Assembly: GCA_963966315.1 (NCBI GenBank)
Contig: CAWZYX010000002.1
Coordinates: 36,295-100,294 of the forward strand
Direction: 5' to 3'
DNA from: an uncultured Winogradskyella sp.
GTDB lineage: Bacteria > Bacteroidota > Bacteroidia > Flavobacteriales > Flavobacteriaceae
DNA length: 64,000 nucleotides
Part shown: in pieces, positions 1 through 64,000 of the stretch
Position numbering within the stretch: position 1 is the first letter of the stretch
Layout of the letters: each line of letters starts with the position of its first letter
Translations under genes and position numbers: made by a program
Notes under the pieces: model-generated
What the model was told of the DNA's origin: nothing
Seen by the model: only the letters and a program-made list of their open reading frames with translations
The model's database searches: none

Positions 1-271
1 TCACCACAAACAACCAATAAGCTATGGCCAGTACCGCAGCAATCCTAAAAAGGGTGAGCATAAGTTTAGCAGTATCGGTTGCAATAAAGGGAATAAAATC
101 TGACAGCCGCGCTCCCCAGGCCATTCCTTCATTTTCTACAAAAACAATTCGGAACCAGGAAAACAGTTCCAGATCCTCATAGAGTTGAAAATGAGTTTTA
201 ATGTATATTTTCGAACATTGATCTGCTAAGAGAATAACCGCAATAATAATAGCAACGGATCTAAAATTCAT
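1..271 (-). CDS. lspA: Lipoprotein signal peptidase (signal peptidase II), N-terminal part; runs off the window start
   Basis: Reverse-complement translation from the ATG at 269-271 gives MNFRSVAIIIAVILLADQCSKIYIKTHF...FVENEGMAWG..., which has the LspA TM helix and N-x-G-x-A-[FW]-G motif. It lies downstream of ileS in the conserved ileS-lspA arrangement. This ORF is not in the supplied table because it is partial. Confidence 0.7.
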   Translation of the reverse strand, partial: MNFRSVAIIIAVILLADQCSKIYIKTHFQLYEDLELFSWFRIVFVENEGMAWGARLSDFIPFIATDTAKLMLTLFRIAAVLAIAYWLFVV

Positions 272-274
272 TGC

Positions 275-928
275 TTAATTTTTAGATGTTGCCTCAACGT
301 TTATGTTTCCTCTGATACTTTTCAAATAGACTGTAGCATCGCCCTTGAGGGCAGGATCTATCCTTACTGAACCATTGGTTGATTGCGCATCTACCTTCCC
401 CGAACTGATACGAAGGTCCATATTGCCTTCCACCGTTTCTACCTTTATGTAGTCCGACTGCCCTTCAAAGCTAAAGTTTCCGGTTTGCAGCACCGCCTGA
501 AGAGACTTCATTTTTCCAGCAGCGCGCACATTACCAACATCACTCGCAACATCTATCTGTTTTCCTTCAGGGACGCGAAGCGTGATGGCCGCAGTAATTA
601 TTTTATGAGCATTGCGTTTATCGTCCGGGATGCTAGACAAGCCAGATGGGCCAAGTGCTATTTTAAATACATCCGATTCCTTTTTGCTCAGAACCTTAAA
701 AGCATTACCGTACTCTCCGTCTACCGTAGTTTGCAGCAGGATCTGATCCTTTGACCAGGTCTGAATTTCAATCTCGAATATCTGGTCTCCGTTTAAAATG
801 ATCTTTTGTACGGACGAAGCATCAAAGGTGGACATGGTCCGATTTTGAGCCAAGGACCACCCTCCTGATAAAAAAAGAAATAAAAAAACCCCGAAATAGC
901 CGATCCGGGGTAAGGTAAAGCGGTTCAT
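275..928 (-). CDS. Secreted DUF4097/DUF2807-like (putative adhesin head / beta-helix repeat) protein
   Basis: 217-aa ORF. N-terminal signal peptide (FGVFLFLFLSGGWSLAQ). Repeated beta-rung-like segments (G.V...SG.V..) typical of DUF4097-type proteins. Tightly packed (3-nt gap) with lspA. Confidence 0.5.
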   Translation of the reverse strand: MNRFTLPRIGYFGVFLFLFLSGGWSLAQNRTMSTFDASSVQKIILNGDQIFEIEIQTWSKDQILLQTTVDGEYGNAFKVLSKKESDVFKIALGPSGLSSIPDDKRNAHKIITAAITLRVPEGKQIDVASDVGNVRAAGKMKSLQAVLQTGNFSFEGQSDYIKVETVEGNMDLRISSGKVDAQSTNGSVRIDPALKGDATVYLKSIRGNINVEATSKN

Positions 929-966
929 ATGTAACTGTTTATTCTTTTAAAGAGACCTGAGTCCAA

Positions 967-1350
967 CTATTTTTGCATATTCTTAGCTTCAATGCTCAAT
1001 GTAGCATGCGGCACCAGTCTCAGTCGTTCTTTGCTAATGAGTTTACCGGTAACCCTGCATACCCCATAGGTTTTGTTTTCAATTCTGATGAGGGCATTTT
1101 TTAAGTCTCTTATGAACTTTTCCTGTCTGATGGCGAGTGCCGAATTGGCCTCCTTGCTCATGGTTTCACTGCCTTCTTCAAACGCTTTAAAAGTTGGCGA
1201 GGTGTCATCGGTACCATTATTGTGATCGTTCATGTATGCACTTTTGATCAATTTCAAATCACGTTCAGCTTTATCAATCTTTTCCTGAATAAGCACGCGG
1301 AACTCCTCTAAATCTTTATCGGAATATCTGTTGTTTGTATCTACTGCCAT
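967..1350 (-). CDS. DksA/TraR-family C4 zinc-finger protein
   Basis: 127 aa. Coiled-coil N-terminal half and a C-terminal C-x2-C zinc finger (CRVTGKLISKERLRLVPHATLS). The position between ileS and lspA is common in Bacteroidetes. Confidence 0.65.
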   Translation of the reverse strand: MAVDTNNRYSDKDLEEFRVLIQEKIDKAERDLKLIKSAYMNDHNNGTDDTSPTFKAFEEGSETMSKEANSALAIRQEKFIRDLKNALIRIENKTYGVCRVTGKLISKERLRLVPHATLSIEAKNMQK

Positions 1351-1354
1351 AATT

Positions 1355-4300
1355 CTAGTGTTTTTGGATAAACAATCTGGTACTCACCCCGTCGAAGTCA
1401 ATGTCAATACCTTTGTTTACCCGATCCATAATTTTTAAGTCTTCGGTTAAGGTTTCAGATTTGATATACATCTCGTTGGAAGCGATGGCCAACTCCACAT
1501 TGGGGTCTTTCTGAAGGGCTACATCAATGCGGTCAGTCACCTCAAATCCAGAATCCTTACGCAGATTCTGTATGCGATTTACCAGTTCTCTGGCAATCCC
1601 TTCATTGCGCAATTCATCAGTGATGGAAACATCCAAAGCAACAGTGAGTGCTCCTTCATTTGCAACCAGCCAACCTTCTATATCCTGAGATGTAATCTCT
1701 ACATCATCCAATCCCAAAGTAATATTTTTTCCGTTAATCTCAAGCATCAGACTTCCTTTTTGCTCGATTTTTTTGATATCAGCTGAATTCAATTCGTTTA
1801 TAGCATTGGAAATCAATTTCATATCTTTCCCAAAACGAGGCCCTAACCGCTTAAAATTAGGTTTGATCTTCTTCACTAATATATCTGATGCATCCTGCAA
1901 CAACTCGATTTCCTTTACATTGACCTCTCGTTTGATCAATTCGGCCACAGCTTCAATCTCAGTTTTCTGAGCCGGAGTATCTACCGGTATCATGATCTTC
2001 TGGAGGGGCTGACGTACCTTTATTTTTTCTTTTGCCCTCAGCGATAGAACCAGCGACGCAATGGTCTGGGCATTTTCCATTTTACGCTCCAGCACTTTAT
2101 CGATCATCTGCTCATCTGCAACTGGAAAATCAGATAAATGGACGCTTTCAAAAACCTCTTTGGCAGTAGCTTTATTTAAATCCAAATACAATCGATCCAT
2201 AAAGAAAGGTGCGATGGGAGCACCGAGTTTTGCCAAGGTGACCATGCAGGTATACAGGGTTTGATAGGCAGAGATCTTATCGGTCTGATAGTCTCCTTTC
2301 CAGAACCGCCTTCTACTTAAGCGTACATACCAGTTGCTTAAATAATCCTGTGTAAAGTCTGAAATGGCTCTCGCCGCTTTTGTGGGTTCATATTCGAAAT
2401 AATACTGATCTACCTTTTTGATCAATGTATTTAATTCAGATAAAATCCAGCGATCCAATTCTGGACGCTGCTCAAAAGGTATATCTGCTTCCTCGTAGGT
2501 AAAATGATCTAAATTGGTATAGAGGCTAAAAAATGAATAGGTATTGTATAAGGTGCCAAAGAACTTACGACTCACTTCCTCTACACCTTCCAGATCAAAT
2601 TTCAGATTGTCCCAGGGATTGGCATTACTAATCATATACCACCTTGTGGCATCAGCTCCGTATTTTTTAAGGGTGTCGAAAGGGTCCACTGCGTTACCCA
2701 AACGCTTGGACATTTTCTGGCCATTTTTATCAAGCACCAGTCCATTGGAAACCACATTCTTATAGGCCACCGAATCAAATACCATGGTAGCAATGGCATG
2801 AAGCGTATAGAACCATCCTCGGGTCTGATCAACTCCCTCTGCAATAAAGTCGGCCGGATAGGCTTTATTCTTGTCAATCATATCCTTGTTCTCAAAGGGA
2901 TAGTGCCACTGTGCATAAGGCATGGAGCCTGAATCGAACCATACATCAATAAGGTCCGCCTCCCTTTTCATGGGTTTACCCGTCTCAGAGACCAGAACGA
3001 GTTTGTCCACTACATTCTTATGAAGATCCACCAGATCATAGTTAGTCTCGTTCATGTTTCCTGGCTCAAACTGTGCAATGGGATTACTCTTCATCACTCC
3101 GGCTGCCACGGCTTTATCGATCTCCGTTTGTAATTCTGCAACAGAACCTATACAAATTTGTTCTGTTCCATCCTCCGTTCTCCAGATCGGAAGAGGTATT
3201 CCCCAAAATCGCGAACGCGATAAGTTCCAGTCATTAGCATTGGCAAGCCAGTTACCGAAGCGTTTTTCTCCTGTAGATTTGGGCTTCCAGTTTATGGTGT
3301 TATTCAACTCAAACATCCGGTCCTTCATATCGGTCACCTTAATGAACCAGGAATCCAGAGGGTAATAAAGGATGGGCTTATCTGTTCTCCAGCAATTGGG
3401 GTAGCTATGTTTGTACTTTTCAACCTTAAAGGCCTTGTTTTCGGTTTTCAGAACAATGGCCAGCTCTACGTCTACGGAGCGTTCAGGAGCTTCGCCCTCC
3501 TTATAATACTCGTTCTTGACGTATTTACCTCCAAGACCATCACCTACTTCAGGTCTAAATCGTCCCTGAAGGTCTACCAGAGGAACCAAAGTACCATTCT
3601 CATCCTTAACCAGCATAGGAGGTACTTCAGGAGTCACCTGCTTGGCCACAAGGGCATCATCAGCGCCAAAAGTGGGTGCGGTGTGTACAATGCCGGTACC
3701 GTCCTCTGTGGTTACAAAATCACCTGGAATCACTCTAAAAGCGTTCTCTGGATGTTCATAGGGCGAGGTGTATTTTAGAAGTTGTTCATAGCGGATCTCT
3801 ACCAAATCGGCCCCTTTGAACTCTTTTAAAATTTTAAATGGAATTTTTTTCTGATCTTTCGTGAAATCCAGCAACTCATCTTCTGATTCAACCTCAACAT
3901 ACTTTCCTGTAAACTGTTTTCCTACAAGCGCTTTTGCCAGGATCACCTTAATTGGTTCGAAGGTATACTGATTGTATGATTGCACCAATACATAGTCAAT
4001 TTTTGGCCCTACGGTTAAAGCTGTATTACTTGGCAAGGTCCATGGCGTGGTGGTCCAGGCCAGGAAATAGATATCTCCGTGATCTTTTAAAAATTCAGGT
4101 AGAGAATCTTTCAGGGCTTTAAACTGTGCCACCACTGTGGTGTCCGTCACATCTTGATAGGTACCAGGCTGATTTAACTCGTGTGAGCTCAGTCCGGTTC
4201 CCGCTTTAGGCGAATAGGGCTGAATGGTATAGCCTTTGTACAAAAGACCCTTGTCATAGATCTGCTTGAGTAGCCACCAGACGCTCTCCATGTATTTGGA

Positions 4301-4771
4301 TTTGTAGGTGATATAAGGGTCATCCATATCTACCCAATAGCCCATTTTTTGAGTGAGGTCGTTCCAAATATCGGTATAACGCATCACTGCTTTCTTGCAG
4401 GCTTCGTTATACTCTTCTACACTGATTTTGGTTCCGATATCTTCCTTAGTAATGCCTAATTCTTTTTCTACACCCAACTCAATCGGTAAACCATGGGTGT
4501 CCCAGCCAGCCTTGCGCTTCACCTGAAACCCTTTCATGGTTTTGTACCTTGGAAAAATATCTTTAATAGCTCTTGCCAGGACATGGTGTACCCCGGGAAG
4601 CCCATTGGCAGAAGGGGGACCTTCGAAGAAGACATAAGGCTCCTTACCCTCTCTTGTAGTGACACTCTTATTAAATATATCGTTCTCCTCCCAATAGTGC
4701 AGAATTTCCTCTGCCACTTTTGGTAAGTTAAGTCCTTTATATTCAGGGAACTTTACACTCATTACTCGCAA
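1355..4771 (-). CDS. ileS: Isoleucine--tRNA ligase (type 2, long form)
   Basis: 1138 aa. Class I HIGH region (PPSANGLPGVHH) and KMSKS motif (KMSKRLGN). Length and architecture match bacteroidete IleS. Confidence 0.95.
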   Translation of the reverse strand: MRVMSVKFPEYKGLNLPKVAEEILHYWEENDIFNKSVTTREGKEPYVFFEGPPSANGLPGVHHVLARAIKDIFPRYKTMKGFQVKRKAGWDTHGLPIELGVEKELGITKEDIGTKISVEEYNEACKKAVMRYTDIWNDLTQKMGYWVDMDDPYITYKSKYMESVWWLLKQIYDKGLLYKGYTIQPYSPKAGTGLSSHELNQPGTYQDVTDTTVVAQFKALKDSLPEFLKDHGDIYFLAWTTTPWTLPSNTALTVGPKIDYVLVQSYNQYTFEPIKVILAKALVGKQFTGKYVEVESEDELLDFTKDQKKIPFKILKEFKGADLVEIRYEQLLKYTSPYEHPENAFRVIPGDFVTTEDGTGIVHTAPTFGADDALVAKQVTPEVPPMLVKDENGTLVPLVDLQGRFRPEVGDGLGGKYVKNEYYKEGEAPERSVDVELAIVLKTENKAFKVEKYKHSYPNCWRTDKPILYYPLDSWFIKVTDMKDRMFELNNTINWKPKSTGEKRFGNWLANANDWNLSRSRFWGIPLPIWRTEDGTEQICIGSVAELQTEIDKAVAAGVMKSNPIAQFEPGNMNETNYDLVDLHKNVVDKLVLVSETGKPMKREADLIDVWFDSGSMPYAQWHYPFENKDMIDKNKAYPADFIAEGVDQTRGWFYTLHAIATMVFDSVAYKNVVSNGLVLDKNGQKMSKRLGNAVDPFDTLKKYGADATRWYMISNANPWDNLKFDLEGVEEVSRKFFGTLYNTYSFFSLYTNLDHFTYEEADIPFEQRPELDRWILSELNTLIKKVDQYYFEYEPTKAARAISDFTQDYLSNWYVRLSRRRFWKGDYQTDKISAYQTLYTCMVTLAKLGAPIAPFFMDRLYLDLNKATAKEVFESVHLSDFPVADEQMIDKVLERKMENAQTIASLVLSLRAKEKIKVRQPLQKIMIPVDTPAQKTEIEAVAELIKREVNVKEIELLQDASDILVKKIKPNFKRLGPRFGKDMKLISNAINELNSADIKKIEQKGSLMLEINGKNITLGLDDVEITSQDIEGWLVANEGALTVALDVSITDELRNEGIARELVNRIQNLRKDSGFEVTDRIDVALQKDPNVELAIASNEMYIKSETLTEDLKIMDRVNKGIDIDFDGVSTRLFIQKH

Positions 4772-5047
4772 TTCTAATAAGGTTGCGAAAATAGTGATTT
4801 TTAAGGAAATAATGGAGTCTTAATTCAAGGAGTTTAAGTAGTAATCAATTTTGGACTTTTCTTAATGCTAATGATAACTATTGGGTTTTTATAACTATTT
4901 CAGTTCCGGAACCATCCCAAAAATGAAAGTGGACTTTAAGCCGAAGATATCAACCTGAACAACTCAGATCATGAACCATAAATCTTGATTTTTCACTGAA
5001 AAAAATGGACCATTATGGTAAAAGCCTTTGGTAACTGGAAAAAAGAA

Positions 5048-6412
5048 TTACAGTATGAGAAATTCAGTTAATTCTTCAACCTTGGAAATTCGTTGAATTC
5101 TAATCTTTGGATTCTTTATGGATATCTTACTAAACTTAGACACAAATATGGTTGAGAATCCGAGTTTTTCAGCTTCTGAAATGCGTTGCTCTACCCGCTG
5201 AACCGGTCGTACCTCACCGGAAAGCCCTACTTCAGCCGCAAAACAATAATCTGTTGGAATGGGACTGTCTTCATTGGAAGATAAGATCGAAGCTACCACT
5301 CCCAGATCAATGGCCGGATCGTCAACCGTAATACCGCCTGTGATGTTGAGAAACACATCTTTGGCGCCCAATCGAAAGCCGGCACGCTTTTCCAAGACAG
5401 CTAAGAGCATATTCAGTCGCTTGGCATTAAAGCCAGTTGCCGATCGTTGTGGGGTCCCGTAGACAGCTGTACTTACCAGGGCCTGTACCTCTATCATAAG
5501 AGGCCTCATTCCTTCAAGAGTAGCCACAATGGCATTACCTGAAAGGTCTCCATCTTTTTCGGAAATCAACAGCTCTGAGGGATTAGTGACTTGCCGCAGT
5601 CCGGATCCCTGCATTTCATAAATACCTAATTCATTGGTGGACCCAAACCGATTTTTGTGAGCCCGTAAAATTCTGAACACATGATTGCGATCACCTTCAA
5701 ACTGTAACACCGTGTCCACCATGTGTTCCAGGATCTTTGGTCCTGCAATATGCCCGTCTTTGGTAATATGACCAATCAGTAATACGGGAGTAGCCGTTTC
5801 CTTGGCAAACTTGATCAGTTCGGAAGTACATTCCTTGATCTGAGAAATACTGCCGGCAGAAGATTCGATATAATCACTGTGCAGAGTCTGTATGGAGTCG
5901 ATAATCACCATCTCCGGTTCCAGGGTCTCGATCTGTTTAAAAATATTCTGTGTTTTGGTCTCGGTAAGAATGTAGCAATTTTGACTATCTGGATCTACCC
6001 GCTCTGCCCGCATTTTTATCTGTTTCTGGCTTTCTTCTCCTGAAACATAGAGCGTCTTGTAAGGCAGTTGCAGGGCTATTTGCAGCAGTAAGGTACTCTT
6101 TCCAATTCCAGGCTCCCCTCCTAATAAGGTGAGCGATCCAGGAACCATACCGCCACCCAATACGCGATTAAATTCTCCATCCTGCATATTGAGGCGTGCT
6201 TCCTGAGACATATCAATCTCATTGATGCGTAAGGGTTTACTAGCGCGTTTCGGCTCCGAAACAGAGGCTGCTCTCCAATCGGTCTTATCGGGTTTCTGAA
6301 TGACCTCCTCAACGATGGTGTTCCACTGCTTGCAGGAATTACACTGCCCCTGCCACTTAGCGTACTGGGTACCACAACTCTGACAATAAAAAGCAGTCTT
6401 TACCTTAGCCAT
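5048..6412 (-). CDS. radA: DNA repair protein RadA/Sms
   Basis: 454 aa. N-terminal C4 zinc finger (CQSCGTQYAKWQGQCNSCKQWNT), Walker A GEPGIGKST, and a C-terminal Lon-protease-like domain. Confidence 0.95.
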   Translation of the reverse strand: MAKVKTAFYCQSCGTQYAKWQGQCNSCKQWNTIVEEVIQKPDKTDWRAASVSEPKRASKPLRINEIDMSQEARLNMQDGEFNRVLGGGMVPGSLTLLGGEPGIGKSTLLLQIALQLPYKTLYVSGEESQKQIKMRAERVDPDSQNCYILTETKTQNIFKQIETLEPEMVIIDSIQTLHSDYIESSAGSISQIKECTSELIKFAKETATPVLLIGHITKDGHIAGPKILEHMVDTVLQFEGDRNHVFRILRAHKNRFGSTNELGIYEMQGSGLRQVTNPSELLISEKDGDLSGNAIVATLEGMRPLMIEVQALVSTAVYGTPQRSATGFNAKRLNMLLAVLEKRAGFRLGAKDVFLNITGGITVDDPAIDLGVVASILSSNEDSPIPTDYCFAAEVGLSGEVRPVQRVEQRISEAEKLGFSTIFVSKFSKISIKNPKIRIQRISKVEELTEFLIL

Positions 6413-6603
6413 AAATTCGTCGCTTGCATGAAGTTTTCGAATAGAGAACTAAAGTACTATAATTTTAGATTCCGGATTTCAACCAACCGAAAATTGTGAT
6501 GACTTTAATCACCAAGAATTTCATCTGCCAGCGCATGTAGCGATTGGACTTCAAATAAATATAAATTCCTTCAAAGTAGTAATCGGTTGTAAACGGCGCT
6601 TTT

Positions 6604-7785
6604 CTAGTTCTCCTCATCTTCTTTCTGCTCTTCTTCCAGATCCTCTGTAACAAGGTTTATTTCTTCTACCAGCGACATAATATACTCTTTATCAATAACA
6701 GGAGAATCTCCCATATTAAGTGCTTGCTGATATAGCTTTGTCGCCTTTTTTCTTTTGCCGTTGCGGTCTGCATGAAGTGCTAAGTAATACACCCCCTGAG
6801 GTGACTCCGGATGCAGCTTCTCAGAAAGCCTTCCCAGTTTTAGGATAGATTCTAAATCCTCTCTCTGTTCGGCTATTTCTGCCACTTTCCCAATTTCTTC
6901 TTCCGTAATTGGCTTTTTTATTCCGAACAAATGTTCGATATGCTTGTAGCGCTCAATAAGATACTTGTCAAGAGTACCATCATATGGCAATACCTTTTCC
7001 TGCAATTCTTCCGGGCTTAAAGGCTTATAAATATCAAACATTTTGTCGAAGGCTCTGGATATAGCGCTGGTCACCAAAGTGTAATGCGATTCTTCCGAAA
7101 AATCATCAAAATGATAGGTAAGCTGGGGGTTTTCCAGGTCCAAAATACCTTGATGCACCTGCATTACAGAAGCCCTAATATTCGGTACATCATTATCCGA
7201 TGTGGCCATGTAAAAATAAGCCTCGGCATTTAAGCTGTTCATACGATTAATCATCTGTTCTCCTATACTCCCTTTAAAATCAGGACTGATTGCCACATAG
7301 GCTTTAAAATCGAAATCCTCCTTGAGAAGAAATGAGTTAATAAAATTGCCCATTAAATCGTGACCTACCGCTACACGGAATTGGCTTGTTTTGTATTTAG
7401 CATCTAAATAAGGGATGAGCTCTTTAGAGACAAATTGATGAAACCTAAAACCGGATTCTGTGGGAAGACCGGTTACCTCATCATAGTACCCATCGTAAAA
7501 ACGGTTTTCTCCCTGAAGGATCCCAACAATGATGGACCCGGGCATGTCGTCAAAATACGTTTGGAAATCGGTATGACCAGCAACAGGCTCAAATAAATAA
7601 TCCCCATCAAAAACAATGATCAAAGGATACTTTAAATCTGAAGCTTCGTCATAATTATCAGGAAGTTTAACTTTTATTGTTCGGTGACTGTTGAGCTTGG
7701 CAGATGGGATCTCTTCGGTTAATACCTGAGCATCAAGGGAGACTACCAGCATAAGTAATATCAGAGAAAGACAAGTCTTTTTCAT
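6604..7785 (-). CDS. Secreted putative esterase (alpha/beta hydrolase, esterase-D-like) with a C-terminal TPR-like tail, paralog A
   Basis: 393 aa. Signal peptide. PLIIVFDGDYLFEP and VGHDLMGNFINSFLL motifs typical of the Esterase family (PF00756). Confidence 0.6.
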   Translation of the reverse strand: MKKTCLSLILLMLVVSLDAQVLTEEIPSAKLNSHRTIKVKLPDNYDEASDLKYPLIIVFDGDYLFEPVAGHTDFQTYFDDMPGSIIVGILQGENRFYDGYYDEVTGLPTESGFRFHQFVSKELIPYLDAKYKTSQFRVAVGHDLMGNFINSFLLKEDFDFKAYVAISPDFKGSIGEQMINRMNSLNAEAYFYMATSDNDVPNIRASVMQVHQGILDLENPQLTYHFDDFSEESHYTLVTSAISRAFDKMFDIYKPLSPEELQEKVLPYDGTLDKYLIERYKHIEHLFGIKKPITEEEIGKVAEIAEQREDLESILKLGRLSEKLHPESPQGVYYLALHADRNGKRKKATKLYQQALNMGDSPVIDKEYIMSLVEEINLVTEDLEEEQKEDEEN

Positions 7786-7860
7786 GGGTTACAGGTTTGA
7801 TTTGGGACTCAAATATAGGATAAATATCGTTAAAGCGTATTTTTTTTCGACGAAATGCAC

Positions 7861-9039
7861 TTATCGCTTAAGTTCGTCTTGTAACTCATACATTTTTTCA
7901 AGCAATACATCTTTATCTATAAACTGCGAGGGTTCCATTAACAAGCCAGACTGGTATCGTTGTAATGCCCGTTTGAGATTCCCTGACTTTTCTTGATACA
8001 TGCCACTGTAATAGGCACTTAACATGGAGTTTGGGAACTCCTTTCTTACAAGTCTTGATAGTTTTTCAAGTGATTCGAGATCATCTTTTTTGTTGGATGC
8101 AGCAGCAATGGCGCGAACATCGTTCTCGATTAACTTTTTTTCAAAACCATAAAAATATTCAATGTCCTCGTATTTTTTAATTAGATAATCATACGGAGAA
8201 CCTTCGTAGGTGAGAATTTGCTCTTTGTATTCGGCCGCATTGATGGGCTTGTAAAGATGAAAGATCTGATTCAAAGCCTTTGGAATGCTCCTCCCAACGA
8301 GTGAGTAATGATTTGCATCCTCAAACAGATCGAATTTATAATGAAATTTAGTGTTTGAAATTGTGTCTAAATTTTTGTGGAAGGATTCAATTGTTTCTTT
8401 AAGCCCCGATACATCATTATCGGCTGTTGACAAATAATAAAAGGTTTCTTCGTCCAACGCAGGCAAGCGCTGAAGTAGACGATACTCCATCTCAGGTGCA
8501 AGATCTGGACTCATCAGAACAAATGCTCGAAACAAAGCAGGACTTTTGAACAGATAGTAATTGATAAAATTAGCACTTAGATCATGTCCTACAATTATTT
8601 TAAAATCAGATATCTGATAATTGTCCTCTAAATAGGGCATGAGTTCCATGGTAATGAACTCAAAGAAATTAGCTCCTTCATGCGCGGGAAAAAAGGTTTC
8701 TTCGTCATAAAAGAAATCCTCCGTTCGTGTAGAGGCCTGAGAAATGCCTACCACGATGCAGTTGGGAATATCTTCCCAGTAAGACTGATAGTCTATATTT
8801 CCTGCTATAGGCTCAAATAAATAGTCGCCATCGAGAACAAGAACCAAGGGGTATTCTGTTTTTTGTTCCGGGTCGTAATTTCTGGGAACCTGTATTTTTA
8901 ATTGACGAGATCCTTCCAGTTTACCGGATTCAAAGGTTTCGTAAAGGGCTTGGGAAAAAGCAGATGAAGTAAGTAGCAGGGCAATAACTACCGTGATGAA
9001 GGTTTTCATTTGATGAAGGCTTCCGTTAGCTAAGGGCAA
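7861..9039 (-). CDS. Secreted putative esterase, paralog B (tandem duplicate of 6604..7785)
   Basis: 392 aa. Collinear similarity to the upstream ORF throughout (PLVLVLDGDYLFEPIAG / VGHDLSANFINYYLF). Same domain order. Confidence 0.6.
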   Translation of the reverse strand: MPLANGSLHQMKTFITVVIALLLTSSAFSQALYETFESGKLEGSRQLKIQVPRNYDPEQKTEYPLVLVLDGDYLFEPIAGNIDYQSYWEDIPNCIVVGISQASTRTEDFFYDEETFFPAHEGANFFEFITMELMPYLEDNYQISDFKIIVGHDLSANFINYYLFKSPALFRAFVLMSPDLAPEMEYRLLQRLPALDEETFYYLSTADNDVSGLKETIESFHKNLDTISNTKFHYKFDLFEDANHYSLVGRSIPKALNQIFHLYKPINAAEYKEQILTYEGSPYDYLIKKYEDIEYFYGFEKKLIENDVRAIAAASNKKDDLESLEKLSRLVRKEFPNSMLSAYYSGMYQEKSGNLKRALQRYQSGLLMEPSQFIDKDVLLEKMYELQDELKR

Positions 9040-9052
9040 GTTATGAAAAAAA

Positions 9053-10015
9053 CTAAACCTTTTTTAATTTTCGATTGTATAAAGGCAGATAAAAAAGTGA
9101 CGCACCTCCTATTAAAACGGTCACAATGGTATGTGTCGCCCACATAATCCATCCAAAAGCACGACTAGGATCTTCCGGTATTTGATACAGCGTGAAGGCA
9201 ATGACCACCGCCTCCGGATAGGATCCTATCCCTCCATTTGTTGCAGCAATACTGAAACTGGCCAAAATGAAACCCAGAAGAAGTGCGCCCATGGAGATAA
9301 AACCAAGATCAGGTAAGGCCAATGTGGTTATATAAAACATTAGCACATACATGATCCAGATAAACAATGTATGAGCTATAAATCTCCATTTATTTTTCAT
9401 CCTGAAGATGCTTAGGACACCTTCCAATAATCCTTTAAGAAATGTCCGAATTCTTTTTGCCAATTTATGGTCAGATCTTCCAATAAGGTAGATACTGCCA
9501 ACAAGAACAACCAAAGCTATCAGGAGTATGAAAATAAATGAGGACCACCCTATTCGTTCGGAAAAAAAATATTTTAAAAAATCATATTGAAAAACCATGG
9601 CCAAAACAATGACAACCCCAAGCATAAGAGTATCTGCTACACGCTCGGCTATAATGGTTCCAAACCCTTTTTCAAAAGGTATGCCTTCGTAGTTTGCAAG
9701 AATGCTTGCTCTGGCAATTTCTCCAGCTCTAGGAACAGTAAAATTGATCAAATATGCCGCATAGACAGCCATAAAACTATTTGCAAACCTTGGCTTGTAA
9801 CCCAGTGGTTGTGCCATGTACAACCACCGTTGGGCACGAGAGATATGACTTAAAACTCCGAATAGAATACCCAGCGCTATATATAAGGGGTTGGCGCCTC
9901 TGGCATAATCGATCAGTTCTCCAATCGAAATTTGGCTTAACGAATACCAAACAAGAACCAGTCCAATAAAAAGTGGTATGACAATTTTTAGGATGGTCCT
10001 GTTTTTATTTGTCAA
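9053..10015 (-). CDS. UPF0104 / lysylphosphatidylglycerol-synthase-TM-domain-like (flippase-like) integral membrane protein
   Basis: 320 aa with 7-8 predicted TM helices. Start resembles TIGR00374-family proteins (MTNKNRTILKIVIPLFIGLVLVWYSL). Confidence 0.5.
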   Translation of the reverse strand: MTNKNRTILKIVIPLFIGLVLVWYSLSQISIGELIDYARGANPLYIALGILFGVLSHISRAQRWLYMAQPLGYKPRFANSFMAVYAAYLINFTVPRAGEIARASILANYEGIPFEKGFGTIIAERVADTLMLGVVIVLAMVFQYDFLKYFFSERIGWSSFIFILLIALVVLVGSIYLIGRSDHKLAKRIRTFLKGLLEGVLSIFRMKNKWRFIAHTLFIWIMYVLMFYITTLALPDLGFISMGALLLGFILASFSIAATNGGIGSYPEAVVIAFTLYQIPEDPSRAFGWIMWATHTIVTVLIGGASLFYLPLYNRKLKKV

Positions 10016-10019
10016 GATC

Positions 10020-10370
10020 TTATTTTAACAGATTGGTCTCCTCGTCAGGAAACACTAATGAAGGTTTAAAGGATTTTGCCTCTTCAAAATCCATCATTGC
10101 ATAGGCAATGAGTATTAATACGTCACCAACGGCCACTTTGCGCGCAGCTGCTCCATTGAGGGTTATTTCACCTGTGTTTCGCGAACCAGGGATAACATAG
10201 GTCTCCAGGCGCTCACCATTGTTATTATTGACAATCTGAATCTTTTCACCTTCAATAACATTGGCTGCGTCCATCAGATCTTCATCTATGGTAATACTCC
10301 CTATATAATTTAAATCCGCTCCCGTACATTTTACGCGATGGATTTTAGATTTTACAACATGAACCCACAT
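10020..10370 (-). CDS. panD: Aspartate 1-decarboxylase
   Basis: 116 aa. [55 protein letters not shown] carries the conserved PanD pro-enzyme motifs, including the G-S cleavage site. Confidence 0.95.
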
Positions 10371-10379
10371 AACTTCGTT

Positions 10380-11246
10380 TTAATTATTTAGAGCAATATT
10401 ATCGATTAACCTTACATTTCCGGCAAACGCAGCAATAAAAGCCCTGTATGTTCTGTTTTTGTTTATATTCACTATTGGCTTGAGTGTTTCCGCGTCTGCA
10501 ATTGTAAAGTACTCCAAATTTAACAATGGTTCTTCAGCAAACTGAAATTCTACCCACTTCATCACTTCAAGTACATTTTCTGTGCCAAACTTGCTTTTGA
10601 CAGATTGTAACACCTTATAAATCAATGGCGCCGCTCTCCTTTCTGAGGCATTTAAGCGTTCATTTCTGGAGCTCATAGCCAAGCCATCCTCCTCTCTGTA
10701 AATAGGGCAGGGTATGATCTGAGTGGGTATTTCCAGTTGTCTGACCAATTCTTTAATGATTAGCAACTGTTGGTAATCCTTCTCGCCAAAATAAGCTCTG
10801 GCAGGCCTGACAATTTCGAACAGTTTGCCAACAATTGTACCAACACCGTCAAAATGTCCTGGTCTGAACTTTCCCTCCATCTCTAACTCAAGACCACCAA
10901 AGTCGAACTGCCTGGTTTGCAGTCCCTGCTCATATAAATCCTCGTAAGAAGGGGCATAAACAACCAATGATTCTGAATGTATGGCCTGGAGAATTGTGAG
11001 ATCAGCAGAGAGGTTCCTTGGATAATTTGAGAGGTCTTCCTGATTGTTGAATTGTGTTGGATTCACAAATATACTCACCACCACCACGTCATTTTCTGCC
11101 CTGCATCTTTCAACCAGAGAAAGATGGCCCTGATGCAATGCCCCCATAGTCGGTACTAAACCAATCGATTTCCCGTTAGAGACATATGGCACAAGTGCTT
11201 GTTTTAGCTCAGATTTAAAATGAAATAATTCCACTGCTATCCTCAA
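10380..11246 (-). CDS. panC: Pantoate--beta-alanine ligase
   Basis: 288 aa. VPTMGALHQGHLSLVE (HIGH-like nucleotidyltransferase motif of PanC). The ORF as listed begins at a TTG codon, so the true start is uncertain. Confidence 0.9.
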   Translation of the reverse strand: MRIAVELFHFKSELKQALVPYVSNGKSIGLVPTMGALHQGHLSLVERCRAENDVVVVSIFVNPTQFNNQEDLSNYPRNLSADLTILQAIHSESLVVYAPSYEDLYEQGLQTRQFDFGGLELEMEGKFRPGHFDGVGTIVGKLFEIVRPARAYFGEKDYQQLLIIKELVRQLEIPTQIIPCPIYREEDGLAMSSRNERLNASERRAAPLIYKVLQSVKSKFGTENVLEVMKWVEFQFAEEPLLNLEYFTIADAETLKPIVNINKNRTYRAFIAAFAGNVRLIDNIALNN

Positions 11247-11344
11247 AATTTTGAGGGTGCAAACTTAATATAATAAAGGCAATCTGCATAAATTTTTGTA
11301 ATTTTGCATGTTTTTTACATTCAAAAATCTTAAGAATCCAGTTT

Positions 11345-12154
11345 ATGAAGGATAAACGCATTTTATATGTCTCCTCAGAAGTCGTTCCTTATTTGCCCGA
11401 AACCGAAATTTCGTCCATGTCGTTTGAAGCACCTCGTATGGTGAACAAACAAGGTGGACAGATTAGGATTTTCATGCCAAGATTTGGAAATATAAATGAG
11501 CGAAGGCATCAACTTCATGAAGTGATAAGACTCTCAGGAATTAATCTGGTTATAAATGATTTGGACATGCCCTTGATCATTAAAGTAGCCTCCATTCCAA
11601 AAGAGCGTATTCAAGTGTACTTTATAGACAATGAGGAATATTTTAAACGAAAAGCAACCTTAACCGACGAAAACGGACAGTTGTTTTCAGACAACGATGA
11701 GCGGGCCATTTTCTTTGCAAAAGGAGTTATTGAGACTGTTAAAAAGTTGAATTGGGCTCCTGATATCATCCACGTTAATGGCTGGATGGCATCACTGCTC
11801 CCACTCTATCTCAAAGAATACTATAAAACCGAACCTTTGTTTAATGACAGTAAGATTGTGACCTCTGTTTATAATCAGCCGTTCGAGGGTACTTTGGATA
11901 AGAACATGAAAAAAAAGGTGAGCTTTGATGGTCTTGAAGACAAGCACATTGCGCTACTAGACAAGCCAAACTACCTGAACCTCATGAAGATTGCCATCGA
12001 TAATTCCGATGCAATCATTCAAGGATCTGAGTCATTGGATCCTGAGCTCAAGAAGTACTTTGAATCTGCCGACAAACCTAAACTCAGTTACTTTTCCATT
12101 GAAGAATTTGCAGAGCCTTATTCCGAGTTTTATCAGAATGAAGTCCTGGGTTAG
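11345..12154 (+). CDS. Short glycogen/starch-synthase-like protein (GT5 N-terminal domain only)
   Basis: 269 aa. ILYVSSEVVPY, IRIFMPRFG and DIIHVNGWMASLLPLYLK correspond to GlgA N-domain motifs. The protein is too short for a complete GlgA. Confidence 0.6.
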   Translation: MKDKRILYVSSEVVPYLPETEISSMSFEAPRMVNKQGGQIRIFMPRFGNINERRHQLHEVIRLSGINLVINDLDMPLIIKVASIPKERIQVYFIDNEEYFKRKATLTDENGQLFSDNDERAIFFAKGVIETVKKLNWAPDIIHVNGWMASLLPLYLKEYYKTEPLFNDSKIVTSVYNQPFEGTLDKNMKKKVSFDGLEDKHIALLDKPNYLNLMKIAIDNSDAIIQGSESLDPELKKYFESADKPKLSYFSIEEFAEPYSEFYQNEVLG

Positions 12155-12165
12155 TTCTAACAATT

Positions 12166-13797
12166 ATGACAAAGAGAATAAAACACTTACAAACCCTGGT
12201 TTTGCTGGGTGTAATCATTACATTATTTATTGGTTGTAATAACGAATTCATTGAATTGGATTCTGATATCATCAGCAGAGATATTGCGACCAATTTTGAC
12301 ATTGATTCCATAGAATACGAAGTCGTGGCATACAATCTACCACTTGGGCCTGTGCGGACAAATGGGCTTCCCATTAACCATATTGGTTTTTATGAAGATG
12401 CCACCTATGGAAAGTCACAGTACAATTTTGTAACACAACTCAGTCCGTCAAGTTTTGATCCAAATTTTGGAGATAATGTTGAGATCGATTCGGTGATTTT
12501 TTACATGCCTTATTTCAGTACACTTGATGGGACAGATGATCTGGGAAATAATAAATACATTGTAGATTCCATTTTTGGTGATGGCCCAATCGACATCACC
12601 ATTTACGAGAACGACTATTTTCTGAGGGAATTTGATCCGGGAGGGGATTTTGATGAGCGTCAGGTGTATTACAATAACCAGTCTACCTCTGAGACAGATT
12701 TTATCTCAGATGAGCTGCTCGAAGGAACCATTATTCACGATACCACAAATTTTGAGGTATCAAAAGACCCGATTTTTCTAACGGATGCCGAGGGAGATAC
12801 CACCCAAACACTGCAGCCGGGAATACGGTTTAAATTGGATACCTTATTCTGGCATAACAAAATAATCGCCAAACAGGGATCGCCTGAGCTAGCCAATTCC
12901 AATGCCTTTAATAATTATTTTCGTGGTATTTACCTGAAAACAGAGACGGTTGACGATAAAGGCACCCTTATAGGTCTGAATTTGCAAAATACACTGGCTA
13001 ATATTACTATTTATTATACCAGTGATATTTCCGAGGAGAATGAAGACCGTCTTCAATTCACCTATGACATTAATTTTTTTGGAAATCAGGTTAATTTCAT
13101 TAAAAATGAATTTGGCAATATCATTCCTGTGGGCGACAAAGAAACCGGGGACGAACGACTCTATTTAAAAGGTGGAGAAGGGAATATTGCCGGTATACGC
13201 CTGTTCCCGGGGGAAACGGAGGATGACAACAGTATTCTTGAGGCCTTTAAAAATAATTTTGCAGAGTATGAAAACGGTGAGTTTCAAACCTCTAAGAAAC
13301 TCATTAATGAAGCACGTCTGGTGCTTTACGTCGATCAGCAGCTCGTTTCAGGCAATGAACCCGACAGGATCTATTTATACGATCTGGATAATCATCAACC
13401 AATTGCCGATTATGCAACTGATGTACTCGTGAATGCCATTCCAAGGTTGTCTCTTTCTTCTCACTTAGGGGTTTTAGAAAGAGAAGGCGATACGCCAGAT
13501 GGAGATGGGATCAGGTATATCCTAAGGGTTACCCGTCATTTGAGCAATCTGATTGAAAGGGACTCCACGAATGTTAAACTTGGGCTGGCTGTATCTGCAA
13601 ATGTAAATATAGAGAACGGGGCAGATCAGGGAGAAGTGCAAGCGATAGATGATTCGGAAAATCTAGTACCTTTAAGCTCCATTGTTTCACCCCGCGGAAC
13701 GGTTCTTTTTGGTAATGCAAGTAGTGATCCCGAAACCAGGCTCAAACTCCAGGTTTTTTACACCTGCATCCGAGATAACGGAGATTGTGACAACTAA
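12166..13797 (+). CDS. DUF4270-family lipoprotein
   Basis: 543 aa. Lipoprotein signal (LLGVIITLFIGC). Conserved position between the short glgA-like gene and glmS, as seen in Flavobacteriia. Confidence 0.5.
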   Translation: MTKRIKHLQTLVLLGVIITLFIGCNNEFIELDSDIISRDIATNFDIDSIEYEVVAYNLPLGPVRTNGLPINHIGFYEDATYGKSQYNFVTQLSPSSFDPNFGDNVEIDSVIFYMPYFSTLDGTDDLGNNKYIVDSIFGDGPIDITIYENDYFLREFDPGGDFDERQVYYNNQSTSETDFISDELLEGTIIHDTTNFEVSKDPIFLTDAEGDTTQTLQPGIRFKLDTLFWHNKIIAKQGSPELANSNAFNNYFRGIYLKTETVDDKGTLIGLNLQNTLANITIYYTSDISEENEDRLQFTYDINFFGNQVNFIKNEFGNIIPVGDKETGDERLYLKGGEGNIAGIRLFPGETEDDNSILEAFKNNFAEYENGEFQTSKKLINEARLVLYVDQQLVSGNEPDRIYLYDLDNHQPIADYATDVLVNAIPRLSLSSHLGVLEREGDTPDGDGIRYILRVTRHLSNLIERDSTNVKLGLAVSANVNIENGADQGEVQAIDDSENLVPLSSIVSPRGTVLFGNASSDPETRLKLQVFYTCIRDNGDCDN

Positions 13798-13812
13798 AAA
13801 ATTAAAATTCTA

Positions 13813-15660
13813 ATGTGCGGAATTGTTGGTTATATAGGACATAGAGAGGCTTATCCTGTTATATTAAAAGGCTTGCAGAGGCTGGAGTACCGCGGTTATG
13901 ATAGTGCCGGTATTGCATTGTACGACGGAACAAGCATCAAGCTATCAAAGACAAAAGGAAAAGTCGCAGATCTTGAAAATAAAATCAAAAATTCCATCTC
14001 TACAAAAGGCACCCTGGGTATAGGACACACCAGATGGGCTACTCATGGTGAGCCGAATGATATTAACAGTCATCCACACTATTCGAATTCGGGTAATTTA
14101 GTGATCATTCACAACGGGATCATAGAAAACTACGAATCACTTAAGAAAGAGTTACTTAAAAGAGGATACCGTTTTAGCTCCGATACTGACACCGAGGTAC
14201 TCATCAATCTGATTGAGGACGTTAAGAAAAATGAAAAAGTAAAACTTGGCAAGGCGGTACAAATAGCCTTAAACCAGGTGGTGGGTGCTTATGCCATTGC
14301 AGTATTTGATAAAAACAAGCCTAATGAAATAGTGGTAGCTCGACTGGGGAGCCCACTTGCCATTGGTATTGGAGAGGGAGAGTTCTTTATTGCCAGTGAT
14401 GCATCCCCTTTTATCGAATATACAAAGAATGCCATCTACCTTGAAGATGAGGAAATGGCGATCATTCGCAGAGATAAAGAAGTAAAAATCAGGAAAATCA
14501 CGGACGATGCTTTGGTCGATCCGTATGTGCAGGAACTACAGATCAACCTCGAGCAAATTGAAAAAGAAGGATACGATCACTTTATGCTCAAAGAGATCTA
14601 CGAACAACCAAGGGCCATATTAGACACCTTCAGAGGTAGGTTACTGAGTCGGGAAGCCATCATAAAAATGTCTGGTGTTGAAGACAACATGAAGAAATTC
14701 CTAAATGCCGATCGCATAATTGTTGTGGCATGTGGTACTTCCTGGCACGCAGGTTTAGTCTCAGAATACATTTTTGAGGATCTTGCCAGAATTCCTGTGG
14801 AAGTGGAGTACGCCTCTGAGTTTCGCTATAGAAACCCTATCATCACGGAAAAAGACATTGTTATCGCTATCAGTCAGTCTGGAGAGACAGCCGATACCCT
14901 TGCAGCCATTAAACTAGCCAAGTCCAAGGGAGCCTTTGTTTTCGGGGTCTGTAATGTTGTGGGCTCCTCAATTGCTCGCGAATCCAATGCCGGTGCTTAT
15001 ACACATGCGGGACCAGAAATTGGTGTGGCTTCTACCAAGGCCTTCACCACGCAAATCACCGTTTTAACCCTTATGGCATTAAGGCTTGCCAGAGCCAAAG
15101 GCACCATCTCCAGTTCAGATTACCGACATCATTTAATTGAGTTGGAAGCAATTCCATCCAAGGTGGAGGAAGCCCTTACCTCAGATGCCTATGTAGAAAC
15201 CATAGCCGATATCTACAAGGAAGCCAGAAACTTCCTTTACCTGGGAAGAGGTTATAATTTTCCTGTGGCATTGGAAGGAGCTTTAAAACTTAAAGAAATC
15301 TCATATATCCATGCTGAAGGCTACCCCGCTGCAGAAATGAAACATGGCCCCATTGCCCTAATCGATGAGCACATGCCCGTAGTGGTTATCGCTACCAAGA
15401 AAGGTCATTATGAAAAAGTGGTGAGTAATATTCAGGAGATCAAATCCAGAAAAGGGAAAATAATTGGAATTGTCACCAAAGGGGACAAAAGTGTAAAAGA
15501 GCTGGCCGATCACGTTATTGAAGTCCCTGAAACTTTGGAGTGTCTCAGTCCATTGCTCACTACCATTCCACTGCAGCTACTGTCTTATCACATCGCCGTC
15601 ATGCTTGGGAAAAATGTAGATCAACCGAGAAACCTGGCTAAATCAGTTACTGTCGAGTAA
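13813..15660 (+). CDS. glmS: Glutamine--fructose-6-phosphate aminotransferase (isomerising)
   Basis: 615 aa. N-terminal MCGIVGYIG Ntn-glutaminase start followed by two SIS domains. Ends ...TVE. Confidence 0.97.
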   Translation: MCGIVGYIGHREAYPVILKGLQRLEYRGYDSAGIALYDGTSIKLSKTKGKVADLENKIKNSISTKGTLGIGHTRWATHGEPNDINSHPHYSNSGNLVIIHNGIIENYESLKKELLKRGYRFSSDTDTEVLINLIEDVKKNEKVKLGKAVQIALNQVVGAYAIAVFDKNKPNEIVVARLGSPLAIGIGEGEFFIASDASPFIEYTKNAIYLEDEEMAIIRRDKEVKIRKITDDALVDPYVQELQINLEQIEKEGYDHFMLKEIYEQPRAILDTFRGRLLSREAIIKMSGVEDNMKKFLNADRIIVVACGTSWHAGLVSEYIFEDLARIPVEVEYASEFRYRNPIITEKDIVIAISQSGETADTLAAIKLAKSKGAFVFGVCNVVGSSIARESNAGAYTHAGPEIGVASTKAFTTQITVLTLMALRLARAKGTISSSDYRHHLIELEAIPSKVEEALTSDAYVETIADIYKEARNFLYLGRGYNFPVALEGALKLKEISYIHAEGYPAAEMKHGPIALIDEHMPVVVIATKKGHYEKVVSNIQEIKSRKGKIIGIVTKGDKSVKELADHVIEVPETLECLSPLLTTIPLQLLSYHIAVMLGKNVDQPRNLAKSVTVE

Positions 15661-15694
15661 GCAAAACCCCAGTTATTTTGATTTATATGAATAT

Positions 15695-15715
15695 GTTGTT
15701 TTGTTAAAAACAACT
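15695..15715 (+). terminator. Candidate hairpin downstream of glmS (GTTGTTTTG-TT-AAAAACAAC)
   Basis: Inverted repeat seen in sequence. There is no clean T-tract immediately after it, so this is a weak call. Confidence 0.3.
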
Positions 15716-15831
15716 TAAAGTTTTTATTGTATTCTTTTTTTGGGGGCATCTTTTTAACAAATTCTTATTGTTTTCATACATATTTATTTAAATTGGCAGC
15801 CATATCCATTTAAATTAACTAATTCTCTAAA

Positions 15832-18633
15832 ATGAAAACAAAATTGACGCTTGTTGTAATGCTTTGCTTTGCGTTTGCATTCTCGCAGACCACTGTTAAA
15901 GGAAAGGTTACGGACGACACCGGGCAACCCCTTCCTGGTGCCAATATCATCATTGTGGGGACAACCATTGGAACCAGTTCCGATTTTAATGGCGAATACA
16001 CCCTTACAACGGATCAATCACCACCGTTCAGTATTCAGGTTTCCTACACAGGCTTCGAACCTCAAACAGCTGAAGTTACAGCCAACAACCAATCCTTTGA
16101 TTTTGCAATGAAGGAAGGGAACACTTTGGACGAAGTAGTCATCTCAGCCTCCAGAACGCCCGAACGTATTTTTGAATCACCTGTTACAGTTGAACGCTTT
16201 GGTTTAAAGGAGATAAAGAATACCGCTTCAGTTGACTTCTACGACGGACTTGAAAATCTAAAAGGTGTTGATATCAACGTAAACAGTTTAACATTCAAAT
16301 CGATAAACACACGTGGTTTCGCCACCTTTGCCAATACACGATTTATGCAGCTGGTTGATGGAATGGACAATTCCGCTCCCGCGCTGAACTTCCCCTTAGG
16401 AAACTTATTGGGTATGACTGAAACGGATGTTAACAGTGTGGAGATACTGCCTGGTGCTGCTTCGGCCCTTTATGGTGCCAATGCTTTTAACGGAATACTG
16501 TTTATGAGAAGTAAAAGTCCGTTTGACAATCAGGGGATAAGTGGCTATATCAAAAGAGGGATCACCTCACAGGAAGCAGCTGGGGATAATGATTATACAG
16601 ATGTTGGTTTAAGAATGGCCTATAAGTTCAGTGAAAAATTCGCTGCCAAAGTCAATTTTGGCTACGTAAAGGGTACGGATTGGTTTGCCACCAATGAAGA
16701 AGATAAACTATTTAGAGGTTTGACCAGGGATGATCCCGACTATGACGGGGTTAATATTTATGGTGATGAGGTAGCAACTGACATAAATAACGTTGCAGAA
16801 ACACTAGAAGACTTAGGAGTTATTCCTGATGGCTCATCTGCTCTTATTCCTTCTCAGCAAGTAAGCAGAACGGGTTACAACGAACGAGATCTCACCAATT
16901 ACAACGCTGAAAGTATCAAAGCAGACTGGGGACTTTATTACAGACCCTGGGGTAACGACTTTGAGATCCAGTATGTGGGTAAAATAGGTTCTGGTAATAC
17001 CATTTACCAGGGTGCCAACCGTTATAACATTAAAAACTTCTTTTTACAACAGCACAAGGTCGAAGTAAGAAATAATAATTTCTTTGTGCGTGGTTATGTA
17101 ACTGAGGACAAAGCTGGTGACTCGTACGATATGGTATTTACTGGGATCAACATCAACCGAGCATGGAAAGATGACAACACCTGGTTTGGTGAATACGTTG
17201 GAGGTTTCTTAGGAGCAATCCTCGGTGGAGCTACAGAAGAAGAAGCACATCGTATTGCAAGACAAGGCGCCGATACCGGCCGATTGTTACCTGGAACTTC
17301 GGAATTCCAAACTGTATTTGATCGTGTCACTAACGATCCGGACCTGGCTACAGGATCTCGTTTTCAGGATAATTCAAAGATCTACCACAGCGATGTGAAC
17401 TATAACTTCAGTCATCTTTGGGATTGGGCCGAAGTACAATTAGGTGGCTCTTACAGGCAGTACGAACTTAATTCATTTGGAACCATTTATACGGACAATG
17501 ATGGTCCAATCAATTATTCTGAGGTTGGTATTTACACACAGATCCAAAAATCACTGGAACTATCGGATGCTGTTAAATTAAAACTTACCGGTTCGCTTAG
17601 ATACGATAAGAATGAATTGTTTGACGCCTTCTTTTCGCCAAGATTTTCTGCTGGATTCACAATTAATGACAATCATAACATCAGAGGATCCTTTCAGACA
17701 GGTTTCCGTAACCCTACAACTCAGGACCTTTACATTGGACTGGACGTAGGGCGGGCTATTCTTATTGGTGGTGCTCCGGATAACCCGGCCAGAGATGTCA
17801 GAACCTATGGTCTAAGTCCTCTTGGGCAAACGATTGTTGGTACTCCAACGCTAGACGTTACGGGTGAAGGAGCATACAACAACTCATACTTTGCAAGTTC
17901 GGTTCAACGATTTGCAGAAACAGGTAACCCGGCAGATCTGGAGATTGCTAATTCCAATCTGGTACAACCAGAGCAGGTCTCTTCTTTTGAAGTAGGTTAC
18001 CGTGGTAAACTGGGAGACATCATTATCGATGGATCTGTCTACTACAACCAGTACCAGGACTTTATTGCGAATGAAACGGTGTTATCTCCTTTTTATGGTG
18101 ACGTAGGGCTAACCCAAACCTTACCGGATGGAACGCCTCTTGCCATAGCGGCAATTGCCAATGGTGACAGTCAGGCTTATCAAACCTATACCAATGCCGA
18201 TGAGAACGTCTCATCTTATGGTGCAGCCATAGGGGTCTCTGCCAAGGTCTTTAATGGCTTTGACCTGGGGTTGAATTACACCTATGCTAAACTCGATTTT
18301 GATCGTGAAAACAATCCCGATTTCAGAACGAGCTTCAACACGCCTGAGCACAAGGTTAAAGCTTCCTTTGGTAAGACGGAGTTATTTAAAAACTTTGGAT
18401 TCAATGTTTCCTGGAGATGGAGTGATACTTTCTTCTGGGAAGCTTCTTTTGGAGACGGTGTGGTGCCATCCTTTAATGTGGTTGATGCACAGATCAACTA
18501 CAGAGTACCCGGCATTAAATCCACATTTAAACTCGGTGCAGCCAACCTGCTTAACGATGAGTATTTTACGGCCTTTGGAACAGGTTTCATAGGGGCTCAG
18601 TATTACGTTTCATGGACAATTAATAATCTGTAA
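15832..18633 (+). CDS. TonB-dependent outer-membrane receptor with N-terminal carboxypeptidase-regulatory-like domain
   Basis: 933 aa. Signal peptide, CarbopepD_reg-like start (TTVKGKVTDDTGQPLPGANIIIVGT..GTSSDFNGEY), a plug domain, and a long beta-barrel ending in an aromatic residue. Confidence 0.85.
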   Translation: MKTKLTLVVMLCFAFAFSQTTVKGKVTDDTGQPLPGANIIIVGTTIGTSSDFNGEYTLTTDQSPPFSIQVSYTGFEPQTAEVTANNQSFDFAMKEGNTLDEVVISASRTPERIFESPVTVERFGLKEIKNTASVDFYDGLENLKGVDINVNSLTFKSINTRGFATFANTRFMQLVDGMDNSAPALNFPLGNLLGMTETDVNSVEILPGAASALYGANAFNGILFMRSKSPFDNQGISGYIKRGITSQEAAGDNDYTDVGLRMAYKFSEKFAAKVNFGYVKGTDWFATNEEDKLFRGLTRDDPDYDGVNIYGDEVATDINNVAETLEDLGVIPDGSSALIPSQQVSRTGYNERDLTNYNAESIKADWGLYYRPWGNDFEIQYVGKIGSGNTIYQGANRYNIKNFFLQQHKVEVRNNNFFVRGYVTEDKAGDSYDMVFTGININRAWKDDNTWFGEYVGGFLGAILGGATEEEAHRIARQGADTGRLLPGTSEFQTVFDRVTNDPDLATGSRFQDNSKIYHSDVNYNFSHLWDWAEVQLGGSYRQYELNSFGTIYTDNDGPINYSEVGIYTQIQKSLELSDAVKLKLTGSLRYDKNELFDAFFSPRFSAGFTINDNHNIRGSFQTGFRNPTTQDLYIGLDVGRAILIGGAPDNPARDVRTYGLSPLGQTIVGTPTLDVTGEGAYNNSYFASSVQRFAETGNPADLEIANSNLVQPEQVSSFEVGYRGKLGDIIIDGSVYYNQYQDFIANETVLSPFYGDVGLTQTLPDGTPLAIAAIANGDSQAYQTYTNADENVSSYGAAIGVSAKVFNGFDLGLNYTYAKLDFDRENNPDFRTSFNTPEHKVKASFGKTELFKNFGFNVSWRWSDTFFWEASFGDGVVPSFNVVDAQINYRVPGIKSTFKLGAANLLNDEYFTAFGTGFIGAQYYVSWTINNL

Positions 18634-18635
18634 CA

Positions 18636-20207
18636 ATGAATTTAAAATCAATAAAATATTTAGGGTTTTTTCTCTTTTCAGCAGCCCTGACATCCTGTGA
18701 TAGCGATGTTGAAAACTTTAGATTAAATCAACCTGAACCACTACCCCCCTTAGAAGCTGGCACGGCTGACTTTTCAACCTATGTTGCCTTAGGAAATTCG
18801 CTAACTGCAGGATTTACAGACAATGCCCTGTTTAGAGCAGGACAGGAAAATTCCTTTCCAAATATCGCAGCTGAAAAAATGGCTTTGATTGGAGGCGGGG
18901 TCTTTACCCAACCTTTAACCAATGATAATTTTGGTGGTTTAGCCTTGAATGGCACACGCATTGCAGATCCTCGACTGGTTTTTGGAGGCGCCGGACCAGT
19001 TCCTCTGGAGTCAGTGATTGGCCCTGTTACTGTGACAACCGACATCGTACTCAACAATCCTATTGGTCCGTTTAACAACCTCGGAATTCCTGGTGCAGCC
19101 AGTTTTCATCTTTTAGCACCGGGATACGGAAACGTTGCCAATTTAGAAAATGGAACCGCTAATCCTTACGCGGTCAGGGTTACGGGTAATGCACCTAATG
19201 CCACTATTTTAGAATTGGCTTTGGCCCAAAATCCAACCTTTTTCAGCCTTTGGATAGGAAACAATGATGTTCTGGGATTTGCCACCAGTGGCGGTGTTGC
19301 TCCCATTACCGATCAGGCTACTTTTGACGCTTCCTTGGGAGCTGTTGTGGCTGCTTTGAGCAATACAGCCTCGGGTGGTGTTATTGCCAACATCCCCGAT
19401 GTAACCACCATACCGTTTTTATCAACGGTGCCATTTGACCCTTTAGACCCTTCCAATCCCGCATTTGGCCCGCAAATTCCTACACTCAATGCACAGTTTG
19501 CAGCTTTAAACGCGGCCTATGCATTTTTGGGAGTTCCTGAACGATCCGTTGTTTTTTCTGAGACGACAAATAGTCCGGTAGTCATTCACGATGAAGATCT
19601 TGAAGACATCTCGGCTCAACTAGCCCCGGTATTAGTGGGAGGCGGACTCGATCCTTTAACAGCCGGGCTTCTGGCCAGCCAGTACGGTCAATCAAGACAA
19701 GCAACAGCAGAAGACGACCTCACACTGACCAGTTCCTCAGTAATCGCAACCCTCAATGAAAACCGCTTTAACGAATTGCTGGGTCTGGGTGTCGATCCGG
19801 AAACAGCCGGACAATTATCGATTAACGGGGTAACTTTTCCTTTGGAAAATCAATGGGTGCTGACAGCTAATGAAATCGCCGAGGCAAATGTGGCCATCAG
19901 TAATTTTAACGCTACCATTGCCGGATTGGCTTCTCAGTTTGGAATAGCTCTTGTTGATGCTAATGCACTTTTAACAGAGCTCAATACCACAGGGATTAAG
20001 TTTGACGATTATAACTTAACTTCTGATTTAGTATTTGGGGGTGTGTTTTCACTTGATGGGGTTCACTTGACCGCAAGAGGAAATGCTCTGGCTGCAAATG
20101 AATTTTTAAAGGCTATTGATGACACCTACGGCACTAATTTTGAAGCTTCCGGTAACCTTGCCAAAGCGGGGGATTACCCAACTAATTTCTCACCAACGCT
20201 TCAGTAA
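18636..20207 (+). CDS. SGNH/GDSL-hydrolase-like surface lipoprotein
   Basis: 523 aa. Lipobox (AALTSC). GDSL-type block ALGNSLTAG near the N-terminus. Follows the TonB receptor with only a 2-bp gap. Confidence 0.55.
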   Translation: MNLKSIKYLGFFLFSAALTSCDSDVENFRLNQPEPLPPLEAGTADFSTYVALGNSLTAGFTDNALFRAGQENSFPNIAAEKMALIGGGVFTQPLTNDNFGGLALNGTRIADPRLVFGGAGPVPLESVIGPVTVTTDIVLNNPIGPFNNLGIPGAASFHLLAPGYGNVANLENGTANPYAVRVTGNAPNATILELALAQNPTFFSLWIGNNDVLGFATSGGVAPITDQATFDASLGAVVAALSNTASGGVIANIPDVTTIPFLSTVPFDPLDPSNPAFGPQIPTLNAQFAALNAAYAFLGVPERSVVFSETTNSPVVIHDEDLEDISAQLAPVLVGGGLDPLTAGLLASQYGQSRQATAEDDLTLTSSSVIATLNENRFNELLGLGVDPETAGQLSINGVTFPLENQWVLTANEIAEANVAISNFNATIAGLASQFGIALVDANALLTELNTTGIKFDDYNLTSDLVFGGVFSLDGVHLTARGNALAANEFLKAIDDTYGTNFEASGNLAKAGDYPTNFSPTLQ

Positions 20208-20225
20208 ATAAAATATTTTTGATTG

Positions 20226-20256
20226 AAAATCCCGGGGTCACCTCCGGGATTTTTTA
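20226..20256 (+). terminator. Rho-independent terminator after the SGNH lipoprotein gene
   Basis: AAAATCCCGGGG-tcacct-CCGGGATTTTTT: GC-rich stem followed by a T-run. Confidence 0.7.
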
Positions 20257-20349
20257 TTTAATAACTCCTGGATTCAAGTGGTGTTAGGCAATAACTGTCG
20301 GGGTCTTTTTTTTGCTTCAAATATTGTATTTATAATTAAGATAAAAATG

Positions 20350-20357
20350 TATCTTTG
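20350..20357 (+). promoter_or_regulatory. Bacteroidetes-type -7 promoter box (TATCTTTG) upstream of atpD
   Basis: Matches the TAnnTTTG consensus for the Bacteroidetes sigma-A -7 element. About 63 bp upstream of the atpD ATG. A TTG -33-like element lies about 24 bp upstream. Confidence 0.5.
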
Positions 20358-20416
20358 CAGCGCGAAAACCAGAAGGTTTTTTCCCTTTTAAAATATTGAA
20401 AAATAAAAATATATAA

Positions 20417-21928
<1,512 letters not shown>

Positions 21929-21970
21929 AATAGCTTCAAGACTTAAGTTTAAATCCTAAAGCATACGATT

Positions 21971-22264
21971 ATGTATTTAGAAATAGTATCACCAGAAGCA
22001 ATTTTATTCAGTTCAGAAGTTGACTCTGTGGTGGTCCCCGGTGTTAAAGGTGAGTTTGAAATGTTAAACAACCACGCTCCTGTTGTATCAATACTGAAAG
22101 CTGGGACTGTAAGAATTAAGGTTCATACACAAGACCATCTTGTCTATGACCAATTGCACGGAGATGTGGAACCTCACTTTGAAGACCACAAGGTATTAAC
22201 TCTGCAGATCAAATCCGGTACGGTGGAGTCTAAAGACAACCGTGTGATCATTTTAGCCGATTAG
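21971..22264 (+). CDS. atpC: F0F1 ATP synthase subunit epsilon (short bacteroidete form)
   Basis: 97 aa. N-terminal beta-sandwich motif LEIVSPEAILFSSEVDSVVVPGVKGEFEMLNNHAPVVSILKAGTVRI. Immediately downstream of atpD. Confidence 0.85.
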   Translation: MYLEIVSPEAILFSSEVDSVVVPGVKGEFEMLNNHAPVVSILKAGTVRIKVHTQDHLVYDQLHGDVEPHFEDHKVLTLQIKSGTVESKDNRVIILAD

Positions 22265-22286
22265 TGAAGAAGGACTAAAGAATATA

Positions 22287-22322
22287 AAAAAAGCGCGGTG
22301 GATTATCACTGCGCTTTTTTTA
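22287..22322. terminator. Bidirectional rho-independent terminator after atpC
   Basis: AAAAAAAGCGCGGTG-gattat-CACTGCGCTTTTTTT: stem flanked by an A-run and a T-run. Confidence 0.75.
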
Positions 22323-22335
22323 TGTAGTCCTCATT

Positions 22336-22503
22336 TTTAATTAGAACCCAATTGTGCTAAGGCATTGTAGTACACTTCGTCCTGAAAGGCTCCAAGTAAT
22401 ACAAATACCGATTTTACAAAAAATACCAGGAACAGAGCTACGGCTACAAGTGTAATTACGTCGAAGATCCTCTTTTCCCGAAATGAGTTACTGATTGATT
22501 TCA
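22336..22503 (-). CDS. Unlisted small ORF (about 55 aa) encoding a hydrophobic single-TM peptide
   Basis: Reverse-strand translation gives MKSISNSFREKRIFDVITLVAVALFLVFFVKSVFVLLGAFQDEVYYNALAQLGSN. It is below the 60-aa cutoff of the ORF track. It sits between the atpC terminator and the LexA-like gene. Coordinates are approximate. Confidence 0.3.
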
Positions 22504-22573
22504 TGACCCCTGATTTTGTTAGTTATGGTATGAAGGTACAAAATAATTAACAATATTTTAAGATTTATAACGA

Positions 22574-23350
22574 TTAATTAATCTGTACGCCTTTGATCTG
22601 CTCCAATTCCACCTTCAGTTCCTGGAACATATTAACAATACTACTCAGCTTTAATTCCTTCTCGTCGTACTCTTGAGTGTTGATGCAGCAGGTAAACTCC
22701 CATAGCTCCAAAACAGCCGATCTAGGTACCAGATAAGGTTGATAGGATTTATTGTCTGAGCTCAGCAGCAGATGGGTTTCGTTATCTTCGGGAAGGTACA
22801 CGCGTTTATATACCAGCCCATCTTCTTTGGTGAGCACAATATAAGTTCTGCCGTTTTTAAGATCTCTGATGTCCTCCAGAAATTTAGCTACTACAAAAGC
22901 TCCGTCCTTTACAGGCAACATAGAATCCCCTTTGATTGGAAAAGCCCTGTGGGTACCTGTCGGCAGGAACGGAAGTTTGATCTTTTGCAGTTGTTCTATG
23001 TACTCCGGATCGTCGTAACCCGCCAGATATCCGGCAGAAGCCTTTGCCGGAATGATCTCAATAAGATCTTCATTATTCTCATTGACGGTAACAGGAAATA
23101 ACACGCGCTTGTTTCCTACTTCAATGAAAGAAGTATCCTTGGCCAAACGCAGGTCTTTTCGCACCAGAATATCAATAGGTATGTTAAAGTAATTGGACAG
23201 GTCGATCAGTCGCTCTATAGGAGGCTCGGACCTGCCCTCTTCGTAGGAGCCTACCATTGATCGTGACCACCCCAACTCATCTGCAAAACGCTCCTGAGAC
23301 AGTTGCTTCAAATTTCTAAGATGTCTGATGTTTACCTGAATGGGTTTCAT
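22574..23350 (-). CDS. XRE-type HTH / peptidase S24 (LexA/CI-like) autocleavable transcriptional repressor
   Basis: 258 aa. N-terminal HTH_XRE (LSQERFADELGWSRSMVGSYEEGRSEP). C-terminal S24 domain with the catalytic Ser in IKGDSMLP and a downstream Lys (VYKRV). Divergent from the dnaE2 gene. Confidence 0.8.
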   Translation of the reverse strand: MKPIQVNIRHLRNLKQLSQERFADELGWSRSMVGSYEEGRSEPPIERLIDLSNYFNIPIDILVRKDLRLAKDTSFIEVGNKRVLFPVTVNENNEDLIEIIPAKASAGYLAGYDDPEYIEQLQKIKLPFLPTGTHRAFPIKGDSMLPVKDGAFVVAKFLEDIRDLKNGRTYIVLTKEDGLVYKRVYLPEDNETHLLLSSDNKSYQPYLVPRSAVLELWEFTCCINTQEYDEKELKLSSIVNMFQELKVELEQIKGVQIN

Positions 23351-23371
23351 AAATGAAATACTTTAACACGG

Positions 23372-23410
23372 TTTACTACAAATATAAGCAATACTTACTA
23401 CATATAGTAG
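23372..23410. promoter_or_regulatory. Candidate operator: tandem TTACTACA(A/T)ATA repeats plus a short inverted repeat in the lexA-like/dnaE2 divergent region
   Basis: TTTACTACAAATATA at 23372-23386 and CTTACTACATATAGTAG at 23394-23410 (CTAC..GTAG arms). Lies immediately upstream of the -7 box at 23412. Confidence 0.35.
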
Positions 23411-23411
23411 T

Positions 23412-23419
23412 TATTTTTG
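23412..23419 (+). promoter_or_regulatory. Bacteroidetes-type -7 promoter box (TATTTTTG) for dnaE2
   Basis: Matches TAnnTTTG. Lies 9 bp upstream of the ATG at 23428 (MYLNCHTYFSL...). This implies a leaderless or very short-leader transcript and supports the internal Met as the true start. Confidence 0.45.
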
Positions 23420-23427
23420 TTTTCCCA

Positions 23428-26400
23428 ATGTATTTAAACTGTCACACATACTTCAGCCTGCGTTACGGCACGATCAAACCAGAACAGCTGCTGGCCATTG
23501 CTTCAAAAAACGGTGTAAACACTCTGGCTTTGACGGACATTAACAGTACTTCTGCCTGTCTTGATCTAATGCGACTTTCTAAGAAATACAAGGTGAAACC
23601 GGTACTGGGAGTGGATTTTAGAAATAAGGCAGAGCAACAATTCATCCTTATTGCCAAAAACAACCATGGATTTCAAAATATAAACAGATATCTGTCTGAG
23701 CTTCTGCACCATCAGGATTTAAAAATTCCAGAGCGTCCGGAAGTCGTTTTAGAAGGCTGCTATGTTATTTACCCCTACCAAAAGGGTAAAGATTTTCACC
23801 TTGGGCCACAGGAGTTCTTAGGCATCAGTCCCAAAGACCTCAACCAGCTAAAGTTTTCCAAGTGGAATCAGTACCGCAATAAACTAGTAGTGCTAAAAAC
23901 AGTTTCCTTTCAGGACAAAAAGGGGTTTAATACACACAGACTTTTGCGTGCTATTGACAACAATACGTTGTTGAGCAAACTCCCCAAATCAGAAGAGGGG
24001 CGGCCCGACGACATTATGCTCCCTTATGAAGAACTGTATCAGCAGTACACTGATTTTCCTGAACTCATAAAGAACAGCAATGCTTTGCTCGATCGTTGTA
24101 ACACTTATTTCGATTTTGAAAGTAACATCCCAAAAAATCAGCGTTTCTATACCAACAATGCAGCGCTGGATTTCAGGCTACTTAAAAAGCTGAGCTATGA
24201 CGGGTTGCATTACCGTTACAAAAAACCGGGAGTGCGCATTTTTAACCGTATTGAAAAAGAGCTGCACATCATCAAAGAAAAAGGCTTTGTTTCTTATTTC
24301 CTGATCAATTGGAAGATATTGAAATACGCCCGAAGCAAAGGTTATTTCTACGTAGGTCGTGGTAGTGGTGCTAATAGCATCATCGCTTATTTACTGCGCA
24401 TTACCGATGTAGACCCTGTAGAACTGGACCTGTATTTCGAACGCTTCATTAATCTCTTTCGCACCAATCCGCCTGATTTTGACATTGATTTCTCCTGGAC
24501 AGACCGGGACGACATTACACAGTTTATTTTTAAGCGTTTTAAGCACACTGCCCTACTCACTGTCTACAATACCTTTAAATTCAGAGCGTCCATTCGGGAA
24601 CTAGGAAAGGTTTTTGGATTGCCAAAATCTGAAATGGATCTGCTCACGAGAGGCAAGTATAAGGTCAATCAGCTAGACAAGCTCTCCAGACTAGTTGTTT
24701 ATTACAGCACTTACATCGAAGGGTTTCCCAATTACTTAGGCATTCACGCCGGAGGCATCCTTATTTCAGAGCGTCCCATACATTATTATACCGCCACTTT
24801 TATGCCTCCTAAAGGCTTCCCTACCACACAGTTTGATATGATGGTTGCCGAAGATATTGGTCTCTATAAATTTGATATCCTAAGCCAGCGTGGTTTGGGA
24901 AAAATCAAAGAGGCTAGGGAAATTATTGCTTATAACCACCCAAAGCTTCCGCCTGTAGACATTCACGATATCAAGCGTTTTAAAAAGGATCCACGCATCA
25001 AAAACCTGCTCAGACGTGCCAAAGCCATTGGCTGCTTTTACGTGGAGTCGCCTGCCATGCGCATGCTACTTACCAAACTGCAGGTAGACAATTATCTGGG
25101 GTTGGTAGCGGCCAGTTCGGTCATCAGGCCGGGAGTCTCCAAATCGGGTATGATGCGTGAGTACATTTTGCGCTACCGCTACCCGGAACGACGAAAGGAA
25201 GCACATCCTGTGCTTATGGACATCATGCCTGAGACCTATGGAGTCATGGTCTATCAGGAAGATGTGATTAAAGTAGCTCATCATTTTGGAGGTTTAACCC
25301 TGGGTGAAGCCGATATGCTGCGTCGTGGCATGTCCGGTAAATTTCGCTCCAGAGAAGAGTTCTTAAAGGTAAAACAGCGATTCTTTGACAATTGCAGGAA
25401 AGCAGGGAAACCCGAAGATCTCACTAAAGAGGTCTGGCGCCAGATCGAAAGTTTTGCCGGTTATGCCTTTGCCAAAGGCCACTCAGCCTCTTATGCTGTA
25501 GAAAGCTACCAAAGCCTCTATTTGAAAGCGTATTTCCCTTTGGAATACATGGTAGCCACCATTAATAATTACGGAGGGTTTTACCGTACCGAATTTTACG
25601 TACACGAAGCTCGCATGCACGGCGCACAGATCGAAGCGCCTTGCATCAATACCAGTTCAAACGATACTGTTATTAAAGGTACCACCATCTATCTGGGATT
25701 TAAATTTCTACAATCTCTGGAATCTAAAACCATTCAATCCCTTTTAGATGAGCGCCACCGCGCAGGTGCTTATAAAAGCCTGGACGACTTTATTGAACGT
25801 GTTCCCATCTCAATAGAGCAGATAAGTATTCTTATTAAGATCGATGCGTTTAGATTTACTCAATTTCATAAACGTGAATTGCTCTGGGAGGCTCATTTAA
25901 AGATTGGGAAGACTGTAAGTGAAGAACGCCGGATGACCCTCTTTAAAAGCGAAGGGGTTAACTACAGAACGCCGGAACTACCCAGTACGGCTTTAGAGAA
26001 TGCCTTTGATCAGATAGAGCTTTTGGGTTATCCCTTGTGTAACCCCTTTCAGCTCTTAAAAACCCCCTCTTCCAATACCATGAGAGCTAAGGCCCTAAAG
26101 CACTTTGAAAAAAGACAGGTAACTATTGAAGGATATCTGGTCACTACCAAAACCACCTCTACCTCTAAACGCGAAGTAATGTTCTTTGGCACCTTTTTAG
26201 ACCGCGACGGAGATTTTATAGATACCGTACATTTTCCTCCGGTAGCTGCTAAATATCCGTTCAGAGGAAAGGGAATTTACAAAATAACCGGAACCGTCCT
26301 TATAGAGTTTGACTGTATCAATATAGAAGTATCTGAACTGGAACACCTGGCAGTTATAGAAGATCCCAGATATGCTGACGAAACCCCATTGGCCTCATGA
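23428..26400 (+). CDS. dnaE2: Error-prone DNA polymerase (DnaE2/ImuC-like Pol III alpha homolog)
   Basis: PHP domain at the N-terminus (LNCHTYFSLRYGTIKPEQLLAIASKNGVNTLALTDINS), Pol III alpha catalytic core, and an OB-fold-like C-terminus. About 990 aa from the corrected start. The ORF table lists 23353 as the start, but the upstream 25 codons overlap the promoter and operator. Confidence 0.85.
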   Translation: MYLNCHTYFSLRYGTIKPEQLLAIASKNGVNTLALTDINSTSACLDLMRLSKKYKVKPVLGVDFRNKAEQQFILIAKNNHGFQNINRYLSELLHHQDLKIPERPEVVLEGCYVIYPYQKGKDFHLGPQEFLGISPKDLNQLKFSKWNQYRNKLVVLKTVSFQDKKGFNTHRLLRAIDNNTLLSKLPKSEEGRPDDIMLPYEELYQQYTDFPELIKNSNALLDRCNTYFDFESNIPKNQRFYTNNAALDFRLLKKLSYDGLHYRYKKPGVRIFNRIEKELHIIKEKGFVSYFLINWKILKYARSKGYFYVGRGSGANSIIAYLLRITDVDPVELDLYFERFINLFRTNPPDFDIDFSWTDRDDITQFIFKRFKHTALLTVYNTFKFRASIRELGKVFGLPKSEMDLLTRGKYKVNQLDKLSRLVVYYSTYIEGFPNYLGIHAGGILISERPIHYYTATFMPPKGFPTTQFDMMVAEDIGLYKFDILSQRGLGKIKEAREIIAYNHPKLPPVDIHDIKRFKKDPRIKNLLRRAKAIGCFYVESPAMRMLLTKLQVDNYLGLVAASSVIRPGVSKSGMMREYILRYRYPERRKEAHPVLMDIMPETYGVMVYQEDVIKVAHHFGGLTLGEADMLRRGMSGKFRSREEFLKVKQRFFDNCRKAGKPEDLTKEVWRQIESFAGYAFAKGHSASYAVESYQSLYLKAYFPLEYMVATINNYGGFYRTEFYVHEARMHGAQIEAPCINTSSNDTVIKGTTIYLGFKFLQSLESKTIQSLLDERHRAGAYKSLDDFIERVPISIEQISILIKIDAFRFTQFHKRELLWEAHLKIGKTVSEERRMTLFKSEGVNYRTPELPSTALENAFDQIELLGYPLCNPFQLLKTPSSNTMRAKALKHFEKRQVTIEGYLVTTKTTSTSKREVMFFGTFLDRDGDFIDTVHFPPVAAKYPFRGKGIYKITGTVLIEFDCINIEVSELEHLAVIEDPRYADETPLAS

Positions 26401-27614
26401 ATGAAAACCGTTCCATCGTACACATGGACTTGGATACGTTTTTCGTGTCCTGCGAACGACGTTTAGACAGCCGTCTCAATGGTAAACCTATTCTTATTGG
26501 AGGTACCAGCGATCGTGGGGTAGTGGCTTCCTGCAGTTACGAAGCCCGTAAGTTTGGTGTGCATTCTGCCATGCCCATGCGTATGGCCAGGCAGCTGTGT
26601 CCCGAAGCCATAGTCTTAAGAGGCAATTCAGGAGTCTATACAAGGTTCTCTAAAGAAGTCACAGACGTTATTAAAGAAAGTGTGCCTCTTTATGAGAAAT
26701 CGTCCATTGATGAATTTTATATCGACCTCACGGGCATGGACAAGTTTTTTGGCTGCCATAAACTAGCCTCAGAACTCAGACAACGCATCATAAAAGAGAC
26801 CGGATTGCCAATCTCCTTTGGCCTGTCTGTTAATAAAACCGTATCTAAGATTGCTACCGGAGAAGCCAAACCCAATAACGAAATCAGAATACCCAGGGGT
26901 ACTGAAAAACCATTCCTGGCTCCTCTGTCGGTTAAAAAAATTCCCATGGTGGGTAAAGTAACCTATAAATCCTTATGCGATCTAGGCATCAAACGCATTA
27001 AAACGGTTCAGGAAATGCCTATGGATTTGATGCATAAAGTATTGGGTAAAAACGGTTTGTTTATCTGGAAGAAGGCTAACGGCATCGATAATAATCCTGT
27101 TATACAATACCATGAACGCAAATCCATTTCTACCGAACGCACCTTTGGTCAGGATACTACCGATATGCACAAATTAAAAGGACTCGTGGTAGCGATGACA
27201 GAAAATCTGGCTTATCAGCTGCGTCGAGGTAATAAGTTAACAGCCTGTGTTACCTTTAAAATACGTTATTCTGATTTTCAAACCTATACCCAGCAAAAGC
27301 GCATCCCCTACAGCGCCATGGACCACAACCTTATCCCTGTAGTACTGGAACTTTTTAATAAACTCTATCATCGAAGGTTGCTTGTACGGCTCATTGGTGT
27401 TCGCTTTAGTCATTTGGTAGAGGGAGGCCATCAGATCAATTTATTTGAAGACAACGAAGTGCACCTTAACCTGGCCCAGGCCATCGATAAGATGCGGGAA
27501 CGGTATGGTGATCGGGCAGTGATCAGCGCAGCAGGAATGGAAGCTAAAACCATCAGCCGCTGGAACCCTTTCACAGGAGAACCACCGCCACTTCTGGCCA
27601 ACAGACATCAGTAA
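26397..27614 (+). CDS. dinB: Y-family DNA polymerase (DinB/Pol IV-like, catalytic residues intact)
   Basis: 405 aa. HMDLDTFFVSCE (catalytic Asp pair) and SIDEFYIDLTG (Asp-Glu) are conserved, so it is not an inactive ImuB. Start overlaps the dnaE2 stop by 4 nt (ATGA), so the two are translationally coupled. Confidence 0.85.
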   Translation: MNENRSIVHMDLDTFFVSCERRLDSRLNGKPILIGGTSDRGVVASCSYEARKFGVHSAMPMRMARQLCPEAIVLRGNSGVYTRFSKEVTDVIKESVPLYEKSSIDEFYIDLTGMDKFFGCHKLASELRQRIIKETGLPISFGLSVNKTVSKIATGEAKPNNEIRIPRGTEKPFLAPLSVKKIPMVGKVTYKSLCDLGIKRIKTVQEMPMDLMHKVLGKNGLFIWKKANGIDNNPVIQYHERKSISTERTFGQDTTDMHKLKGLVVAMTENLAYQLRRGNKLTACVTFKIRYSDFQTYTQQKRIPYSAMDHNLIPVVLELFNKLYHRRLLVRLIGVRFSHLVEGGHQINLFEDNEVHLNLAQAIDKMRERYGDRAVISAAGMEAKTISRWNPFTGEPPPLLANRHQ

Positions 27615-27821
27615 TTAATGGTCCGTATGTTCCAGAATATCACCTGGCTGACAGTCTAGCGCCTTGCAAATAGCTTCCAGAGTGGAAAACCGGATCGCTT
27701 TAGCCTTACCTGTTTTCAGAATGGAAAGATTGGCATTTGTAATACCAACAGATTCTGCCAACTCATAACTCTTCATGCCTCTTTTGGCAAGCATTACATC
27801 CAAATTTACACGTATGGGCAT
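27615..27821 (-). CDS. Small XRE-family HTH transcriptional regulator (YozG-like)
   Basis: 68 aa. MLAKRGMKSYELAESVGITNANLSILKTGKAKAIRFSTLEAICKALDC is a classic HTH_XRE. 2-nt gap to the upstream membrane-protein gene. Confidence 0.8.
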   Translation of the reverse strand: MPIRVNLDVMLAKRGMKSYELAESVGITNANLSILKTGKAKAIRFSTLEAICKALDCQPGDILEHTDH

Positions 27822-27823
27822 AG

Positions 27824-28333
27824 CTATATGGTCAATTGGTTCTCCTCTTTTGCGTGTTTGGCAATTTTGAATATTTCCGACAGCACTTTAAAAAACAGTC
27901 CTAGACAGGCTATAAACAAATACGGCCAGAATCCAATTCCAATTACAATTTTACTACTAAAAAGCAACTGGTCTAAAAATGAAAAGAACAGACCAATTAA
28001 ACTGACAAGTACCAGATATCTGCCAATCTGATCGAAAATAAGGATCACCTTCTCATGGAAGGGTTTAGCCTTCATGAAATAACTCAGTGACTTTCTGAAC
28101 AGAAAAAAAGAATACACAGATAGTGCTGTGACTATATAAAGCACAACCATTCTGAAGATGATAGCGATCTTTGACCCCTCAAAGCCCATAAAATTTACTG
28201 AATCCATAGCGCTTAAAGATTCAGTCTTAAAAAAAGACAGCAAAAGAAAGACAGTGAGTAACAGCATCAATGGGATGCAACAGACAATCCATATAAAATC
28301 TACAATAGATTTAAGAACCACTAATTTTCTCAT
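27824..28333 (-). CDS. DUF2975-like multi-pass membrane protein (partner of the small XRE regulator)
   Basis: 169 aa. About 4 TM helices. The arrangement (membrane protein immediately upstream of a 68-aa HTH) is the widespread DUF2975/YozG pairing. Confidence 0.5.
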   Translation of the reverse strand: MRKLVVLKSIVDFIWIVCCIPLMLLLTVFLLLSFFKTESLSAMDSVNFMGFEGSKIAIIFRMVVLYIVTALSVYSFFLFRKSLSYFMKAKPFHEKVILIFDQIGRYLVLVSLIGLFFSFLDQLLFSSKIVIGIGFWPYLFIACLGLFFKVLSEIFKIAKHAKEENQLTI

Positions 28334-28528
28334 GACCAGATATATTATTGATGTTTAGACCTTCAAATATACAAAATTTATTGTTTTTCAATAATTTTTT
28401 ATTGTTTTATGATAATATTCCATGCAAAACATTTGCTATTTACTAATAGTGAGCTAGTTAAGTGCATTGAATAAAAGGCTTGAGAATTTGACCAAAAATA
28501 AATACTATCTTGCGCCAAAATTCTAGCT

Positions 28529-30352
28529 ATGGGTAAGAGTTTAGGACTCCATTTTTTGTTGTTATTTACATCCTTTCAAATCGCTTTTTCACAGAATTTT
28601 CCACAGCAAAAGCTAGACTCCATCACCATCACCTCAGCACGGATCGCCTTACCATTCAAAGAAAACTCAAGAACCATCAACATCCTTACTTCCGAGGACA
28701 TCAAAAAAAGTGCTGCTGTAAATGTGGCCGACCTGTTACAACAAGTAGCCGGAGTAGATATTAGAAGAAGAGGAACAGGAGGGAGTCAGGCAGATCTGTA
28801 CATTCGCGGAGGTGGATTTGATCAAACGCTTCTGTTAATTGACGGTGTGAAAATGGACGACGCACAGACTGGCCATCATTCTATGAATGCAGCACTTCCA
28901 ATCGAAGTGATCGAACGCATAGAAATAGTAAAAGGTCCGGCAGCCAGAGTATTTGGCCAAAACGCCTTTACGGGTGCTATTAATATCGTGACTAAAAAGA
29001 AACTGAACAACACCGTTTCTGCCAATCTTGAGACTGGATCGTTCCATCAACTCAACGCTAATGTGACTGCTGGCATAGACCTAGACCAATCCTCCCACAT
29101 CCTTCATGCCGGAAAGGTTAGTTCTGCCGGTTATCGGAACAATTCAGACTACGATAACTCCAACTACTTTTATAAAAGCACCTTTAACAAAGCATCCCTG
29201 CCTGTAGAAATGATGGCGACCTTTATGGAACGTCGGTTTGGAGCAGAGAACTTCTACACAAATAACCCCAGCTTCAACGAGTACGAAGAGACACAGACGA
29301 GCTTGGTGGCCTTTTCTACTATGTTACAAACGAACAGGCTTAAAATTCAACCCAGGGTTTACTGGAGACGAAATCAGGACATGTTTCTACTCAGACGGCA
29401 GGAACCAGCTTTTTTCAGGAATTTTCACATCACAAATAAAGTTGGTGCAGAAGCCAATGCTTCTTATGCCTCCAATCTGGGAATTACGGGGTTTGGGCTG
29501 GACCTTTCTCAGTATTACATCAGCAGTAATAATCTTGGTGATCGTCAGCGCTTTTTGGCCACCGTATTTCTGGAGCACAGATTCAATTTGCTGGACGGCA
29601 AACTCGACCTAACGCCAGGGGCAGCACTTACCTATTTCTCAGATTTTGACTCCAGGATCTTTCCCGGTCTGGACATAGGCTTTTCTATTAGTAGCGATTG
29701 GAGGGCATACGGAAATATTGGCTATACCTATAGAATTCCTACTTACACCGATTTGTTTTACAATGATCCTGTAACTACAGGAAATCCAAACCTGGAACCT
29801 GAAGAAGCTTTTGCTCAGGAGCTTGGTATTAAGTATCTGGGAAATCAGTTTTCCGTAACCCTTTCTGTATTTAACAGGGATTCAGAAAATCTGATTGATT
29901 ATGTCCGTGAGAGTGTTGAGGATGATGTATTTACGGCCACAAACATAAGAGAAGTAAACACACGCGGGTTAGAGTTTGACGCGGCTTATAATTTTAATAT
30001 TACTAACTACATTCAAACGCTGGCCTTGGGCTACTCCTACATTGAGGATGATATTTTTGAGCAAAATGAAGATTTATCGCGTTATTCACTTAACACCCTA
30101 AGGAATCAATTCACCAGTAGGCTTAGCACGCGTTTTCTTAAGAATCTTAGTCAGAACATCGTTTACAAGTTCGGACAGCGGAACAATGGAGATGACTTTA
30201 ATGTTCTGGACTTTTCCCTTGTATATTCCTTTAAAGACATGCAATTGACTGTGACGGCCACCAATATTTTGGACGAGGATTATATCGAAACAGGCTTTGT
30301 TCCAATGCCACCAAGCAATGTATTGTTTGGTTTCAGATACAATTTCCAGTAA
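28529..30352 (+). CDS. TonB-dependent outer-membrane receptor (BtuB-sized, about 600 aa)
   Basis: 607 aa. Signal peptide, a TonB-box-like segment, plug domain (DLYIRGGGFDQTLLLIDGVKMDD), and a barrel ending in ...RYNFQ. Confidence 0.85.
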   Translation: MGKSLGLHFLLLFTSFQIAFSQNFPQQKLDSITITSARIALPFKENSRTINILTSEDIKKSAAVNVADLLQQVAGVDIRRRGTGGSQADLYIRGGGFDQTLLLIDGVKMDDAQTGHHSMNAALPIEVIERIEIVKGPAARVFGQNAFTGAINIVTKKKLNNTVSANLETGSFHQLNANVTAGIDLDQSSHILHAGKVSSAGYRNNSDYDNSNYFYKSTFNKASLPVEMMATFMERRFGAENFYTNNPSFNEYEETQTSLVAFSTMLQTNRLKIQPRVYWRRNQDMFLLRRQEPAFFRNFHITNKVGAEANASYASNLGITGFGLDLSQYYISSNNLGDRQRFLATVFLEHRFNLLDGKLDLTPGAALTYFSDFDSRIFPGLDIGFSISSDWRAYGNIGYTYRIPTYTDLFYNDPVTTGNPNLEPEEAFAQELGIKYLGNQFSVTLSVFNRDSENLIDYVRESVEDDVFTATNIREVNTRGLEFDAAYNFNITNYIQTLALGYSYIEDDIFEQNEDLSRYSLNTLRNQFTSRLSTRFLKNLSQNIVYKFGQRNNGDDFNVLDFSLVYSFKDMQLTVTATNILDEDYIETGFVPMPPSNVLFGFRYNFQ

Positions 30353-30423
30353 AATTTACTCTGAATTTTAGAGCTACTGTAACAAAAACACAGGTTCTGC
30401 TACATATAATTCGAAAGGAATTA

Positions 30424-30558
30424 ATGCCAAAATGCTGTTATCTTAACAATAACGAGCTCCACTATTTTGGCCCAGCAAACCATCAACTCCTTCACCACAT
30501 TTCAAAAGTTAACCAGGTTCATGGATTATTTGAGCCAGTTTGTGAATGTGTGCACTGA
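30424..30558 (+). CDS. Unlisted small ORF (44 aa), Cys/His-rich peptide
   Basis: MPKCCYLNNNELHYFGPANHQLLHHISKVNQVHGLFEPVCECVH. Lies in the 294-bp intergenic region between the TonB receptor and the nfeD-like gene. No supporting homology can be assessed here. Confidence 0.2.
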   Translation: MPKCCYLNNNELHYFGPANHQLLHHISKVNQVHGLFEPVCECVH

Positions 30559-30646
30559 TAAAAAGTTCATCATTTTCTCTGGTAATGATTGGTAAATACC
30601 TTATTTCCATCGTACCTTTAATAGACTAATTAAAACACTTATCCTT

Positions 30647-31273
30647 ATGACGGAATGGTTTTCTAATCTAGATTTTTTATCTAAACTATATTGGTTAGTA
30701 GCACTCATAGGGTCTTTAGTATTCATCGTTGTATTGCTTATGGCTTTCTTAGGAGGGGATGCTGATGAAATTGGTGATATGGATACCGATATGAATACTG
30801 ATGTTGGCACTGGGTTTCAGTTTATAAGTTTCAAAAATTTGGTTGGGTTCTTTACCATATTTGGATGGTCTGGAATCGCTTGTATTGATGCCGGCTTGGG
30901 AACGATTCCCACAGTCTTTATCTCAGTGCTCTCCGGATTAGCCATGATGCTTATAATGGCAACACTTTTTTATTTTGTTTACAAGCTCAGTGACAGTGGT
31001 ACTTTAAACTATGACAATGCTATTGATGCTATAGGTGAAGTGTATCTGACTATAGGTGCAAATCGCTCTAAAATGGGAAAAGTAAGTGTTAACATTCAAG
31101 GATCTGTGCGAGAACTGGATGCGCTTACAGATTCGTATACTGAACTGAAGTCGGGCAGTATTATTAAGGTTATTGACGTTACTCAAAACGGAATCCTTAT
31201 CGTTGATCAAACCCTGAAACCCATTGAACCATTTCAGATTGATACTGAAGAACGCAAACAACTAAATGCTTAA
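30647..31273 (+). CDS. NfeD/YqiJ-like membrane protein with C-terminal OB-fold
   Basis: 208 aa. N-terminal TM helices, an acidic loop, and a C-terminal segment (GEVYLTIGANRSKMGKVSVNIQGSVRELDALTD...IKVIDVTQNGILIV) resembling the NfeD OB-fold. Immediately upstream of flotillin. Confidence 0.55.
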   Translation: MTEWFSNLDFLSKLYWLVALIGSLVFIVVLLMAFLGGDADEIGDMDTDMNTDVGTGFQFISFKNLVGFFTIFGWSGIACIDAGLGTIPTVFISVLSGLAMMLIMATLFYFVYKLSDSGTLNYDNAIDAIGEVYLTIGANRSKMGKVSVNIQGSVRELDALTDSYTELKSGSIIKVIDVTQNGILIVDQTLKPIEPFQIDTEERKQLNA

Positions 31274-31288
31274 ATTAAACTCTTACCA

Positions 31289-32713
31289 ATGAAAATAACA
31301 CTTTTTTTACTACAAGGAGCGCTAGAAGGGATTGGAACAACAATGACTATCTTATTTGTAGCACTCTTTATTCTACTCACCTTATTCATTTTGATTAAAC
31401 GCTATAAACGTTGTCCCTCAGACCGTATTCTGGTAGTTTACGGAAAGGTTGGTGGTGGTCAATCTGCTAAATGTATTCACGGTGGGGCTGCATTCATTAT
31501 TCCAGTGATACAGGACTATGAATATCTGGATTTAACACCAATTTCTATAGAGGTAAATCTGGTGAATGCCTTATCTAAGCAAAATATCAGGGTGAATGTA
31601 CCCTCCCGCTTTACGATTGGGGTTTCTACAGAACCTGGTGTGATGCAAAATGCTGCAGAGCGTCTTTTAGGCCTAGGTTTGCAGGATATTCAGGAATTAG
31701 CCAAGGAAATTATTTTTGGACAATTGCGTCTGGTGGTTGCTTCCATGGATATTGAAGAAATCAACTCAGATCGCGACAAATTTCTCACTAACATCTCACA
31801 ATCCGTTGAGTCCGAATTAAAAAAGGTGGGGCTTAAACTCATTAACGTAAACATAACAGATATCGTTGATGAATCTGGCTACATAGAAGCACTGAGCAAG
31901 GAAGCCGCTGCGCACGCGATTAACGCAGCCCGTAAATCAGTTGCAGAAAAAAACAGAGATGGTGCTATTGGTGAGGCCAATGCGGTTCAGGATGAAAAAA
32001 CACAGGTTGCTGCTGCAAATGCCAAAGCTGTAGAAGGGGAGAATACAGCGAAAATTTCTGTTGCTAATTCAGATTCCCTTCGACGCCAAAGAGAAGCTGA
32101 AGCCGAAAGAGTAGCAATTGCTGCAGAAAAAGTCCAGTCGGCTAAAGCACTTGAAGAATCTTATGCTGCAGAGCAACAGGCAGAAGTGGCTAGAGCCGAG
32201 CGTGAACGTTCATCTCAAATGGCAGATGTTATTGTTCCTGCTGAAATTGATAAAAAGAAAGTTGAAATCGACGCTGAAGCCGAGGCGGAGCGTATTAGAC
32301 GGCGTGCAAAAGGTGAAGCAGACGCCATTCTATTCAAAGCACAGGCTGAAGCAAAAGGGCTGTATGAGGTATTGACAAAACAAGCTGCAGGTTTAGATGA
32401 AATTGTTAAGGCAGCTGGAAATAACTCTAAAGATGCGGTTCTATTACTTATTGCCGATAAATTGCCTGAATTAGTAAAAACCCAGGCCGAAGCTATTAAA
32501 AACATAAAGATTGATAAGGTTACCGTATGGGAAAATGGTGGTAATAAAGATGGTAAATCTTCCACCTCTAATTTCATTTCTGGCATGTACAAAGCAGTTC
32601 CACCGTTACAGGAAATGTTCAACATGGCCGGTATGGATTTGCCTGAGTACTTAAAAGGCAAAGACAAACCACCAACTGTTGACGATGACGAATCTGCAAT
32701 GACAAATAGTTGA
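31289..32713 (+). CDS. Flotillin-family SPFH/Band-7 protein (YqiK/FloT-like)
   Basis: 474 aa. N-terminal TM segment and SPFH domain. A long Ala/Glu-rich coiled-coil region (EAEAERVAIAAEKVQSAKALEESYAAEQQAEVARAERE) is typical of flotillins. An alternative start at the M of MTILFVALF (31343) is possible. Confidence 0.85.
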   Translation: MKITLFLLQGALEGIGTTMTILFVALFILLTLFILIKRYKRCPSDRILVVYGKVGGGQSAKCIHGGAAFIIPVIQDYEYLDLTPISIEVNLVNALSKQNIRVNVPSRFTIGVSTEPGVMQNAAERLLGLGLQDIQELAKEIIFGQLRLVVASMDIEEINSDRDKFLTNISQSVESELKKVGLKLINVNITDIVDESGYIEALSKEAAAHAINAARKSVAEKNRDGAIGEANAVQDEKTQVAAANAKAVEGENTAKISVANSDSLRRQREAEAERVAIAAEKVQSAKALEESYAAEQQAEVARAERERSSQMADVIVPAEIDKKKVEIDAEAEAERIRRRAKGEADAILFKAQAEAKGLYEVLTKQAAGLDEIVKAAGNNSKDAVLLLIADKLPELVKTQAEAIKNIKIDKVTVWENGGNKDGKSSTSNFISGMYKAVPPLQEMFNMAGMDLPEYLKGKDKPPTVDDDESAMTNS

Positions 32714-32723
32714 GACTTAATAA

Positions 32724-32752
32724 CTAAAAACCACTTTACAAGTGGTTTTTTA
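32724..32752 (+). terminator. Rho-independent terminator after the flotillin gene
   Basis: AAAAACCACTT-tac-AAGTGGTTTTTTATT. Confidence 0.75.
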
Positions 32753-32827
32753 TTGCCGTATCAATAATTTAACATTTTGGAAATTTTCCTGACGTTTTAT
32801 TAACTTTGGTATGTAAACTGATTCGAA

Positions 32828-33682
32828 TTGCAATTGAACCTACAGGAAATCCCGAGAGTGGAAACCCTCTCAAAGACTGACTTCATTAAGGATTATTTTA
32901 AACCTCAAAAACCGGTTGTTATCGAGCGGTTTATTGAAGACTGGCCGGCCTTCTCCAAATGGAACCTGAGTTATATGAAGGATGTGGCTGGCGACCAGAT
33001 CGTTCCACTCTATGATGACAGACCCGTTGACTATAAGGACGGGTTTAACGAGGCACACGCCACCATGAAAATGAGTGACTACATAGATCTTTTACAAAAA
33101 GAGCCTACGAGATATCGCATCTTTTTATGGAATATTCTTAAAGAGGTACCAGAACTTCAAAAGGATTTCAACTATCCTAACTTTGGGTTAAGGCTTATGA
33201 AAGGGCTCCCCATGCTCTTCTTTGGAGGGACCGATTCCTATACCTTTATGCACTACGACATTGACCTTGCCAATATTTTTCATTTTCATTTTGAAGGAAA
33301 AAAACAGTGTATTTTGTTTGATCAGGATCAAAACCCCCATTTGTATAAAATCCCCCATTCGCTAATTACGAGAGAGGATATTGATTTTTCAAGCCCAGAT
33401 TTTAAAAAATGGCCTGCACTAAAGAATGCAAAGGGCTGGATTTGCGATCTCAGTCATGGAGAGGTGCTCTACATGCCTGAAGGCTACTGGCACTACATGA
33501 GATATATTACTCCGGGTTTTTCGATGAGCTTAAGGGCCATCGCTCGCAACCCTAAAAATCTCGGAAAAGCACTGTACAATATCTTGATTATGCGTAATTT
33601 CGACAATCTGATGAGACGGCTGAGGGGGCAAAAATGGATCGACTGGAAAAACGAACAGGCCATTCTGCGCACCCAGGCATAA
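32828..33682 (+). CDS. Cupin-like / JmjC-domain (Cupin_8) protein
   Basis: 284 aa. FMHYDIDLANIFHFHFEGKKQCILF and the later ...HGEVLYMPEGYWHYM resemble the His-x-Asp...His iron-binding cupin/JmjC pattern. Confidence 0.5.
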   Translation: MQLNLQEIPRVETLSKTDFIKDYFKPQKPVVIERFIEDWPAFSKWNLSYMKDVAGDQIVPLYDDRPVDYKDGFNEAHATMKMSDYIDLLQKEPTRYRIFLWNILKEVPELQKDFNYPNFGLRLMKGLPMLFFGGTDSYTFMHYDIDLANIFHFHFEGKKQCILFDQDQNPHLYKIPHSLITREDIDFSSPDFKKWPALKNAKGWICDLSHGEVLYMPEGYWHYMRYITPGFSMSLRAIARNPKNLGKALYNILIMRNFDNLMRRLRGQKWIDWKNEQAILRTQA

Positions 33683-33697
33683 GGCCTTGCTGATTCC

Positions 33698-34177
33698 TTA
33701 CTCCTTGTTGAGCTTCTCATTGACAAGCTGATAAACAAGATGTGGTTCCCAACCGCGATAGAGCAAATAATCACAGATCTTTTTTTTACGCTTTAATGGG
33801 TGAGACTCACCAACAACAGCTATGCGTTTATCTGTTAATTCATCTAGCGTTTGAAGGTATACTTCTTCAGGTATCAAATCCATTGCCTTTTGGATGCTGT
33901 AACTTGAAATCTCTCTGAGCTTGAGTTCCCTTTTAAGGCGGGTCCTACCCCATTTCTTTATTCTAAACTTACCAAGGGCAAACTGTTCGGCAAAACGCTG
34001 TTCATTGAGGTAATTGTTTTCAATGAGGTGTACCAGAATGAGATCAATGGCCTCCGGTATCATCCGCATCTGCTTTAGTTTGTCACGCACTTCCTTATGG
34101 CAGCGTTCCTGATAGGCACAATAAGCTTCCATTCTAATCTTTGCTTCTTCTACAGAAAAGGATTGCCGATGAATCAT
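33698..34177 (-). CDS. recX: Regulatory protein RecX
   Basis: 159 aa. Three-helix-repeat protein with RecX-like composition (EAKIRMEAYCAYQERCHKEVRDKL...). There is no recA gene in the window. Confidence 0.7.
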   Translation of the reverse strand: MIHRQSFSVEEAKIRMEAYCAYQERCHKEVRDKLKQMRMIPEAIDLILVHLIENNYLNEQRFAEQFALGKFRIKKWGRTRLKRELKLREISSYSIQKAMDLIPEEVYLQTLDELTDKRIAVVGESHPLKRKKKICDYLLYRGWEPHLVYQLVNEKLNKE

Positions 34178-34267
34178 AAAGCAAATCTATTATAAATATT
34201 AGAATTTGTAATAATTTGAAAACCTGTTGTTTATGGAAATTTTTGTAACTTTTGTAAAGTAAAAATC

Positions 34268-37200
34268 ATGCTCATGTTTCGGATATTGTCTTGGCTACCC
34301 CTGGTAGGCCTCATGGCCGTATACACTCATGACAATTGCTCAAAACCATCCACCCCACAGTCCTTAATAAGCAAGAACTTCGAAAGTACTTCAGACCTTA
34401 ACGCCGCATCGCGTATTGACGAGGAAGCATTAGTCATTACAGAGATCATGTACAACTCGGATGGTGTTGACGATGAATGGGTTGAAATATGCAACACCTC
34501 TTCAGAGACCCAAGACATTAGCTCGTTTCAGATCATCAGTTCCACGGGATACTCATTTGTGTTTCCGACAGGGGCCTCGATATCAGGACTTGACTGTGTT
34601 ACCGTCTCTTTGGGCAGCGATGGGGATGGGCTTTATAACAATGCCGACGATGGAAATGGTAACTGTCTGTTTGAGCCGGATTTTGGTCTGGCACCAACTA
34701 CCGTAGAAACAAACCACTTGATTAATGGAAATGGCAGTATTAGCTTGCTCCAGTCTAATGGGGTGACTATTCTGGATGAAGTAGAGTACAGTAGTTCTGA
34801 TGGGGCTAATAACAATGGAAGCTCTCTACATGTTATTGATAGTTCTTTAGACAATTCAAATACCTCCTCTAACTGGCAAGAAGTAGATTTTGGCGGGTCA
34901 CCCGGAGTAAACAGCCTACTTCCTCTGTGCCTTCCTAATATTGTCGAGATCAACGTTGAAGGAAATGTCGGTAATTATCCGGACATTGAAGATGGTGATA
35001 ATACCCCTAATGGTTTGGACAATACCTTGTTCTCTGCCCAGTTTGTTGGGTCATCACAAAGGAAATCGTACAGGATTTCCAGCGAGGGTGCTATTGACGT
35101 CATGATTTCCAATATTAGTCTTTCGGGAGATACGGATAGCTTTAGCATCACTCAATCCCCTTCACTGACAGTTAGTTATGGCTCACCAGAAATTCTTGAG
35201 ATTGAATTTAATCCTGCTTCAGCTGGTACTAAAACCGCCTTAGTTGAAATTACAAACAATGATAGTGATGAAGGTTCATACACCTTTACCATAGAAGGAG
35301 AGGGAATTTGCCTTAATGAAAGTTATAGTTTCTCACCTTCGAGTGGGCCGCCGGGAACGATAGTCACAGTGACGGGAACAGACCTTAATTCTGCCTCAGC
35401 AACTTACAATGGCCTGCCAGTTTCAATAACCCATTCTTCTCATAATGAGCTGGAGCTGTTGATTCCTCAAAACGTGCAGAGTGGCCACATTACAATCACT
35501 AACGGAAGTGGCTGCAACAGTATCATTCCATTTACGGTCATCGGCACACAAGTTGGTGGCTGCGAAGGTGGCACAGCTTTATCTGAAATCTTTATTAGCG
35601 AGGTAACAGATGCTACCTATGGAAATCTATCCTTTATAGAGCTCTTCAATGCCACTGGAGGTATTGTGAATCTCGGTGACTATTCGTTACGGGTTTACCC
35701 CAATGGAAGCACAAGCACCTATTCTGAACAGTCCCTGGCGGGTTTTAGTATCGACCAAAACGGAACCTTTGTAATTGCCATAGGAACCAGCGGTGCGCTG
35801 TGCGAAGCCATTGAGGGAACATATCATCTTGAAAGCACTTCACTATTCGGGCTAAATACAGGGCCAGGAAGAGATGACTATATAGGATTGTATCGCGATG
35901 GTCATTTAATTGACGAGTGGGGTGTCTTTGGGAGTGATAACTGGGCCTCTTCCTCGATCATTACAGGAGACCGGGGCTTCAATTTCAGAAGATCAAAGCA
36001 GGTTAATTCTTTACCTGAGATCCCTTATAATCCAGACCATTGGACCATTATTGATTGGTTTGGTTCAGGAATTGAATCCTGTATCACTAATAATTATTCG
36101 GATCTTGGAACCCATGATTTTTCAACAGGGTCGCCGCCATTCATTAGCGTAGAAGCATTTTTACCTGAAACCCTATGTGATCGCTCACTCTCCCTAACTC
36201 TGGAAGCAGAAGAAGGCTTATTAAACGGAAAACCTCTTCGGTTTAAATGGTATGTTTTAGCACCGGATCATCTCAACTGGACTGAGGTGCCTGACAACGA
36301 ATTGTATGAGGGTGTAGAAAGTTCGAGCCTGCAGATTACCAATACCTATGATTTGGATGGATATCAGTATTTCTGTAAGGTCATGGAAGAAGATGAGTCC
36401 TGTTTTACAGCCTCAGAATCTGTTCGCCTTCGATTAAAACGCAGTTTCTGGAATGGTCACTCCTGGTCTAATGGCATCCCCGATGCACACACCATAGCTG
36501 TCATCTCTGCAGATTATTATACAGAAGAGGCATTAAGCTTCAACTCTTGCCAGTTGTTTGTAGACTCAAATGCGCACTTAAACATCGGACTGAATGATTA
36601 TGTAGAAGTCGAGCAAGACGTGGTCGCTTATGGCGAAATAAGTGTTGAAACCTCTGGTGCCTTAGTTCAAAAATCTTCTTCAGGAATCATTGAAAACTAT
36701 GGTCTAATGCAGGTAAATAAGACCACTTCGGTGCTGGAAACGATACATGATTATACCTACTGGAGTTCTCCGGTGAACAGTCCCCTGGTCGGTGAGGCTC
36801 TTGCTAATGCCAATCCCAACAGACGCTATTGGTTTGATGCTCGAAACTATCTCGACGAACATGGAGAGCTAAACAATGACAATTCTACCAGTCACCCTCC
36901 CGACGATGTTGATGACGATGGAAACGTCTGGACTTTGACCTCATCAAATGAATCAATGGTCAATGGATTTGGTTATGCGGCTACACACAGTACACAATCG
37001 TATACAGGCAGTGGCCAATATTCTTATTCATTTGTGGGAACATTTAATACTGGAACAATTGAGGTTGATGTGTATAGAAACGACCATAGCATGGAGGATA
37101 ACAACTGGAATTTACTAGGCAATCCTTATCCCTCAGCCGTGAATATTCAAGAGTTTTTCAATGAAAATGCCTATGCTTTTAATCCAACTTCAGGAGCTTT

Positions 37201-38212
37201 GGAAGGTGTACTTTACCTATGGTCCCAAAGCACTCCTCCAAATTCAACAAATAATGGAAATCAGAGCAGTAACTTCTCGCAAGACGACTATATAACGGTA
37301 AATGCCAGTGGGTCAGTCGCTGCGAACAGCAGTGGTGTCACCAACAATGGATACATTGCCTCCGGTCAGGGCTTCTTTACGGCCATGCATGATGAAGCCA
37401 CTGTCCTTGAAGATTATGGAGATGTAAAACGCTCAGAGGTAAGGTTTACCAATAGCATGCGTGACCGCGCCAATAACGATCAGTTCTTCCGATCAGGATC
37501 TGAGAATACTCACAATAAAATATGGCTGAATATCTCGGGAGAGGGAGGGTTGTTCTGCCAGATGCTGGTAAGTTATCTCCCTGGTGCAACCGCAGCCTTT
37601 GATGGCGCCATTTATGATGCCCAACGTACAGCTTTGTCATCAAAGCCCTCTTTACTGTATTCGCTCATCGATAACCTCCAACAGCGTTTCGTCATTCAAG
37701 GAAAAGCTGAAAGTGACCTTCACCTCAACGAAACCATTGAACTGGGATTTGAAACAGTTCTGGACTCTGCTATGATTTACTCCATAAGTATAGGAGAGAC
37801 TGAAGGTGATTTTTTCAATACTCATCCTGTTTACCTTTTCGATGCCTATATGAACGAGTTGCACGATCTGCGCGAATCCAACTATCACTTTACCAGTGAA
37901 GCAGGCGTATTCTTAGACCGGTTCAGTATTTCGTTTTTACAAGGTGCCTTGTCTGTGAACGAACAACAAGGACATGAGAAGCAGCTCAGTATCTATTTTG
38001 ATCATAAAAAAGATGTTTACTTTAATCTCTCTGCATCATCACCTATGGAGAAAATCCAAATCTATAGTTTAACAGGACAACTGATATACAATTTGTCCTC
38101 TTCGGGTTTTTCGGCAGTTCATCAATTACCCTTGTTATCGACTGGTCCTTTTATTGTGCGTGTCACTCTCAAAAATGGCGGGACCCTCATACGTAAAGCT
38201 CTTAAGCCATAG
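34268..38212 (+). CDS. Large secreted lamin-tail-domain (LTD) protein with T9SS C-terminal sorting domain
   Basis: 1314 aa. Signal peptide. Two LTD-like segments (LVITEIMYNSDGVDDEWVEICNTS and LSEIFISEVTDATYGNLSFIELFNATGG). IPT/TIG-like region. C-terminal about 80 aa resemble a type-A T9SS CTD (KIQIYSLTGQLIYNLSSSGFSAVHQLPLLSTGPFIVRVTLKNGG). Confidence 0.7.
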   Translation: MLMFRILSWLPLVGLMAVYTHDNCSKPSTPQSLISKNFESTSDLNAASRIDEEALVITEIMYNSDGVDDEWVEICNTSSETQDISSFQIISSTGYSFVFPTGASISGLDCVTVSLGSDGDGLYNNADDGNGNCLFEPDFGLAPTTVETNHLINGNGSISLLQSNGVTILDEVEYSSSDGANNNGSSLHVIDSSLDNSNTSSNWQEVDFGGSPGVNSLLPLCLPNIVEINVEGNVGNYPDIEDGDNTPNGLDNTLFSAQFVGSSQRKSYRISSEGAIDVMISNISLSGDTDSFSITQSPSLTVSYGSPEILEIEFNPASAGTKTALVEITNNDSDEGSYTFTIEGEGICLNESYSFSPSSGPPGTIVTVTGTDLNSASATYNGLPVSITHSSHNELELLIPQNVQSGHITITNGSGCNSIIPFTVIGTQVGGCEGGTALSEIFISEVTDATYGNLSFIELFNATGGIVNLGDYSLRVYPNGSTSTYSEQSLAGFSIDQNGTFVIAIGTSGALCEAIEGTYHLESTSLFGLNTGPGRDDYIGLYRDGHLIDEWGVFGSDNWASSSIITGDRGFNFRRSKQVNSLPEIPYNPDHWTIIDWFGSGIESCITNNYSDLGTHDFSTGSPPFISVEAFLPETLCDRSLSLTLEAEEGLLNGKPLRFKWYVLAPDHLNWTEVPDNELYEGVESSSLQITNTYDLDGYQYFCKVMEEDESCFTASESVRLRLKRSFWNGHSWSNGIPDAHTIAVISADYYTEEALSFNSCQLFVDSNAHLNIGLNDYVEVEQDVVAYGEISVETSGALVQKSSSGIIENYGLMQVNKTTSVLETIHDYTYWSSPVNSPLVGEALANANPNRRYWFDARNYLDEHGELNNDNSTSHPPDDVDDDGNVWTLTSSNESMVNGFGYAATHSTQSYTGSGQYSYSFVGTFNTGTIEVDVYRNDHSMEDNNWNLLGNPYPSAVNIQEFFNENAYAFNPTSGALEGVLYLWSQSTPPNSTNNGNQSSNFSQDDYITVNASGSVAANSSGVTNNGYIASGQGFFTAMHDEATVLEDYGDVKRSEVRFTNSMRDRANNDQFFRSGSENTHNKIWLNISGEGGLFCQMLVSYLPGATAAFDGAIYDAQRTALSSKPSLLYSLIDNLQQRFVIQGKAESDLHLNETIELGFETVLDSAMIYSISIGETEGDFFNTHPVYLFDAYMNELHDLRESNYHFTSEAGVFLDRFSISFLQGALSVNEQQGHEKQLSIYFDHKKDVYFNLSASSPMEKIQIYSLTGQLIYNLSSSGFSAVHQLPLLSTGPFIVRVTLKNGGTLIRKALKP

Positions 38213-38214
38213 CC

Positions 38215-40683
38215 TCAGATCTGATACCGTAAGGACAATATGAAATTGGTGCCGGGTCCGGCTATCCCCGAGGAATAGGGTCTATAGCGCTGATCCGTGA
38301 TGTTCTCCAAACTAGCAGTTATCAAAACGTACTGATTCAACTGATAGCTGGACCTAAAATTTAAGGTATACCAGGAGGGTGAATACGGGTTTCCATTATC
38401 GTCCTTCGCATAGATGAATGGCTTGGACCGTTCAGAGGGTGCCAGCTCATCAAATGAAAGTTCAGTATTATAAACCGCATAAAAATCTAGCTCAAGAAGC
38501 TTTTCTTTCCAAATTATATGAGTACGCCCAAAGTTTGGTGCTACATGTCTGATTGGGACTTCCACTCCAAGTTCATCTTCTTCCACACCATCTATGATAT
38601 TGTATTGAGTGAGCAGGCTTAATCGATCTGATGCTTTTAGCACAGCACCTATTTCAAATCCGTATAACCAGGCTTTAGAAGCATTTTGAATGGCCTGAAC
38701 CTGACTCAATTCCCCATCATAGAAAATTTCATCCTCTCCGTTTAAGGTAAAATTCCGCCGCACGAGAGCGTTGTCCAGAAAAGTGTAGTATGCGCCACAA
38801 TCCAGAACCAATCGCTCTGAAAAGTTTAACTTAAGTCCAATGTCTGCCCCGTAGGCGTACTCGGCCTGCAGGCCATTATTAGGAACTACCACCGACCCCG
38901 GTTCAGAATTAAAAACCTTTCCTATATCATCTATATTTGGAGCCCTAAACGCTGTTGAAAAATTAAGCTGCCACTGCATGAGATCACTGGGAAACCAGCT
39001 CAATCCAGCTGAACCTGTGAGTGCCCCTGTATTGAGATTGGTCTTCTCAAATGGTAAGTTGAGAAATTCATTGTTAGCTTCAAAACTCGCTTTGGATAAG
39101 ACCTGATTATATCTTAAGCCGCCCTGAATAACCAAATCGGGACCAGGTTTATATTTGAGACTAGTATATGCGGCCAATGATTGCCACCGGGAAGCATCCG
39201 GGTATCTTGTAACAGTAGGTTCAGCCTCCATACTATTGATATTGAGATTATAGGCATCAGATCCAATAGCGTTGAAAATGTACTCCAAACCGTAAAAAAG
39301 ATTGGTTTTGGAACTTAGTCGCTTTTCCAAATCCAGATTCAGGGAAATGGCATCCACCATTTCTGATCGTACCCTCCGGATCTCGGATTGAAAATCACGG
39401 TCTTGCCTACTCTCTTTAAAATTCTGATAGGCAACAGTAGCCTGCAACTGGTCGTAAAATGTATTTCTTTTAGAAGATTTCGTGAGTTGTGAGTTGGCCA
39501 TAAACCATTTTTGCGGTCCGTAGTTCCATTCCGCGGAGACAAAATCTCCATTGCTCCTTGTTCTCAATAGGCGGTCGTATCTAGGGAAATCAGACGTAGC
39601 TGTATAATAGAGACCCATATCTAGTTTCAAATCATCCGAGGGTTCAAATCGTACCCTTTGCATCAGATTTATTTGCTCGTAGCCCGTGGGCACTTGTACT
39701 TCCGAATCGGAATTGTCAACCACTACATCCATTCCATTTTCGCGCACCACATATTGGTTCCTCAAATAGTCTGTGGGGCCGTTGGATCCCATTTTAAGAT
39801 CGTCGAAATCTGACAGGCTTATGCTGGTATAAAACGCCCAATTCTTCAATCCAAAATTGAGGTCGACATGTCCTGTAAACTCATTATTTGCTGAAGAATA
39901 ACGTAGTGCAGCATTAGATTTGAAGTACAGTTCGTCTTTGTAGGATAGCTGTGGCTGACGTGTATAAAAGCTCATGACACCACCAATGGCATCACTACCG
40001 TAGACAACCGAGCCAGCACCCAAAGTGATCTCCGTTTTTTGAACTGAAAAAGGATCAATGGAAATGACGTTCTGTAGATTTCCTCCTCTAAAAATGGCAT
40101 TATTCATTCTTACTCCATCCACAGTGATGAGCAACCTGTTTGTAGAAAACCCCCTGATCATAGGACTGCCACCTCCAAGCTGACTTTTTTGGATGAAGAC
40201 GTTTCCTGAATTTTCCAGCAAATCTGCGCTCGTCTGAGGATTTGCAAATGCGATGGCCTCAGCAGCTATCGTAACAATCTTCTGGGGAACATCTCTTTTT
40301 TCCTGTTTGAACTTTGAAGCTGAGATCACAATCTGATTTAAATCTTCGATATTGCCCTTTAATTCAACTAAATAATTTAGAGCCGCTAACTCAGATTTGA
40401 CTATTGCTTTTTTCCTATAGAGGAAGTTTTGAAAATAAAGGATCTCATCGTCTATAAAATCTGATATATCCGCAACTCCATTATCGTCAGTAAAGACATA
40501 CTTTCCCTTGTCTGCATTAAAAATAGCCACTCCAGCGATCGGTCTGCCACTGCTCTCCTCAACTACCGATACCGTCTGTGCATTTGAAACAACGCCCAGC
40601 AATAGAAGTAGTCCTGATAACACCTGCCTGGCCGCTCGCCCTTTGATATTAAAACTTATTGTCACAAAAATACGCTTGTTCAA
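38215..40683 (-). CDS. TonB-dependent outer-membrane receptor with CarbopepD_reg-like N-domain
   Basis: 822 aa. Signal peptide, a regulatory-like domain (TVSVVEESSGRPIAGVAIFNADKGKYVFTDDNGVADI), a plug, and a large barrel. Confidence 0.8.
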   Translation of the reverse strand: MNKRIFVTISFNIKGRAARQVLSGLLLLLGVVSNAQTVSVVEESSGRPIAGVAIFNADKGKYVFTDDNGVADISDFIDDEILYFQNFLYRKKAIVKSELAALNYLVELKGNIEDLNQIVISASKFKQEKRDVPQKIVTIAAEAIAFANPQTSADLLENSGNVFIQKSQLGGGSPMIRGFSTNRLLITVDGVRMNNAIFRGGNLQNVISIDPFSVQKTEITLGAGSVVYGSDAIGGVMSFYTRQPQLSYKDELYFKSNAALRYSSANNEFTGHVDLNFGLKNWAFYTSISLSDFDDLKMGSNGPTDYLRNQYVVRENGMDVVVDNSDSEVQVPTGYEQINLMQRVRFEPSDDLKLDMGLYYTATSDFPRYDRLLRTRSNGDFVSAEWNYGPQKWFMANSQLTKSSKRNTFYDQLQATVAYQNFKESRQDRDFQSEIRRVRSEMVDAISLNLDLEKRLSSKTNLFYGLEYIFNAIGSDAYNLNINSMEAEPTVTRYPDASRWQSLAAYTSLKYKPGPDLVIQGGLRYNQVLSKASFEANNEFLNLPFEKTNLNTGALTGSAGLSWFPSDLMQWQLNFSTAFRAPNIDDIGKVFNSEPGSVVVPNNGLQAEYAYGADIGLKLNFSERLVLDCGAYYTFLDNALVRRNFTLNGEDEIFYDGELSQVQAIQNASKAWLYGFEIGAVLKASDRLSLLTQYNIIDGVEEDELGVEVPIRHVAPNFGRTHIIWKEKLLELDFYAVYNTELSFDELAPSERSKPFIYAKDDNGNPYSPSWYTLNFRSSYQLNQYVLITASLENITDQRYRPYSSGIAGPGTNFILSLRYQI

Positions 40684-40707
40684 AATCTAATGAGATCGCT
40701 CCTCTGC

Positions 40708-41427
40708 TTAATGGAAAACGTCATTAAAAACCTGAAGTGATTTCGGTTTCTTAAATCCCCCCAAATGTAATTCAAAATACAACAATAAGGTCTTTAAAAA
40801 TTCCCTTCTCTGCAATGCATTAAGCTTCACCGTGTTCACACTTTCAAAATCGAGGCGCATCAGATGAGAGAACAGTTCTTTTTGCATCCCATCCACTGCA
40901 TACATCGATGTTTTCTCATTTTCAAAGGTCCCGGACTCCAAATTAAAAAAGCTTTTGTTTTGGGCGGTTGTTTCTGGATAAAACCCCAGGTATTTAGTCA
41001 GTCTTAACAAAAACATCAGGTGAAAATTTGAAAACTGTTGCTGGGTATCCAGGAATTGGCATGCTGCCTCTAAGAATTCAAAAAGAGGTGTATTGGGTTC
41101 CTCTTCCCGAAGCACATTTGCAAGAATTTCTGCTAAAAAAACCGACAGTGAGGCTTTGTAAATATTTGTATGTAAAGATTTATAAGGGTAGTAACATTTA
41201 ATATCCTTGAGGTATTGTAAGGACCTGTTGACCTGGTAATTTTCATCCAGTTCCAGTTGAGATAAAGGTTGAAAATAAACAGCTCTTATCCTGGATTTCT
41301 GTGTTTTTAAAATACCCTTTTGTAAATAACTCACCACTCCCCGGTGGTTAGTGTAGCACTTGACAATCAGGTCATTTTCCTTATATCTCAAAGAAGAAAG
41401 TACGATGGCCTTACCTTTATTATGCAT
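40708..41427 (-). CDS. recO: DNA repair protein RecO
   Basis: 239 aa. N-terminal OB-fold start (KGKAIVLSSLRYKENDLIVKCYTNHRGVVSYLQKG). Length and layout match RecO. Confidence 0.7.
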   Translation of the reverse strand: MHNKGKAIVLSSLRYKENDLIVKCYTNHRGVVSYLQKGILKTQKSRIRAVYFQPLSQLELDENYQVNRSLQYLKDIKCYYPYKSLHTNIYKASLSVFLAEILANVLREEEPNTPLFEFLEAACQFLDTQQQFSNFHLMFLLRLTKYLGFYPETTAQNKSFFNLESGTFENEKTSMYAVDGMQKELFSHLMRLDFESVNTVKLNALQRREFLKTLLLYFELHLGGFKKPKSLQVFNDVFH

Positions 41428-41431
41428 GGTT

Positions 41432-43816
41432 TTACCTGATGATTAATAGCTTTAAAACTTTGGTTTCAAAACTATCCAAATCTGTAATTAGTATCACATA
41501 GACACCTGATGCCACGACATTATTGGCTAGATTTTTACCATTCCATATGGCTGTCCCCCCATCGATGGCAAAATTATAATTAGCAGCAGATGAGCGTAAA
41601 TTAACACGAGATTGCGCCTCAGCTACAAGATTCCCCTCAATATCAGTGATCTTGATATTCACTTCGTCTGTGAGTCCTTCAATCTTTACCCCTTTGGTAA
41701 TATCGTTTAAATCATTAAAACCAAGTATTTCATATTCCGGCCTAACAGGATTGGGGTAGACATAGGCTTCCGTCAGACCATCTTCAGGTGCCGAGCCTCC
41801 TGCCAGAAAAGAAACCAGCCCCCTATTGGTGGCTATGTATACTTGTCCGTTATTGGGATTTATTGAGATATCGTTGATGCTATTTGAGGGTAGTGGAGAG
41901 TTACCCTCAGTAAAATGGTAGATCGTCTCCTGACCGGTTGGTGAAAAATAAAAAACTCCGGAATCAACTGTTCCAACCCATTTGTTATTAGACCCATCCA
42001 CCTCTATATCGGTGATGTACTGACCTGCCAATAATTCCTGAGGAATACCATCTTCCAGAATGATGATACTGGAAAGTGTAGGATTGGGATTCTCAAAAAA
42101 ACCCGCCGTATCAAACAGAACCCGAAGGCCGAGAAAAGTCCCAACCCAAAGCTGATTTCGCTGATCTAAAGTCACGGCCGTCACTCTTGGAAATGGTAAA
42201 TTCTGCTCCTCTGTACTAATATTTTTTAACGGGTTACTTTTCTCTTCATTATAAGCAATAAGCCCGTTATCATAAGCACCAATCCATTTGGTTCCAAATA
42301 CGTCCACTTCCATATCGTAATAACCTGTTTCTCCCGTTAAACCATCACCGATTAGATCGGTAAAGTCAAAAGCTCTCCATGAACCATTATCAGGGTCATA
42401 AGATTTTAAAGGTCTGTCAACCCTACTGGTAATGTTCCAAAGAATACCCTCATTGTCAAAATCAGCGCCTGATACTCTTATATCCGAAACATCGGGATCA
42501 TTTGGAAGGACCAAAGATTCTAAACCACTATTGGAATCGTCAAAAAGAAAGGTCGGCTCAAACATATTTAGTTCCAGTAAGCCATCGTAAAAAGAACTTA
42601 TAAACACCTGTGAAGGATTAGAGGGGTTAGGAGTAATCTTATTCAGTTCTAAAGTCGAAAACAAGGAATCAAAAGGTATACTTATCCAGGATTCCTCTCT
42701 CAAATAACTAATCCCTTCTGCAGTTAAGGGGAAAGGGTTAAATGCCGGACTGTATTCGCCAAATGTAACCCACACTACCCCCGTCTCTGCATCAATTTTG
42801 AAGGCCTTGTTTTTTAGAGGTCCATCGGGTTGAATGGCCACATAGGAACCGGCATTGTCAATTAGGTCGTTGAGAAGACCCAGATCCGTTGTCCCAATAA
42901 AAATCTCATTGTTGTACAAAGCAGACGCATTAAATTCCGTATCAAACTCATCATTTGGTGAAAAAGTGGTAACAAGATTTACATTCATGTCATAAATTAA
43001 AACTGAATTTTCACTGGTAAAGCTCAGGTAGGCATCAGAACTCTCGGCGTCTAAAGGTAAAGATGGCAATGTAAGAACTGTCTGAGGGATGCCTGGTGCA
43101 GCCCTGAACAAATTGCGATTGGTAGCTGCGGCATAAACAGAATTTCCAAGCACATTGACGGTCTGAAAATTTCCTGTAATGATCGTTTCCCATTCACTAA
43201 AGTCAATAAGATTAGGATTGTCAACTGCAGCTCGTTTTAATCCGTTATTATTCAGGCAGGCTGCATAGATCTGATCATTGAGGATCGCTATCTGATTTAC
43301 CACGATCTGTGCTCCCCCGTTACCCAAAAAATAAGTGTCTCCAAATTCCAGACGTTCCAAATCGTAAACACTCACTCCGTAATTAGTAGAAATGTAAACG
43401 AGTTCATCTTGTACAAAAAAGTTATTGATACGTCTGTTTACCGGTGTGATATTGGGACGCTCAGTAATATCTACAATGGTGAGCACCTCCCCAGTGTTCT
43501 CAAAATACAATTCAATTAGTCCGTTCTCATATCCTATGATCACTATTGAGAAAGCCGCGCTATACGATAAGGATGTAATGGTTTGCCCCGATAATCCGTC
43601 AATGGTGGTGACCGTTAAAATCTCATTGGTGAGAACATCGAAGGAAAAGAGCGCATTCTCTGAAGCAGCATAAATCCTCTCCCCACTGGAAGTAACATCC
43701 ACGATATCCGCAAACGAAAAGTGACCTTTCCATAGGCCTGAAAAATCCTGAGACCATCCGAAAAGATTTCCCAGAAAAAGGCCAGCAAGCAGGGTGTATA
43801 ATAACCTTTTGATCAT
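41432..43816 (-). CDS. Secreted double beta-propeller (two-component-regulator-propeller-like repeats) protein with T9SS CTD, possibly PorZ-like
   Basis: 794 aa. Signal peptide. Many YxxGLxxF/W-type propeller repeats. C-terminal beta-sandwich ending ...VYVILITDLDSFETKVLKLLIIR. The size and architecture resemble T9SS component PorZ. Confidence 0.45.
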   Translation of the reverse strand: MIKRLLYTLLAGLFLGNLFGWSQDFSGLWKGHFSFADIVDVTSSGERIYAASENALFSFDVLTNEILTVTTIDGLSGQTITSLSYSAAFSIVIIGYENGLIELYFENTGEVLTIVDITERPNITPVNRRINNFFVQDELVYISTNYGVSVYDLERLEFGDTYFLGNGGAQIVVNQIAILNDQIYAACLNNNGLKRAAVDNPNLIDFSEWETIITGNFQTVNVLGNSVYAAATNRNLFRAAPGIPQTVLTLPSLPLDAESSDAYLSFTSENSVLIYDMNVNLVTTFSPNDEFDTEFNASALYNNEIFIGTTDLGLLNDLIDNAGSYVAIQPDGPLKNKAFKIDAETGVVWVTFGEYSPAFNPFPLTAEGISYLREESWISIPFDSLFSTLELNKITPNPSNPSQVFISSFYDGLLELNMFEPTFLFDDSNSGLESLVLPNDPDVSDIRVSGADFDNEGILWNITSRVDRPLKSYDPDNGSWRAFDFTDLIGDGLTGETGYYDMEVDVFGTKWIGAYDNGLIAYNEEKSNPLKNISTEEQNLPFPRVTAVTLDQRNQLWVGTFLGLRVLFDTAGFFENPNPTLSSIIILEDGIPQELLAGQYITDIEVDGSNNKWVGTVDSGVFYFSPTGQETIYHFTEGNSPLPSNSINDISINPNNGQVYIATNRGLVSFLAGGSAPEDGLTEAYVYPNPVRPEYEILGFNDLNDITKGVKIEGLTDEVNIKITDIEGNLVAEAQSRVNLRSSAANYNFAIDGGTAIWNGKNLANNVVASGVYVILITDLDSFETKVLKLLIIR

Positions 43817-43874
43817 GTAATCGGTTTGGCCAAAGATATTAATACAAACGCTATTAGAGACTTAAAATTATGGA

Positions 43875-43904
43875 ACAAAAAAGCCTTAATTAATATTAAG
43901 GCTT
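43875..43904 (-). terminator. Rho-independent terminator of gdhA (perfect palindrome AAGCCTTAATTAATATTAAGGCTT, T-run on the minus strand)
   Basis: Seen in sequence 25-50 bp downstream of the gdhA stop. Confidence 0.75.
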
Positions 43905-43928
43905 TTGAAGATTATAATTTGAGGGTAA

Positions 43929-45272
43929 CTATACGACGCCCTGAGCCAGCATGGCATCTGCCACTTTCACAAACCCGGCAATATTAGCTCCTCTCACGTA
44001 ATCGATGTATCCATCATCATCCTTACCATATTCCACACAAGACTCATGGATATCTCTCATGATTTCTTTAAGCTTTTTATCTACTTCCTCGCGAGTCCAT
44101 TTAGACCTTAGAGCATTCTGGGTCATTTCGAGTCCTGAAGTAGCTACACCTCCTGCATTGGATGCCTTCCCGGGTGCAAACAGGATTTTTGCCTCATGGA
44201 AGACAGCAATTGCTTCTTTTGTTGAAGGCATATTAGCTCCTTCACTAACGCAGTGACAACCGTTTTCAATGAGCATCTCAGCGTCATTCTTATTGAGCTC
44301 GTTTTGCGTAGCACAAGGCAAAGCCACATCACAAGGAATTCCCCATGGGGTTTCGCCAGGCGTATATTTGGCATGTGGGTATTTGTTCAGGTATTCTTTA
44401 ATGCGTCCACGCTTCACGTTCTTTAAGTCCATTACATAAGCCAACTTCTCTTCGTCAATGCCTTCTTCATCATAAATAAACCCGGAAGAATCGGATAGGG
44501 TAAGGACCTTGGCGCCCATTTGTATGCTCTTTTCCGCGGCATATTGAGCAACATTTCCAGAGCCGGAGATGACTACTGTTTTTCCTTTCATACTGTCACC
44601 CCTGGTTCTAAGCATATTATCTGCAAAATAAACGGTTCCGTATCCCGTGGCTTCAGGCCTGATCAAGGAACCGCCCCAGGACATTCCCTTGCCTGTAAGT
44701 ACGCCGGTGAATTCGTTTCTTAACTTCTTATACATTCCAAAAAGAAAACCGATTTCTCTTCCTCCTACTCCTATATCACCCGCCGGAACATCGGTATAAT
44801 TACCAATATGCCTGAATAATTCGCTCATGAAGGCATGACAGAATCGCATGATCTCATTGTCACTTTTACCTTTGGGATCAAAATCCGACCCCCCTTTTCC
44901 ACCTCCCATTGGCAGGGTTGTGAGACTGTTCTTAAAGACCTGCTCGAAGGCCAGAAACTTCAAAATACTCATATTCACCGTTGGATGAAAACGCAGACCT
45001 CCTTTGTAGGGTCCAATGGCAGAGTTCATCTGAATTCGGTAACCTCTGTTGACTTGAATTTCACCAGAGTCGTCCACCCAGCACACTCTAAAGGTCACAA
45101 CACGTTCCGGTTCTGCCATTCGGAGCAGAATGTTCTTCCCATGATAGATATCGTGTTGCACAATGTAAGGGATTACCGTTTCGGCAACCTCTTCAACGGC
45201 CTGCATGAACTCAAGCTCATGTCCGTTTCTTTGTCTTACAAGATCTAGAAAATCTTCAATTTTTTGATCCAT
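43929..45272 (-). CDS. gdhA: NADP-specific glutamate dehydrogenase
   Basis: 447 aa. GDH signature GGGKGGSDFDPKGKSD and a Rossmann GSGNVAQYA. Confidence 0.95.
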   Translation of the reverse strand: MDQKIEDFLDLVRQRNGHELEFMQAVEEVAETVIPYIVQHDIYHGKNILLRMAEPERVVTFRVCWVDDSGEIQVNRGYRIQMNSAIGPYKGGLRFHPTVNMSILKFLAFEQVFKNSLTTLPMGGGKGGSDFDPKGKSDNEIMRFCHAFMSELFRHIGNYTDVPAGDIGVGGREIGFLFGMYKKLRNEFTGVLTGKGMSWGGSLIRPEATGYGTVYFADNMLRTRGDSMKGKTVVISGSGNVAQYAAEKSIQMGAKVLTLSDSSGFIYDEEGIDEEKLAYVMDLKNVKRGRIKEYLNKYPHAKYTPGETPWGIPCDVALPCATQNELNKNDAEMLIENGCHCVSEGANMPSTKEAIAVFHEAKILFAPGKASNAGGVATSGLEMTQNALRSKWTREEVDKKLKEIMRDIHESCVEYGKDDDGYIDYVRGANIAGFVKVADAMLAQGVV

Positions 45273-45493
45273 TTTAATAACTGATGTTAGTGGTGTAAAA
45301 ATTATTCCAGCAAAGATACATTATCTGTAAAATTGAACTACTTTTTTTTGCATATTGTCAATATAACATCTTCATACTAACAATCTCACAATACAACATA
45401 TCCATAAAAATGTTTATTTAAACATGTTAATTTGGTTGATGAGACGGTTTTAATATATTTGTCCGTATTAGCCCTGTTTACTTAGAATTAGCT

Positions 45494-46294
45494 ATGGCCA
45501 AAAGATTCAGACTTTATCTTCTCACTGTGTTGTCCTTAGTTATTTTTCAAATAGGAAATTCTCAGTACGGTTTTACAAATGAAGTGGGTGTTTTTGCCGG
45601 GGCCTACAACCTTCAATCTGACTTTGGGGAACGACAGAATTTTGAATCAAGTACCAATACCGGTTTTGCAGTAGGGATTGTACATTATATGAATTTTTCC
45701 TACCGCCGAAATTATAATTTTACCAATTCCCAGGGGTTTTTTAACGAGCATTTTAAAATAAAATCAGAGCTCTCCTATAATCAGACTGGTCTGGAACATT
45801 TTGGGACCTGGGTGGATGAAACCAGAACCAGTGAGAATGCAGAACGCTTGAGAAGTCATACCGGTAAAGCCAAAAACTTCAATATTGGGGCTCAATTGGA
45901 ATTTTACCCCTTTGAAATTCGCGATTTTGAAAATGGCAGAAGGAATTTTATTCCTTTCGCCGCCTTTGGATTTCAATACACCTGGTTTAATCCAGAAGTG
46001 TATACCACCTATAATGGAAGTACTGATATCAACAACCTGGATAATTTTTATTTGCCGTGGCAGGTTGATCAGGACCCTTTTTTAAGTACTGAAGCAGGAA
46101 GCACTTTTTCTTTAGTAGGTGGGCTGGGAACACGTTACAAACTCACTCCACTCACTGATCTGCTTCTGGAACTCAGATGGCAATACTATTTCGATGATTT
46201 TATCGATGGATTGGATCACAAGCTGCCATCCAATCAGTCCAATGACTGGGCCGTATGGTTTACACTGGGTTATGTGATTTACTGGGAGCGCTAG
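45494..46294 (+). CDS. Hypothetical secreted / outer-membrane beta-barrel-like protein
   Basis: 266 aa. Signal peptide. Alternating aromatic/hydrophilic beta-strand pattern. Aromatic C-terminus (YVIYWER). Confidence 0.35.
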   Translation: MAKRFRLYLLTVLSLVIFQIGNSQYGFTNEVGVFAGAYNLQSDFGERQNFESSTNTGFAVGIVHYMNFSYRRNYNFTNSQGFFNEHFKIKSELSYNQTGLEHFGTWVDETRTSENAERLRSHTGKAKNFNIGAQLEFYPFEIRDFENGRRNFIPFAAFGFQYTWFNPEVYTTYNGSTDINNLDNFYLPWQVDQDPFLSTEAGSTFSLVGGLGTRYKLTPLTDLLLELRWQYYFDDFIDGLDHKLPSNQSNDWAVWFTLGYVIYWER

Positions 46295-46299
46295 TTACA

Positions 46300-47439
46300 T
46301 TATCCGATGGCCTGCTCGAGGTCAGCGATCAAATCTTCCTCATCTTCTATTCCAACACTCAATCGGATGAGGCTATCCACAACGCCAGACTTTTCTCTGA
46401 GTTCCTTTGGAATACTAGCATGAGTCATACTTGCCGGGTGACCGGCCAATGACTCCACTCCCCCCAAAGACTCTGCCAAAGTAAATACCCTCAGCTTCTC
46501 AACGATACTAATTGCCTGGTCGTAATTGTTGCCCTTGGTAACGAACGAAACCATCCCACCATAGTCTTTCATTTGGGATTTAGCGATCTCATGGTTAGGG
46601 TGTGATTCAAAACCGGGCCAGTAGACTTTTTCAATTTTTGGGTGTGCAGCCAGATAATGGGCCACCGCCTTTCCGTTTTCACAATGACGTTGCATCCTTA
46701 CGTGCAGTGTTTTAATGCCCCTAAGCGCAAGAAAACTATCTTGCGGGCCACAAATAGCACCACTGGCATTTTGTATAAAGTACAACCTTTCTGCCAGGGT
46801 TTTATCCCTTACCACGAGTGCCCCCATAACTAAGTCGCTGTGCCCGGCAATGAACTTAGTGACCGAGTGCATCACAATATCTGCGCCAAGATCAAGCGGT
46901 TGCTGTAAATAAGGGGTTGCGAAGGTATTGTCCACCGCTAATAGTACCTTATGGCGTTTGGCCACCTCAGAAGTTGCTTTGATGTCTATAATATTCATCA
47001 TGGGATTGGTTGGTGTCTCCACCCAAATCAACTTTGTACGCTCATTGATATAGTGTTCGATCTCACTAGCCTTTTCCATCCCAATGAAGTGGAATTTAAT
47101 ACCAAAATTTTCATAGATCTGAGAGAACAACCGGTAGGTCCCACCATACAGATCGTTCGTGGAGATGACCTCATCACCTGGTTTCAACAACTTGATTACA
47201 GCGTCAATTGCAGCCAATCCGGAACCAAAAGCAAGGCCAAAGCTTCCGTTTTCAATACTCGCAAGGGCATTCTCAAGCGCATTCCTGGTTGGATTGTGGG
47301 TTCTTGAATATTCGTATCCCTTATGTCCTCCCGGAGTAGATTGAGCATAGGTTGATGTTTGATAAATTGGTGGCATCACAGCCCCGTAAGCAGGATCGTG
47401 CTGCTGGCCTCCGTGTATGGCTTTGGTATTAAATTTCAT
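46300..47439 (-). CDS. PLP-dependent transsulfuration enzyme (cystathionine gamma-synthase / beta-lyase / methionine gamma-lyase family)
   Basis: 379 aa. Cys/Met-metabolism PLP family. The PLP-lysine region is HSVTKFIAGHSD. Confidence 0.8.
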   Translation of the reverse strand: MKFNTKAIHGGQQHDPAYGAVMPPIYQTSTYAQSTPGGHKGYEYSRTHNPTRNALENALASIENGSFGLAFGSGLAAIDAVIKLLKPGDEVISTNDLYGGTYRLFSQIYENFGIKFHFIGMEKASEIEHYINERTKLIWVETPTNPMMNIIDIKATSEVAKRHKVLLAVDNTFATPYLQQPLDLGADIVMHSVTKFIAGHSDLVMGALVVRDKTLAERLYFIQNASGAICGPQDSFLALRGIKTLHVRMQRHCENGKAVAHYLAAHPKIEKVYWPGFESHPNHEIAKSQMKDYGGMVSFVTKGNNYDQAISIVEKLRVFTLAESLGGVESLAGHPASMTHASIPKELREKSGVVDSLIRLSVGIEDEEDLIADLEQAIG

Positions 47440-47556
47440 GTATTCGGACTTAGGTTTGTTGTTGAATTGACCTCGTGAACCACAAAACTATAGGTTTATT
47501 GGTTGTATTCAAAAGTTAGTTTTACCTTTAATCTATGTTTAACAAAAGTGCCTGTT

Positions 47557-48279
47557 ATGAAGTCTTATTTCCTATACGCCATCTTATTATTAATATTAGT
47601 TTCTTGTATTTCAGACCCCGAAAAACCTCAACTGGATTACAACTCCTATGGTGTAGAGGACTTTCCAAGTGTAGAAGCAAATATTGTTTTTGTCAAAGGC
47701 GAAGGGGCGCAATTTGAAAAGATAAATAAGGTGATAGTAGACAGCACTCTCGCTTATTTGATGCAGGAGGAACCCGTAGACTCCATACAGGAAGCATTGG
47801 AAAAATTTGTGAAGAATTACCAATCGTTTAAGAAGGATTTTCCGGAATCCGATCAGGTTTGGGAATTGTCTGTTGAGACCGAGGTGGTTTTTCAGACCGA
47901 AACCGTCATAACCTACTCCATCAACACCTACTCCTACACAGGTGGCGCCCATGGCAATGACCATATTACATTGCTCAATTTTAATGCCTCCAATGGTGAC
48001 CTAATTGGAATTTCTGATTTAATCAGAAAGCCCCGGGAATTTAAAGCCATTGCCAGACAAAAATTTATTGAATCTCAGAAAGCCACCAATGAATCGTTTC
48101 GTATGGAGGACTATTTCTTTGGCGAAGATTTTGAATTACCGGAAAATATGGGTTATAGCGAGGATGGCTTTGTACTACTTTACAATGTTTATGAAATCGC
48201 TTCCTATGCACAGGGATATACTGAATTTGCCATTCCATTCGAGGATTTAGACGGCATTCTAAAATTTAGTCCTTATTAG
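47557..48279 (+). CDS. DUF4163/DUF3298 (RsiV-like) lipoprotein
   Basis: Lipobox LLILVSC. YSYTGGAHGN is the hallmark DUF3298 motif. The ORF-table start (47503) is probably too far upstream, and the internal Met at 47557 precedes the signal peptide. Confidence 0.65.
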   Translation: MKSYFLYAILLLILVSCISDPEKPQLDYNSYGVEDFPSVEANIVFVKGEGAQFEKINKVIVDSTLAYLMQEEPVDSIQEALEKFVKNYQSFKKDFPESDQVWELSVETEVVFQTETVITYSINTYSYTGGAHGNDHITLLNFNASNGDLIGISDLIRKPREFKAIARQKFIESQKATNESFRMEDYFFGEDFELPENMGYSEDGFVLLYNVYEIASYAQGYTEFAIPFEDLDGILKFSPY

Positions 48280-49519
48280 TTTGGGCAGTTAACTTTCTAA
48301 TGATGGGTTCAACAGTTAAGCCCTGTCCCACGATTGATACGACGACCACCACATAGGTAATCACCAGAAACAATTCTCTGTGCATTTCCTTTGTTAAACT
48401 CAAGGCCAGAGCTATTGAAATTCCACCTCTTAAGCCTCCCCAGGTCATTATGAGATTCGTTTTCGGAACAAAATCCAGCTTTTTTGCAAAAAACCTTACA
48501 GGTAGCCAAAGCGAAATGTAACGACATAATAAAATAAGTGGAATGGCCAGTAAGCCAGCATACAGGTAATTTTTACCAAAAGTGAGCACCAGCATTTCCA
48601 TACCAATCATAACAAAAAGTATCGTATTTAATAATACGTCGATCAGTTCCCAGAATTTATCTACATAGGCTTCCGTTACCTCACTCATCGCAGCATTTCT
48701 GGCTTTGTCATTTCCTACCATCAAACCGGCAGCAACCATGGCTAAAGGAGCAGACAAATGAAACTGATGAGCAAGGGCAGTACCTCCCATAACTGCAGCA
48801 AGCGTGAGAATGACCTCGATCTCGTAGCTATCAATGGAGCGCATCAGGCGAAAGGTAATCCAGCCCAATCCCAGACCAAGTAAGAGTCCACCAATGACCT
48901 CCTGTCCAAAAAGCGTAAGAATATCGGAAAAATCCAACGGAACATTTGGCTGAGCTGCGATCGCATAAATAGTGAGGAATATCACTACCCCTACGCCATC
49001 GTTAAACAGGGATTCTCCTACAATTTTTGTTTCCAGTTTCTTAGGAGCTCCTGCTTTTTTAAGAATTCCCAATACAGCAATGGGGTCTGTTGGTGAAATC
49101 AAGGCTCCAAAAAGTAGACAATTAATATAGCTGACTTCAAATCCCATTGCACCCAAGACATAAAAAATGACGGTCCCAACCAGAAATGTCGATACTAGCA
49201 CCCCAAAGGTAGCGAAAGCCAATATTGGACCCCTTTGCACCTTTAGTTGTGAGAAATTGGTATGTAAGGCCCCTGCAAAAAGCAAAAAGCTCAACATTAT
49301 ATCCAGCAACACGGTTTCAAAATCAATGCTTTGTATGAACTCCTTTTCTTTTATAAGCAGGGTGTTATCAAACTGTCCAATAAATAGAATAACAGCGGTA
49401 AAAACGATAGTGATGACCATAAGTCCAATGGTAATTGGAAGCTTTAAAAACTTCACGTTGAGATATCCAAAAAGAGCGGATAAAACAATTAATACTGTAG
49501 CGATAGAGTAATAATCCAT
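48266..49519 (-). CDS. Na+/H+ (cation:proton) antiporter, CPA1/NhaP type
   Basis: 417 aa. 11-12 TM helices. Conserved ...ALISPTDPIAV... antiporter motif. Confidence 0.8.
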   Translation of the reverse strand: MDYYSIATVLIVLSALFGYLNVKFLKLPITIGLMVITIVFTAVILFIGQFDNTLLIKEKEFIQSIDFETVLLDIMLSFLLFAGALHTNFSQLKVQRGPILAFATFGVLVSTFLVGTVIFYVLGAMGFEVSYINCLLFGALISPTDPIAVLGILKKAGAPKKLETKIVGESLFNDGVGVVIFLTIYAIAAQPNVPLDFSDILTLFGQEVIGGLLLGLGLGWITFRLMRSIDSYEIEVILTLAAVMGGTALAHQFHLSAPLAMVAAGLMVGNDKARNAAMSEVTEAYVDKFWELIDVLLNTILFVMIGMEMLVLTFGKNYLYAGLLAIPLILLCRYISLWLPVRFFAKKLDFVPKTNLIMTWGGLRGGISIALALSLTKEMHRELFLVITYVVVVVSIVGQGLTVEPIIRKLTAQTNKD

Positions 49520-49633
49520 AAGACAAGAAACCTGTTTATTGCTGTTCTAGTTTAGTATATATTTAAGGAAGTTAACTGATTAACCATTACCTTGCGGCAT
49601 AAAATTAGTGCAATAAAACGATTCCCCGCTAGA

Positions 49634-49990
49634 ATGAAAAAAATTTACTTCTTAAGCAGTTGCAGCACCTGCTCCAGAATCATGAATTCCTTAAACCTGG
49701 ATAGTAGTTTTGAACAACAGGACATAAAAATTGAGCCTCTGAACGAAGTACAGCTTGAAGAGCTGCACCAACTGTCAGGAAGTTACGAAGCGTTGTTTAA
49801 CAAAAGAGCTCAGCTGTATAAAGAGCGCCAGTTAAAAAACCGAGAGCTTCATGAAACAGATTATAAGGTACTTCTCCTTGAACACTATACTTTTTTAAAA
49901 CGTCCTGTTTTTGTGATCGGTGAGCAGATTTTCATTGGCAATAGCAAAGCAACGATAGAGGCCCTTGAAAAACGGTTAAATGAACAGTAG
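49634..49990 (+). CDS. ArsC/Spx-family thioredoxin-fold protein (YffB-like)
   Basis: MKKIYFLSSCSTCSRI has the N-terminal C-x2-C of the ArsC family. The start is moved to the internal Met, and the upstream 14 codons are probably not translated. Confidence 0.65.
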   Translation: MKKIYFLSSCSTCSRIMNSLNLDSSFEQQDIKIEPLNEVQLEELHQLSGSYEALFNKRAQLYKERQLKNRELHETDYKVLLLEHYTFLKRPVFVIGEQIFIGNSKATIEALEKRLNEQ

Positions 49991-50888
49991 AAAGACCGCT
50001 TTAGTAGCCTTGTTTATGGTTCAGCTACTATATGGTCTCAACTATACCTTTGCCAAAACGGCCATTAATCAGGGGTTTGTAAAGCCTTTTGCCTTTGTCA
50101 TTCTAAGGGTGGTTGGCGCTGCAGTCCTGTTCTGGCTACTCGGCTTGTTTCTACCTAAAGAGAAGATTGAAAAACGCGACTTCATAAGGTTTTTGGTGGC
50201 CGCTGTATTTGGAGTGTTTATCAATATGATGCTGTTTTTGAAAGGTTTGGAGTTAACAAGTCCAATTCACGCCTCTTCCATCATGACCATTGTTCCTGTT
50301 ATCATTCTCATCCTTTCGCATTTTATTCTGAAAGAATCGATCACTCCTACCAAACTGGCAGGAGTTATTATGGCTTTTGCCGGTGCATTGGTACTAACCA
50401 TTTACGGTAAATCCATAAGGGCAGCAGACAATGTGGTACTGGGGAATATTTTTATTTTTATCAATGCGGTATCCTACAGCATTTACGTGATTCTCATCAA
50501 ACAACTCACCGCCAAATACCACCCGTTGACCTTTATCAAATGGTTGTTTTTATTCGGAACAGTACTGGTTTTCCCTTTTGGATATACCGATCTGAAGGCT
50601 ATTGATTTGGCGACTTATACACCTTACGCGTATTTCAGTATTGGGTTTGTTGTGATCGGGGCCACTTTTGGCACCTACTTACTCAATCCACTTGCATTAA
50701 GTAAACTTAAAGCCTCAACGGTTGGAGCTTTTATTTATTTGCAACCTGCCATCGCCGGTCTCTTCGCTGTGCTTATGGGTGCAGATTCGATAGATCTGAT
50801 AAAGCTCACAGCCATGCTCATCATCTTTACCGGCGTTTATCTGGTCAGTTTTCAGACTAAAAAAGCTCCTCTGGATTCAAAGACTTAG
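49980..50888 (+). CDS. EamA-family (DMT superfamily) transporter
   Basis: 302 aa. 10 TM helices in two EamA repeats. Confidence 0.8.
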   Translation: MNSRKTALVALFMVQLLYGLNYTFAKTAINQGFVKPFAFVILRVVGAAVLFWLLGLFLPKEKIEKRDFIRFLVAAVFGVFINMMLFLKGLELTSPIHASSIMTIVPVIILILSHFILKESITPTKLAGVIMAFAGALVLTIYGKSIRAADNVVLGNIFIFINAVSYSIYVILIKQLTAKYHPLTFIKWLFLFGTVLVFPFGYTDLKAIDLATYTPYAYFSIGFVVIGATFGTYLLNPLALSKLKASTVGAFIYLQPAIAGLFAVLMGADSIDLIKLTAMLIIFTGVYLVSFQTKKAPLDSKT

Positions 50889-51348
50889 GCACCACACCGT
50901 GTTTACGAGTGTCTTCTCTGGTAAGTATTTTAAACCCATTGGATTTTGGAAATTGTATAGCGAGATGCATTAAATTTTCCGGCAATGCCGTTAGCTTACG
51001 CGTTTTTGTGTTGATCCAGGCGCCAAGCATTTTGCAGTGTGCCAAATGTTCTCCCTTATGATTGTAAAAATTGTGGTCAAAGCTAAAGAACATCCCATCT
51101 TCACTCAGGCCCGATATTTCTATGGTAACCGTAATAGGTGTCCCCAGAAAGGACTCTTTAAAATAATACATATGCTCGTAAAAGACCACCGGGCCAAGTG
51201 CCTGTTCCTTGATGGTCTTCATACTAAAGCCGTGATCGCTAAAGAAGGCCATACGGGCATGGCTCATAAAATTGGTGTAGGCAGAATTGGCCAGATGGGC
51301 ATTAGCATCTACATCGCTCCATCTTATTTCAAATTGTTTGGTGTACAT
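50857..51348 (-). CDS. Hot-dog-fold acyl-CoA/acyl-ACP thioesterase (4HBT/YbgC-like)
   Basis: 163 aa. FEIRWSDVDANAHLANSAYTNFM is a typical 4HBT start. The 3' end overlaps the eamA gene end by about 30 nt on the opposite strand. Confidence 0.7.
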   Translation of the reverse strand: MYTKQFEIRWSDVDANAHLANSAYTNFMSHARMAFFSDHGFSMKTIKEQALGPVVFYEHMYYFKESFLGTPITVTIEISGLSEDGMFFSFDHNFYNHKGEHLAHCKMLGAWINTKTRKLTALPENLMHLAIQFPKSNGFKILTREDTRKHGVVPKSLNPEELF

Positions 51349-51469
51349 TTCTTACTGTTGAAGTGCAAAAATAAGAATTCTCCTCCTTGAGCCAAGGGCG
51401 ATATAAGTGGAAGAATAAGATGCTTCCTGTCCCAATTTTGTACATTTGCTCTTTAATCATTTGAGATTC

Positions 51470-52327
51470 ATGATACAGTCAATGACGGGGTATGGAAAAA
51501 CAATTTTACAGCTGCCCACCAAAAAGATTTCCATAGAAATAAAATCTTTGAATAGTAAAAATTTAGATGTCAACGCCCGCATGCCATCTGCCTATCGTGT
51601 AAAAGAACTCGAGATCAGAAAACGCATTGCCAACCGCCTTAAACGGGGCAAGGCAGACTTTTCATTGTATGTTGATCTGACAGGGGAAGAAACTTCTTCC
51701 AGCATCAACAAAACGATTGTACGCTCGTATATGAATCAATTGAGTGAGCTCTCTACTGCCTCTGAAAGTGAGTTATTACAAATGGCCATCAGACTTCCTG
51801 ACGCCATTAACACGGAACACGACGATGTGGATGAAGACGAATGGGCAATTCTCTCTCAGGGGATTGACGACACCCTCGACAAGATCATCACCTACCGAAA
51901 AGACGAAGGGCAAATTTTGAAACAGGACTTTGAGGAACGCATTCTGGTGTTGGAAGAGTTGCTTCAAAAAGTTGAAGAAATTGATCCGGATCGCATCAAA
52001 CAAGTTCGTGAAAAGCTCGAAAAAGGAATTAGTGAGATCAAGGAAAAGGTGGACGAAAACCGATTTGAACAGGAACTTATTTATTACATTGAAAAATTTG
52101 ACATCACTGAGGAAAAGGTGCGATTAAAAAACCATCTGCAGTATTTTTCAAAAGCCCTGAACACTAATGATTCCAATGGGAAGAAGCTCGGGTTCATCTG
52201 TCAGGAAATAGGCAGAGAGATCAACACCATTGGATCCAAAGCCAATTATGCCCCCATGCAACAACTAGTGGTTCAAATGAAAGACGAGCTGGAAAAAATA
52301 AAAGAGCAACTGTTAAACGTCCTTTAA
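51470..52327 (+). CDS. yicC: YicC/YloC-family stress-induced protein
   Basis: MIQSMTGYGK... is the canonical YicC N-terminus. The C-terminal DUF1732 part ends ...KEQLLNVL. Start moved to the internal Met. Confidence 0.85.
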   Translation: MIQSMTGYGKTILQLPTKKISIEIKSLNSKNLDVNARMPSAYRVKELEIRKRIANRLKRGKADFSLYVDLTGEETSSSINKTIVRSYMNQLSELSTASESELLQMAIRLPDAINTEHDDVDEDEWAILSQGIDDTLDKIITYRKDEGQILKQDFEERILVLEELLQKVEEIDPDRIKQVREKLEKGISEIKEKVDENRFEQELIYYIEKFDITEEKVRLKNHLQYFSKALNTNDSNGKKLGFICQEIGREINTIGSKANYAPMQQLVVQMKDELEKIKEQLLNVL

Positions 52328-52336
52328 GACTGACAC

Positions 52337-52909
52337 ATGGATAAAGGTAAACTAATCGTGTTTTCTGCTCCTTCCGGTTCGGGGAAAACAACCATTGTAC
52401 GTCATTTGCTCAACTGTCCGGAATTGAATCTGGAATTTTCCATTTCGGCCACCTCGCGTGAAAAAAGAGGCAAGGAGCAGGATGGAAAAGATTATTACTT
52501 TCTGAGCCTCGAGGAGTTTAAAGACAAGATCAGAAATAACGAATTCCTGGAATGGGAGGAGGTGTATAGAGACAACTTTTACGGCACCCTTAAATCTGAA
52601 GTGGAACGCATTTGGGCTAAAGGCAAGGACGTTATTTTTGATATTGATGTCACCGGAGGCTTACGCATCAAGAAAAAATTTCCCAAAGAAACGCTGGCCA
52701 TCTTTGTGAAACCACCCAATCTCAATGAGCTCATTAGAAGACTCAAGGAACGTGGTGAGGAAAGTGAGGATAAAATAAATATGCGCGTCTCCAAAGCTCC
52801 GGTTGAGTTAGCAACTGCTCCTCAGTTTGATGAGATCGTGGTAAACTCAGAATTGGATCAGGCCTTGAAAGATGCCTATGCACTTGTTTCCAAATTTATT
52901 AGTTCATAA
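52337..52909 (+). CDS. gmk: Guanylate kinase
   Basis: 190 aa. P-loop SAPSGSGKTT. The yicC-gmk adjacency is widely conserved. Confidence 0.95.
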   Translation: MDKGKLIVFSAPSGSGKTTIVRHLLNCPELNLEFSISATSREKRGKEQDGKDYYFLSLEEFKDKIRNNEFLEWEEVYRDNFYGTLKSEVERIWAKGKDVIFDIDVTGGLRIKKKFPKETLAIFVKPPNLNELIRRLKERGEESEDKINMRVSKAPVELATAPQFDEIVVNSELDQALKDAYALVSKFISS

Positions 52910-52911
52910 CA

Positions 52912-53490
52912 ATGAAGATCGGTCTGTTTTTTGGCACCTTCAATCCTATTCATGTAGGGCATCTGAGCATTGCCAACTACATTGTAGAACACAGTGATCT
53001 CAATGAGGTCTGGCTAGTGGTAACCCCGCTTAGTCCCTTCAAAAAGAAAAGTAGTTTGCTCGACAACCACCAGCGACTCGAAATGGTTTATCGTGCCACT
53101 GAAGACTACCCCAAGCTCAGACCCAGCGATATTGAGTTTAATCTTCCAGAGCCGCACTTCACCATTCATACCCTGGTCTATCTTCAGGAAAAATTTCCAC
53201 AGCACAGTTTTGCCCTTATCATGGGTGAAGACAACCTTAGTAGTTTCCATAAATGGAAAAACTACGAACAGATCCTCGAGGAACACGATATTTATGTGTA
53301 CCCCAGAATTAATACTAAACCTCCCAAAGAGGAGTTCATCGATCACCCTAGAATAGTTAAAGTGAACGCACCGATTATTGGGATCTCCTCGACCTTGATT
53401 AGAAATGACCTGAAGGACGGAAAAAATATAAGACCCATGTTGCCTCATAAGGTATGGGAATATCTCGATGAAATGAACTTTTACAGGTAG
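52912..53490 (+). CDS. nadD: Nicotinate-nucleotide adenylyltransferase
   Basis: 192 aa. GLFFGTFNPIHVGHL (HxGH nucleotidyltransferase motif) and ISSTLIR near the C-terminus. Confidence 0.9.
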   Translation: MKIGLFFGTFNPIHVGHLSIANYIVEHSDLNEVWLVVTPLSPFKKKSSLLDNHQRLEMVYRATEDYPKLRPSDIEFNLPEPHFTIHTLVYLQEKFPQHSFALIMGEDNLSSFHKWKNYEQILEEHDIYVYPRINTKPPKEEFIDHPRIVKVNAPIIGISSTLIRNDLKDGKNIRPMLPHKVWEYLDEMNFYR

Positions 53491-53513
53491 TTCGAATTTC
53501 TATTCCCGAGGCA

Positions 53514-53873
53514 TTAAAAATGATAAAAGGCATCTTTTAAATGCTCAATTCTTAACTCGTCCTTGTTTTTAACGATGGCAATAATGTCGAAACGCACTTC
53601 AAGGTCCAGGGCTTCCTCGTTGATGTAGGCATCAACCGCTTTAACCAGATTTTTAATCTGTTTAGGTTTGACAAAGTCCTGCGGGTTCCCAAAATCATCG
53701 GTTGATCGCGTCTTGACTTCAACAATGGCCAGAATATCCTCTTTCTGAGCCAGAATATCAATTTCGGCCTTATCGTATCTGAAGTTCCTGGACCTGATCT
53801 GATATCCGTGTTCTTTAAGGAAGTTTACCGCCAGATCTTCGCCTTCCTTACCTAGTTGGTTGTGTTGGGCCAT
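53514..53873 (-). CDS. yraN: YraN-family (UPF0102) putative endonuclease
   Basis: 119 aa. GEDLAVNFLKEHGYQIRSRNFRYDKAEIDILAQKEDILAIVEVKTR matches the YraN core. Confidence 0.8.
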   Translation of the reverse strand: MAQHNQLGKEGEDLAVNFLKEHGYQIRSRNFRYDKAEIDILAQKEDILAIVEVKTRSTDDFGNPQDFVKPKQIKNLVKAVDAYINEEALDLEVRFDIIAIVKNKDELRIEHLKDAFYHF

Positions 53874-53887
53874 GCTATGAAAATCAA

Positions 53888-54895
53888 CTAGTCTAAAAAG
53901 TTAACCGATGCATTGGTTTTGGTGACCTTTAATTCAATGCTTCTTCCTAAAATGAGCGCCCGGTTGTCCTGTTCATGACCCGCCGGCATATTGAAAGCAA
54001 TGGGAAAATCGTACTCCGCAAGTGCATCGATGATAAGTTCTTCAACAGAACTCCCCCACTTGGTGGTGTTCTTCCTCAGTTTGCTCATGTCGCCAACGAT
54101 GAGCCCTGCACACTGCTCAAAATAGCCTGCTCGCTTCAAACTCTGAAGCATTCGATCAATGTGGTACTTGTACTCCCCGATCTCTTCTATAAAAAGAATC
54201 TTTCCATGGGTATCAATACTGGTCTCAGATCCCAGCATAGTATGCAGGATGGTCAAATTACCCCCTACCAGCTGCCCCTGTGCCTCACCTGCCCTGTTAA
54301 AGGTTGATCCTTCTAACTGATAGCTTAGGGCATTCCCAAAAACAGCATTCTTAAACGTACTGATACTGGTTTTTATTTCATCAGGAGGGTCTGACAGACT
54401 GGTACACATTAAGGCATGAATGGATTGGTACCCCTCATTATGCACTTGATTGTGCAGAGCAGTAATATCGCTATAGCCAATGATCCATTTGGGCCTTTCT
54501 TTAAACCTCGAATAATTCAATTTATCAAGTATTCTTACAGTCCCATACCCCCCGCGGGCACACCAGATGGCACTAATATTGGGGTCGTCCATAACCCTCT
54601 GCAAGTCTGAGGCGCGCTGCTGGTCTGTTCCTGCAAAATGGTGATTCTGTTCAAAAATATGATCTCCCACCTGCACCTTGAGTCCCCATGACTCGAGCAG
54701 TGATTTTGCTTTATTGATTTCACCCTCTCTGCTTTTTAAGATTCCGGAAGGAGCCACTATGGCTACCGTGTCTCCCGCTTTGAGGTAGGGCGGCTGGCTA
54801 AGACTAGAACGCTTCATGTATTCGGTTTTTTGATAGGTTTGACTGTAATTAACCCCACTGAATAGCAAGACGACTATTGCGAATATGGTTCTCAT
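53888..54895 (-). CDS. LD-carboxypeptidase (peptidase S66)
   Basis: 335 aa. Signal peptide. GDTVAIVAPSG and GYSDITAL (catalytic Ser) motifs. Confidence 0.85.
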   Translation of the reverse strand: MRTIFAIVVLLFSGVNYSQTYQKTEYMKRSSLSQPPYLKAGDTVAIVAPSGILKSREGEINKAKSLLESWGLKVQVGDHIFEQNHHFAGTDQQRASDLQRVMDDPNISAIWCARGGYGTVRILDKLNYSRFKERPKWIIGYSDITALHNQVHNEGYQSIHALMCTSLSDPPDEIKTSISTFKNAVFGNALSYQLEGSTFNRAGEAQGQLVGGNLTILHTMLGSETSIDTHGKILFIEEIGEYKYHIDRMLQSLKRAGYFEQCAGLIVGDMSKLRKNTTKWGSSVEELIIDALAEYDFPIAFNMPAGHEQDNRALILGRSIELKVTKTNASVNFLD

Positions 54896-54997
54896 AAAAC
54901 TTTATGTTGATTGCCCGGCCGGGCTCAGGTAAATGTACATTTTTTTTCTGTTTAGCTGATGGAATCACTAATTTTGTCCCCTTAACAAACATCACCG

Positions 54998-57061
54998 ATG
55001 AACAGCTCTCAACGCTATACCATTACAGCGGCACTGCCCTACACCAACGGACCAATCCATATCGGCCATCTGGCAGGGGTGTATGTCCCCGCAGACATTT
55101 ATGCCCGTTTCCTCAGACTACAGGGGCACGATGTGGCTTTTATCTGTGGAAGTGACGAGCACGGTGTACCAATTACGATCAAGGCCAAACGAGAGGGGGT
55201 GTCCCCACAGGATATCGTTGATAAGTACCATAAGATCATTAAAGACTCCTTTGTGGATTTTGGGATTTCCTTCGATAATTACTCCCGAACCTCCAATAAA
55301 AACCATCACGATACCGCATCAGCCTTTTTCAAGAAGCTTTATGATGATGGAAAATTTATAGAAGAAACCTCGGAGCAATTTTATGATGCTGAAACCCAAA
55401 TGTTTCTGGCCGATCGTTTCATTATCGGCACCTGCCCCAAGTGTGGCTATGAGGAGGCTTATGGCGACCAGTGCGAAAATTGCGGAACCAGCCATAATGC
55501 TACCGATCTCATTAACCCAAAATCGGCCATAACGGGTAATGCTCCCACCTTAAAATCTACCAAGCACTGGTACCTGCCGTTGGAGGACTATCAGGACTTT
55601 TTAAAAGAATGGATTCTGGTAGGGCATCAAAAAGATTGGAAACCCAATGTACTTGGCCAGGTAAAATCCTGGATCGATGACGGATTGCGCCCGCGAGCGG
55701 TGACTCGCGATCTGGACTGGGGCATCCCTGTACCTGTTCCCGGGGGCGAAGGCAAAGTACTTTATGTATGGTTTGATGCGCCTATTGGTTATATCTCCGC
55801 TACCAAGGAGTGGGCTGCGGAACAGGGGAAAAACTGGGAAGACTACTGGAAGGATGAAAACACCAAGCTGGTCCATTTTATTGGAAAGGATAATATTGTC
55901 TTTCACTGCATCATTTTCCCGGCCATGCTCAAAGCACATGGAGATTACATTATGCCGGAGAATGTTCCTGCCAACGAATTTCTGAATTTAGAGGGGAGAA
56001 AACTATCGACCTCCAAAAACTGGGCGGTTTGGTTGCCAGACTACCTCAAGGATTTTCCCGGACAGCAAGACGTACTTAGGTATACCCTCACTGCCAACGC
56101 ACCGGAAACCAAAGACAACGATTTTACCTGGAAAGACTTTCAGGCTCGCAATAACAACGAGCTGGTTGCCATCTTTGGGAATTTCATTAACCGAGTGGTT
56201 GTCCTTACCAACAAATACTATAATGGGGTAGTTCCCAAAGCAGATACCCTCTTGCAAACAGACGAAGACACACTGGCTGCGTTAAGGGCTTATCCGGCCG
56301 TTATCGCCAGCTCCATTGAGCGTTTTCGTTTCAGGGAAGCCTCTCAGGAACTCATGAATCTGGCGCGTTTAGGCAACAAGTATCTGGCCGATGAAGAACC
56401 CTGGAAAACGATAAAAACAGACGAGGCACGTACCCGTACCATTATGAACGTAGCCCTTCAGATTGCCGCAGGATTAACAGTTTTATGCGAACCGTTTTTA
56501 CCATTTACGGCCCATAAACTTCGTTCTGTTTTAAATCTTACAGCAGACAGCGAATTGTCCTGGAATACTGTGGGTGAGAAGGTCGCATTGATACCGGCCG
56601 GCCATAAAATTGGCAAGGCCGAACTGCTATTCTCCAAAATAGAAGACAGTGCCATTCAGGTGCAGGTCGAAAAATTGGACCGTGGTTTGCAGGAAAATCT
56701 GCAGAGTGAAAAGACGGCCGAACCACAAAAACCGGAAATTACATTTGAGGATTTTACCAAACTAGACATGCGGGTAGGAACCATCCTGGAGGCAGAAAAA
56801 ATGCCCAAAACCAAAAAGCTTCTGGTGTTGAAGGTGGATACTGGCATCGATGTGCGCACCATCGTATCAGGGATTGCTGAAAGTTTTACTCCGGAGGAGG
56901 TAATAGGAAAACAGGTGACTGTTTTGGTGAATCTGGCACCTCGCAAACTGCGCGGTGTTGAAAGCGAGGGTATGATCCTCATGACTGAAGATGAACAGGG
57001 AAATCTGGTTTTTGTCAATCCTGAAAAGGAAACAACCCCCAATGGATTGAAGATTAGTTAA
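54998..57061 (+). CDS. metG: Methionine--tRNA ligase (with C-terminal tRNA-binding EMAP domain)
   Basis: 687 aa. HIGH ([14 protein letters not shown]), a zinc knuckle (CPKCGY...CENCG), KMSKS-equivalent (KLSTSK), and a C-terminal OB-fold. Confidence 0.95.
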
Positions 57062-57109
57062 GTTTTTTTGGCATCGTTTTTGTGACAATTTATCACAAAA
57101 TTAGAGGCT

Positions 57110-59470
57110 ATGACGAGAATTACTGTAATCCCCGCCCAACTAACTAGTTTCCAATCTTTTCTTTACATCATTTTTACCAGCATTTTAAGCCTTTCTCTTT
57201 TGACTGCTCAGGAGGAACGCGACCTTGTTGACGCCTTTATCGATCATACCGATAATGCCCGTGAGGTGATCTACCTGCATCTGAACAAGTCTACCTATAT
57301 CAAGGGGGAGTCTGTTGGCTTTACAGCCTATGTATTGGATAAGAAAGATAAGATGCCCTCCCTGCTCACCACCAACCTCTATGTGAGTATCGAGGATATG
57401 GACCAAATCCCCATTGTCCAGCAACTGCTTAAGGTAGAGAACGGCGTGGCCTCCAATGTCTTTGATATCGATGATAACTTTAGCACCGGATCCTATCTGG
57501 TGAAGGCCTATACCAACTGGTCTCGTAACTTTAAAGAACCTAATTACTTCTCCGCCACCATTAAGATTATCGATCCTGCTACCGATGCCTTTGTCGATAA
57601 TGAGCGCGTAGAGAATGCCATCGATGCACAGTTCCTGCCGGAGAGCGGACACCTGCTGGCCGATGTGGTCAATAAAGTTGGGGTTGTCCTTAAAGATCCT
57701 AAAGGCTATGGGCTGGCTGATGCCTCCGGCAAAGTCCTTGACAGGAATGGGAAAGTACTCACTACTTTTCGGGTCAACCATCTGGGAATTGGGCAGTTCC
57801 TGCTCAAACCCTCGGTAGGAGACACCTTTAAGGTCGTTGTGAGCTATAACTATAAAGACTATGAGTTTTCACTTGATCAAAGTGTGCAGCCCATTGGCCT
57901 TATCCTCTCCACCTCAGTTCGCAATGAGCAGCTCACCCTTAGTGTACATACCAACCAGCGCGGACTCCAGCAATTCAAAGACCAGAATTTTCTCTTGGGC
58001 TTTCACAACGGATCAGATCTGCAAACCATTAAGCTCAGCTTTGATAAGCAAACTTCAATCCATACAATTTTTGACCTCAACCAAATGCCACCCGGAGTTA
58101 CCGTCTTTACACTCTTTAATGAGAACAGCCAGCCCATTGCCGAACGACTCTTCTTTAACTACAAGGGGCTTACTATTCACCAACTGTCCGATCTTAGTAC
58201 TACTATGGTCGAAAACGACTCTATCGATATCTCCCTGGCCTTTAAGACCATTGACCCTTCTAAGTTTCATAACATCTCCGTTTCTGTGCTCCCTGCCGAT
58301 ACCAAATCTTATAAACACCATCACAGCCTGGTCTCCTACAACTACCTGAAGCCCTACATCAATGGGCCTATCGAACAAGCCAAATACTACTTTAATGAGG
58401 TAACTCCCCAGGTAAAAGCCGATCTGGACATGCTGCTGCTTACCCAAGGCTGGTCCTCCTACAACTGGAACCAGATCTTTGATAACAAGCACAGCCTGCC
58501 TTTTGAATTTGAACGAGGCCTGAGCCTGAAAGCTAATGTCAATGGCAATCTGCGCAAGCAAAAAACCTTCGTTGTACACCCCCTGGAAGATTCACAGCAA
58601 CCGGTCTACGTGCAGCTCGATGACCAACAGAACAGTTTTCAGATGGATCAGATTTTTTTAGAAGACAAGACCTCCATTGCCCTCTCTGAAATCGATAACA
58701 AGGGTAAAATGGAACCTGCCAAGGTCTACCTGCAATTCTTCCCCAGTACCATCCCCAGACTTCAAATACCCCAATACCCTCTTGATCCCAAGCCACAGTA
58801 CAACCTTAATACCAGCTTTGAGCAAAATGTCATGTCTACTAGCACACTCGATCAAACACAGCAACTCGATGAGGTGGTGATTACCGCTGACCCCAACGAT
58901 TATAAGACCAGACTTCGAGACCTAAACCGCGAATCTAAAGGGATTGCCAGATTAGCTACAGAAGGGGACCTCAATCGTTATTTCAACGTTTTGGAATGGA
59001 TTAGAGGGCGACATGGCTTTTGGGCCAAAAGAACATTATGGACTGATGTATATATTAACGAGGAACAGCTTACAAAATTATCAGCAAAAACCTACCTGGA
59101 AACAATTAGTCTAAGTGATGTGGATTTCGTGGAATTCCTACCCAATTCTGCAAGAGGATTTAGACTAAAACTTCATATTGACTGGGAGAAGGTCAAGCTT
59201 AATAAATATGGGCCTGCAGCTAAGACCTTCGAAGCCCCACTCACCTTTAGTTCAGCAAAACAGTTTTACACCCCGGTGTACCGCTACCGTGGGGATACCT
59301 TCTATAAGAATTTTGGCACCATTGCCTGGGAGCCTGCTATACAGCTTGATACTGATGGTAAGACCCGGCTAAAGATCCAAAAACCCATTGTACCCATCAC
59401 CCTCTTTATTGAAGGCATGGACCACCTGGGGCAGCCCATCTTTTATGAACATACCTTAACTATCAATTAA
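57110..59470 (+). CDS. Secreted approximately 785-aa protein, tandem paralog 1 (MG2-like N-terminus, plug-like C-terminus; family not identified)
   Basis: Signal peptide. N-terminal EVIYLHLNKSTYIKGESVGFTAYVLD resembles the alpha-2-macroglobulin MG2 strand motif. C-terminal QLDEVVITADPN...VDFVEFLP resembles a TonB-plug-like fold. Internal bases 57512..59283 are identical to copy 2. Confidence 0.5.
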   Translation: MTRITVIPAQLTSFQSFLYIIFTSILSLSLLTAQEERDLVDAFIDHTDNAREVIYLHLNKSTYIKGESVGFTAYVLDKKDKMPSLLTTNLYVSIEDMDQIPIVQQLLKVENGVASNVFDIDDNFSTGSYLVKAYTNWSRNFKEPNYFSATIKIIDPATDAFVDNERVENAIDAQFLPESGHLLADVVNKVGVVLKDPKGYGLADASGKVLDRNGKVLTTFRVNHLGIGQFLLKPSVGDTFKVVVSYNYKDYEFSLDQSVQPIGLILSTSVRNEQLTLSVHTNQRGLQQFKDQNFLLGFHNGSDLQTIKLSFDKQTSIHTIFDLNQMPPGVTVFTLFNENSQPIAERLFFNYKGLTIHQLSDLSTTMVENDSIDISLAFKTIDPSKFHNISVSVLPADTKSYKHHHSLVSYNYLKPYINGPIEQAKYYFNEVTPQVKADLDMLLLTQGWSSYNWNQIFDNKHSLPFEFERGLSLKANVNGNLRKQKTFVVHPLEDSQQPVYVQLDDQQNSFQMDQIFLEDKTSIALSEIDNKGKMEPAKVYLQFFPSTIPRLQIPQYPLDPKPQYNLNTSFEQNVMSTSTLDQTQQLDEVVITADPNDYKTRLRDLNRESKGIARLATEGDLNRYFNVLEWIRGRHGFWAKRTLWTDVYINEEQLTKLSAKTYLETISLSDVDFVEFLPNSARGFRLKLHIDWEKVKLNKYGPAAKTFEAPLTFSSAKQFYTPVYRYRGDTFYKNFGTIAWEPAIQLDTDGKTRLKIQKPIVPITLFIEGMDHLGQPIFYEHTLTIN

Positions 59471-59518
59471 TATGAGAGCATCAACCATTTTATTTCTATG
59501 TATTTGTAATAAGTAACT

Positions 59519-61867
59519 ATGACCACCTTTCGATCTTACAATATCCTGGTTAAGACCTTGGGCCTAATAGCTTTCTGGCTCTTGGCCCTTGCTACTATAC
59601 ATGGTCAGCAATCTACAGCTATTGTAGATGCCTTTAATGAGCATACTGCTGATGCCCGGGAGGTCATTTACCTGCATGTTAATAAATCAAGCTACATTAA
59701 AGGTGAGTCCATTGGCTTTACCGCCTACGTTCTGGATAAAAACACCAAGCGACCCGCCCTGCTTACCACCAACCTTTATGTGAGCCTCGAGACCATGGAA
59801 CAAAAACCCCTGAAGCAACTCATGCTTAAGGTTGAAAACGGTATCGCTTACAATATCTTTGAAATTGATGATTCCTTTGTCACCGGATCCTATCTCCTGA
59901 AGGCCTACACCAACTGGTCTCGTAACTTTAAAGAACCTAATTACTTCTCCGCCACCATTAAGATTATCGATCCTGCTACCGATGCCTTTGTCGATAATGA
60001 GCGCGTAGAGAATGCCATCGATGCACAGTTCCTGCCGGAGAGCGGACACCTGCTGGCCGATGTGGTCAATAAAGTTGGGGTTGTCCTTAAAGATCCTAAA
60101 GGCTATGGGCTGGCTGATGCCTCCGGCAAAGTCCTTGACAGGAATGGGAAAGTACTCACTACTTTTCGGGTCAACCATCTGGGAATTGGGCAGTTCCTGC
60201 TCAAACCCTCGGTAGGAGACACCTTTAAGGTCGTTGTGAGCTATAACTATAAAGACTATGAGTTTTCACTTGATCAAAGTGTGCAGCCCATTGGCCTTAT
60301 CCTCTCCACCTCAGTTCGCAATGAGCAGCTCACCCTTAGTGTACATACCAACCAGCGCGGACTCCAGCAATTCAAAGACCAGAATTTTCTCTTGGGCTTT
60401 CACAACGGATCAGATCTGCAAACCATTAAGCTCAGCTTTGATAAGCAAACTTCAATCCATACAATTTTTGACCTCAACCAAATGCCACCCGGAGTTACCG
60501 TCTTTACACTCTTTAATGAGAACAGCCAGCCCATTGCCGAACGACTCTTCTTTAACTACAAGGGGCTTACTATTCACCAACTGTCCGATCTTAGTACTAC
60601 TATGGTCGAAAACGACTCTATCGATATCTCCCTGGCCTTTAAGACCATTGACCCTTCTAAGTTTCATAACATCTCCGTTTCTGTGCTCCCTGCCGATACC
60701 AAATCTTATAAACACCATCACAGCCTGGTCTCCTACAACTACCTGAAGCCCTACATCAATGGGCCTATCGAACAAGCCAAATACTACTTTAATGAGGTAA
60801 CTCCCCAGGTAAAAGCCGATCTGGACATGCTGCTGCTTACCCAAGGCTGGTCCTCCTACAACTGGAACCAGATCTTTGATAACAAGCACAGCCTGCCTTT
60901 TGAATTTGAACGAGGCCTGAGCCTGAAAGCTAATGTCAATGGCAATCTGCGCAAGCAAAAAACCTTCGTTGTACACCCCCTGGAAGATTCACAGCAACCG
61001 GTCTACGTGCAGCTCGATGACCAACAGAACAGTTTTCAGATGGATCAGATTTTTTTAGAAGACAAGACCTCCATTGCCCTCTCTGAAATCGATAACAAGG
61101 GTAAAATGGAACCTGCCAAGGTCTACCTGCAATTCTTCCCCAGTACCATCCCCAGACTTCAAATACCCCAATACCCTCTTGATCCCAAGCCACAGTACAA
61201 CCTTAATACCAGCTTTGAGCAAAATGTCATGTCTACTAGCACACTCGATCAAACACAGCAACTCGATGAGGTGGTGATTACCGCTGACCCCAACGATTAT
61301 AAGACCAGACTTCGAGACCTAAACCGCGAATCTAAAGGGATTGCCAGATTAGCTACAGAAGGGGACCTCAATCGTTATTTCAACGTTTTGGAATGGATTA
61401 GAGGGCGACATGGCTTTTGGGCCAAAAGAACATTATGGACTGATGTATATATTAACGAGGAACAGCTTACAAAATTATCAGCAAAAACCTACCTGGAAAC
61501 AATTAGTCTAAGTGATGTGGATTTCGTGGAATTCCTACCCAATTCTGCAAGAGGATTTAGACTAAAACTTCATATTGACTGGGAGAAGGTCAAGCTTAAT
61601 AAATATGGGCCTGCAGCTAAGACCTTCGAAGCCCCACTCACCTTTAGTTCAGCAAAACAGTTTTACACCCCGGTGTACCGTTACCGCGGCGATCGGTTCT
61701 ATAAGAACTTTGGTACAATAGCCTGGCAGCCTGCTCTGCAGCTCGATACTGATAGCAAGACCAGCTTTAAAATCCAAAAACCCATTGTGCCCATCAAACT
61801 CTTCATTGAAGGTATTACAAAGTCTGGACAGGCCGTATACTCAGAAAAATCAATTATTTTTAATTAA
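59519..61867 (+). CDS. Secreted approximately 785-aa protein, tandem paralog 2
   Basis: 782 aa. Same architecture. The N-terminal 130 aa and C-terminal 60 aa are diverged from copy 1, while the central 590 aa are identical. Confidence 0.5.
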   Translation: MTTFRSYNILVKTLGLIAFWLLALATIHGQQSTAIVDAFNEHTADAREVIYLHVNKSSYIKGESIGFTAYVLDKNTKRPALLTTNLYVSLETMEQKPLKQLMLKVENGIAYNIFEIDDSFVTGSYLLKAYTNWSRNFKEPNYFSATIKIIDPATDAFVDNERVENAIDAQFLPESGHLLADVVNKVGVVLKDPKGYGLADASGKVLDRNGKVLTTFRVNHLGIGQFLLKPSVGDTFKVVVSYNYKDYEFSLDQSVQPIGLILSTSVRNEQLTLSVHTNQRGLQQFKDQNFLLGFHNGSDLQTIKLSFDKQTSIHTIFDLNQMPPGVTVFTLFNENSQPIAERLFFNYKGLTIHQLSDLSTTMVENDSIDISLAFKTIDPSKFHNISVSVLPADTKSYKHHHSLVSYNYLKPYINGPIEQAKYYFNEVTPQVKADLDMLLLTQGWSSYNWNQIFDNKHSLPFEFERGLSLKANVNGNLRKQKTFVVHPLEDSQQPVYVQLDDQQNSFQMDQIFLEDKTSIALSEIDNKGKMEPAKVYLQFFPSTIPRLQIPQYPLDPKPQYNLNTSFEQNVMSTSTLDQTQQLDEVVITADPNDYKTRLRDLNRESKGIARLATEGDLNRYFNVLEWIRGRHGFWAKRTLWTDVYINEEQLTKLSAKTYLETISLSDVDFVEFLPNSARGFRLKLHIDWEKVKLNKYGPAAKTFEAPLTFSSAKQFYTPVYRYRGDRFYKNFGTIAWQPALQLDTDSKTSFKIQKPIVPIKLFIEGITKSGQAVYSEKSIIFN

Positions 61868-61884
61868 CCATTCTAACCGATTCT

Positions 61885-63999
61885 ATGCGCATGATCATAA
61901 GAAAAACCATTTTAATCCATCTCAGCTTATTTATTTTATTTCAGCTGCAGGTTCCTGCACAGGCAGAATTCATTACAGATTCATTTGAGGACTATAACGC
62001 TATTGCAGAAGAGGTCATCCATCTGCACCTGAACAAATCGACTTACATCAAAGGAGAATCCATAGGGTTTACGGCCTATGTGCTTGACAAGCATGAAAAA
62101 CTACCCGCCTTAATGACCAAGAATCTGTACGTAAGTATAGAAGATAAGGATGAGAATCCCATTACCCAGAAGCTGATTGAGGTCAATAACGGCGTTGCCC
62201 ATAACAGCTTCATGATCGATGAAGAGTTTAATAGTGGAAGTTATCTTGTCAAAGCCTATACCAATTGGTCTCGCAACTTTTCACCGAGGAACCAGTTCAC
62301 AGCCAAAATTGAGATCATCGATCCCAAGACCGACGAATACATTTCCTATGAAACCATTGAGGAGGAACTGGATGTGCAGTTTCTTCCGGAAAGTGGTCAT
62401 TTACTCATGGGCACACTTAATAAAATTGGCGTTATCATCAAAGACCAGAAAGGTTACGGCGTTGCCGGAGTGAGTGGGGAGGTAGTGGATGATGAACAAA
62501 ATACCGTCAGTAGCTTTACCGTGAACGATCTGGGTATTGGGAGTTTTGTCATCACCCCTGAGGCCGATCGTCGCTACACGGTTCAATTAAGCTACAGACT
62601 TAAGGAATACCGAAAACCGCTGGATCTGCAGAAGGAACACACCGGGATAGTTTTAAGTACAACCAATAAGAACGATGAATTATACATAGCGATAAAGACC
62701 AATCAAAATAGTTTGAAACAGTTTCAGGGCCAGGTATTTTATCTCAGTTTACACAATGGAAATGAGATGGAACTACTACCTTTCTCATTTAACAACAAGA
62801 CAACGGTCAACCAGATCATCGATCTAAAAAGCCTGCCTCCCGGAGTCCAAACGATTACTGTTTTTAACCATCAAAAGAAGCCTTTGGCAGAGCGATTGGT
62901 CTTTAATTACAATGGATTGAAGAAAGCAACCATGGCTTTAGCAAAACAAGAGGTGCAGGGAAATTCTATGCAGATCACTCTACATACCGCCCAACTCAAT
63001 TCTAAAGACTTTAACAACCTGTCCGTTTCGGTCCTTCCTCAACAAACAAAGTCGTACAGGCACCATCATAATTTACTATCCAAAGTGTATCTGCAGCCCT
63101 ACATCAAAGGAACTGTGGAACGGGCGGGCCATTACTTTACAGCGGTCACACCTGAAAAAAAGTTCGATATGGACCTGTTGCTACTCACACAAGGATGGAG
63201 CTCTTACAGCTGGAACGATATTTTTAATCCCAACAGGTCTCTGCCTCATGCGTTTGAACAAGGTATTAGCATAAAGGCCAATATTAATAACCGTAAGCGC
63301 TCCAAGCCTTCATTTTTACTGCACTCCATGAATAATGCAGAACCGGTGATTGTTGATATTGAGGAAGGAATGAACAGTTTTACCATAGAGGATCTGTTTT
63401 TGAAGGAAAAGGACAGTATTTATATTTCCGAGATCGTTTCCAAACAAAAAATAGTACCTGCCCAACTGTTTCTGCAGTCCTTCCCCAGTGGTGTCCCCAG
63501 AGTAAAGGTACCTTCCACGGTCTTGGCACCCAAGCCCGATTACGGATACACTGCTCCTCTGGACAACGTAATGTATTCGGAACTTCTTGATGGGGTACAA
63601 CAGTTGGATGAGGTGGTCCTCACCACTGAACTGGACCGCGTAAGAGCACGAACTCAGGAACTTTCAAAAAACCGATTTGGCAGAGTCAAGGTCGTTTCGC
63701 AAACAGACCGTTATGCTTATCTCACTATAGAACAGTATTTGCAGTCTCTGGGATTGGTGGTCGAATCCACACCAGACGGAATGTCCATAAACAGACCCGG
63801 GAGAGGAGTGTACAGGAGTCCTGCAAGCGCTGGAGCGCAGCGTATGGTGACCGGTATGGCCATTTTTTTTAATGATGTACAGTTATTCGACACTTCCTAT
63901 TTATATAATTTACCTCTCAACGAAATTGAATTTGTGGAGGTTAACACTACAGGTATGGGCATGGGATTCAGAGCACCCGATGGTTATGTTAAGATCTAC
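61885..63999 (+). CDS. Secreted protein of the same family, diverged tandem paralog 3 (runs off the window end)
   Basis: Open frame from ATG 61885 to the window end. Signal peptide (MRMIIRKTILIHLSLFILFQLQVPAQA). Collinear motifs (HLHLNKSTYIKGESIGFTAYVLDK, YLVKAYTNWSRNF, LLLTQGWSSY, QLDEVVLTTE) and a clearer plug-like C-terminus (FFNDVQLFDTSYLYNLPLNEIEFVEV). Not in the ORF table because it has no stop in the window. Confidence 0.5.
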   Translation, partial: MRMIIRKTILIHLSLFILFQLQVPAQAEFITDSFEDYNAIAEEVIHLHLNKSTYIKGESIGFTAYVLDKHEKLPALMTKNLYVSIEDKDENPITQKLIEVNNGVAHNSFMIDEEFNSGSYLVKAYTNWSRNFSPRNQFTAKIEIIDPKTDEYISYETIEEELDVQFLPESGHLLMGTLNKIGVIIKDQKGYGVAGVSGEVVDDEQNTVSSFTVNDLGIGSFVITPEADRRYTVQLSYRLKEYRKPLDLQKEHTGIVLSTTNKNDELYIAIKTNQNSLKQFQGQVFYLSLHNGNEMELLPFSFNNKTTVNQIIDLKSLPPGVQTITVFNHQKKPLAERLVFNYNGLKKATMALAKQEVQGNSMQITLHTAQLNSKDFNNLSVSVLPQQTKSYRHHHNLLSKVYLQPYIKGTVERAGHYFTAVTPEKKFDMDLLLLTQGWSSYSWNDIFNPNRSLPHAFEQGISIKANINNRKRSKPSFLLHSMNNAEPVIVDIEEGMNSFTIEDLFLKEKDSIYISEIVSKQKIVPAQLFLQSFPSGVPRVKVPSTVLAPKPDYGYTAPLDNVMYSELLDGVQQLDEVVLTTELDRVRARTQELSKNRFGRVKVVSQTDRYAYLTIEQYLQSLGLVVESTPDGMSINRPGRGVYRSPASAGAQRMVTGMAIFFNDVQLFDTSYLYNLPLNEIEFVEVNTTGMGMGFRAPDGYVKIY

Positions 64000-64000
64000 T

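What the first reader, a model, noticed from the sequence alone, without database searches (positions are those of the whole stretch)
22574..27614. SOS-type mutagenesis cassette: XRE-S24 repressor divergent from dnaE2 and an active Y-family polymerase, with no imuA/imuB
The arrangement is a LexA/CI-like autocleaving repressor (HTH_XRE plus S24 with GDSM) transcribed divergently from dnaE2. The dnaE2 stop overlaps by 4 nt (ATGA) the start of a Y-family polymerase that keeps all catalytic acidic residues. Classical cassettes are lexA-imuA-imuB-dnaE2, with an inactive ImuB. Here the Y-family partner looks catalytically competent, there is no imuA, and the repressor has an XRE rather than a LexA winged-helix DNA-binding domain.
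Basis: partly seen in the sequence, partly recalled or inferred. Interest (0 to 1): 0.6.

Follow-up and report, generated by a model that had tools for sequence, protein, structure and literature searches.

The report
Known Bacteroidetes SOS polymerase cassette

Summary
The window holds a 258-aa HTH_XRE+S24 repressor (22574-23350, -), divergent from a DnaE-type polymerase and a 405-aa Y-family polymerase (26397-27614). The two polymerase genes are joined by an ATGA overlap.

The polymerase start needs correcting to 23428. This leaves a 77-bp intergenic control region.

The interpretation also holds. The Y-family catalytic residues are intact, and no imuA, imuB or canonical lexA lies in the window.

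None of this is new:
- **Repressor:** it belongs to the "non-canonical LexA" family of Bacteroidetes (Sánchez-Osuna 2021). An 87%-identical ortholog is listed in that paper.
- **Polymerases:** the pair is the "Bacteroid_PolY2-DnaE2" (DnaE2B-PolY-RecA) module of Timinskas & Venclovas (2019, 2026). They list it for Winogradskyella in the same gene order and with the same C-terminal motifs.
- **Spread:** at least 66 of 80 related Flavobacteriaceae loci keep the cassette (74 keep dnaE2).

The one small addition concerns the operator. The conserved elements are CTAC-N5-GTAG (23398-23410) and CTACAAATATAAG (23376-23388), not the canonical CTAA-N5-TTAG. Each touches or overlaps a putative -7 promoter box.

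Damage induction, autocleavage and complex formation remain untested here. Interest is low.

The parts
22574..23350 (-). Non-canonical LexA (CI-like HTH_XRE + S24 autoprotease), 258 aa. Key codons: HTH about 23231-23296; KASAGY cleavage loop 23027-23044 (A106-G107); GDSM 22919-22930 (S143); VYKRV 22799-22813 (K182); family-specific C-terminal helix region 22589-22657.
   Evidence: Pfam HTH_3 and Peptidase_S24. It is 87% identical to WP_076619641.1, which is listed in Table S9 of PMC8565304. The C-terminal domain is 42.5% identical (E 1e-42) to the EMSA-validated P. actiniarum regulator. Key residues are invariant in orthologs; coordinates.
23351..23427 (.). 77-bp divergent promoter/operator region shared by the repressor gene and the dnaE2-dinB operon.
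   Evidence: Near-invariant across 74 Flavobacteriaceae loci. Consensus: TTTAACA..TT[A/G]CTACAAATATAAGCAA-N5-ACTAC-N5-GTAG[C/T]TAATTTTG.
23376..23388 (.). Operator-like site A, CTACAAATATAAG (CTAC-N5-TAAG, an imperfect dyad). Positions 23379-23386 read TATATTTG on the minus strand, a Bacteroidetes-type -7 box (TAnnTTTG) for the repressor gene.
   Evidence: 57 of 74 loci are identical and the rest differ at one position. It has 2 mismatches to the published CTAA-N5-TTAG motif. The -7 consensus is from established knowledge of Bacteroidetes promoters; the assignment here is inference.
23398..23410 (.). Operator-like site B, CTACATATAGTAG (perfect CTAC-N5-GTAG dyad; with flanks ACTAC-N5-GTAGT, 23397-23411). 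This is the best candidate repressor binding site.
   Evidence: The arms are conserved while the spacer is free (22 spacer variants). It is a perfect palindrome in 53 of 74 loci. Of 57 matches in 1.09 Mb of related loci, 53 are at this promoter. The window has 2 matches against 0.33 expected.
23412..23419 (+). Putative -7 promoter box TATTTTTG (TAnnTTTG) for dnaE2-dinB. It abuts site B and ends 8 nt before the ATG, which implies a very short or absent leader.
   Evidence: TAATTTTG/TATTTTTG is conserved at this position in almost all loci. Function is inferred, not shown.
23428..26400 (+). dnaE2 (DnaE2B-type C-family polymerase), 990 aa, with a reduced PHP domain and intact polymerase acidic residues (PPDFDIDFS 24469-24495; YKFDILSQRG 24865-24894).
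   Evidence: Pfam PHP (only profile positions 2-95 of 164), DNA_pol3_alpha, finger and HHH_6. It is below the cut-off for both the DnaE1 and DnaE2A NCBIfam models. Motifs are invariant in 72 orthologs. Start codon supported. Bacteroidetes DnaE2 with reduced PHP/thumb is described in PMC3919608.
26397..27614 (+). dinB-type Y-family polymerase ("Bacteroid_PolY2"), 405 aa. Motifs: catalytic D11 (26421-26444 motif) and D105/E106 (26703-26720 motif); clamp-type motif QINLF 27432-27446; RecA-NT-like motif 27450-27533; conserved C-terminal tail 27534-27611.
   Evidence: alignment to E. coli DinB; conservation. The RecA-NT motif and tail are nearly identical to those listed for Winogradskyella sp. PG-2 BAO75795.1 in Table S4 of PMC6511836. 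Coordinates.
26397..26400 (+). ATGA stop/start overlap between dnaE2 and dinB (one operon, possible translational coupling).
   Evidence: ORF coordinates. Many relatives instead have a gap of about 10-60 nt or more between the two genes, so the overlap itself is not conserved.

Best explanation
This is the chromosomal SOS-type translesion/mutagenesis module typical of Flavobacteriaceae.

**Resting state.** A non-canonical LexA (CI-like HTH plus S24 autoprotease, CTAA-N5-TTAG cluster) binds as a dimer to dyad-N5-dyad sites in the 77-bp intergenic region. The sites are CTAC-N5-GTAG at 23398-23410 and the half-degenerate CTACAAATATAAG at 23376-23388. Their centres are 22 bp apart. Site A contains a putative -7 box for the repressor gene, and site B abuts a putative -7 box for the polymerase operon. 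Occupancy would therefore shut off both the repressor gene and the dnaE2-dinB operon.

**After DNA damage.** RecA-ssDNA filaments stimulate self-cleavage at A106-G107 by the S143/K182 dyad, and both promoters fire. The operon then supplies two catalytically competent polymerases:
- a DnaE2B-type C-family enzyme;
- a DinB-like PolY2, which carries a clamp-binding-type motif, a RecA-N-terminus-like motif and a conserved tail.

These are proposed to work with RecA as a DnaE2B-PolY-RecA mutasome that needs no ImuA or ImuB.

**Shown here:** gene content, domains, catalytic and cleavage residues, homology to validated family members, operator/promoter conservation, and wide vertical conservation.

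**Inferred:** actual binding, RecA-dependent cleavage, damage induction, transcription start sites and physical complex formation.
For: - **Domains and residues:**
- **Family membership of the repressor:** the 87%-identical ortholog WP_076619641.1 is in Table S9 of PMC8565304. The C-terminal domain is 42.5% identical (E 1e-42) to P. actiniarum WP_025606010.1, which was shown by EMSA and RT-qPCR to bind CTAA-N5-TTAG and to be mitomycin-C inducible. Identity to the GGA-N5-TCC cluster representative is only 33%.
- **Close precedent:** in E. anophelis a divergent regulator/error-prone-polymerase pair with a variant dyad (TTAC-N5-GTAA) was shown to be bound and induced.
- **Operator evidence:** arms conserved with a free spacer, 53 of 74 perfect palindromes; 53 of 57 genomic matches lie at this promoter.
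- **Polymerase module:** Table S4 of PMC6511836 lists Winogradskyella PolY2 with order DnaE2->PolY and the same RecA-NT motif and tail. The text of PMC6511836 and PMC12926913 describes the module.
- **Chromosomal and vertically inherited:** housekeeping flanks atpDC and TonB receptors, even GC content, the full cassette in at least 66 of 80 related loci, and no close relative in phage or viral collections.
Against: - No site in this window matches the published CTAA-N5-TTAG consensus exactly. Sites A and B each have 2 arm mismatches. The position that is canonical in a few relatives (CTAATTTTGTTAG) is degenerate here.
- Site A's invariant spacer suggests it may be conserved mainly as a promoter element rather than as an operator.
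- -33 elements are not recognisable.
- radA, recX and recO in the same window have no such sites. If the regulator is an SOS regulator, its regulon here may be minimal.
- No experiment exists for this ortholog group. The PolY2-DnaE2B-RecA complex is only a computational proposal in the literature.
- Direct sequence comparison of the S24 domain with LexA is weak (hhalign E 0.014; phmmer found nothing in the PDB). It rests on Pfam and on the published family alignment.
Confidence: 0.85

Rival explanations
1. The genes and regulator are the same, but the two polymerases are only co-regulated. They act independently at lesions, DinB as an ordinary Pol IV and DnaE2B as a separate extender, without forming a PolY-DnaE2-RecA complex.
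For: - Both enzymes keep full active sites.
- DinB has its own clamp-type motif QINLF.
- The ATGA coupling is not conserved: many relatives have a gap between the genes, and some have several hundred bp.
Against: - The gene pair is linked in at least 66 of 80 related loci.
- PolY2 carries a RecA-NT-like motif and a strongly conserved C-terminal tail (RWNPFxGEPPPLLANR). Such a tail serves as a partner-binding element in UmuC and YqjW (PMC6511836).
- AlphaFold modelling in PMC12926913 is reported to support complexes.
Confidence: 0.25
2. PolY2 works chiefly as an ImuB-like adaptor. It tethers DnaE2B to the clamp and to RecA, and its own catalysis is dispensable, so this would be a functional ImuB analogue that has not yet lost its active site.
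For: - PolY2 has a clamp motif plus a RecA-NT motif, as ImuB does.
- DnaE2B shows only a weak clamp-like motif (RMTLF, partly conserved).
Against: - Catalytic Asp/Glu and the steric gate are under strong purifying selection in 66 orthologs.
- The protein scores above the Pol IV equivalog cut-off.
- There is no ImuB-C domain.
Confidence: 0.2
3. The XRE-S24 protein is a local repressor that does not respond to RecA or DNA damage. It might be a non-cleaving regulator, or one answering to another signal, so the cassette would not be SOS-type.
For: - No experiment exists on this ortholog group.
- The operator differs from the validated consensus.
- No other DNA-repair gene in the window carries a site.
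Against: - The Ala-Gly site and the Ser/Lys dyad are invariant.
- The C-terminal domain is 42.5% identical to a mitomycin-inducible, EMSA-validated homolog.
- A variant-dyad paralog in E. anophelis is inducible together with its divergent polymerase.
- The target genes are exactly the core that SOS-like systems always control.
Confidence: 0.08
4. This is a prophage or mobile-element remnant: a CI repressor with phage-borne polymerase genes.
For: - The HTH is CI/XRE-like.
- The best phage hit is an Elizabethkingia phage protein, 37.5% identical over the S24 part.
- The published hypothesis is that the family descends from phage repressors.
Against: - No integrase, phage or transposase genes flank it; it lies between atpDC and TonB-receptor genes.
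- GC content is even across the region.
- There is no relative in 2.9 million viral contigs.
- The repressor is 75-91% identical across many genera of one family and keeps the same neighbours, which indicates vertical inheritance.
Confidence: 0.02

Closest known systems
Non-canonical LexA of Bacteroidetes, CTAA-N5-TTAG cluster (Sánchez-Osuna et al., NAR 2021, PMC8565304; validated in Pontibacter actiniarum, with a variant in Elizabethkingia anophelis)
   Same: - PF01381 HTH plus S24, with Ala-Gly, Ser and Lys, and an extra C-terminal helix region.
- C-terminal domain 42.5% identical to the validated protein; an 87%-identical ortholog is in the paper's own list.
- Its own promoter carries dyad-N5-dyad sites.
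- It is divergent from an error-prone polymerase operon, as in E. anophelis.
   Different: - The conserved dyad here is CTAC-N5-GTAG plus CTAC-AAATA-TAAG, not CTAA-N5-TTAG.
- This dyad is absent from the paper's site tables as held.
- The regulon visible here is only the cassette itself.
- This ortholog has not been tested experimentally.
Bacteroidetes PolY2-DnaE2 / DnaE2B-PolY-RecA putative mutasome (Timinskas & Venclovas, NAR 2019 PMC6511836; NAR 2026 PMC12926913)
   Same: - An active Y-family polymerase with a RecA-NT-like motif and a conserved tail lies next to a short DnaE2 with a reduced PHP domain.
- There is no ImuA or ImuB-C.
- The DnaE2->PolY order is the one listed for Winogradskyella sp. 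PG-2, and the motifs are near-identical.
   Different: Nothing substantive; this is another member. The complex itself is still only predicted.
Canonical lexA-imuA-imuB-dnaE2 (ImuABC, DnaE2A) mutagenesis cassette of Proteobacteria and Actinobacteria
   Same: It is a damage-response module that pairs a Y-family protein with a second PolIIIα copy under an S24 repressor. The Y-family partner carries clamp and RecA-type interaction motifs.
   Different: - There is no ImuA.
- The Y-family partner is catalytically intact and lacks ImuB-C.
- The DnaE2 belongs to a different clade (DnaE2B).
- The repressor has a CI-type HTH instead of a winged-helix HTH.
- The gene order is reversed.
HdiR (Lactococcus/Streptococcus) and UmuDAb (Acinetobacter): non-LexA S24 regulators with minimal SOS regulons
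   Same: Both are S24 self-cleaving repressors other than LexA that control mainly error-prone polymerases.
   Different: They have a different evolutionary origin and different DNA-binding domains, targets (umuDC-type) and operators.

Membership tests
Bacteroidetes non-canonical LexA (PMC8565304) | N-terminal multi-helical CI/XRE-type HTH (PF01381), not the LexA winged helix | tested here: met
   HTH_3 E 8e-14 at residues 8-62; no LexA_DNA_bind hit. hhalign matches the λ CI HTH at residues 16-40.
Bacteroidetes non-canonical LexA (PMC8565304) | C-terminal S24 domain with an Ala-Gly scissile bond and a Ser/Lys dyad | tested here: met
   Peptidase_S24 above the gathering score. A106-G107, S143 and K182 are invariant in 15 orthologs. 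S143 and K182 fall on LexA S119 and K156 in hhalign, and all three sites align with the LexA positions in the published alignment.
Bacteroidetes non-canonical LexA (PMC8565304) | Sequence homology to validated or listed members, and assignment to a cluster | tested here: met
   87% identity to WP_076619641.1, which is in Table S9. C-terminal domain 42.5% identical (E 1e-42) to P. actiniarum (CTAA cluster) against 33% (E 7e-20) to S. agarivorans (GGA cluster).
Bacteroidetes non-canonical LexA (PMC8565304) | Extra C-terminal α-helix after the S24 core | tested here: inconclusive
   Residues 232-254 (ELKLSSIVNMFQELKVELEQIKG) align with the corresponding segment of family members. No structure was predicted here.
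Bacteroidetes non-canonical LexA (PMC8565304) | Autoregulation through a fixed-spacer dyad-N5-dyad motif in its own promoter (canonical CTAA-N5-TTAG for this cluster) | tested here: inconclusive
   The geometry is met: CTAC-N5-GTAG is conserved in arms only. The canonical sequence is not met: there are 2 arm mismatches, and a canonical site occurs in only 5 of 74 relatives and not in the window. The paper documents such variant dyads. Binding is untested.
Bacteroidetes non-canonical LexA (PMC8565304) | RecA-dependent self-cleavage and DNA-damage induction of targets | not testable with these tools
   This needs cleavage assays and RT-qPCR.
DnaE2B-PolY-RecA / Bacteroid_PolY2-DnaE2 (PMC6511836, PMC12926913) | Y-family polymerase with an intact active site | tested here: met
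   D11, D105, E106 and F16 align to E. coli DinB D8, D103, E104 and F13. They are conserved in 66 orthologs. Pol IV NCBIfam score is above the cut-off.
DnaE2B-PolY-RecA / Bacteroid_PolY2-DnaE2 (PMC6511836, PMC12926913) | RecA-NT-like motif followed by a conserved C-terminal tail in PolY | tested here: met
   The window has DNEVHLNLAQAIDKMRERYGDRAVISAA + GMEAKTISRWNPFTGEPPPLLANRHQ. Winogradskyella PG-2 is listed with DNEMYLNLSNAMDKMRERYGDRAVMNAA + GMEAKTISRFNPFNGEPPPLLANRHQ. Conserved across loci.
DnaE2B-PolY-RecA / Bacteroid_PolY2-DnaE2 (PMC6511836, PMC12926913) | Adjacent short DnaE2 with reduced PHP and an intact polymerase site | tested here: met
   990 aa. The PHP match covers only profile positions 2-95 of 164. 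PDFDID and KFD motifs are invariant. It is below the cut-off for the DnaE1 equivalogs. It shares an operon with PolY. No phylogeny against DnaE2A/B references was made.
DnaE2B-PolY-RecA / Bacteroid_PolY2-DnaE2 (PMC6511836, PMC12926913) | Genome lacks imuA and imuB | tested here: inconclusive
   Neither is present in the 64-kb window. The rest of the genome is not available. The literature states absence for this group.
DnaE2B-PolY-RecA / Bacteroid_PolY2-DnaE2 (PMC6511836, PMC12926913) | Physical PolY-DnaE2-RecA complex | not testable with these tools
   No multimer modelling or biochemistry is available here.
Canonical ImuA-ImuB-DnaE2 cassette | Catalytically dead ImuB with an ImuB-C domain, plus the RecA-like ImuA | tested here: not met
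   The Y-family protein is active-type with no extra β-rich ImuB-C domain. There is no RecA-like ORF in the cassette or in the window.
Canonical LexA | Winged-helix LexA_DNA_bind N-terminal domain | tested here: not met
   Only XRE-type HTH families match. No NCBIfam LexA model matches.

The most novel reading that the evidence does not exclude
In the Winogradskyella-like Flavobacteriaceae this ortholog group may have shifted its operator specificity from CTAA-N5-TTAG to CTAC-N5-GTAG, with a second, promoter-embedded half-degenerate site 22 bp away. It may run a minimal, self-contained regulon consisting of itself plus a (near-)leaderless dnaE2B-polY2 operon. That would make it a dedicated switch for a two-active-polymerase, RecA-dependent mutasome rather than a global SOS regulator.
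Probability: 0.45. Interest if true: 0.3.

Novelty: already known. Interest (0 to 1): 0.12.

Why it matters
The finding matters little beyond annotation. It shows that a sequence-only reader can recognise a real and biologically coherent module. However, the repressor family and the ImuA/ImuB-less two-polymerase module are both in the literature, with orthologs of these very genes listed.

Practical value is limited to three points:
- The gene start of dnaE2 is corrected; public gene calls use the 25-codon-longer ORF.
- The window gives a clean, very well conserved 77-bp control region in which to test operator specificity of the non-canonical LexA family.
- It offers a simple system in which to test whether the predicted DnaE2B-PolY-RecA mutasome exists.

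Tried and rejected
- **S24 domain against the PDB.** phmmer of the S24 half found nothing. hhalign against λ CI matched only the HTH, and against LexA was weak (E 0.014). Residue mapping therefore rests on Pfam and on the published family alignment.
- **PDB search with DnaE2.** It returned only DnaE1 structures, so it could not classify DnaE2A versus DnaE2B.
- **GGA-N5-TCC, the motif of the other cluster.** There are 15 matches against 15.8 expected, which is chance.
- **The only perfect CTAA-N5-TTAG in the window (40368).** It lies inside a TonB-receptor ORF and is taken as chance.
- **The second CTAC-N5-GTAG (34295).** It has a GC-rich spacer and lies in the signal-peptide coding part of a large LTD protein, about 120 bp from recX. 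It is taken as chance.
- **CTGATTTTGTTAG upstream of the 55-aa ORF.** It is not conserved as a dyad in relatives.
- **Non-coding scan for operator-like sites upstream of radA, recX and recO.** None were found.
- **Phage origin of this copy.** There is no relative in viral contigs and only distant phage hits.
- **Rfam and tRNA scans.** Nothing was found.
- **Not attempted:** structure prediction and fold search, because sequence-level membership was already decisive.
Full report
**1. What is there**

ORF listing and translation confirm three genes:
- a 258-aa protein at 22574-23350 (-);
- a DnaE-type polymerase ending at 26400 (+);
- a 405-aa protein at 26397-27614 (+), whose ATG overlaps the polymerase stop as ATGA.

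Pfam gives HTH_3 (E 8e-14) plus Peptidase_S24 (E 6.5e-7) for the first. It gives PHP, DNA_pol3_alpha, finger and HHH_6 for the second, and IMS plus IMS_C for the third. NCBIfam places the third above the Pol IV equivalog cut-off (280.7 against 256). UmuC scores only 94 bits. The DnaE protein is below the cut-off both for DnaE1 models (503 against 1002) and for the "error-prone polymerase" model (436 against 939).

**2. Correction of the dnaE2 start**

The ORF as listed starts at 23353, 2 nt from the repressor start. Three lines of evidence point to ATG 23428 (MYLNCH...) instead:
- Orthologs in the related loci that keep dnaE2 align from that residue.
- 71 of 74 have no upstream in-frame ATG.
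- The 25 extra codons run through a DNA segment conserved as palindromes and promoter boxes, not as protein.

Public gene calls use the long form. The true intergenic region is 23351-23427 (77 bp).

**3. The repressor**

A protein search gives 2614 relatives. The top ones are 83-91% identical, all from Flavobacteriaceae or Bacteroidota, and NCBI names them "XRE family" or "LexA family transcriptional regulator".

One of them, P0057, is WP_076619641.1 of Winogradskyella sp. J14-2 and is 87% identical. It is listed in Table S9 of Sánchez-Osuna et al. 2021 (PMC8565304) among homologs of the Bacteroidetes SOS regulators.

Using that paper's own alignment, the C-terminal domain of the window protein compares as follows:
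- 42.5% identical (E 1e-42) to the P. actiniarum regulator, which was validated by EMSA and mitomycin induction (CTAA-N5-TTAG cluster);
- 33% identical (E 7e-20) to the S. agarivorans regulator (GGA-N5-TCC cluster).

KASAGY (A106-G107), GDSM (S143) and VYKRV (K182) are invariant in 15 orthologs. They fall on the LexA, CI and UmuD cleavage and catalytic positions in that alignment; hhalign against LexA supports S143 and K182.

The paper reports four relevant things:
- Bacteroidetes lack canonical LexA.
- These CI-like S24 proteins bind dyad-N5-dyad motifs and control error-prone polymerases, including DinB-PolIIIα operons.
- Paralogs use variant dyads.
- In E. anophelis a regulator and its divergent error-prone polymerase are both bound and induced.

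**4. The polymerases**

The alignment to E. coli DinB puts D11, D105, E106 and F16 on D8, D103, E104 and F13. These motifs are invariant or nearly so in 66 orthologs.

After the little-finger domain come three further elements, all conserved:
- QINLF, a clamp-type motif;
- DNEVHLNLAQAIDKMRERYGDRAVISAA;
- the tail GMEAKTISRWNPFTGEPPPLLANRHQ.

Table S4 of Timinskas & Venclovas 2019 (PMC6511836) lists Winogradskyella sp. PG-2 BAO75795.1 as "Bacteroid_PolY2", system "PolY-DnaE2", order "DnaE2->PolY". Its RecA-NT-like motif and tail are almost the same. [quoted passage not shown] The 2026 survey (PMC12926913) names it DnaE2B-PolY-RecA and states that DnaE2B genomes lack ImuA and ImuB.

The DnaE protein keeps PPDFDIDFS and YKFDIL, the polymerase acidic residues. 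It has a truncated PHP match. This fits the "reduced PHP and thumb" noted for Bacteroidetes DnaE2 (PMC3919608).

**5. The control region**

The intergenic DNA of 74 loci is strikingly conserved: TTTAACA..TT[A/G]CTACAAATATAAGCAA-N5-ACTAC-N5-GTAG[C/T]TAATTTTG.

- **Site B (window 23398-23410, CTACATATAGTAG).** The arms are conserved and the spacer is free (22 variants). It is a perfect palindrome in 53 of 74 loci. This is the signature expected of a dimer operator.
- **Specificity of the site B motif.** Of 57 CTAC-N5-GTAG matches in 1.09 Mb of related loci, 53 are at this promoter. The window has 2 matches against 0.33 expected.
- **Site A (23376-23388, CTACAAATATAAG).** It is invariant including its spacer. 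It contains TATATTTG on the minus strand.
- **Promoter boxes.** Site B is followed at once by TATTTTTG. Both boxes match the Bacteroidetes -7 consensus TAnnTTTG, which is established knowledge. Their assignment to the repressor and dnaE2 promoters is inference.
- **The canonical motif.** The CTAA-N5-TTAG sequence that the paper predicts upstream of some of these regulators (CTAATTTTGTTAG) occurs at the adjoining position in only 5 of 74 loci. It is degenerate in the window.
- **Not previously listed.** CTAC-N5-GTAG is not in the paper's tables of variant dyads. This is the only modest addition made here, and it needs EMSA.

**6. Context and rival explanations**

- **Window content.** The window is ordinary chromosome: ileS, radA, panCD, glmS, atpDC, recX, recO, gdhA, metG, gmk and TonB receptors. 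GC content is even. No tRNA or Rfam hits were found.
- **Missing genes.** No imuA, imuB, recA or winged-helix lexA is present.
- **No other sites.** No operator-like sites lie upstream of radA, recX or recO. The other motif matches are intragenic and look like chance.
- **Phage origin of this copy.** It is excluded by the absence of relatives in viral contigs and by only distant phage hits.
- **Loci without dnaE2-dinB next to the repressor.** In a few loci the operator is still present (L010). The neighbours there are other genes, for example an HTH-Fic pair (L010) or a DnaQ-GIY-YIG exonuclease downstream (L080). The exonuclease is a regulon member noted in the paper.

**7. Verdict**

The cassette is a well-conserved, already described system in two respects:
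- non-canonical LexA, experimentally validated in relatives;
- the Bacteroidetes PolY2-DnaE2B module, so far only predicted to form a RecA-dependent mutasome.

What remains untested for this locus is repressor binding, cleavage, induction and complex formation.

Noticed in passing
window 57110-59470 (+) and 59519-61867 (+): Two tandem ~785-aa ORFs with no Pfam match. They are 91% identical overall but 100% identical over about 590 central residues, with diverged N- and C-termini. This suggests recent duplication with gene conversion, or an assembly effect.
   Followed up: partly
window 22337-22504 (-): A 55-aa single-transmembrane ORF lies 69 nt downstream of the repressor on the same strand. 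It is called as a gene in public assemblies and conserved at this position only in a subset of relatives at 40-50% identity. It has no conserved SOS-type dyad upstream. Whether it is co-transcribed with the repressor, for example as a damage-induced membrane peptide, is unknown.
   Followed up: partly
window 23362-23368: A TTTAACA box in the repressor's 5'UTR, 12-18 nt upstream of its start codon on the minus strand. It is conserved in most of the 74 loci. Its role is not explained; it could be a translation signal or a further regulatory site.
   Followed up: no
L080:7775-9160 and the equivalent position in L031, L032, L037, L040-L050, L056: In many relatives the gene directly after the repressor encodes a DnaQ-like exonuclease fused to GIY-YIG (N-terminal sequences). 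This is the COG0847 regulon member noted by Sánchez-Osuna et al. It is absent from this position in the window.
   Followed up: partly
window 5048-6412 (-), 33698-34177 (-), 40708-41427 (-): radA/sms, recX and recO lie in the same 64-kb window, but none has an operator-like dyad in its upstream region. This is consistent with a small regulon for this repressor.
   Followed up: yes
window 27612-28333: The dinB stop codon (27612-27614) directly abuts the stop codon of a convergent HTH_26 regulator gene (27615-27821, -). That gene is paired with a DUF2975 membrane protein (27824-28333, -). There is no room for a separate terminator between the convergent genes.
   Followed up: no
L006, L008, L015, L018, L020-L023, L040, L041, L045, L047 (intergenic regions): In several relatives 170-1400 bp of extra DNA is inserted, either between the repressor gene and the conserved operator block or between that block and dnaE2. 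The nature of the inserts was not examined.
   Followed up: no

Follow-up and report, generated by a model that had tools for sequence, protein, structure and literature searches.

Recombination between tandem MG-array/plug-like paralogs of Winogradskyella, and a perfect repeat that is probably assembler-made

Concerted evolution of bacterial paralogs is known from tufA/tufB in Salmonella, babA/babB in Helicobacter pylori, and the opa and pilE/pilS genes of Neisseria, and a study of Porphyromonas gingivalis surface proteins is said to describe domain rearrangement within the same phylum as the locus discussed here. Between bacterial paralogs, gene conversion can occur at rates above the number of SNPs expected in 40 kb. 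Near-identical tandem repeats can also be collapsed computationally, through bulge removal and simple-loop traversal in de Bruijn graph assemblers. As for the proteins themselves, the nearest described systems are the A2M proteins E. coli ECAM/YfhM, Salmonella A2M (PDB 4u48), and the thioester-less YfaS type, with the eukaryotic A2M/C3/TEP/CD109 superfamily also among the closest relatives by kind, and the TonB-dependent transporters, of which BtuB, FhuA, and RagA/SusC were compared.

The window, a 64,000-nucleotide stretch of DNA from an uncultured Winogradskyella sp., ends within a tandem array of five genes, of which it reaches the first three (all features described here lie on the + strand). 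Copy 1 (c1, 57110-59470, 786 aa) and copy 2 (c2, 59519-61867, 782 aa, the same sequence as database protein P0002 from an NCBI/ENA contig) both have intact open reading frames, and copy 3 (c3, 61885-64000) is cut by the window end, leaving 705 visible residues of a full-length protein (P0006) of 802 aa. In related contigs the full locus consists of five tandem paralogs of 786, 782, 802, 817, and 832 aa located 3' of metG (methionine--tRNA ligase; 54998-57061), a conserved upstream neighbour outside the array. The locus is part of the core genome and syntenic with housekeeping genes; by Pfam, the neighbouring genes up to 10 kb from the array are housekeeping genes, and copy number ranges from one to five across genera. 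No recombinase or reverse transcriptase appears in the Pfam lists of neighbours within 10 kb. Within the window, no inverted repeats of 40 nt or longer were found, Rfam and tRNA searches returned nothing, and sigma-70 promoter and terminator scans gave background levels only. The divergence claimed for the third copy is evident, with c1 and c3 59% identical in nucleotides and about 44% in amino acids.

The array proteins, about 800 aa long, belong to a large and syntenic protein family found in marine Flavobacteriaceae, functionally uncharacterised and comprising about 12,800 clusters at 50% identity. The family originally put forward as a candidate undescribed one is uncharacterised in function, but databases already list members as 'hypothetical' or 'MG2 domain-containing'; a literature search on MG2/plug proteins in Flavobacteria or Bacteroidetes, and on barrel-less plugs, found nothing relevant.

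The predicted fold consists of a cleaved signal, an array of MG domains as in A2M, a TonB-box-like motif, a plug lacking a barrel, and a final beta-sandwich, and this structure prediction, a step proposed together with the MG2-like/plug-like label, bears the label out. The c1 signal peptide (57110-57208) ends in ...LLTA/Q and contains no cysteine, and therefore no lipobox; the signal peptides end in A-Q, and c1, c2, c3, and c5 have no cysteine that could form a lipobox. The cleavage site would follow the Bacteroidetes A-Q rule, and Q34 is at least 90% conserved in a 63-sequence alignment. The N-terminal MG2-like beta-sandwich (57263-57574, aa 52-155) is the most conserved part of the family, and the only helical stretch in the c1 model spans aa 407-456. 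At the end of a low-confidence (low-pLDDT) linker, aa 571-595, lies the motif TQQLDEVVI (58856-58882, c1 aa 583-591; consensus V-Q-x-L-[DE]-E-V-V-V), in which L586 is conserved in 63/63 sequences, E588 in 60/63, and V589 in 56/63; it resembles the known consensus and may be a TonB box. The plug-like alpha/beta domain that follows (58898-59209, aa 597-700 in c1) corresponds to a hypervariable segment, segment B, which varies from one assembly to another and has been exchanged between the copies in a second strain (see below). In c3 this domain is longer and more canonical, the c1 and c2 versions being about 40 aa shorter. The proteins would be periplasmic and may interact with TonB.

Pfam MG2 scored 14-27 bits on family members, against a cut-off of 32.8; Pfam Plug and TonB_dep_Rec_b-barrel were undetected at E <= 0.05-0.1 in 13 members, and one of the Pfam scans covered ten members of the alignment. 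Searches of PDB sequences with a single protein and with a profile gave noise only. No NCBIfam model matched at E <= 0.1, and therefore there is no match to a T9SS C-terminal sorting domain of the TIGR04183/TIGR04131 type either. Assignment as T9SS cargo or as a lipoprotein was rejected, as neither signature is present.

The central observation concerns c1 and c2. Positions 57512-59283 (gene positions 403-2174 of c1) match positions 59909-61680 of c2 at 1,772/1,772 positions with an offset of 2,397, which is the longest exact run at that offset, and identity drops on either side. Outside this tract identity is 66% for the 5' ends (402 nt in c1, 390 nt in c2) and 74% for the 3' ends (187 nt). 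Self-comparison thus reproduced exactly both the core and its boundaries as originally predicted, together with the divergent gene ends; a 1.8-kb exact repeat cannot be due to chance. An automated repeat scan of the sequence listed a 300-nt three-copy family (100/76/68%), not the 1,772-nt exact repeat as such.

JGI metagenome contigs carry the same clone many times over, and there the two copies are much less alike. The best-supported clone, referred to as strain I, is represented by reference contigs L001-L004, of which L001 is a 3.49-Mb JGI contig. In 12 JGI contigs from what is essentially the same clone, the flanks compared (10 kb and 2 kb) show no differences. Between 47110 and 64000 the window has no mismatches to L001 except at 215 sites in 58384-59283 and eight sites in 60000-60168, and from 31.4 to 53.8 kb its identity to other JGI and Logan contigs is 99.99%. 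All 223 of the 223 window-versus-JGI differences swap one copy's base for that of the other. Relative to L001-L004, c1 carries the c2 allele at every one of its 215 differing sites, and neither c1 nor c2 of the window has private SNPs or any of the private SNPs of the second strain (strain II). The c2-type bases in c1 at 58384-59227 (gene positions 1275-2118; 190/190 informative sites), a region that includes the plug-coding segment B, occur in this assembly only, and c2 carries c1-type bases at 60019-60168 (equivalent to gene positions 513-662; eight informative sites). The donor directions are opposite, from c2 to c1 at 1275-2118 and from c1 to c2 at 513-662.

In strain I the longest stretch shared exactly by the two copies is 612 nt (57772-58383, gene positions 663-1274; c2 counterpart 60169-60780). 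That this stretch is a homogenised core is undisputed, and it belongs to a 1.39-kb core in which identity per 100 nt ranges from 91 to 100%. The plug-coding segments of c1 and c2 (B1, at L001:11791-12118, and B2) are only about 50% identical in the JGI contigs and have equal net length. In strain I, stretches of 20 nt or more that the two copies share exactly are confined to gene positions 403-2174, and the outermost of these, 403-512 (110 nt) and 2119-2174 (56 nt), are the very limits of the tract in the window. The un-homogenised protein P0001 is found on 12 contigs, five of them longer than 1 Mb, and its partner P0121 on 11, while the c1/c2 version of the window is found on a single NCBI/ENA contig (101,913 bp); a 106-nt window-specific junction has no match among JGI metagenome contigs. 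Exact look-ups of the window c1 and of P0002 in the contig index gave no hits, and a 1,314-aa ORF likewise had no record. Read as biology, the 1,772-bp identity is weakened, being peculiar to one assembly, where 12 same-clone contigs have a 612-bp stretch and plug segments that diverge. Searching at the protein level with B1+v1 for Logan or ENA fragments that carry B1 returned only one JGI fragment and one protein of another species. The reference assemblies also leave some doubt, since among the Mb-scale JGI contigs L084 and L086 carry frameshifts and change from one strain to the other within c1. Two short contigs with a strain I background and no private SNPs, L006 and L083, represent other chimeric paths, L006 being a c1/c2 fusion that leads directly into c3.

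Recombination and concerted evolution between c1 and c2 are real, whatever the status of the perfect tract. In the best-supported strain, amino acid identity between the two is 98% in the core, 70% in the N-terminal segment, 52% in the plug, and 76% in the C-terminal segment, and the c1 N-terminal segment resembles its Winogradskyella aurantiaca orthologue (82%) more than it does c2 (70%); a high-identity tract between divergent ends and segment-discordant divergence, the marks of gene conversion, are thus both present. Strain II (L005/L085), about 99% like strain I, has the plug segment reciprocally swapped between c1 and c2. Its copies have 6 and 14 private SNPs, its proteins P0122 and P0128 occur on four and five contigs, mostly longer than 1 Mb, and its longest exact c1/c2 stretch is about 590 nt (roughly 705-1293). 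Winogradskyella echinorum has a 1.74-kb tract that is 92% identical between adjacent copies. The comparison with related strains that had been proposed thus yields five copies, and mosaic breakpoints that differ between strains I and II. Ordinary homologous recombination between the direct repeats c1 and c2 would keep about 1.4 kb of core nearly identical, with the N-terminal, plug, and C-terminal segments staying divergent and different mosaics arising in each strain.

The perfect 1,772-nt identity itself is best read as homogenisation by the assembler laid over this ordinary recombination history, a reading that we favour over very recent real conversion and to which we assign a probability of about 0.6. 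It is probably an artefact because same-clone assemblies show a much shorter identical stretch. The mechanism suggested by the pattern is that a short-read graph assembler would collapse every difference lying between the outermost shared anchors into a single path, which, when traversed twice, would render c1 and c2 exactly alike; collapse via the 56-nt anchor would need k <= 55. The original prediction had allowed for an assembly artefact, and for the extra identity this appears the likelier alternative, because the identity is peculiar to one assembly with the properties of graph collapse.

Genuine and very recent gene conversion, in which the 3' core and plug segment of c2 were copied into c1 by double-strand-break or gap repair and a second short patch went from c1 to c2 at 513-662, is less probable but plausible. 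Every substituted base comes from the clone's own other copy, the tract ends in exact homologies whose lengths of 110 and 56 nt suffice for RecA-dependent recombination, gap repair of a break in B1 via the 56-nt and core homologies would give exactly the window c1, and both open reading frames survive. The core's concerted evolution is independently evident, and strain II has natural mosaics at the same sites, including the B-segment exchange and a c1-type patch at 513-662 in its c2 (L005); its copies are alike at 513-570, so homogenisation at these sites occurs in nature. Flanks with essentially no divergence weigh against a real event, although one with clean flanks is possible because paralog conversion rates can exceed the SNPs expected in 40 kb. 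Two events with opposite donors would be needed, erasing 198/198 informative sites between the anchors and none outside, and the resulting state is present in one contig only, its junction being absent from JGI contigs of the same clone. Other mosaics free of private SNPs lie on short fragmentary contigs, which suggests assembler mis-pathing at this locus.

A different proposal concerns purpose, and is compatible with either explanation of the perfect identity, the window state being one outcome: selected, quasi-programmed shuffling of the plug cassette among paralogs would vary an interaction surface, for example one that recognises phages or partners. No part of the family evolves faster than the plug segment (12-20% identity among paralogs vs 40-98% elsewhere), column conservation is lowest at aa 481-700, the plug is what was exchanged between strains I and II, and copy number varies from one to five among genera. 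We nevertheless regard this as unlikely. The hallmarks of programmed variation (a recombinase or reverse transcriptase, inverted or template repeats) are absent in and near the locus, exchange involves just two of the five copies, the locus belongs to the core genome and has housekeeping synteny, only two haplotypes are well supported, and no evidence of surface exposure was found. The surface-protein and antigenic-diversification role originally proposed likewise finds no support, there being no lipobox, barrel, NCBIfam match, recombinase, or inverted repeats, and the genes lying among conserved housekeeping neighbours. The composite picture of an undescribed class of periplasmic proteins, in which a plug that lacks a barrel and has a TonB box of its own sits on a scaffold of MG domains like that of A2M, and in which the plug cassette is genuinely shuffled (by reciprocal swap in strain II and by conversion in this clone), is doubtful, if less so than programmed shuffling; were it true, it could be a TonB-coupled module outside the classical transporter, and shuffling would diversify a partner-binding module at the strain level.

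The remaining two explanations are highly improbable. A chimera joining strain II c1 to strain I c2 would give both copies a B2 segment, and the strains do co-occur in some samples, with L084 and L086 switching strain inside c1, but the allele maps contradict it, as the window c1 lacks all six private SNPs of strain II (414, 459, 469, 691, 704, and 1895), is type-1 at 654-662 and type-2 at 2118 where strain II is the opposite, and is accompanied by c3 and flanks of strain I. Recent duplication of the whole gene with later divergence of the ends would fit tandem direct copies with a constant 2,397-nt offset and a perfect core, but it was rejected on the divergent ends (66-74% vs 100%), on the segment-discordant identities noted above for the c1 N-terminus, and on the divergent plug segments that both copies have elsewhere in the same clone, as no process saturates ends with mutations yet spares 1.8 kb. 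The original claim of very recent gene conversion or segmental duplication is therefore retained as to c1/c2 recombination, abandoned as to duplication, and weakened as to the perfect identity.

These results carry a caution, in that a perfect repeat in a draft or metagenome contig may be made by the assembler from merely similar paralogs, and comparison of same-clone assemblies can expose such manufactured repeats without recourse to reads. They also document that tandem paralogs of strains about 99% alike do recombine, in one case by reciprocal exchange of a segment, and draw attention to a large, synteny-conserved family without a characterised member, predicted to combine an MG array with a TonB-box-like motif and a barrel-less plug. 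Were TonB binding true, the repertoire of TonB clients would extend beyond barrel transporters.

Compared with A2M proteins of about 1,500-2,000 aa, the array proteins share the predicted MG beta-sandwich array at half the length (about 800 aa), and differ in having no lipobox and in adding the TonB-box-like motif and plug-like domain. The CxEQ thioester has no counterpart in c1, c2, c3, or c5, which contain zero cysteines, and no helical thioester domain, CUB, or bait region is recognisable in the c1 model; Pfam likewise found no bait, CUB, or receptor-binding domain in c1, where the disordered linker precedes the plug-like domain. A thioester-type, protease-trapping A2M was rejected for want of a cysteine and a thioester domain. 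The plug (cork) fold of TonB-dependent transporters is present in the prediction, where it lies at the C-terminal end of the MG array and not, as in the transporters, at the N-terminus. It is followed by only about 90 residues, and the protein ends in a beta-sandwich about 190 aa past the motif, where a transporter has its 22-stranded barrel; identity as a TonB-dependent transporter was rejected for lack of that barrel. With assembler collapse of near-identical tandem repeats the window shares copies that are identical between the outermost shared k-mers, retained unique flanks and inter-copy spacer, and alleles that mix both copies with no new bases, and it departs from it in that the sites at 1275-2118 all carry the c2 allele instead of a random mix. 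Unlike the known conversion systems, the array has no dedicated archive of silent cassettes and shows no evidence that variation is selected for, strain II has exchanged segments reciprocally instead of converting in one direction, and the extreme state of the window may be computational rather than biological. Like the known bacterial gene-conversion pairs, c1 and c2 have a near-identical core between divergent ends, discordant segments, and mosaic breakpoints that lie in short stretches of identity and depend on the strain.

We compared the window with itself, and the repeat came out as originally described: positions 57512-59283 and 59909-61680 are identical at 1,772 of 1,772 positions, always 2,397 nt apart, and the similarity falls away beyond either end of this tract. 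The genes concerned are the first two of a series of tandem paralogs, c1 (57110-59470, 786 aa) and c2 (59519-61867, 782 aa), whose properly aligned 5' and 3' ends are 66% and 74% identical. The next copy, c3 (from 61885, running past the window end), is indeed diverged, with 59% nucleotide and 44% amino-acid identity to c1. The array is preceded by metG and, on the minus strand, an LD-carboxypeptidase gene. We also note a palindrome, TGTGAcaatttaTCACA, at 57083-57099 in the 48-nt metG-c1 spacer (~10-25 nt 5' of the c1 start codon) that is absent from the c1-c2 spacer and may bind a regulator.

Database proteins identical to c2 (P0002) and c3 (P0006) were found, but c1 itself is matched best by P0001, in which both ends are identical and aa 600-750 only 45-58% identical. 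Contigs encoding P0001 carry the full locus, in which five tandem paralogs (c1 to c5; 786, 782, 802, 817, and 832 aa) stand downstream of metG. One of these, a 3.49-Mb JGI contig (L001), shows 0 mismatches to window positions 47110-64000 outside two paralog-core regions; the differences inside them number 215 (in 58384-59283) and 8 (in 60000-60168), and L002 to L004 have the same 223. Additional JGI contigs and a Logan contig match window positions 31.4-53.8 kb at 99.99% identity. As the flanks match these other assemblies, the window represents the same clone (strain I), differing only inside two paralog cores. P0001 is encoded on 12 contigs (five >1 Mb) and its c2 partner, P0121, on 11, whereas a single NCBI/ENA contig of 101,913 bp encodes the window versions, P0002 and P0127 (c1 with a different start). 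Many JGI metagenome contigs and one Logan run (SRR22534032) contain near-identical DNA.

Mosaic maps were built on the 403 differences between c1 and c2 of strain I, each base being scored as type 1 (c1) or type 2 (c2), with c1 gene position p corresponding to window position 57109+p. Window c1 is type 1 at 1-662, type 2 at 1275-2118, and type 1 at 2175-2355; window c2 is type 2 at 1-402, type 1 at 513-662, and type 2 at 1275-2355, and neither has any private base. In strain I itself, c1 and c2 are 35-75% identical at positions 1-390, 91-100% per 100 columns at 391-1790, ~50% in the plug-coding segment B (1791-2075), 80-86% at 2076-2275, and 55% in the last ~100 columns; their longest exact stretch is 612 nt (663-1274).

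We consider the perfect identity of 1,772 nt to be an assembly artefact, with a probability of about 0.6. Exact in-register stretches of at least 20 nt shared by strain I c1 and c2 are confined to positions 403-2174, and the outermost of these, 403-512 (110 nt) and 2119-2174 (56 nt), mark the precise limits of the identical tract; furthermore, segment B has the same net length in both copies. In a de Bruijn graph with k ≤ 55, the two copies would join at these two anchors and, should bubble removal then leave a merged node that is traversed twice round a short loop (3' end of c1, spacer, 5' end of c2), the output would be the window sequence. Other chimeric paths occur on two short contigs with a strain I background and no private SNPs. 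L083 has a type-2 patch at 1275-1731, and L006 (JGI 3300055309, a 3.4-kb contig) carries at 51-3372 a gene fused from c1 (type 1 to position 1551) and c2 (type 2 from 1731), with c3 directly after it; this would be either a four-copy array that arose by unequal crossing-over or the result of an assembler passing over one copy.

That a real and recent conversion produced the perfect identity is possible, at somewhat less than even odds. Break or gap repair via the core and the 56-nt homology would give exactly window c1, the c1-type patch in c2 is also found in a second strain (strain II; L005/L085), and paralog conversion can outpace point mutation. Complete identity, on the other hand, takes two patches with opposite donors, which together erase 198 of 198 internal informative sites and touch 0 outside sites, and the 106-nt junction specific to window c1 had no match in the JGI metagenome contigs, where the clone is present many times. 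Some Mb-scale JGI contigs are themselves imperfect, a further point for real conversion: L084 (3.54 Mb, 7591-12040) and L086 (2.99 Mb, 7593-9952) are strain I upstream (0 mismatches in 7,500 nt) and strain II downstream (0 mismatches in 2,409 nt), switching inside c1 with alternating alleles and 1-nt frameshifts that split the gene, and L084 has a ~309-nt deletion in the c2 plug segment. Each is either a consensus chimera of strains living together or a genuine recombinant between strains. The window itself did not arise as a strain I/II chimera, since it lacks every strain II private SNP. The 1,772 perfect bases were thus probably manufactured or, at best, record a very recent private event.

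The copies have nevertheless genuinely recombined. The core (aa 135-596) is 98% identical between c1 and c2 versus 66% between c1 and its W. aurantiaca orthologue, the corresponding values being 70% versus 82% for the N-terminal segment (aa 36-134), 52% versus 19% for the plug (aa 597-704), and 76% versus 60% for the C-terminal segment (aa 705-786). This discordance indicates that the N-terminal segments diverged no later than the species did and that the core has been homogenised. Strain II is independent evidence of c1/c2 recombination. Its proteins P0122 and P0128 are encoded on 4 and 5 contigs, mostly >1 Mb; its c1 is type 1 at 1-570, type 2 at 654-2111, and type 1 at 2118-2355, and its c2 is type 2 at 1-402, 1275-1338, 1425-1551, and 2118-2355 (with one type-1 site at 2189) and type 1 at 513-662, 1347-1407, and 1731-2111. 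The plug segment has therefore been reciprocally exchanged. The right junction falls within the same 6-nt window in both copies, which carry 6 (c1) and 14 (c2) private SNPs, and so short a junction together with these SNPs argues against mis-phasing by the assembler. Excision and re-integration through an intramolecular double crossover between direct repeats would produce a reciprocal exchange of this kind. In W. echinorum KCTC 22026, adjacent copies are 92% identical over a 1.74-kb tract (L008, 9644-11377 versus 12170-13882) that is shifted, running from the 3' end of one gene across the spacer into the next gene, of which it covers the first 1.3 kb; partially homogenised tandem copies are therefore a recurring feature of the family. 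Gene conversion, as originally proposed, was right in kind, but the 1,772-nt identity on which it was based was probably manufactured. The flanks of strains I and II differ by ~1 SNP per kb, except for dense patches in metG (10, 16, 23, and 18 differences per 100 nt, at 55610-55900 and 56410-56500) that look like imported recombination tracts in the housekeeping gene adjoining the array.

The family is widespread: a profile search returned 12,783 clusters (50% identity) at E ≤ 1e-3 and 4,821 at E ≤ 1e-30. Among GTDB representatives, 337 relatives turned up in a scan, belonging to Winogradskyella, Gelidibacter, Polaribacter, Psychroserpens, Tenacibaculum, Aquimarina, Dokdonia, and other genera. 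That of W. aurantiaca comes closest, at 59% amino-acid identity, so the window's species is not among the representatives. The order LD-carboxypeptidase (-), metG (+), and family gene(s) (+) is widely conserved, the number of tandem copies ranging from 1 to 5, and a highly conserved HDAC-like gene lies directly after the array or, in some genera, directly before it. No mobile elements, recombinase, or inverted repeats were found near the array. Elsewhere in the window, an intact 822-aa TonB-dependent receptor with Plug and barrel (38215-40683, minus strand) adjoins recO; its counterpart is broken into two pieces of 184 aa and 630 aa in a JGI contig (L087, 13152-15601) and is 816 aa in a Logan contig, which suggests frameshift or start-site variation between assemblies. 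A 1,314-aa ORF (34268-38212, plus strand), whose exact product from the ATG start used here has no database record, corresponds in related contigs to a 1,312-aa protein bearing a lamin-tail (LTD) domain.

The only sequence-based domain signal in the array protein is a sub-threshold Pfam MG2 match (14-27 bits versus a cut-off of 32.8); NCBIfam gave no match, and no sequence relatives were found in the PDB. An AlphaFold2 model of c1 from a 63-sequence alignment (pLDDT 83.8, pTM 0.75) predicts an N-terminal signal peptide or helix, consecutive beta-sandwiches (~aa 52-155, 165-255, 265-350, and 361-395), a short helical region (aa 407-456), a further sandwich (aa 471-545), a disordered linker (aa 571-595), an alpha/beta domain (aa 597-700), and a last sandwich (aa 705-783), with no barrel. 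Directly before the alpha/beta domain, the C-terminal half has its most conserved motif, V-Q-x-L-[DE]-E-V-V-V (L586 in 63 of 63 sequences, E588 in 60 of 63), which by its sequence appears TonB-box-like. The plug-like domain of c1 and c2 is ~40 aa shorter than that of c3 to c5 and lacks their G-x-I-K-I-Y end motif. The signal peptides end in A-Q, and c1, c2, c3, and c5 contain no cysteine and hence neither thioester nor lipobox. No T9SS C-terminal domain signature was found in the array protein, despite the probable presence of a T9SS, as suggested by a 794-aa protein (41432-43816, minus strand) with the N-terminal beta-propeller (Pfam PF21544) of PorZ, a T9SS component. Diversification of a surface antigen, as originally suggested, is unsupported.

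Our tentative and rather doubtful proposal is that the array protein is a periplasmic scaffold of macroglobulin-type (MG) domains that engages TonB or a transporter via its plug module. We found no paper describing this combination of MG array and plug, and the remaining interest lies in an uncharacterised, widespread MG array joined to a plug without its barrel, and in the swap of plug cassettes at the level of strains.
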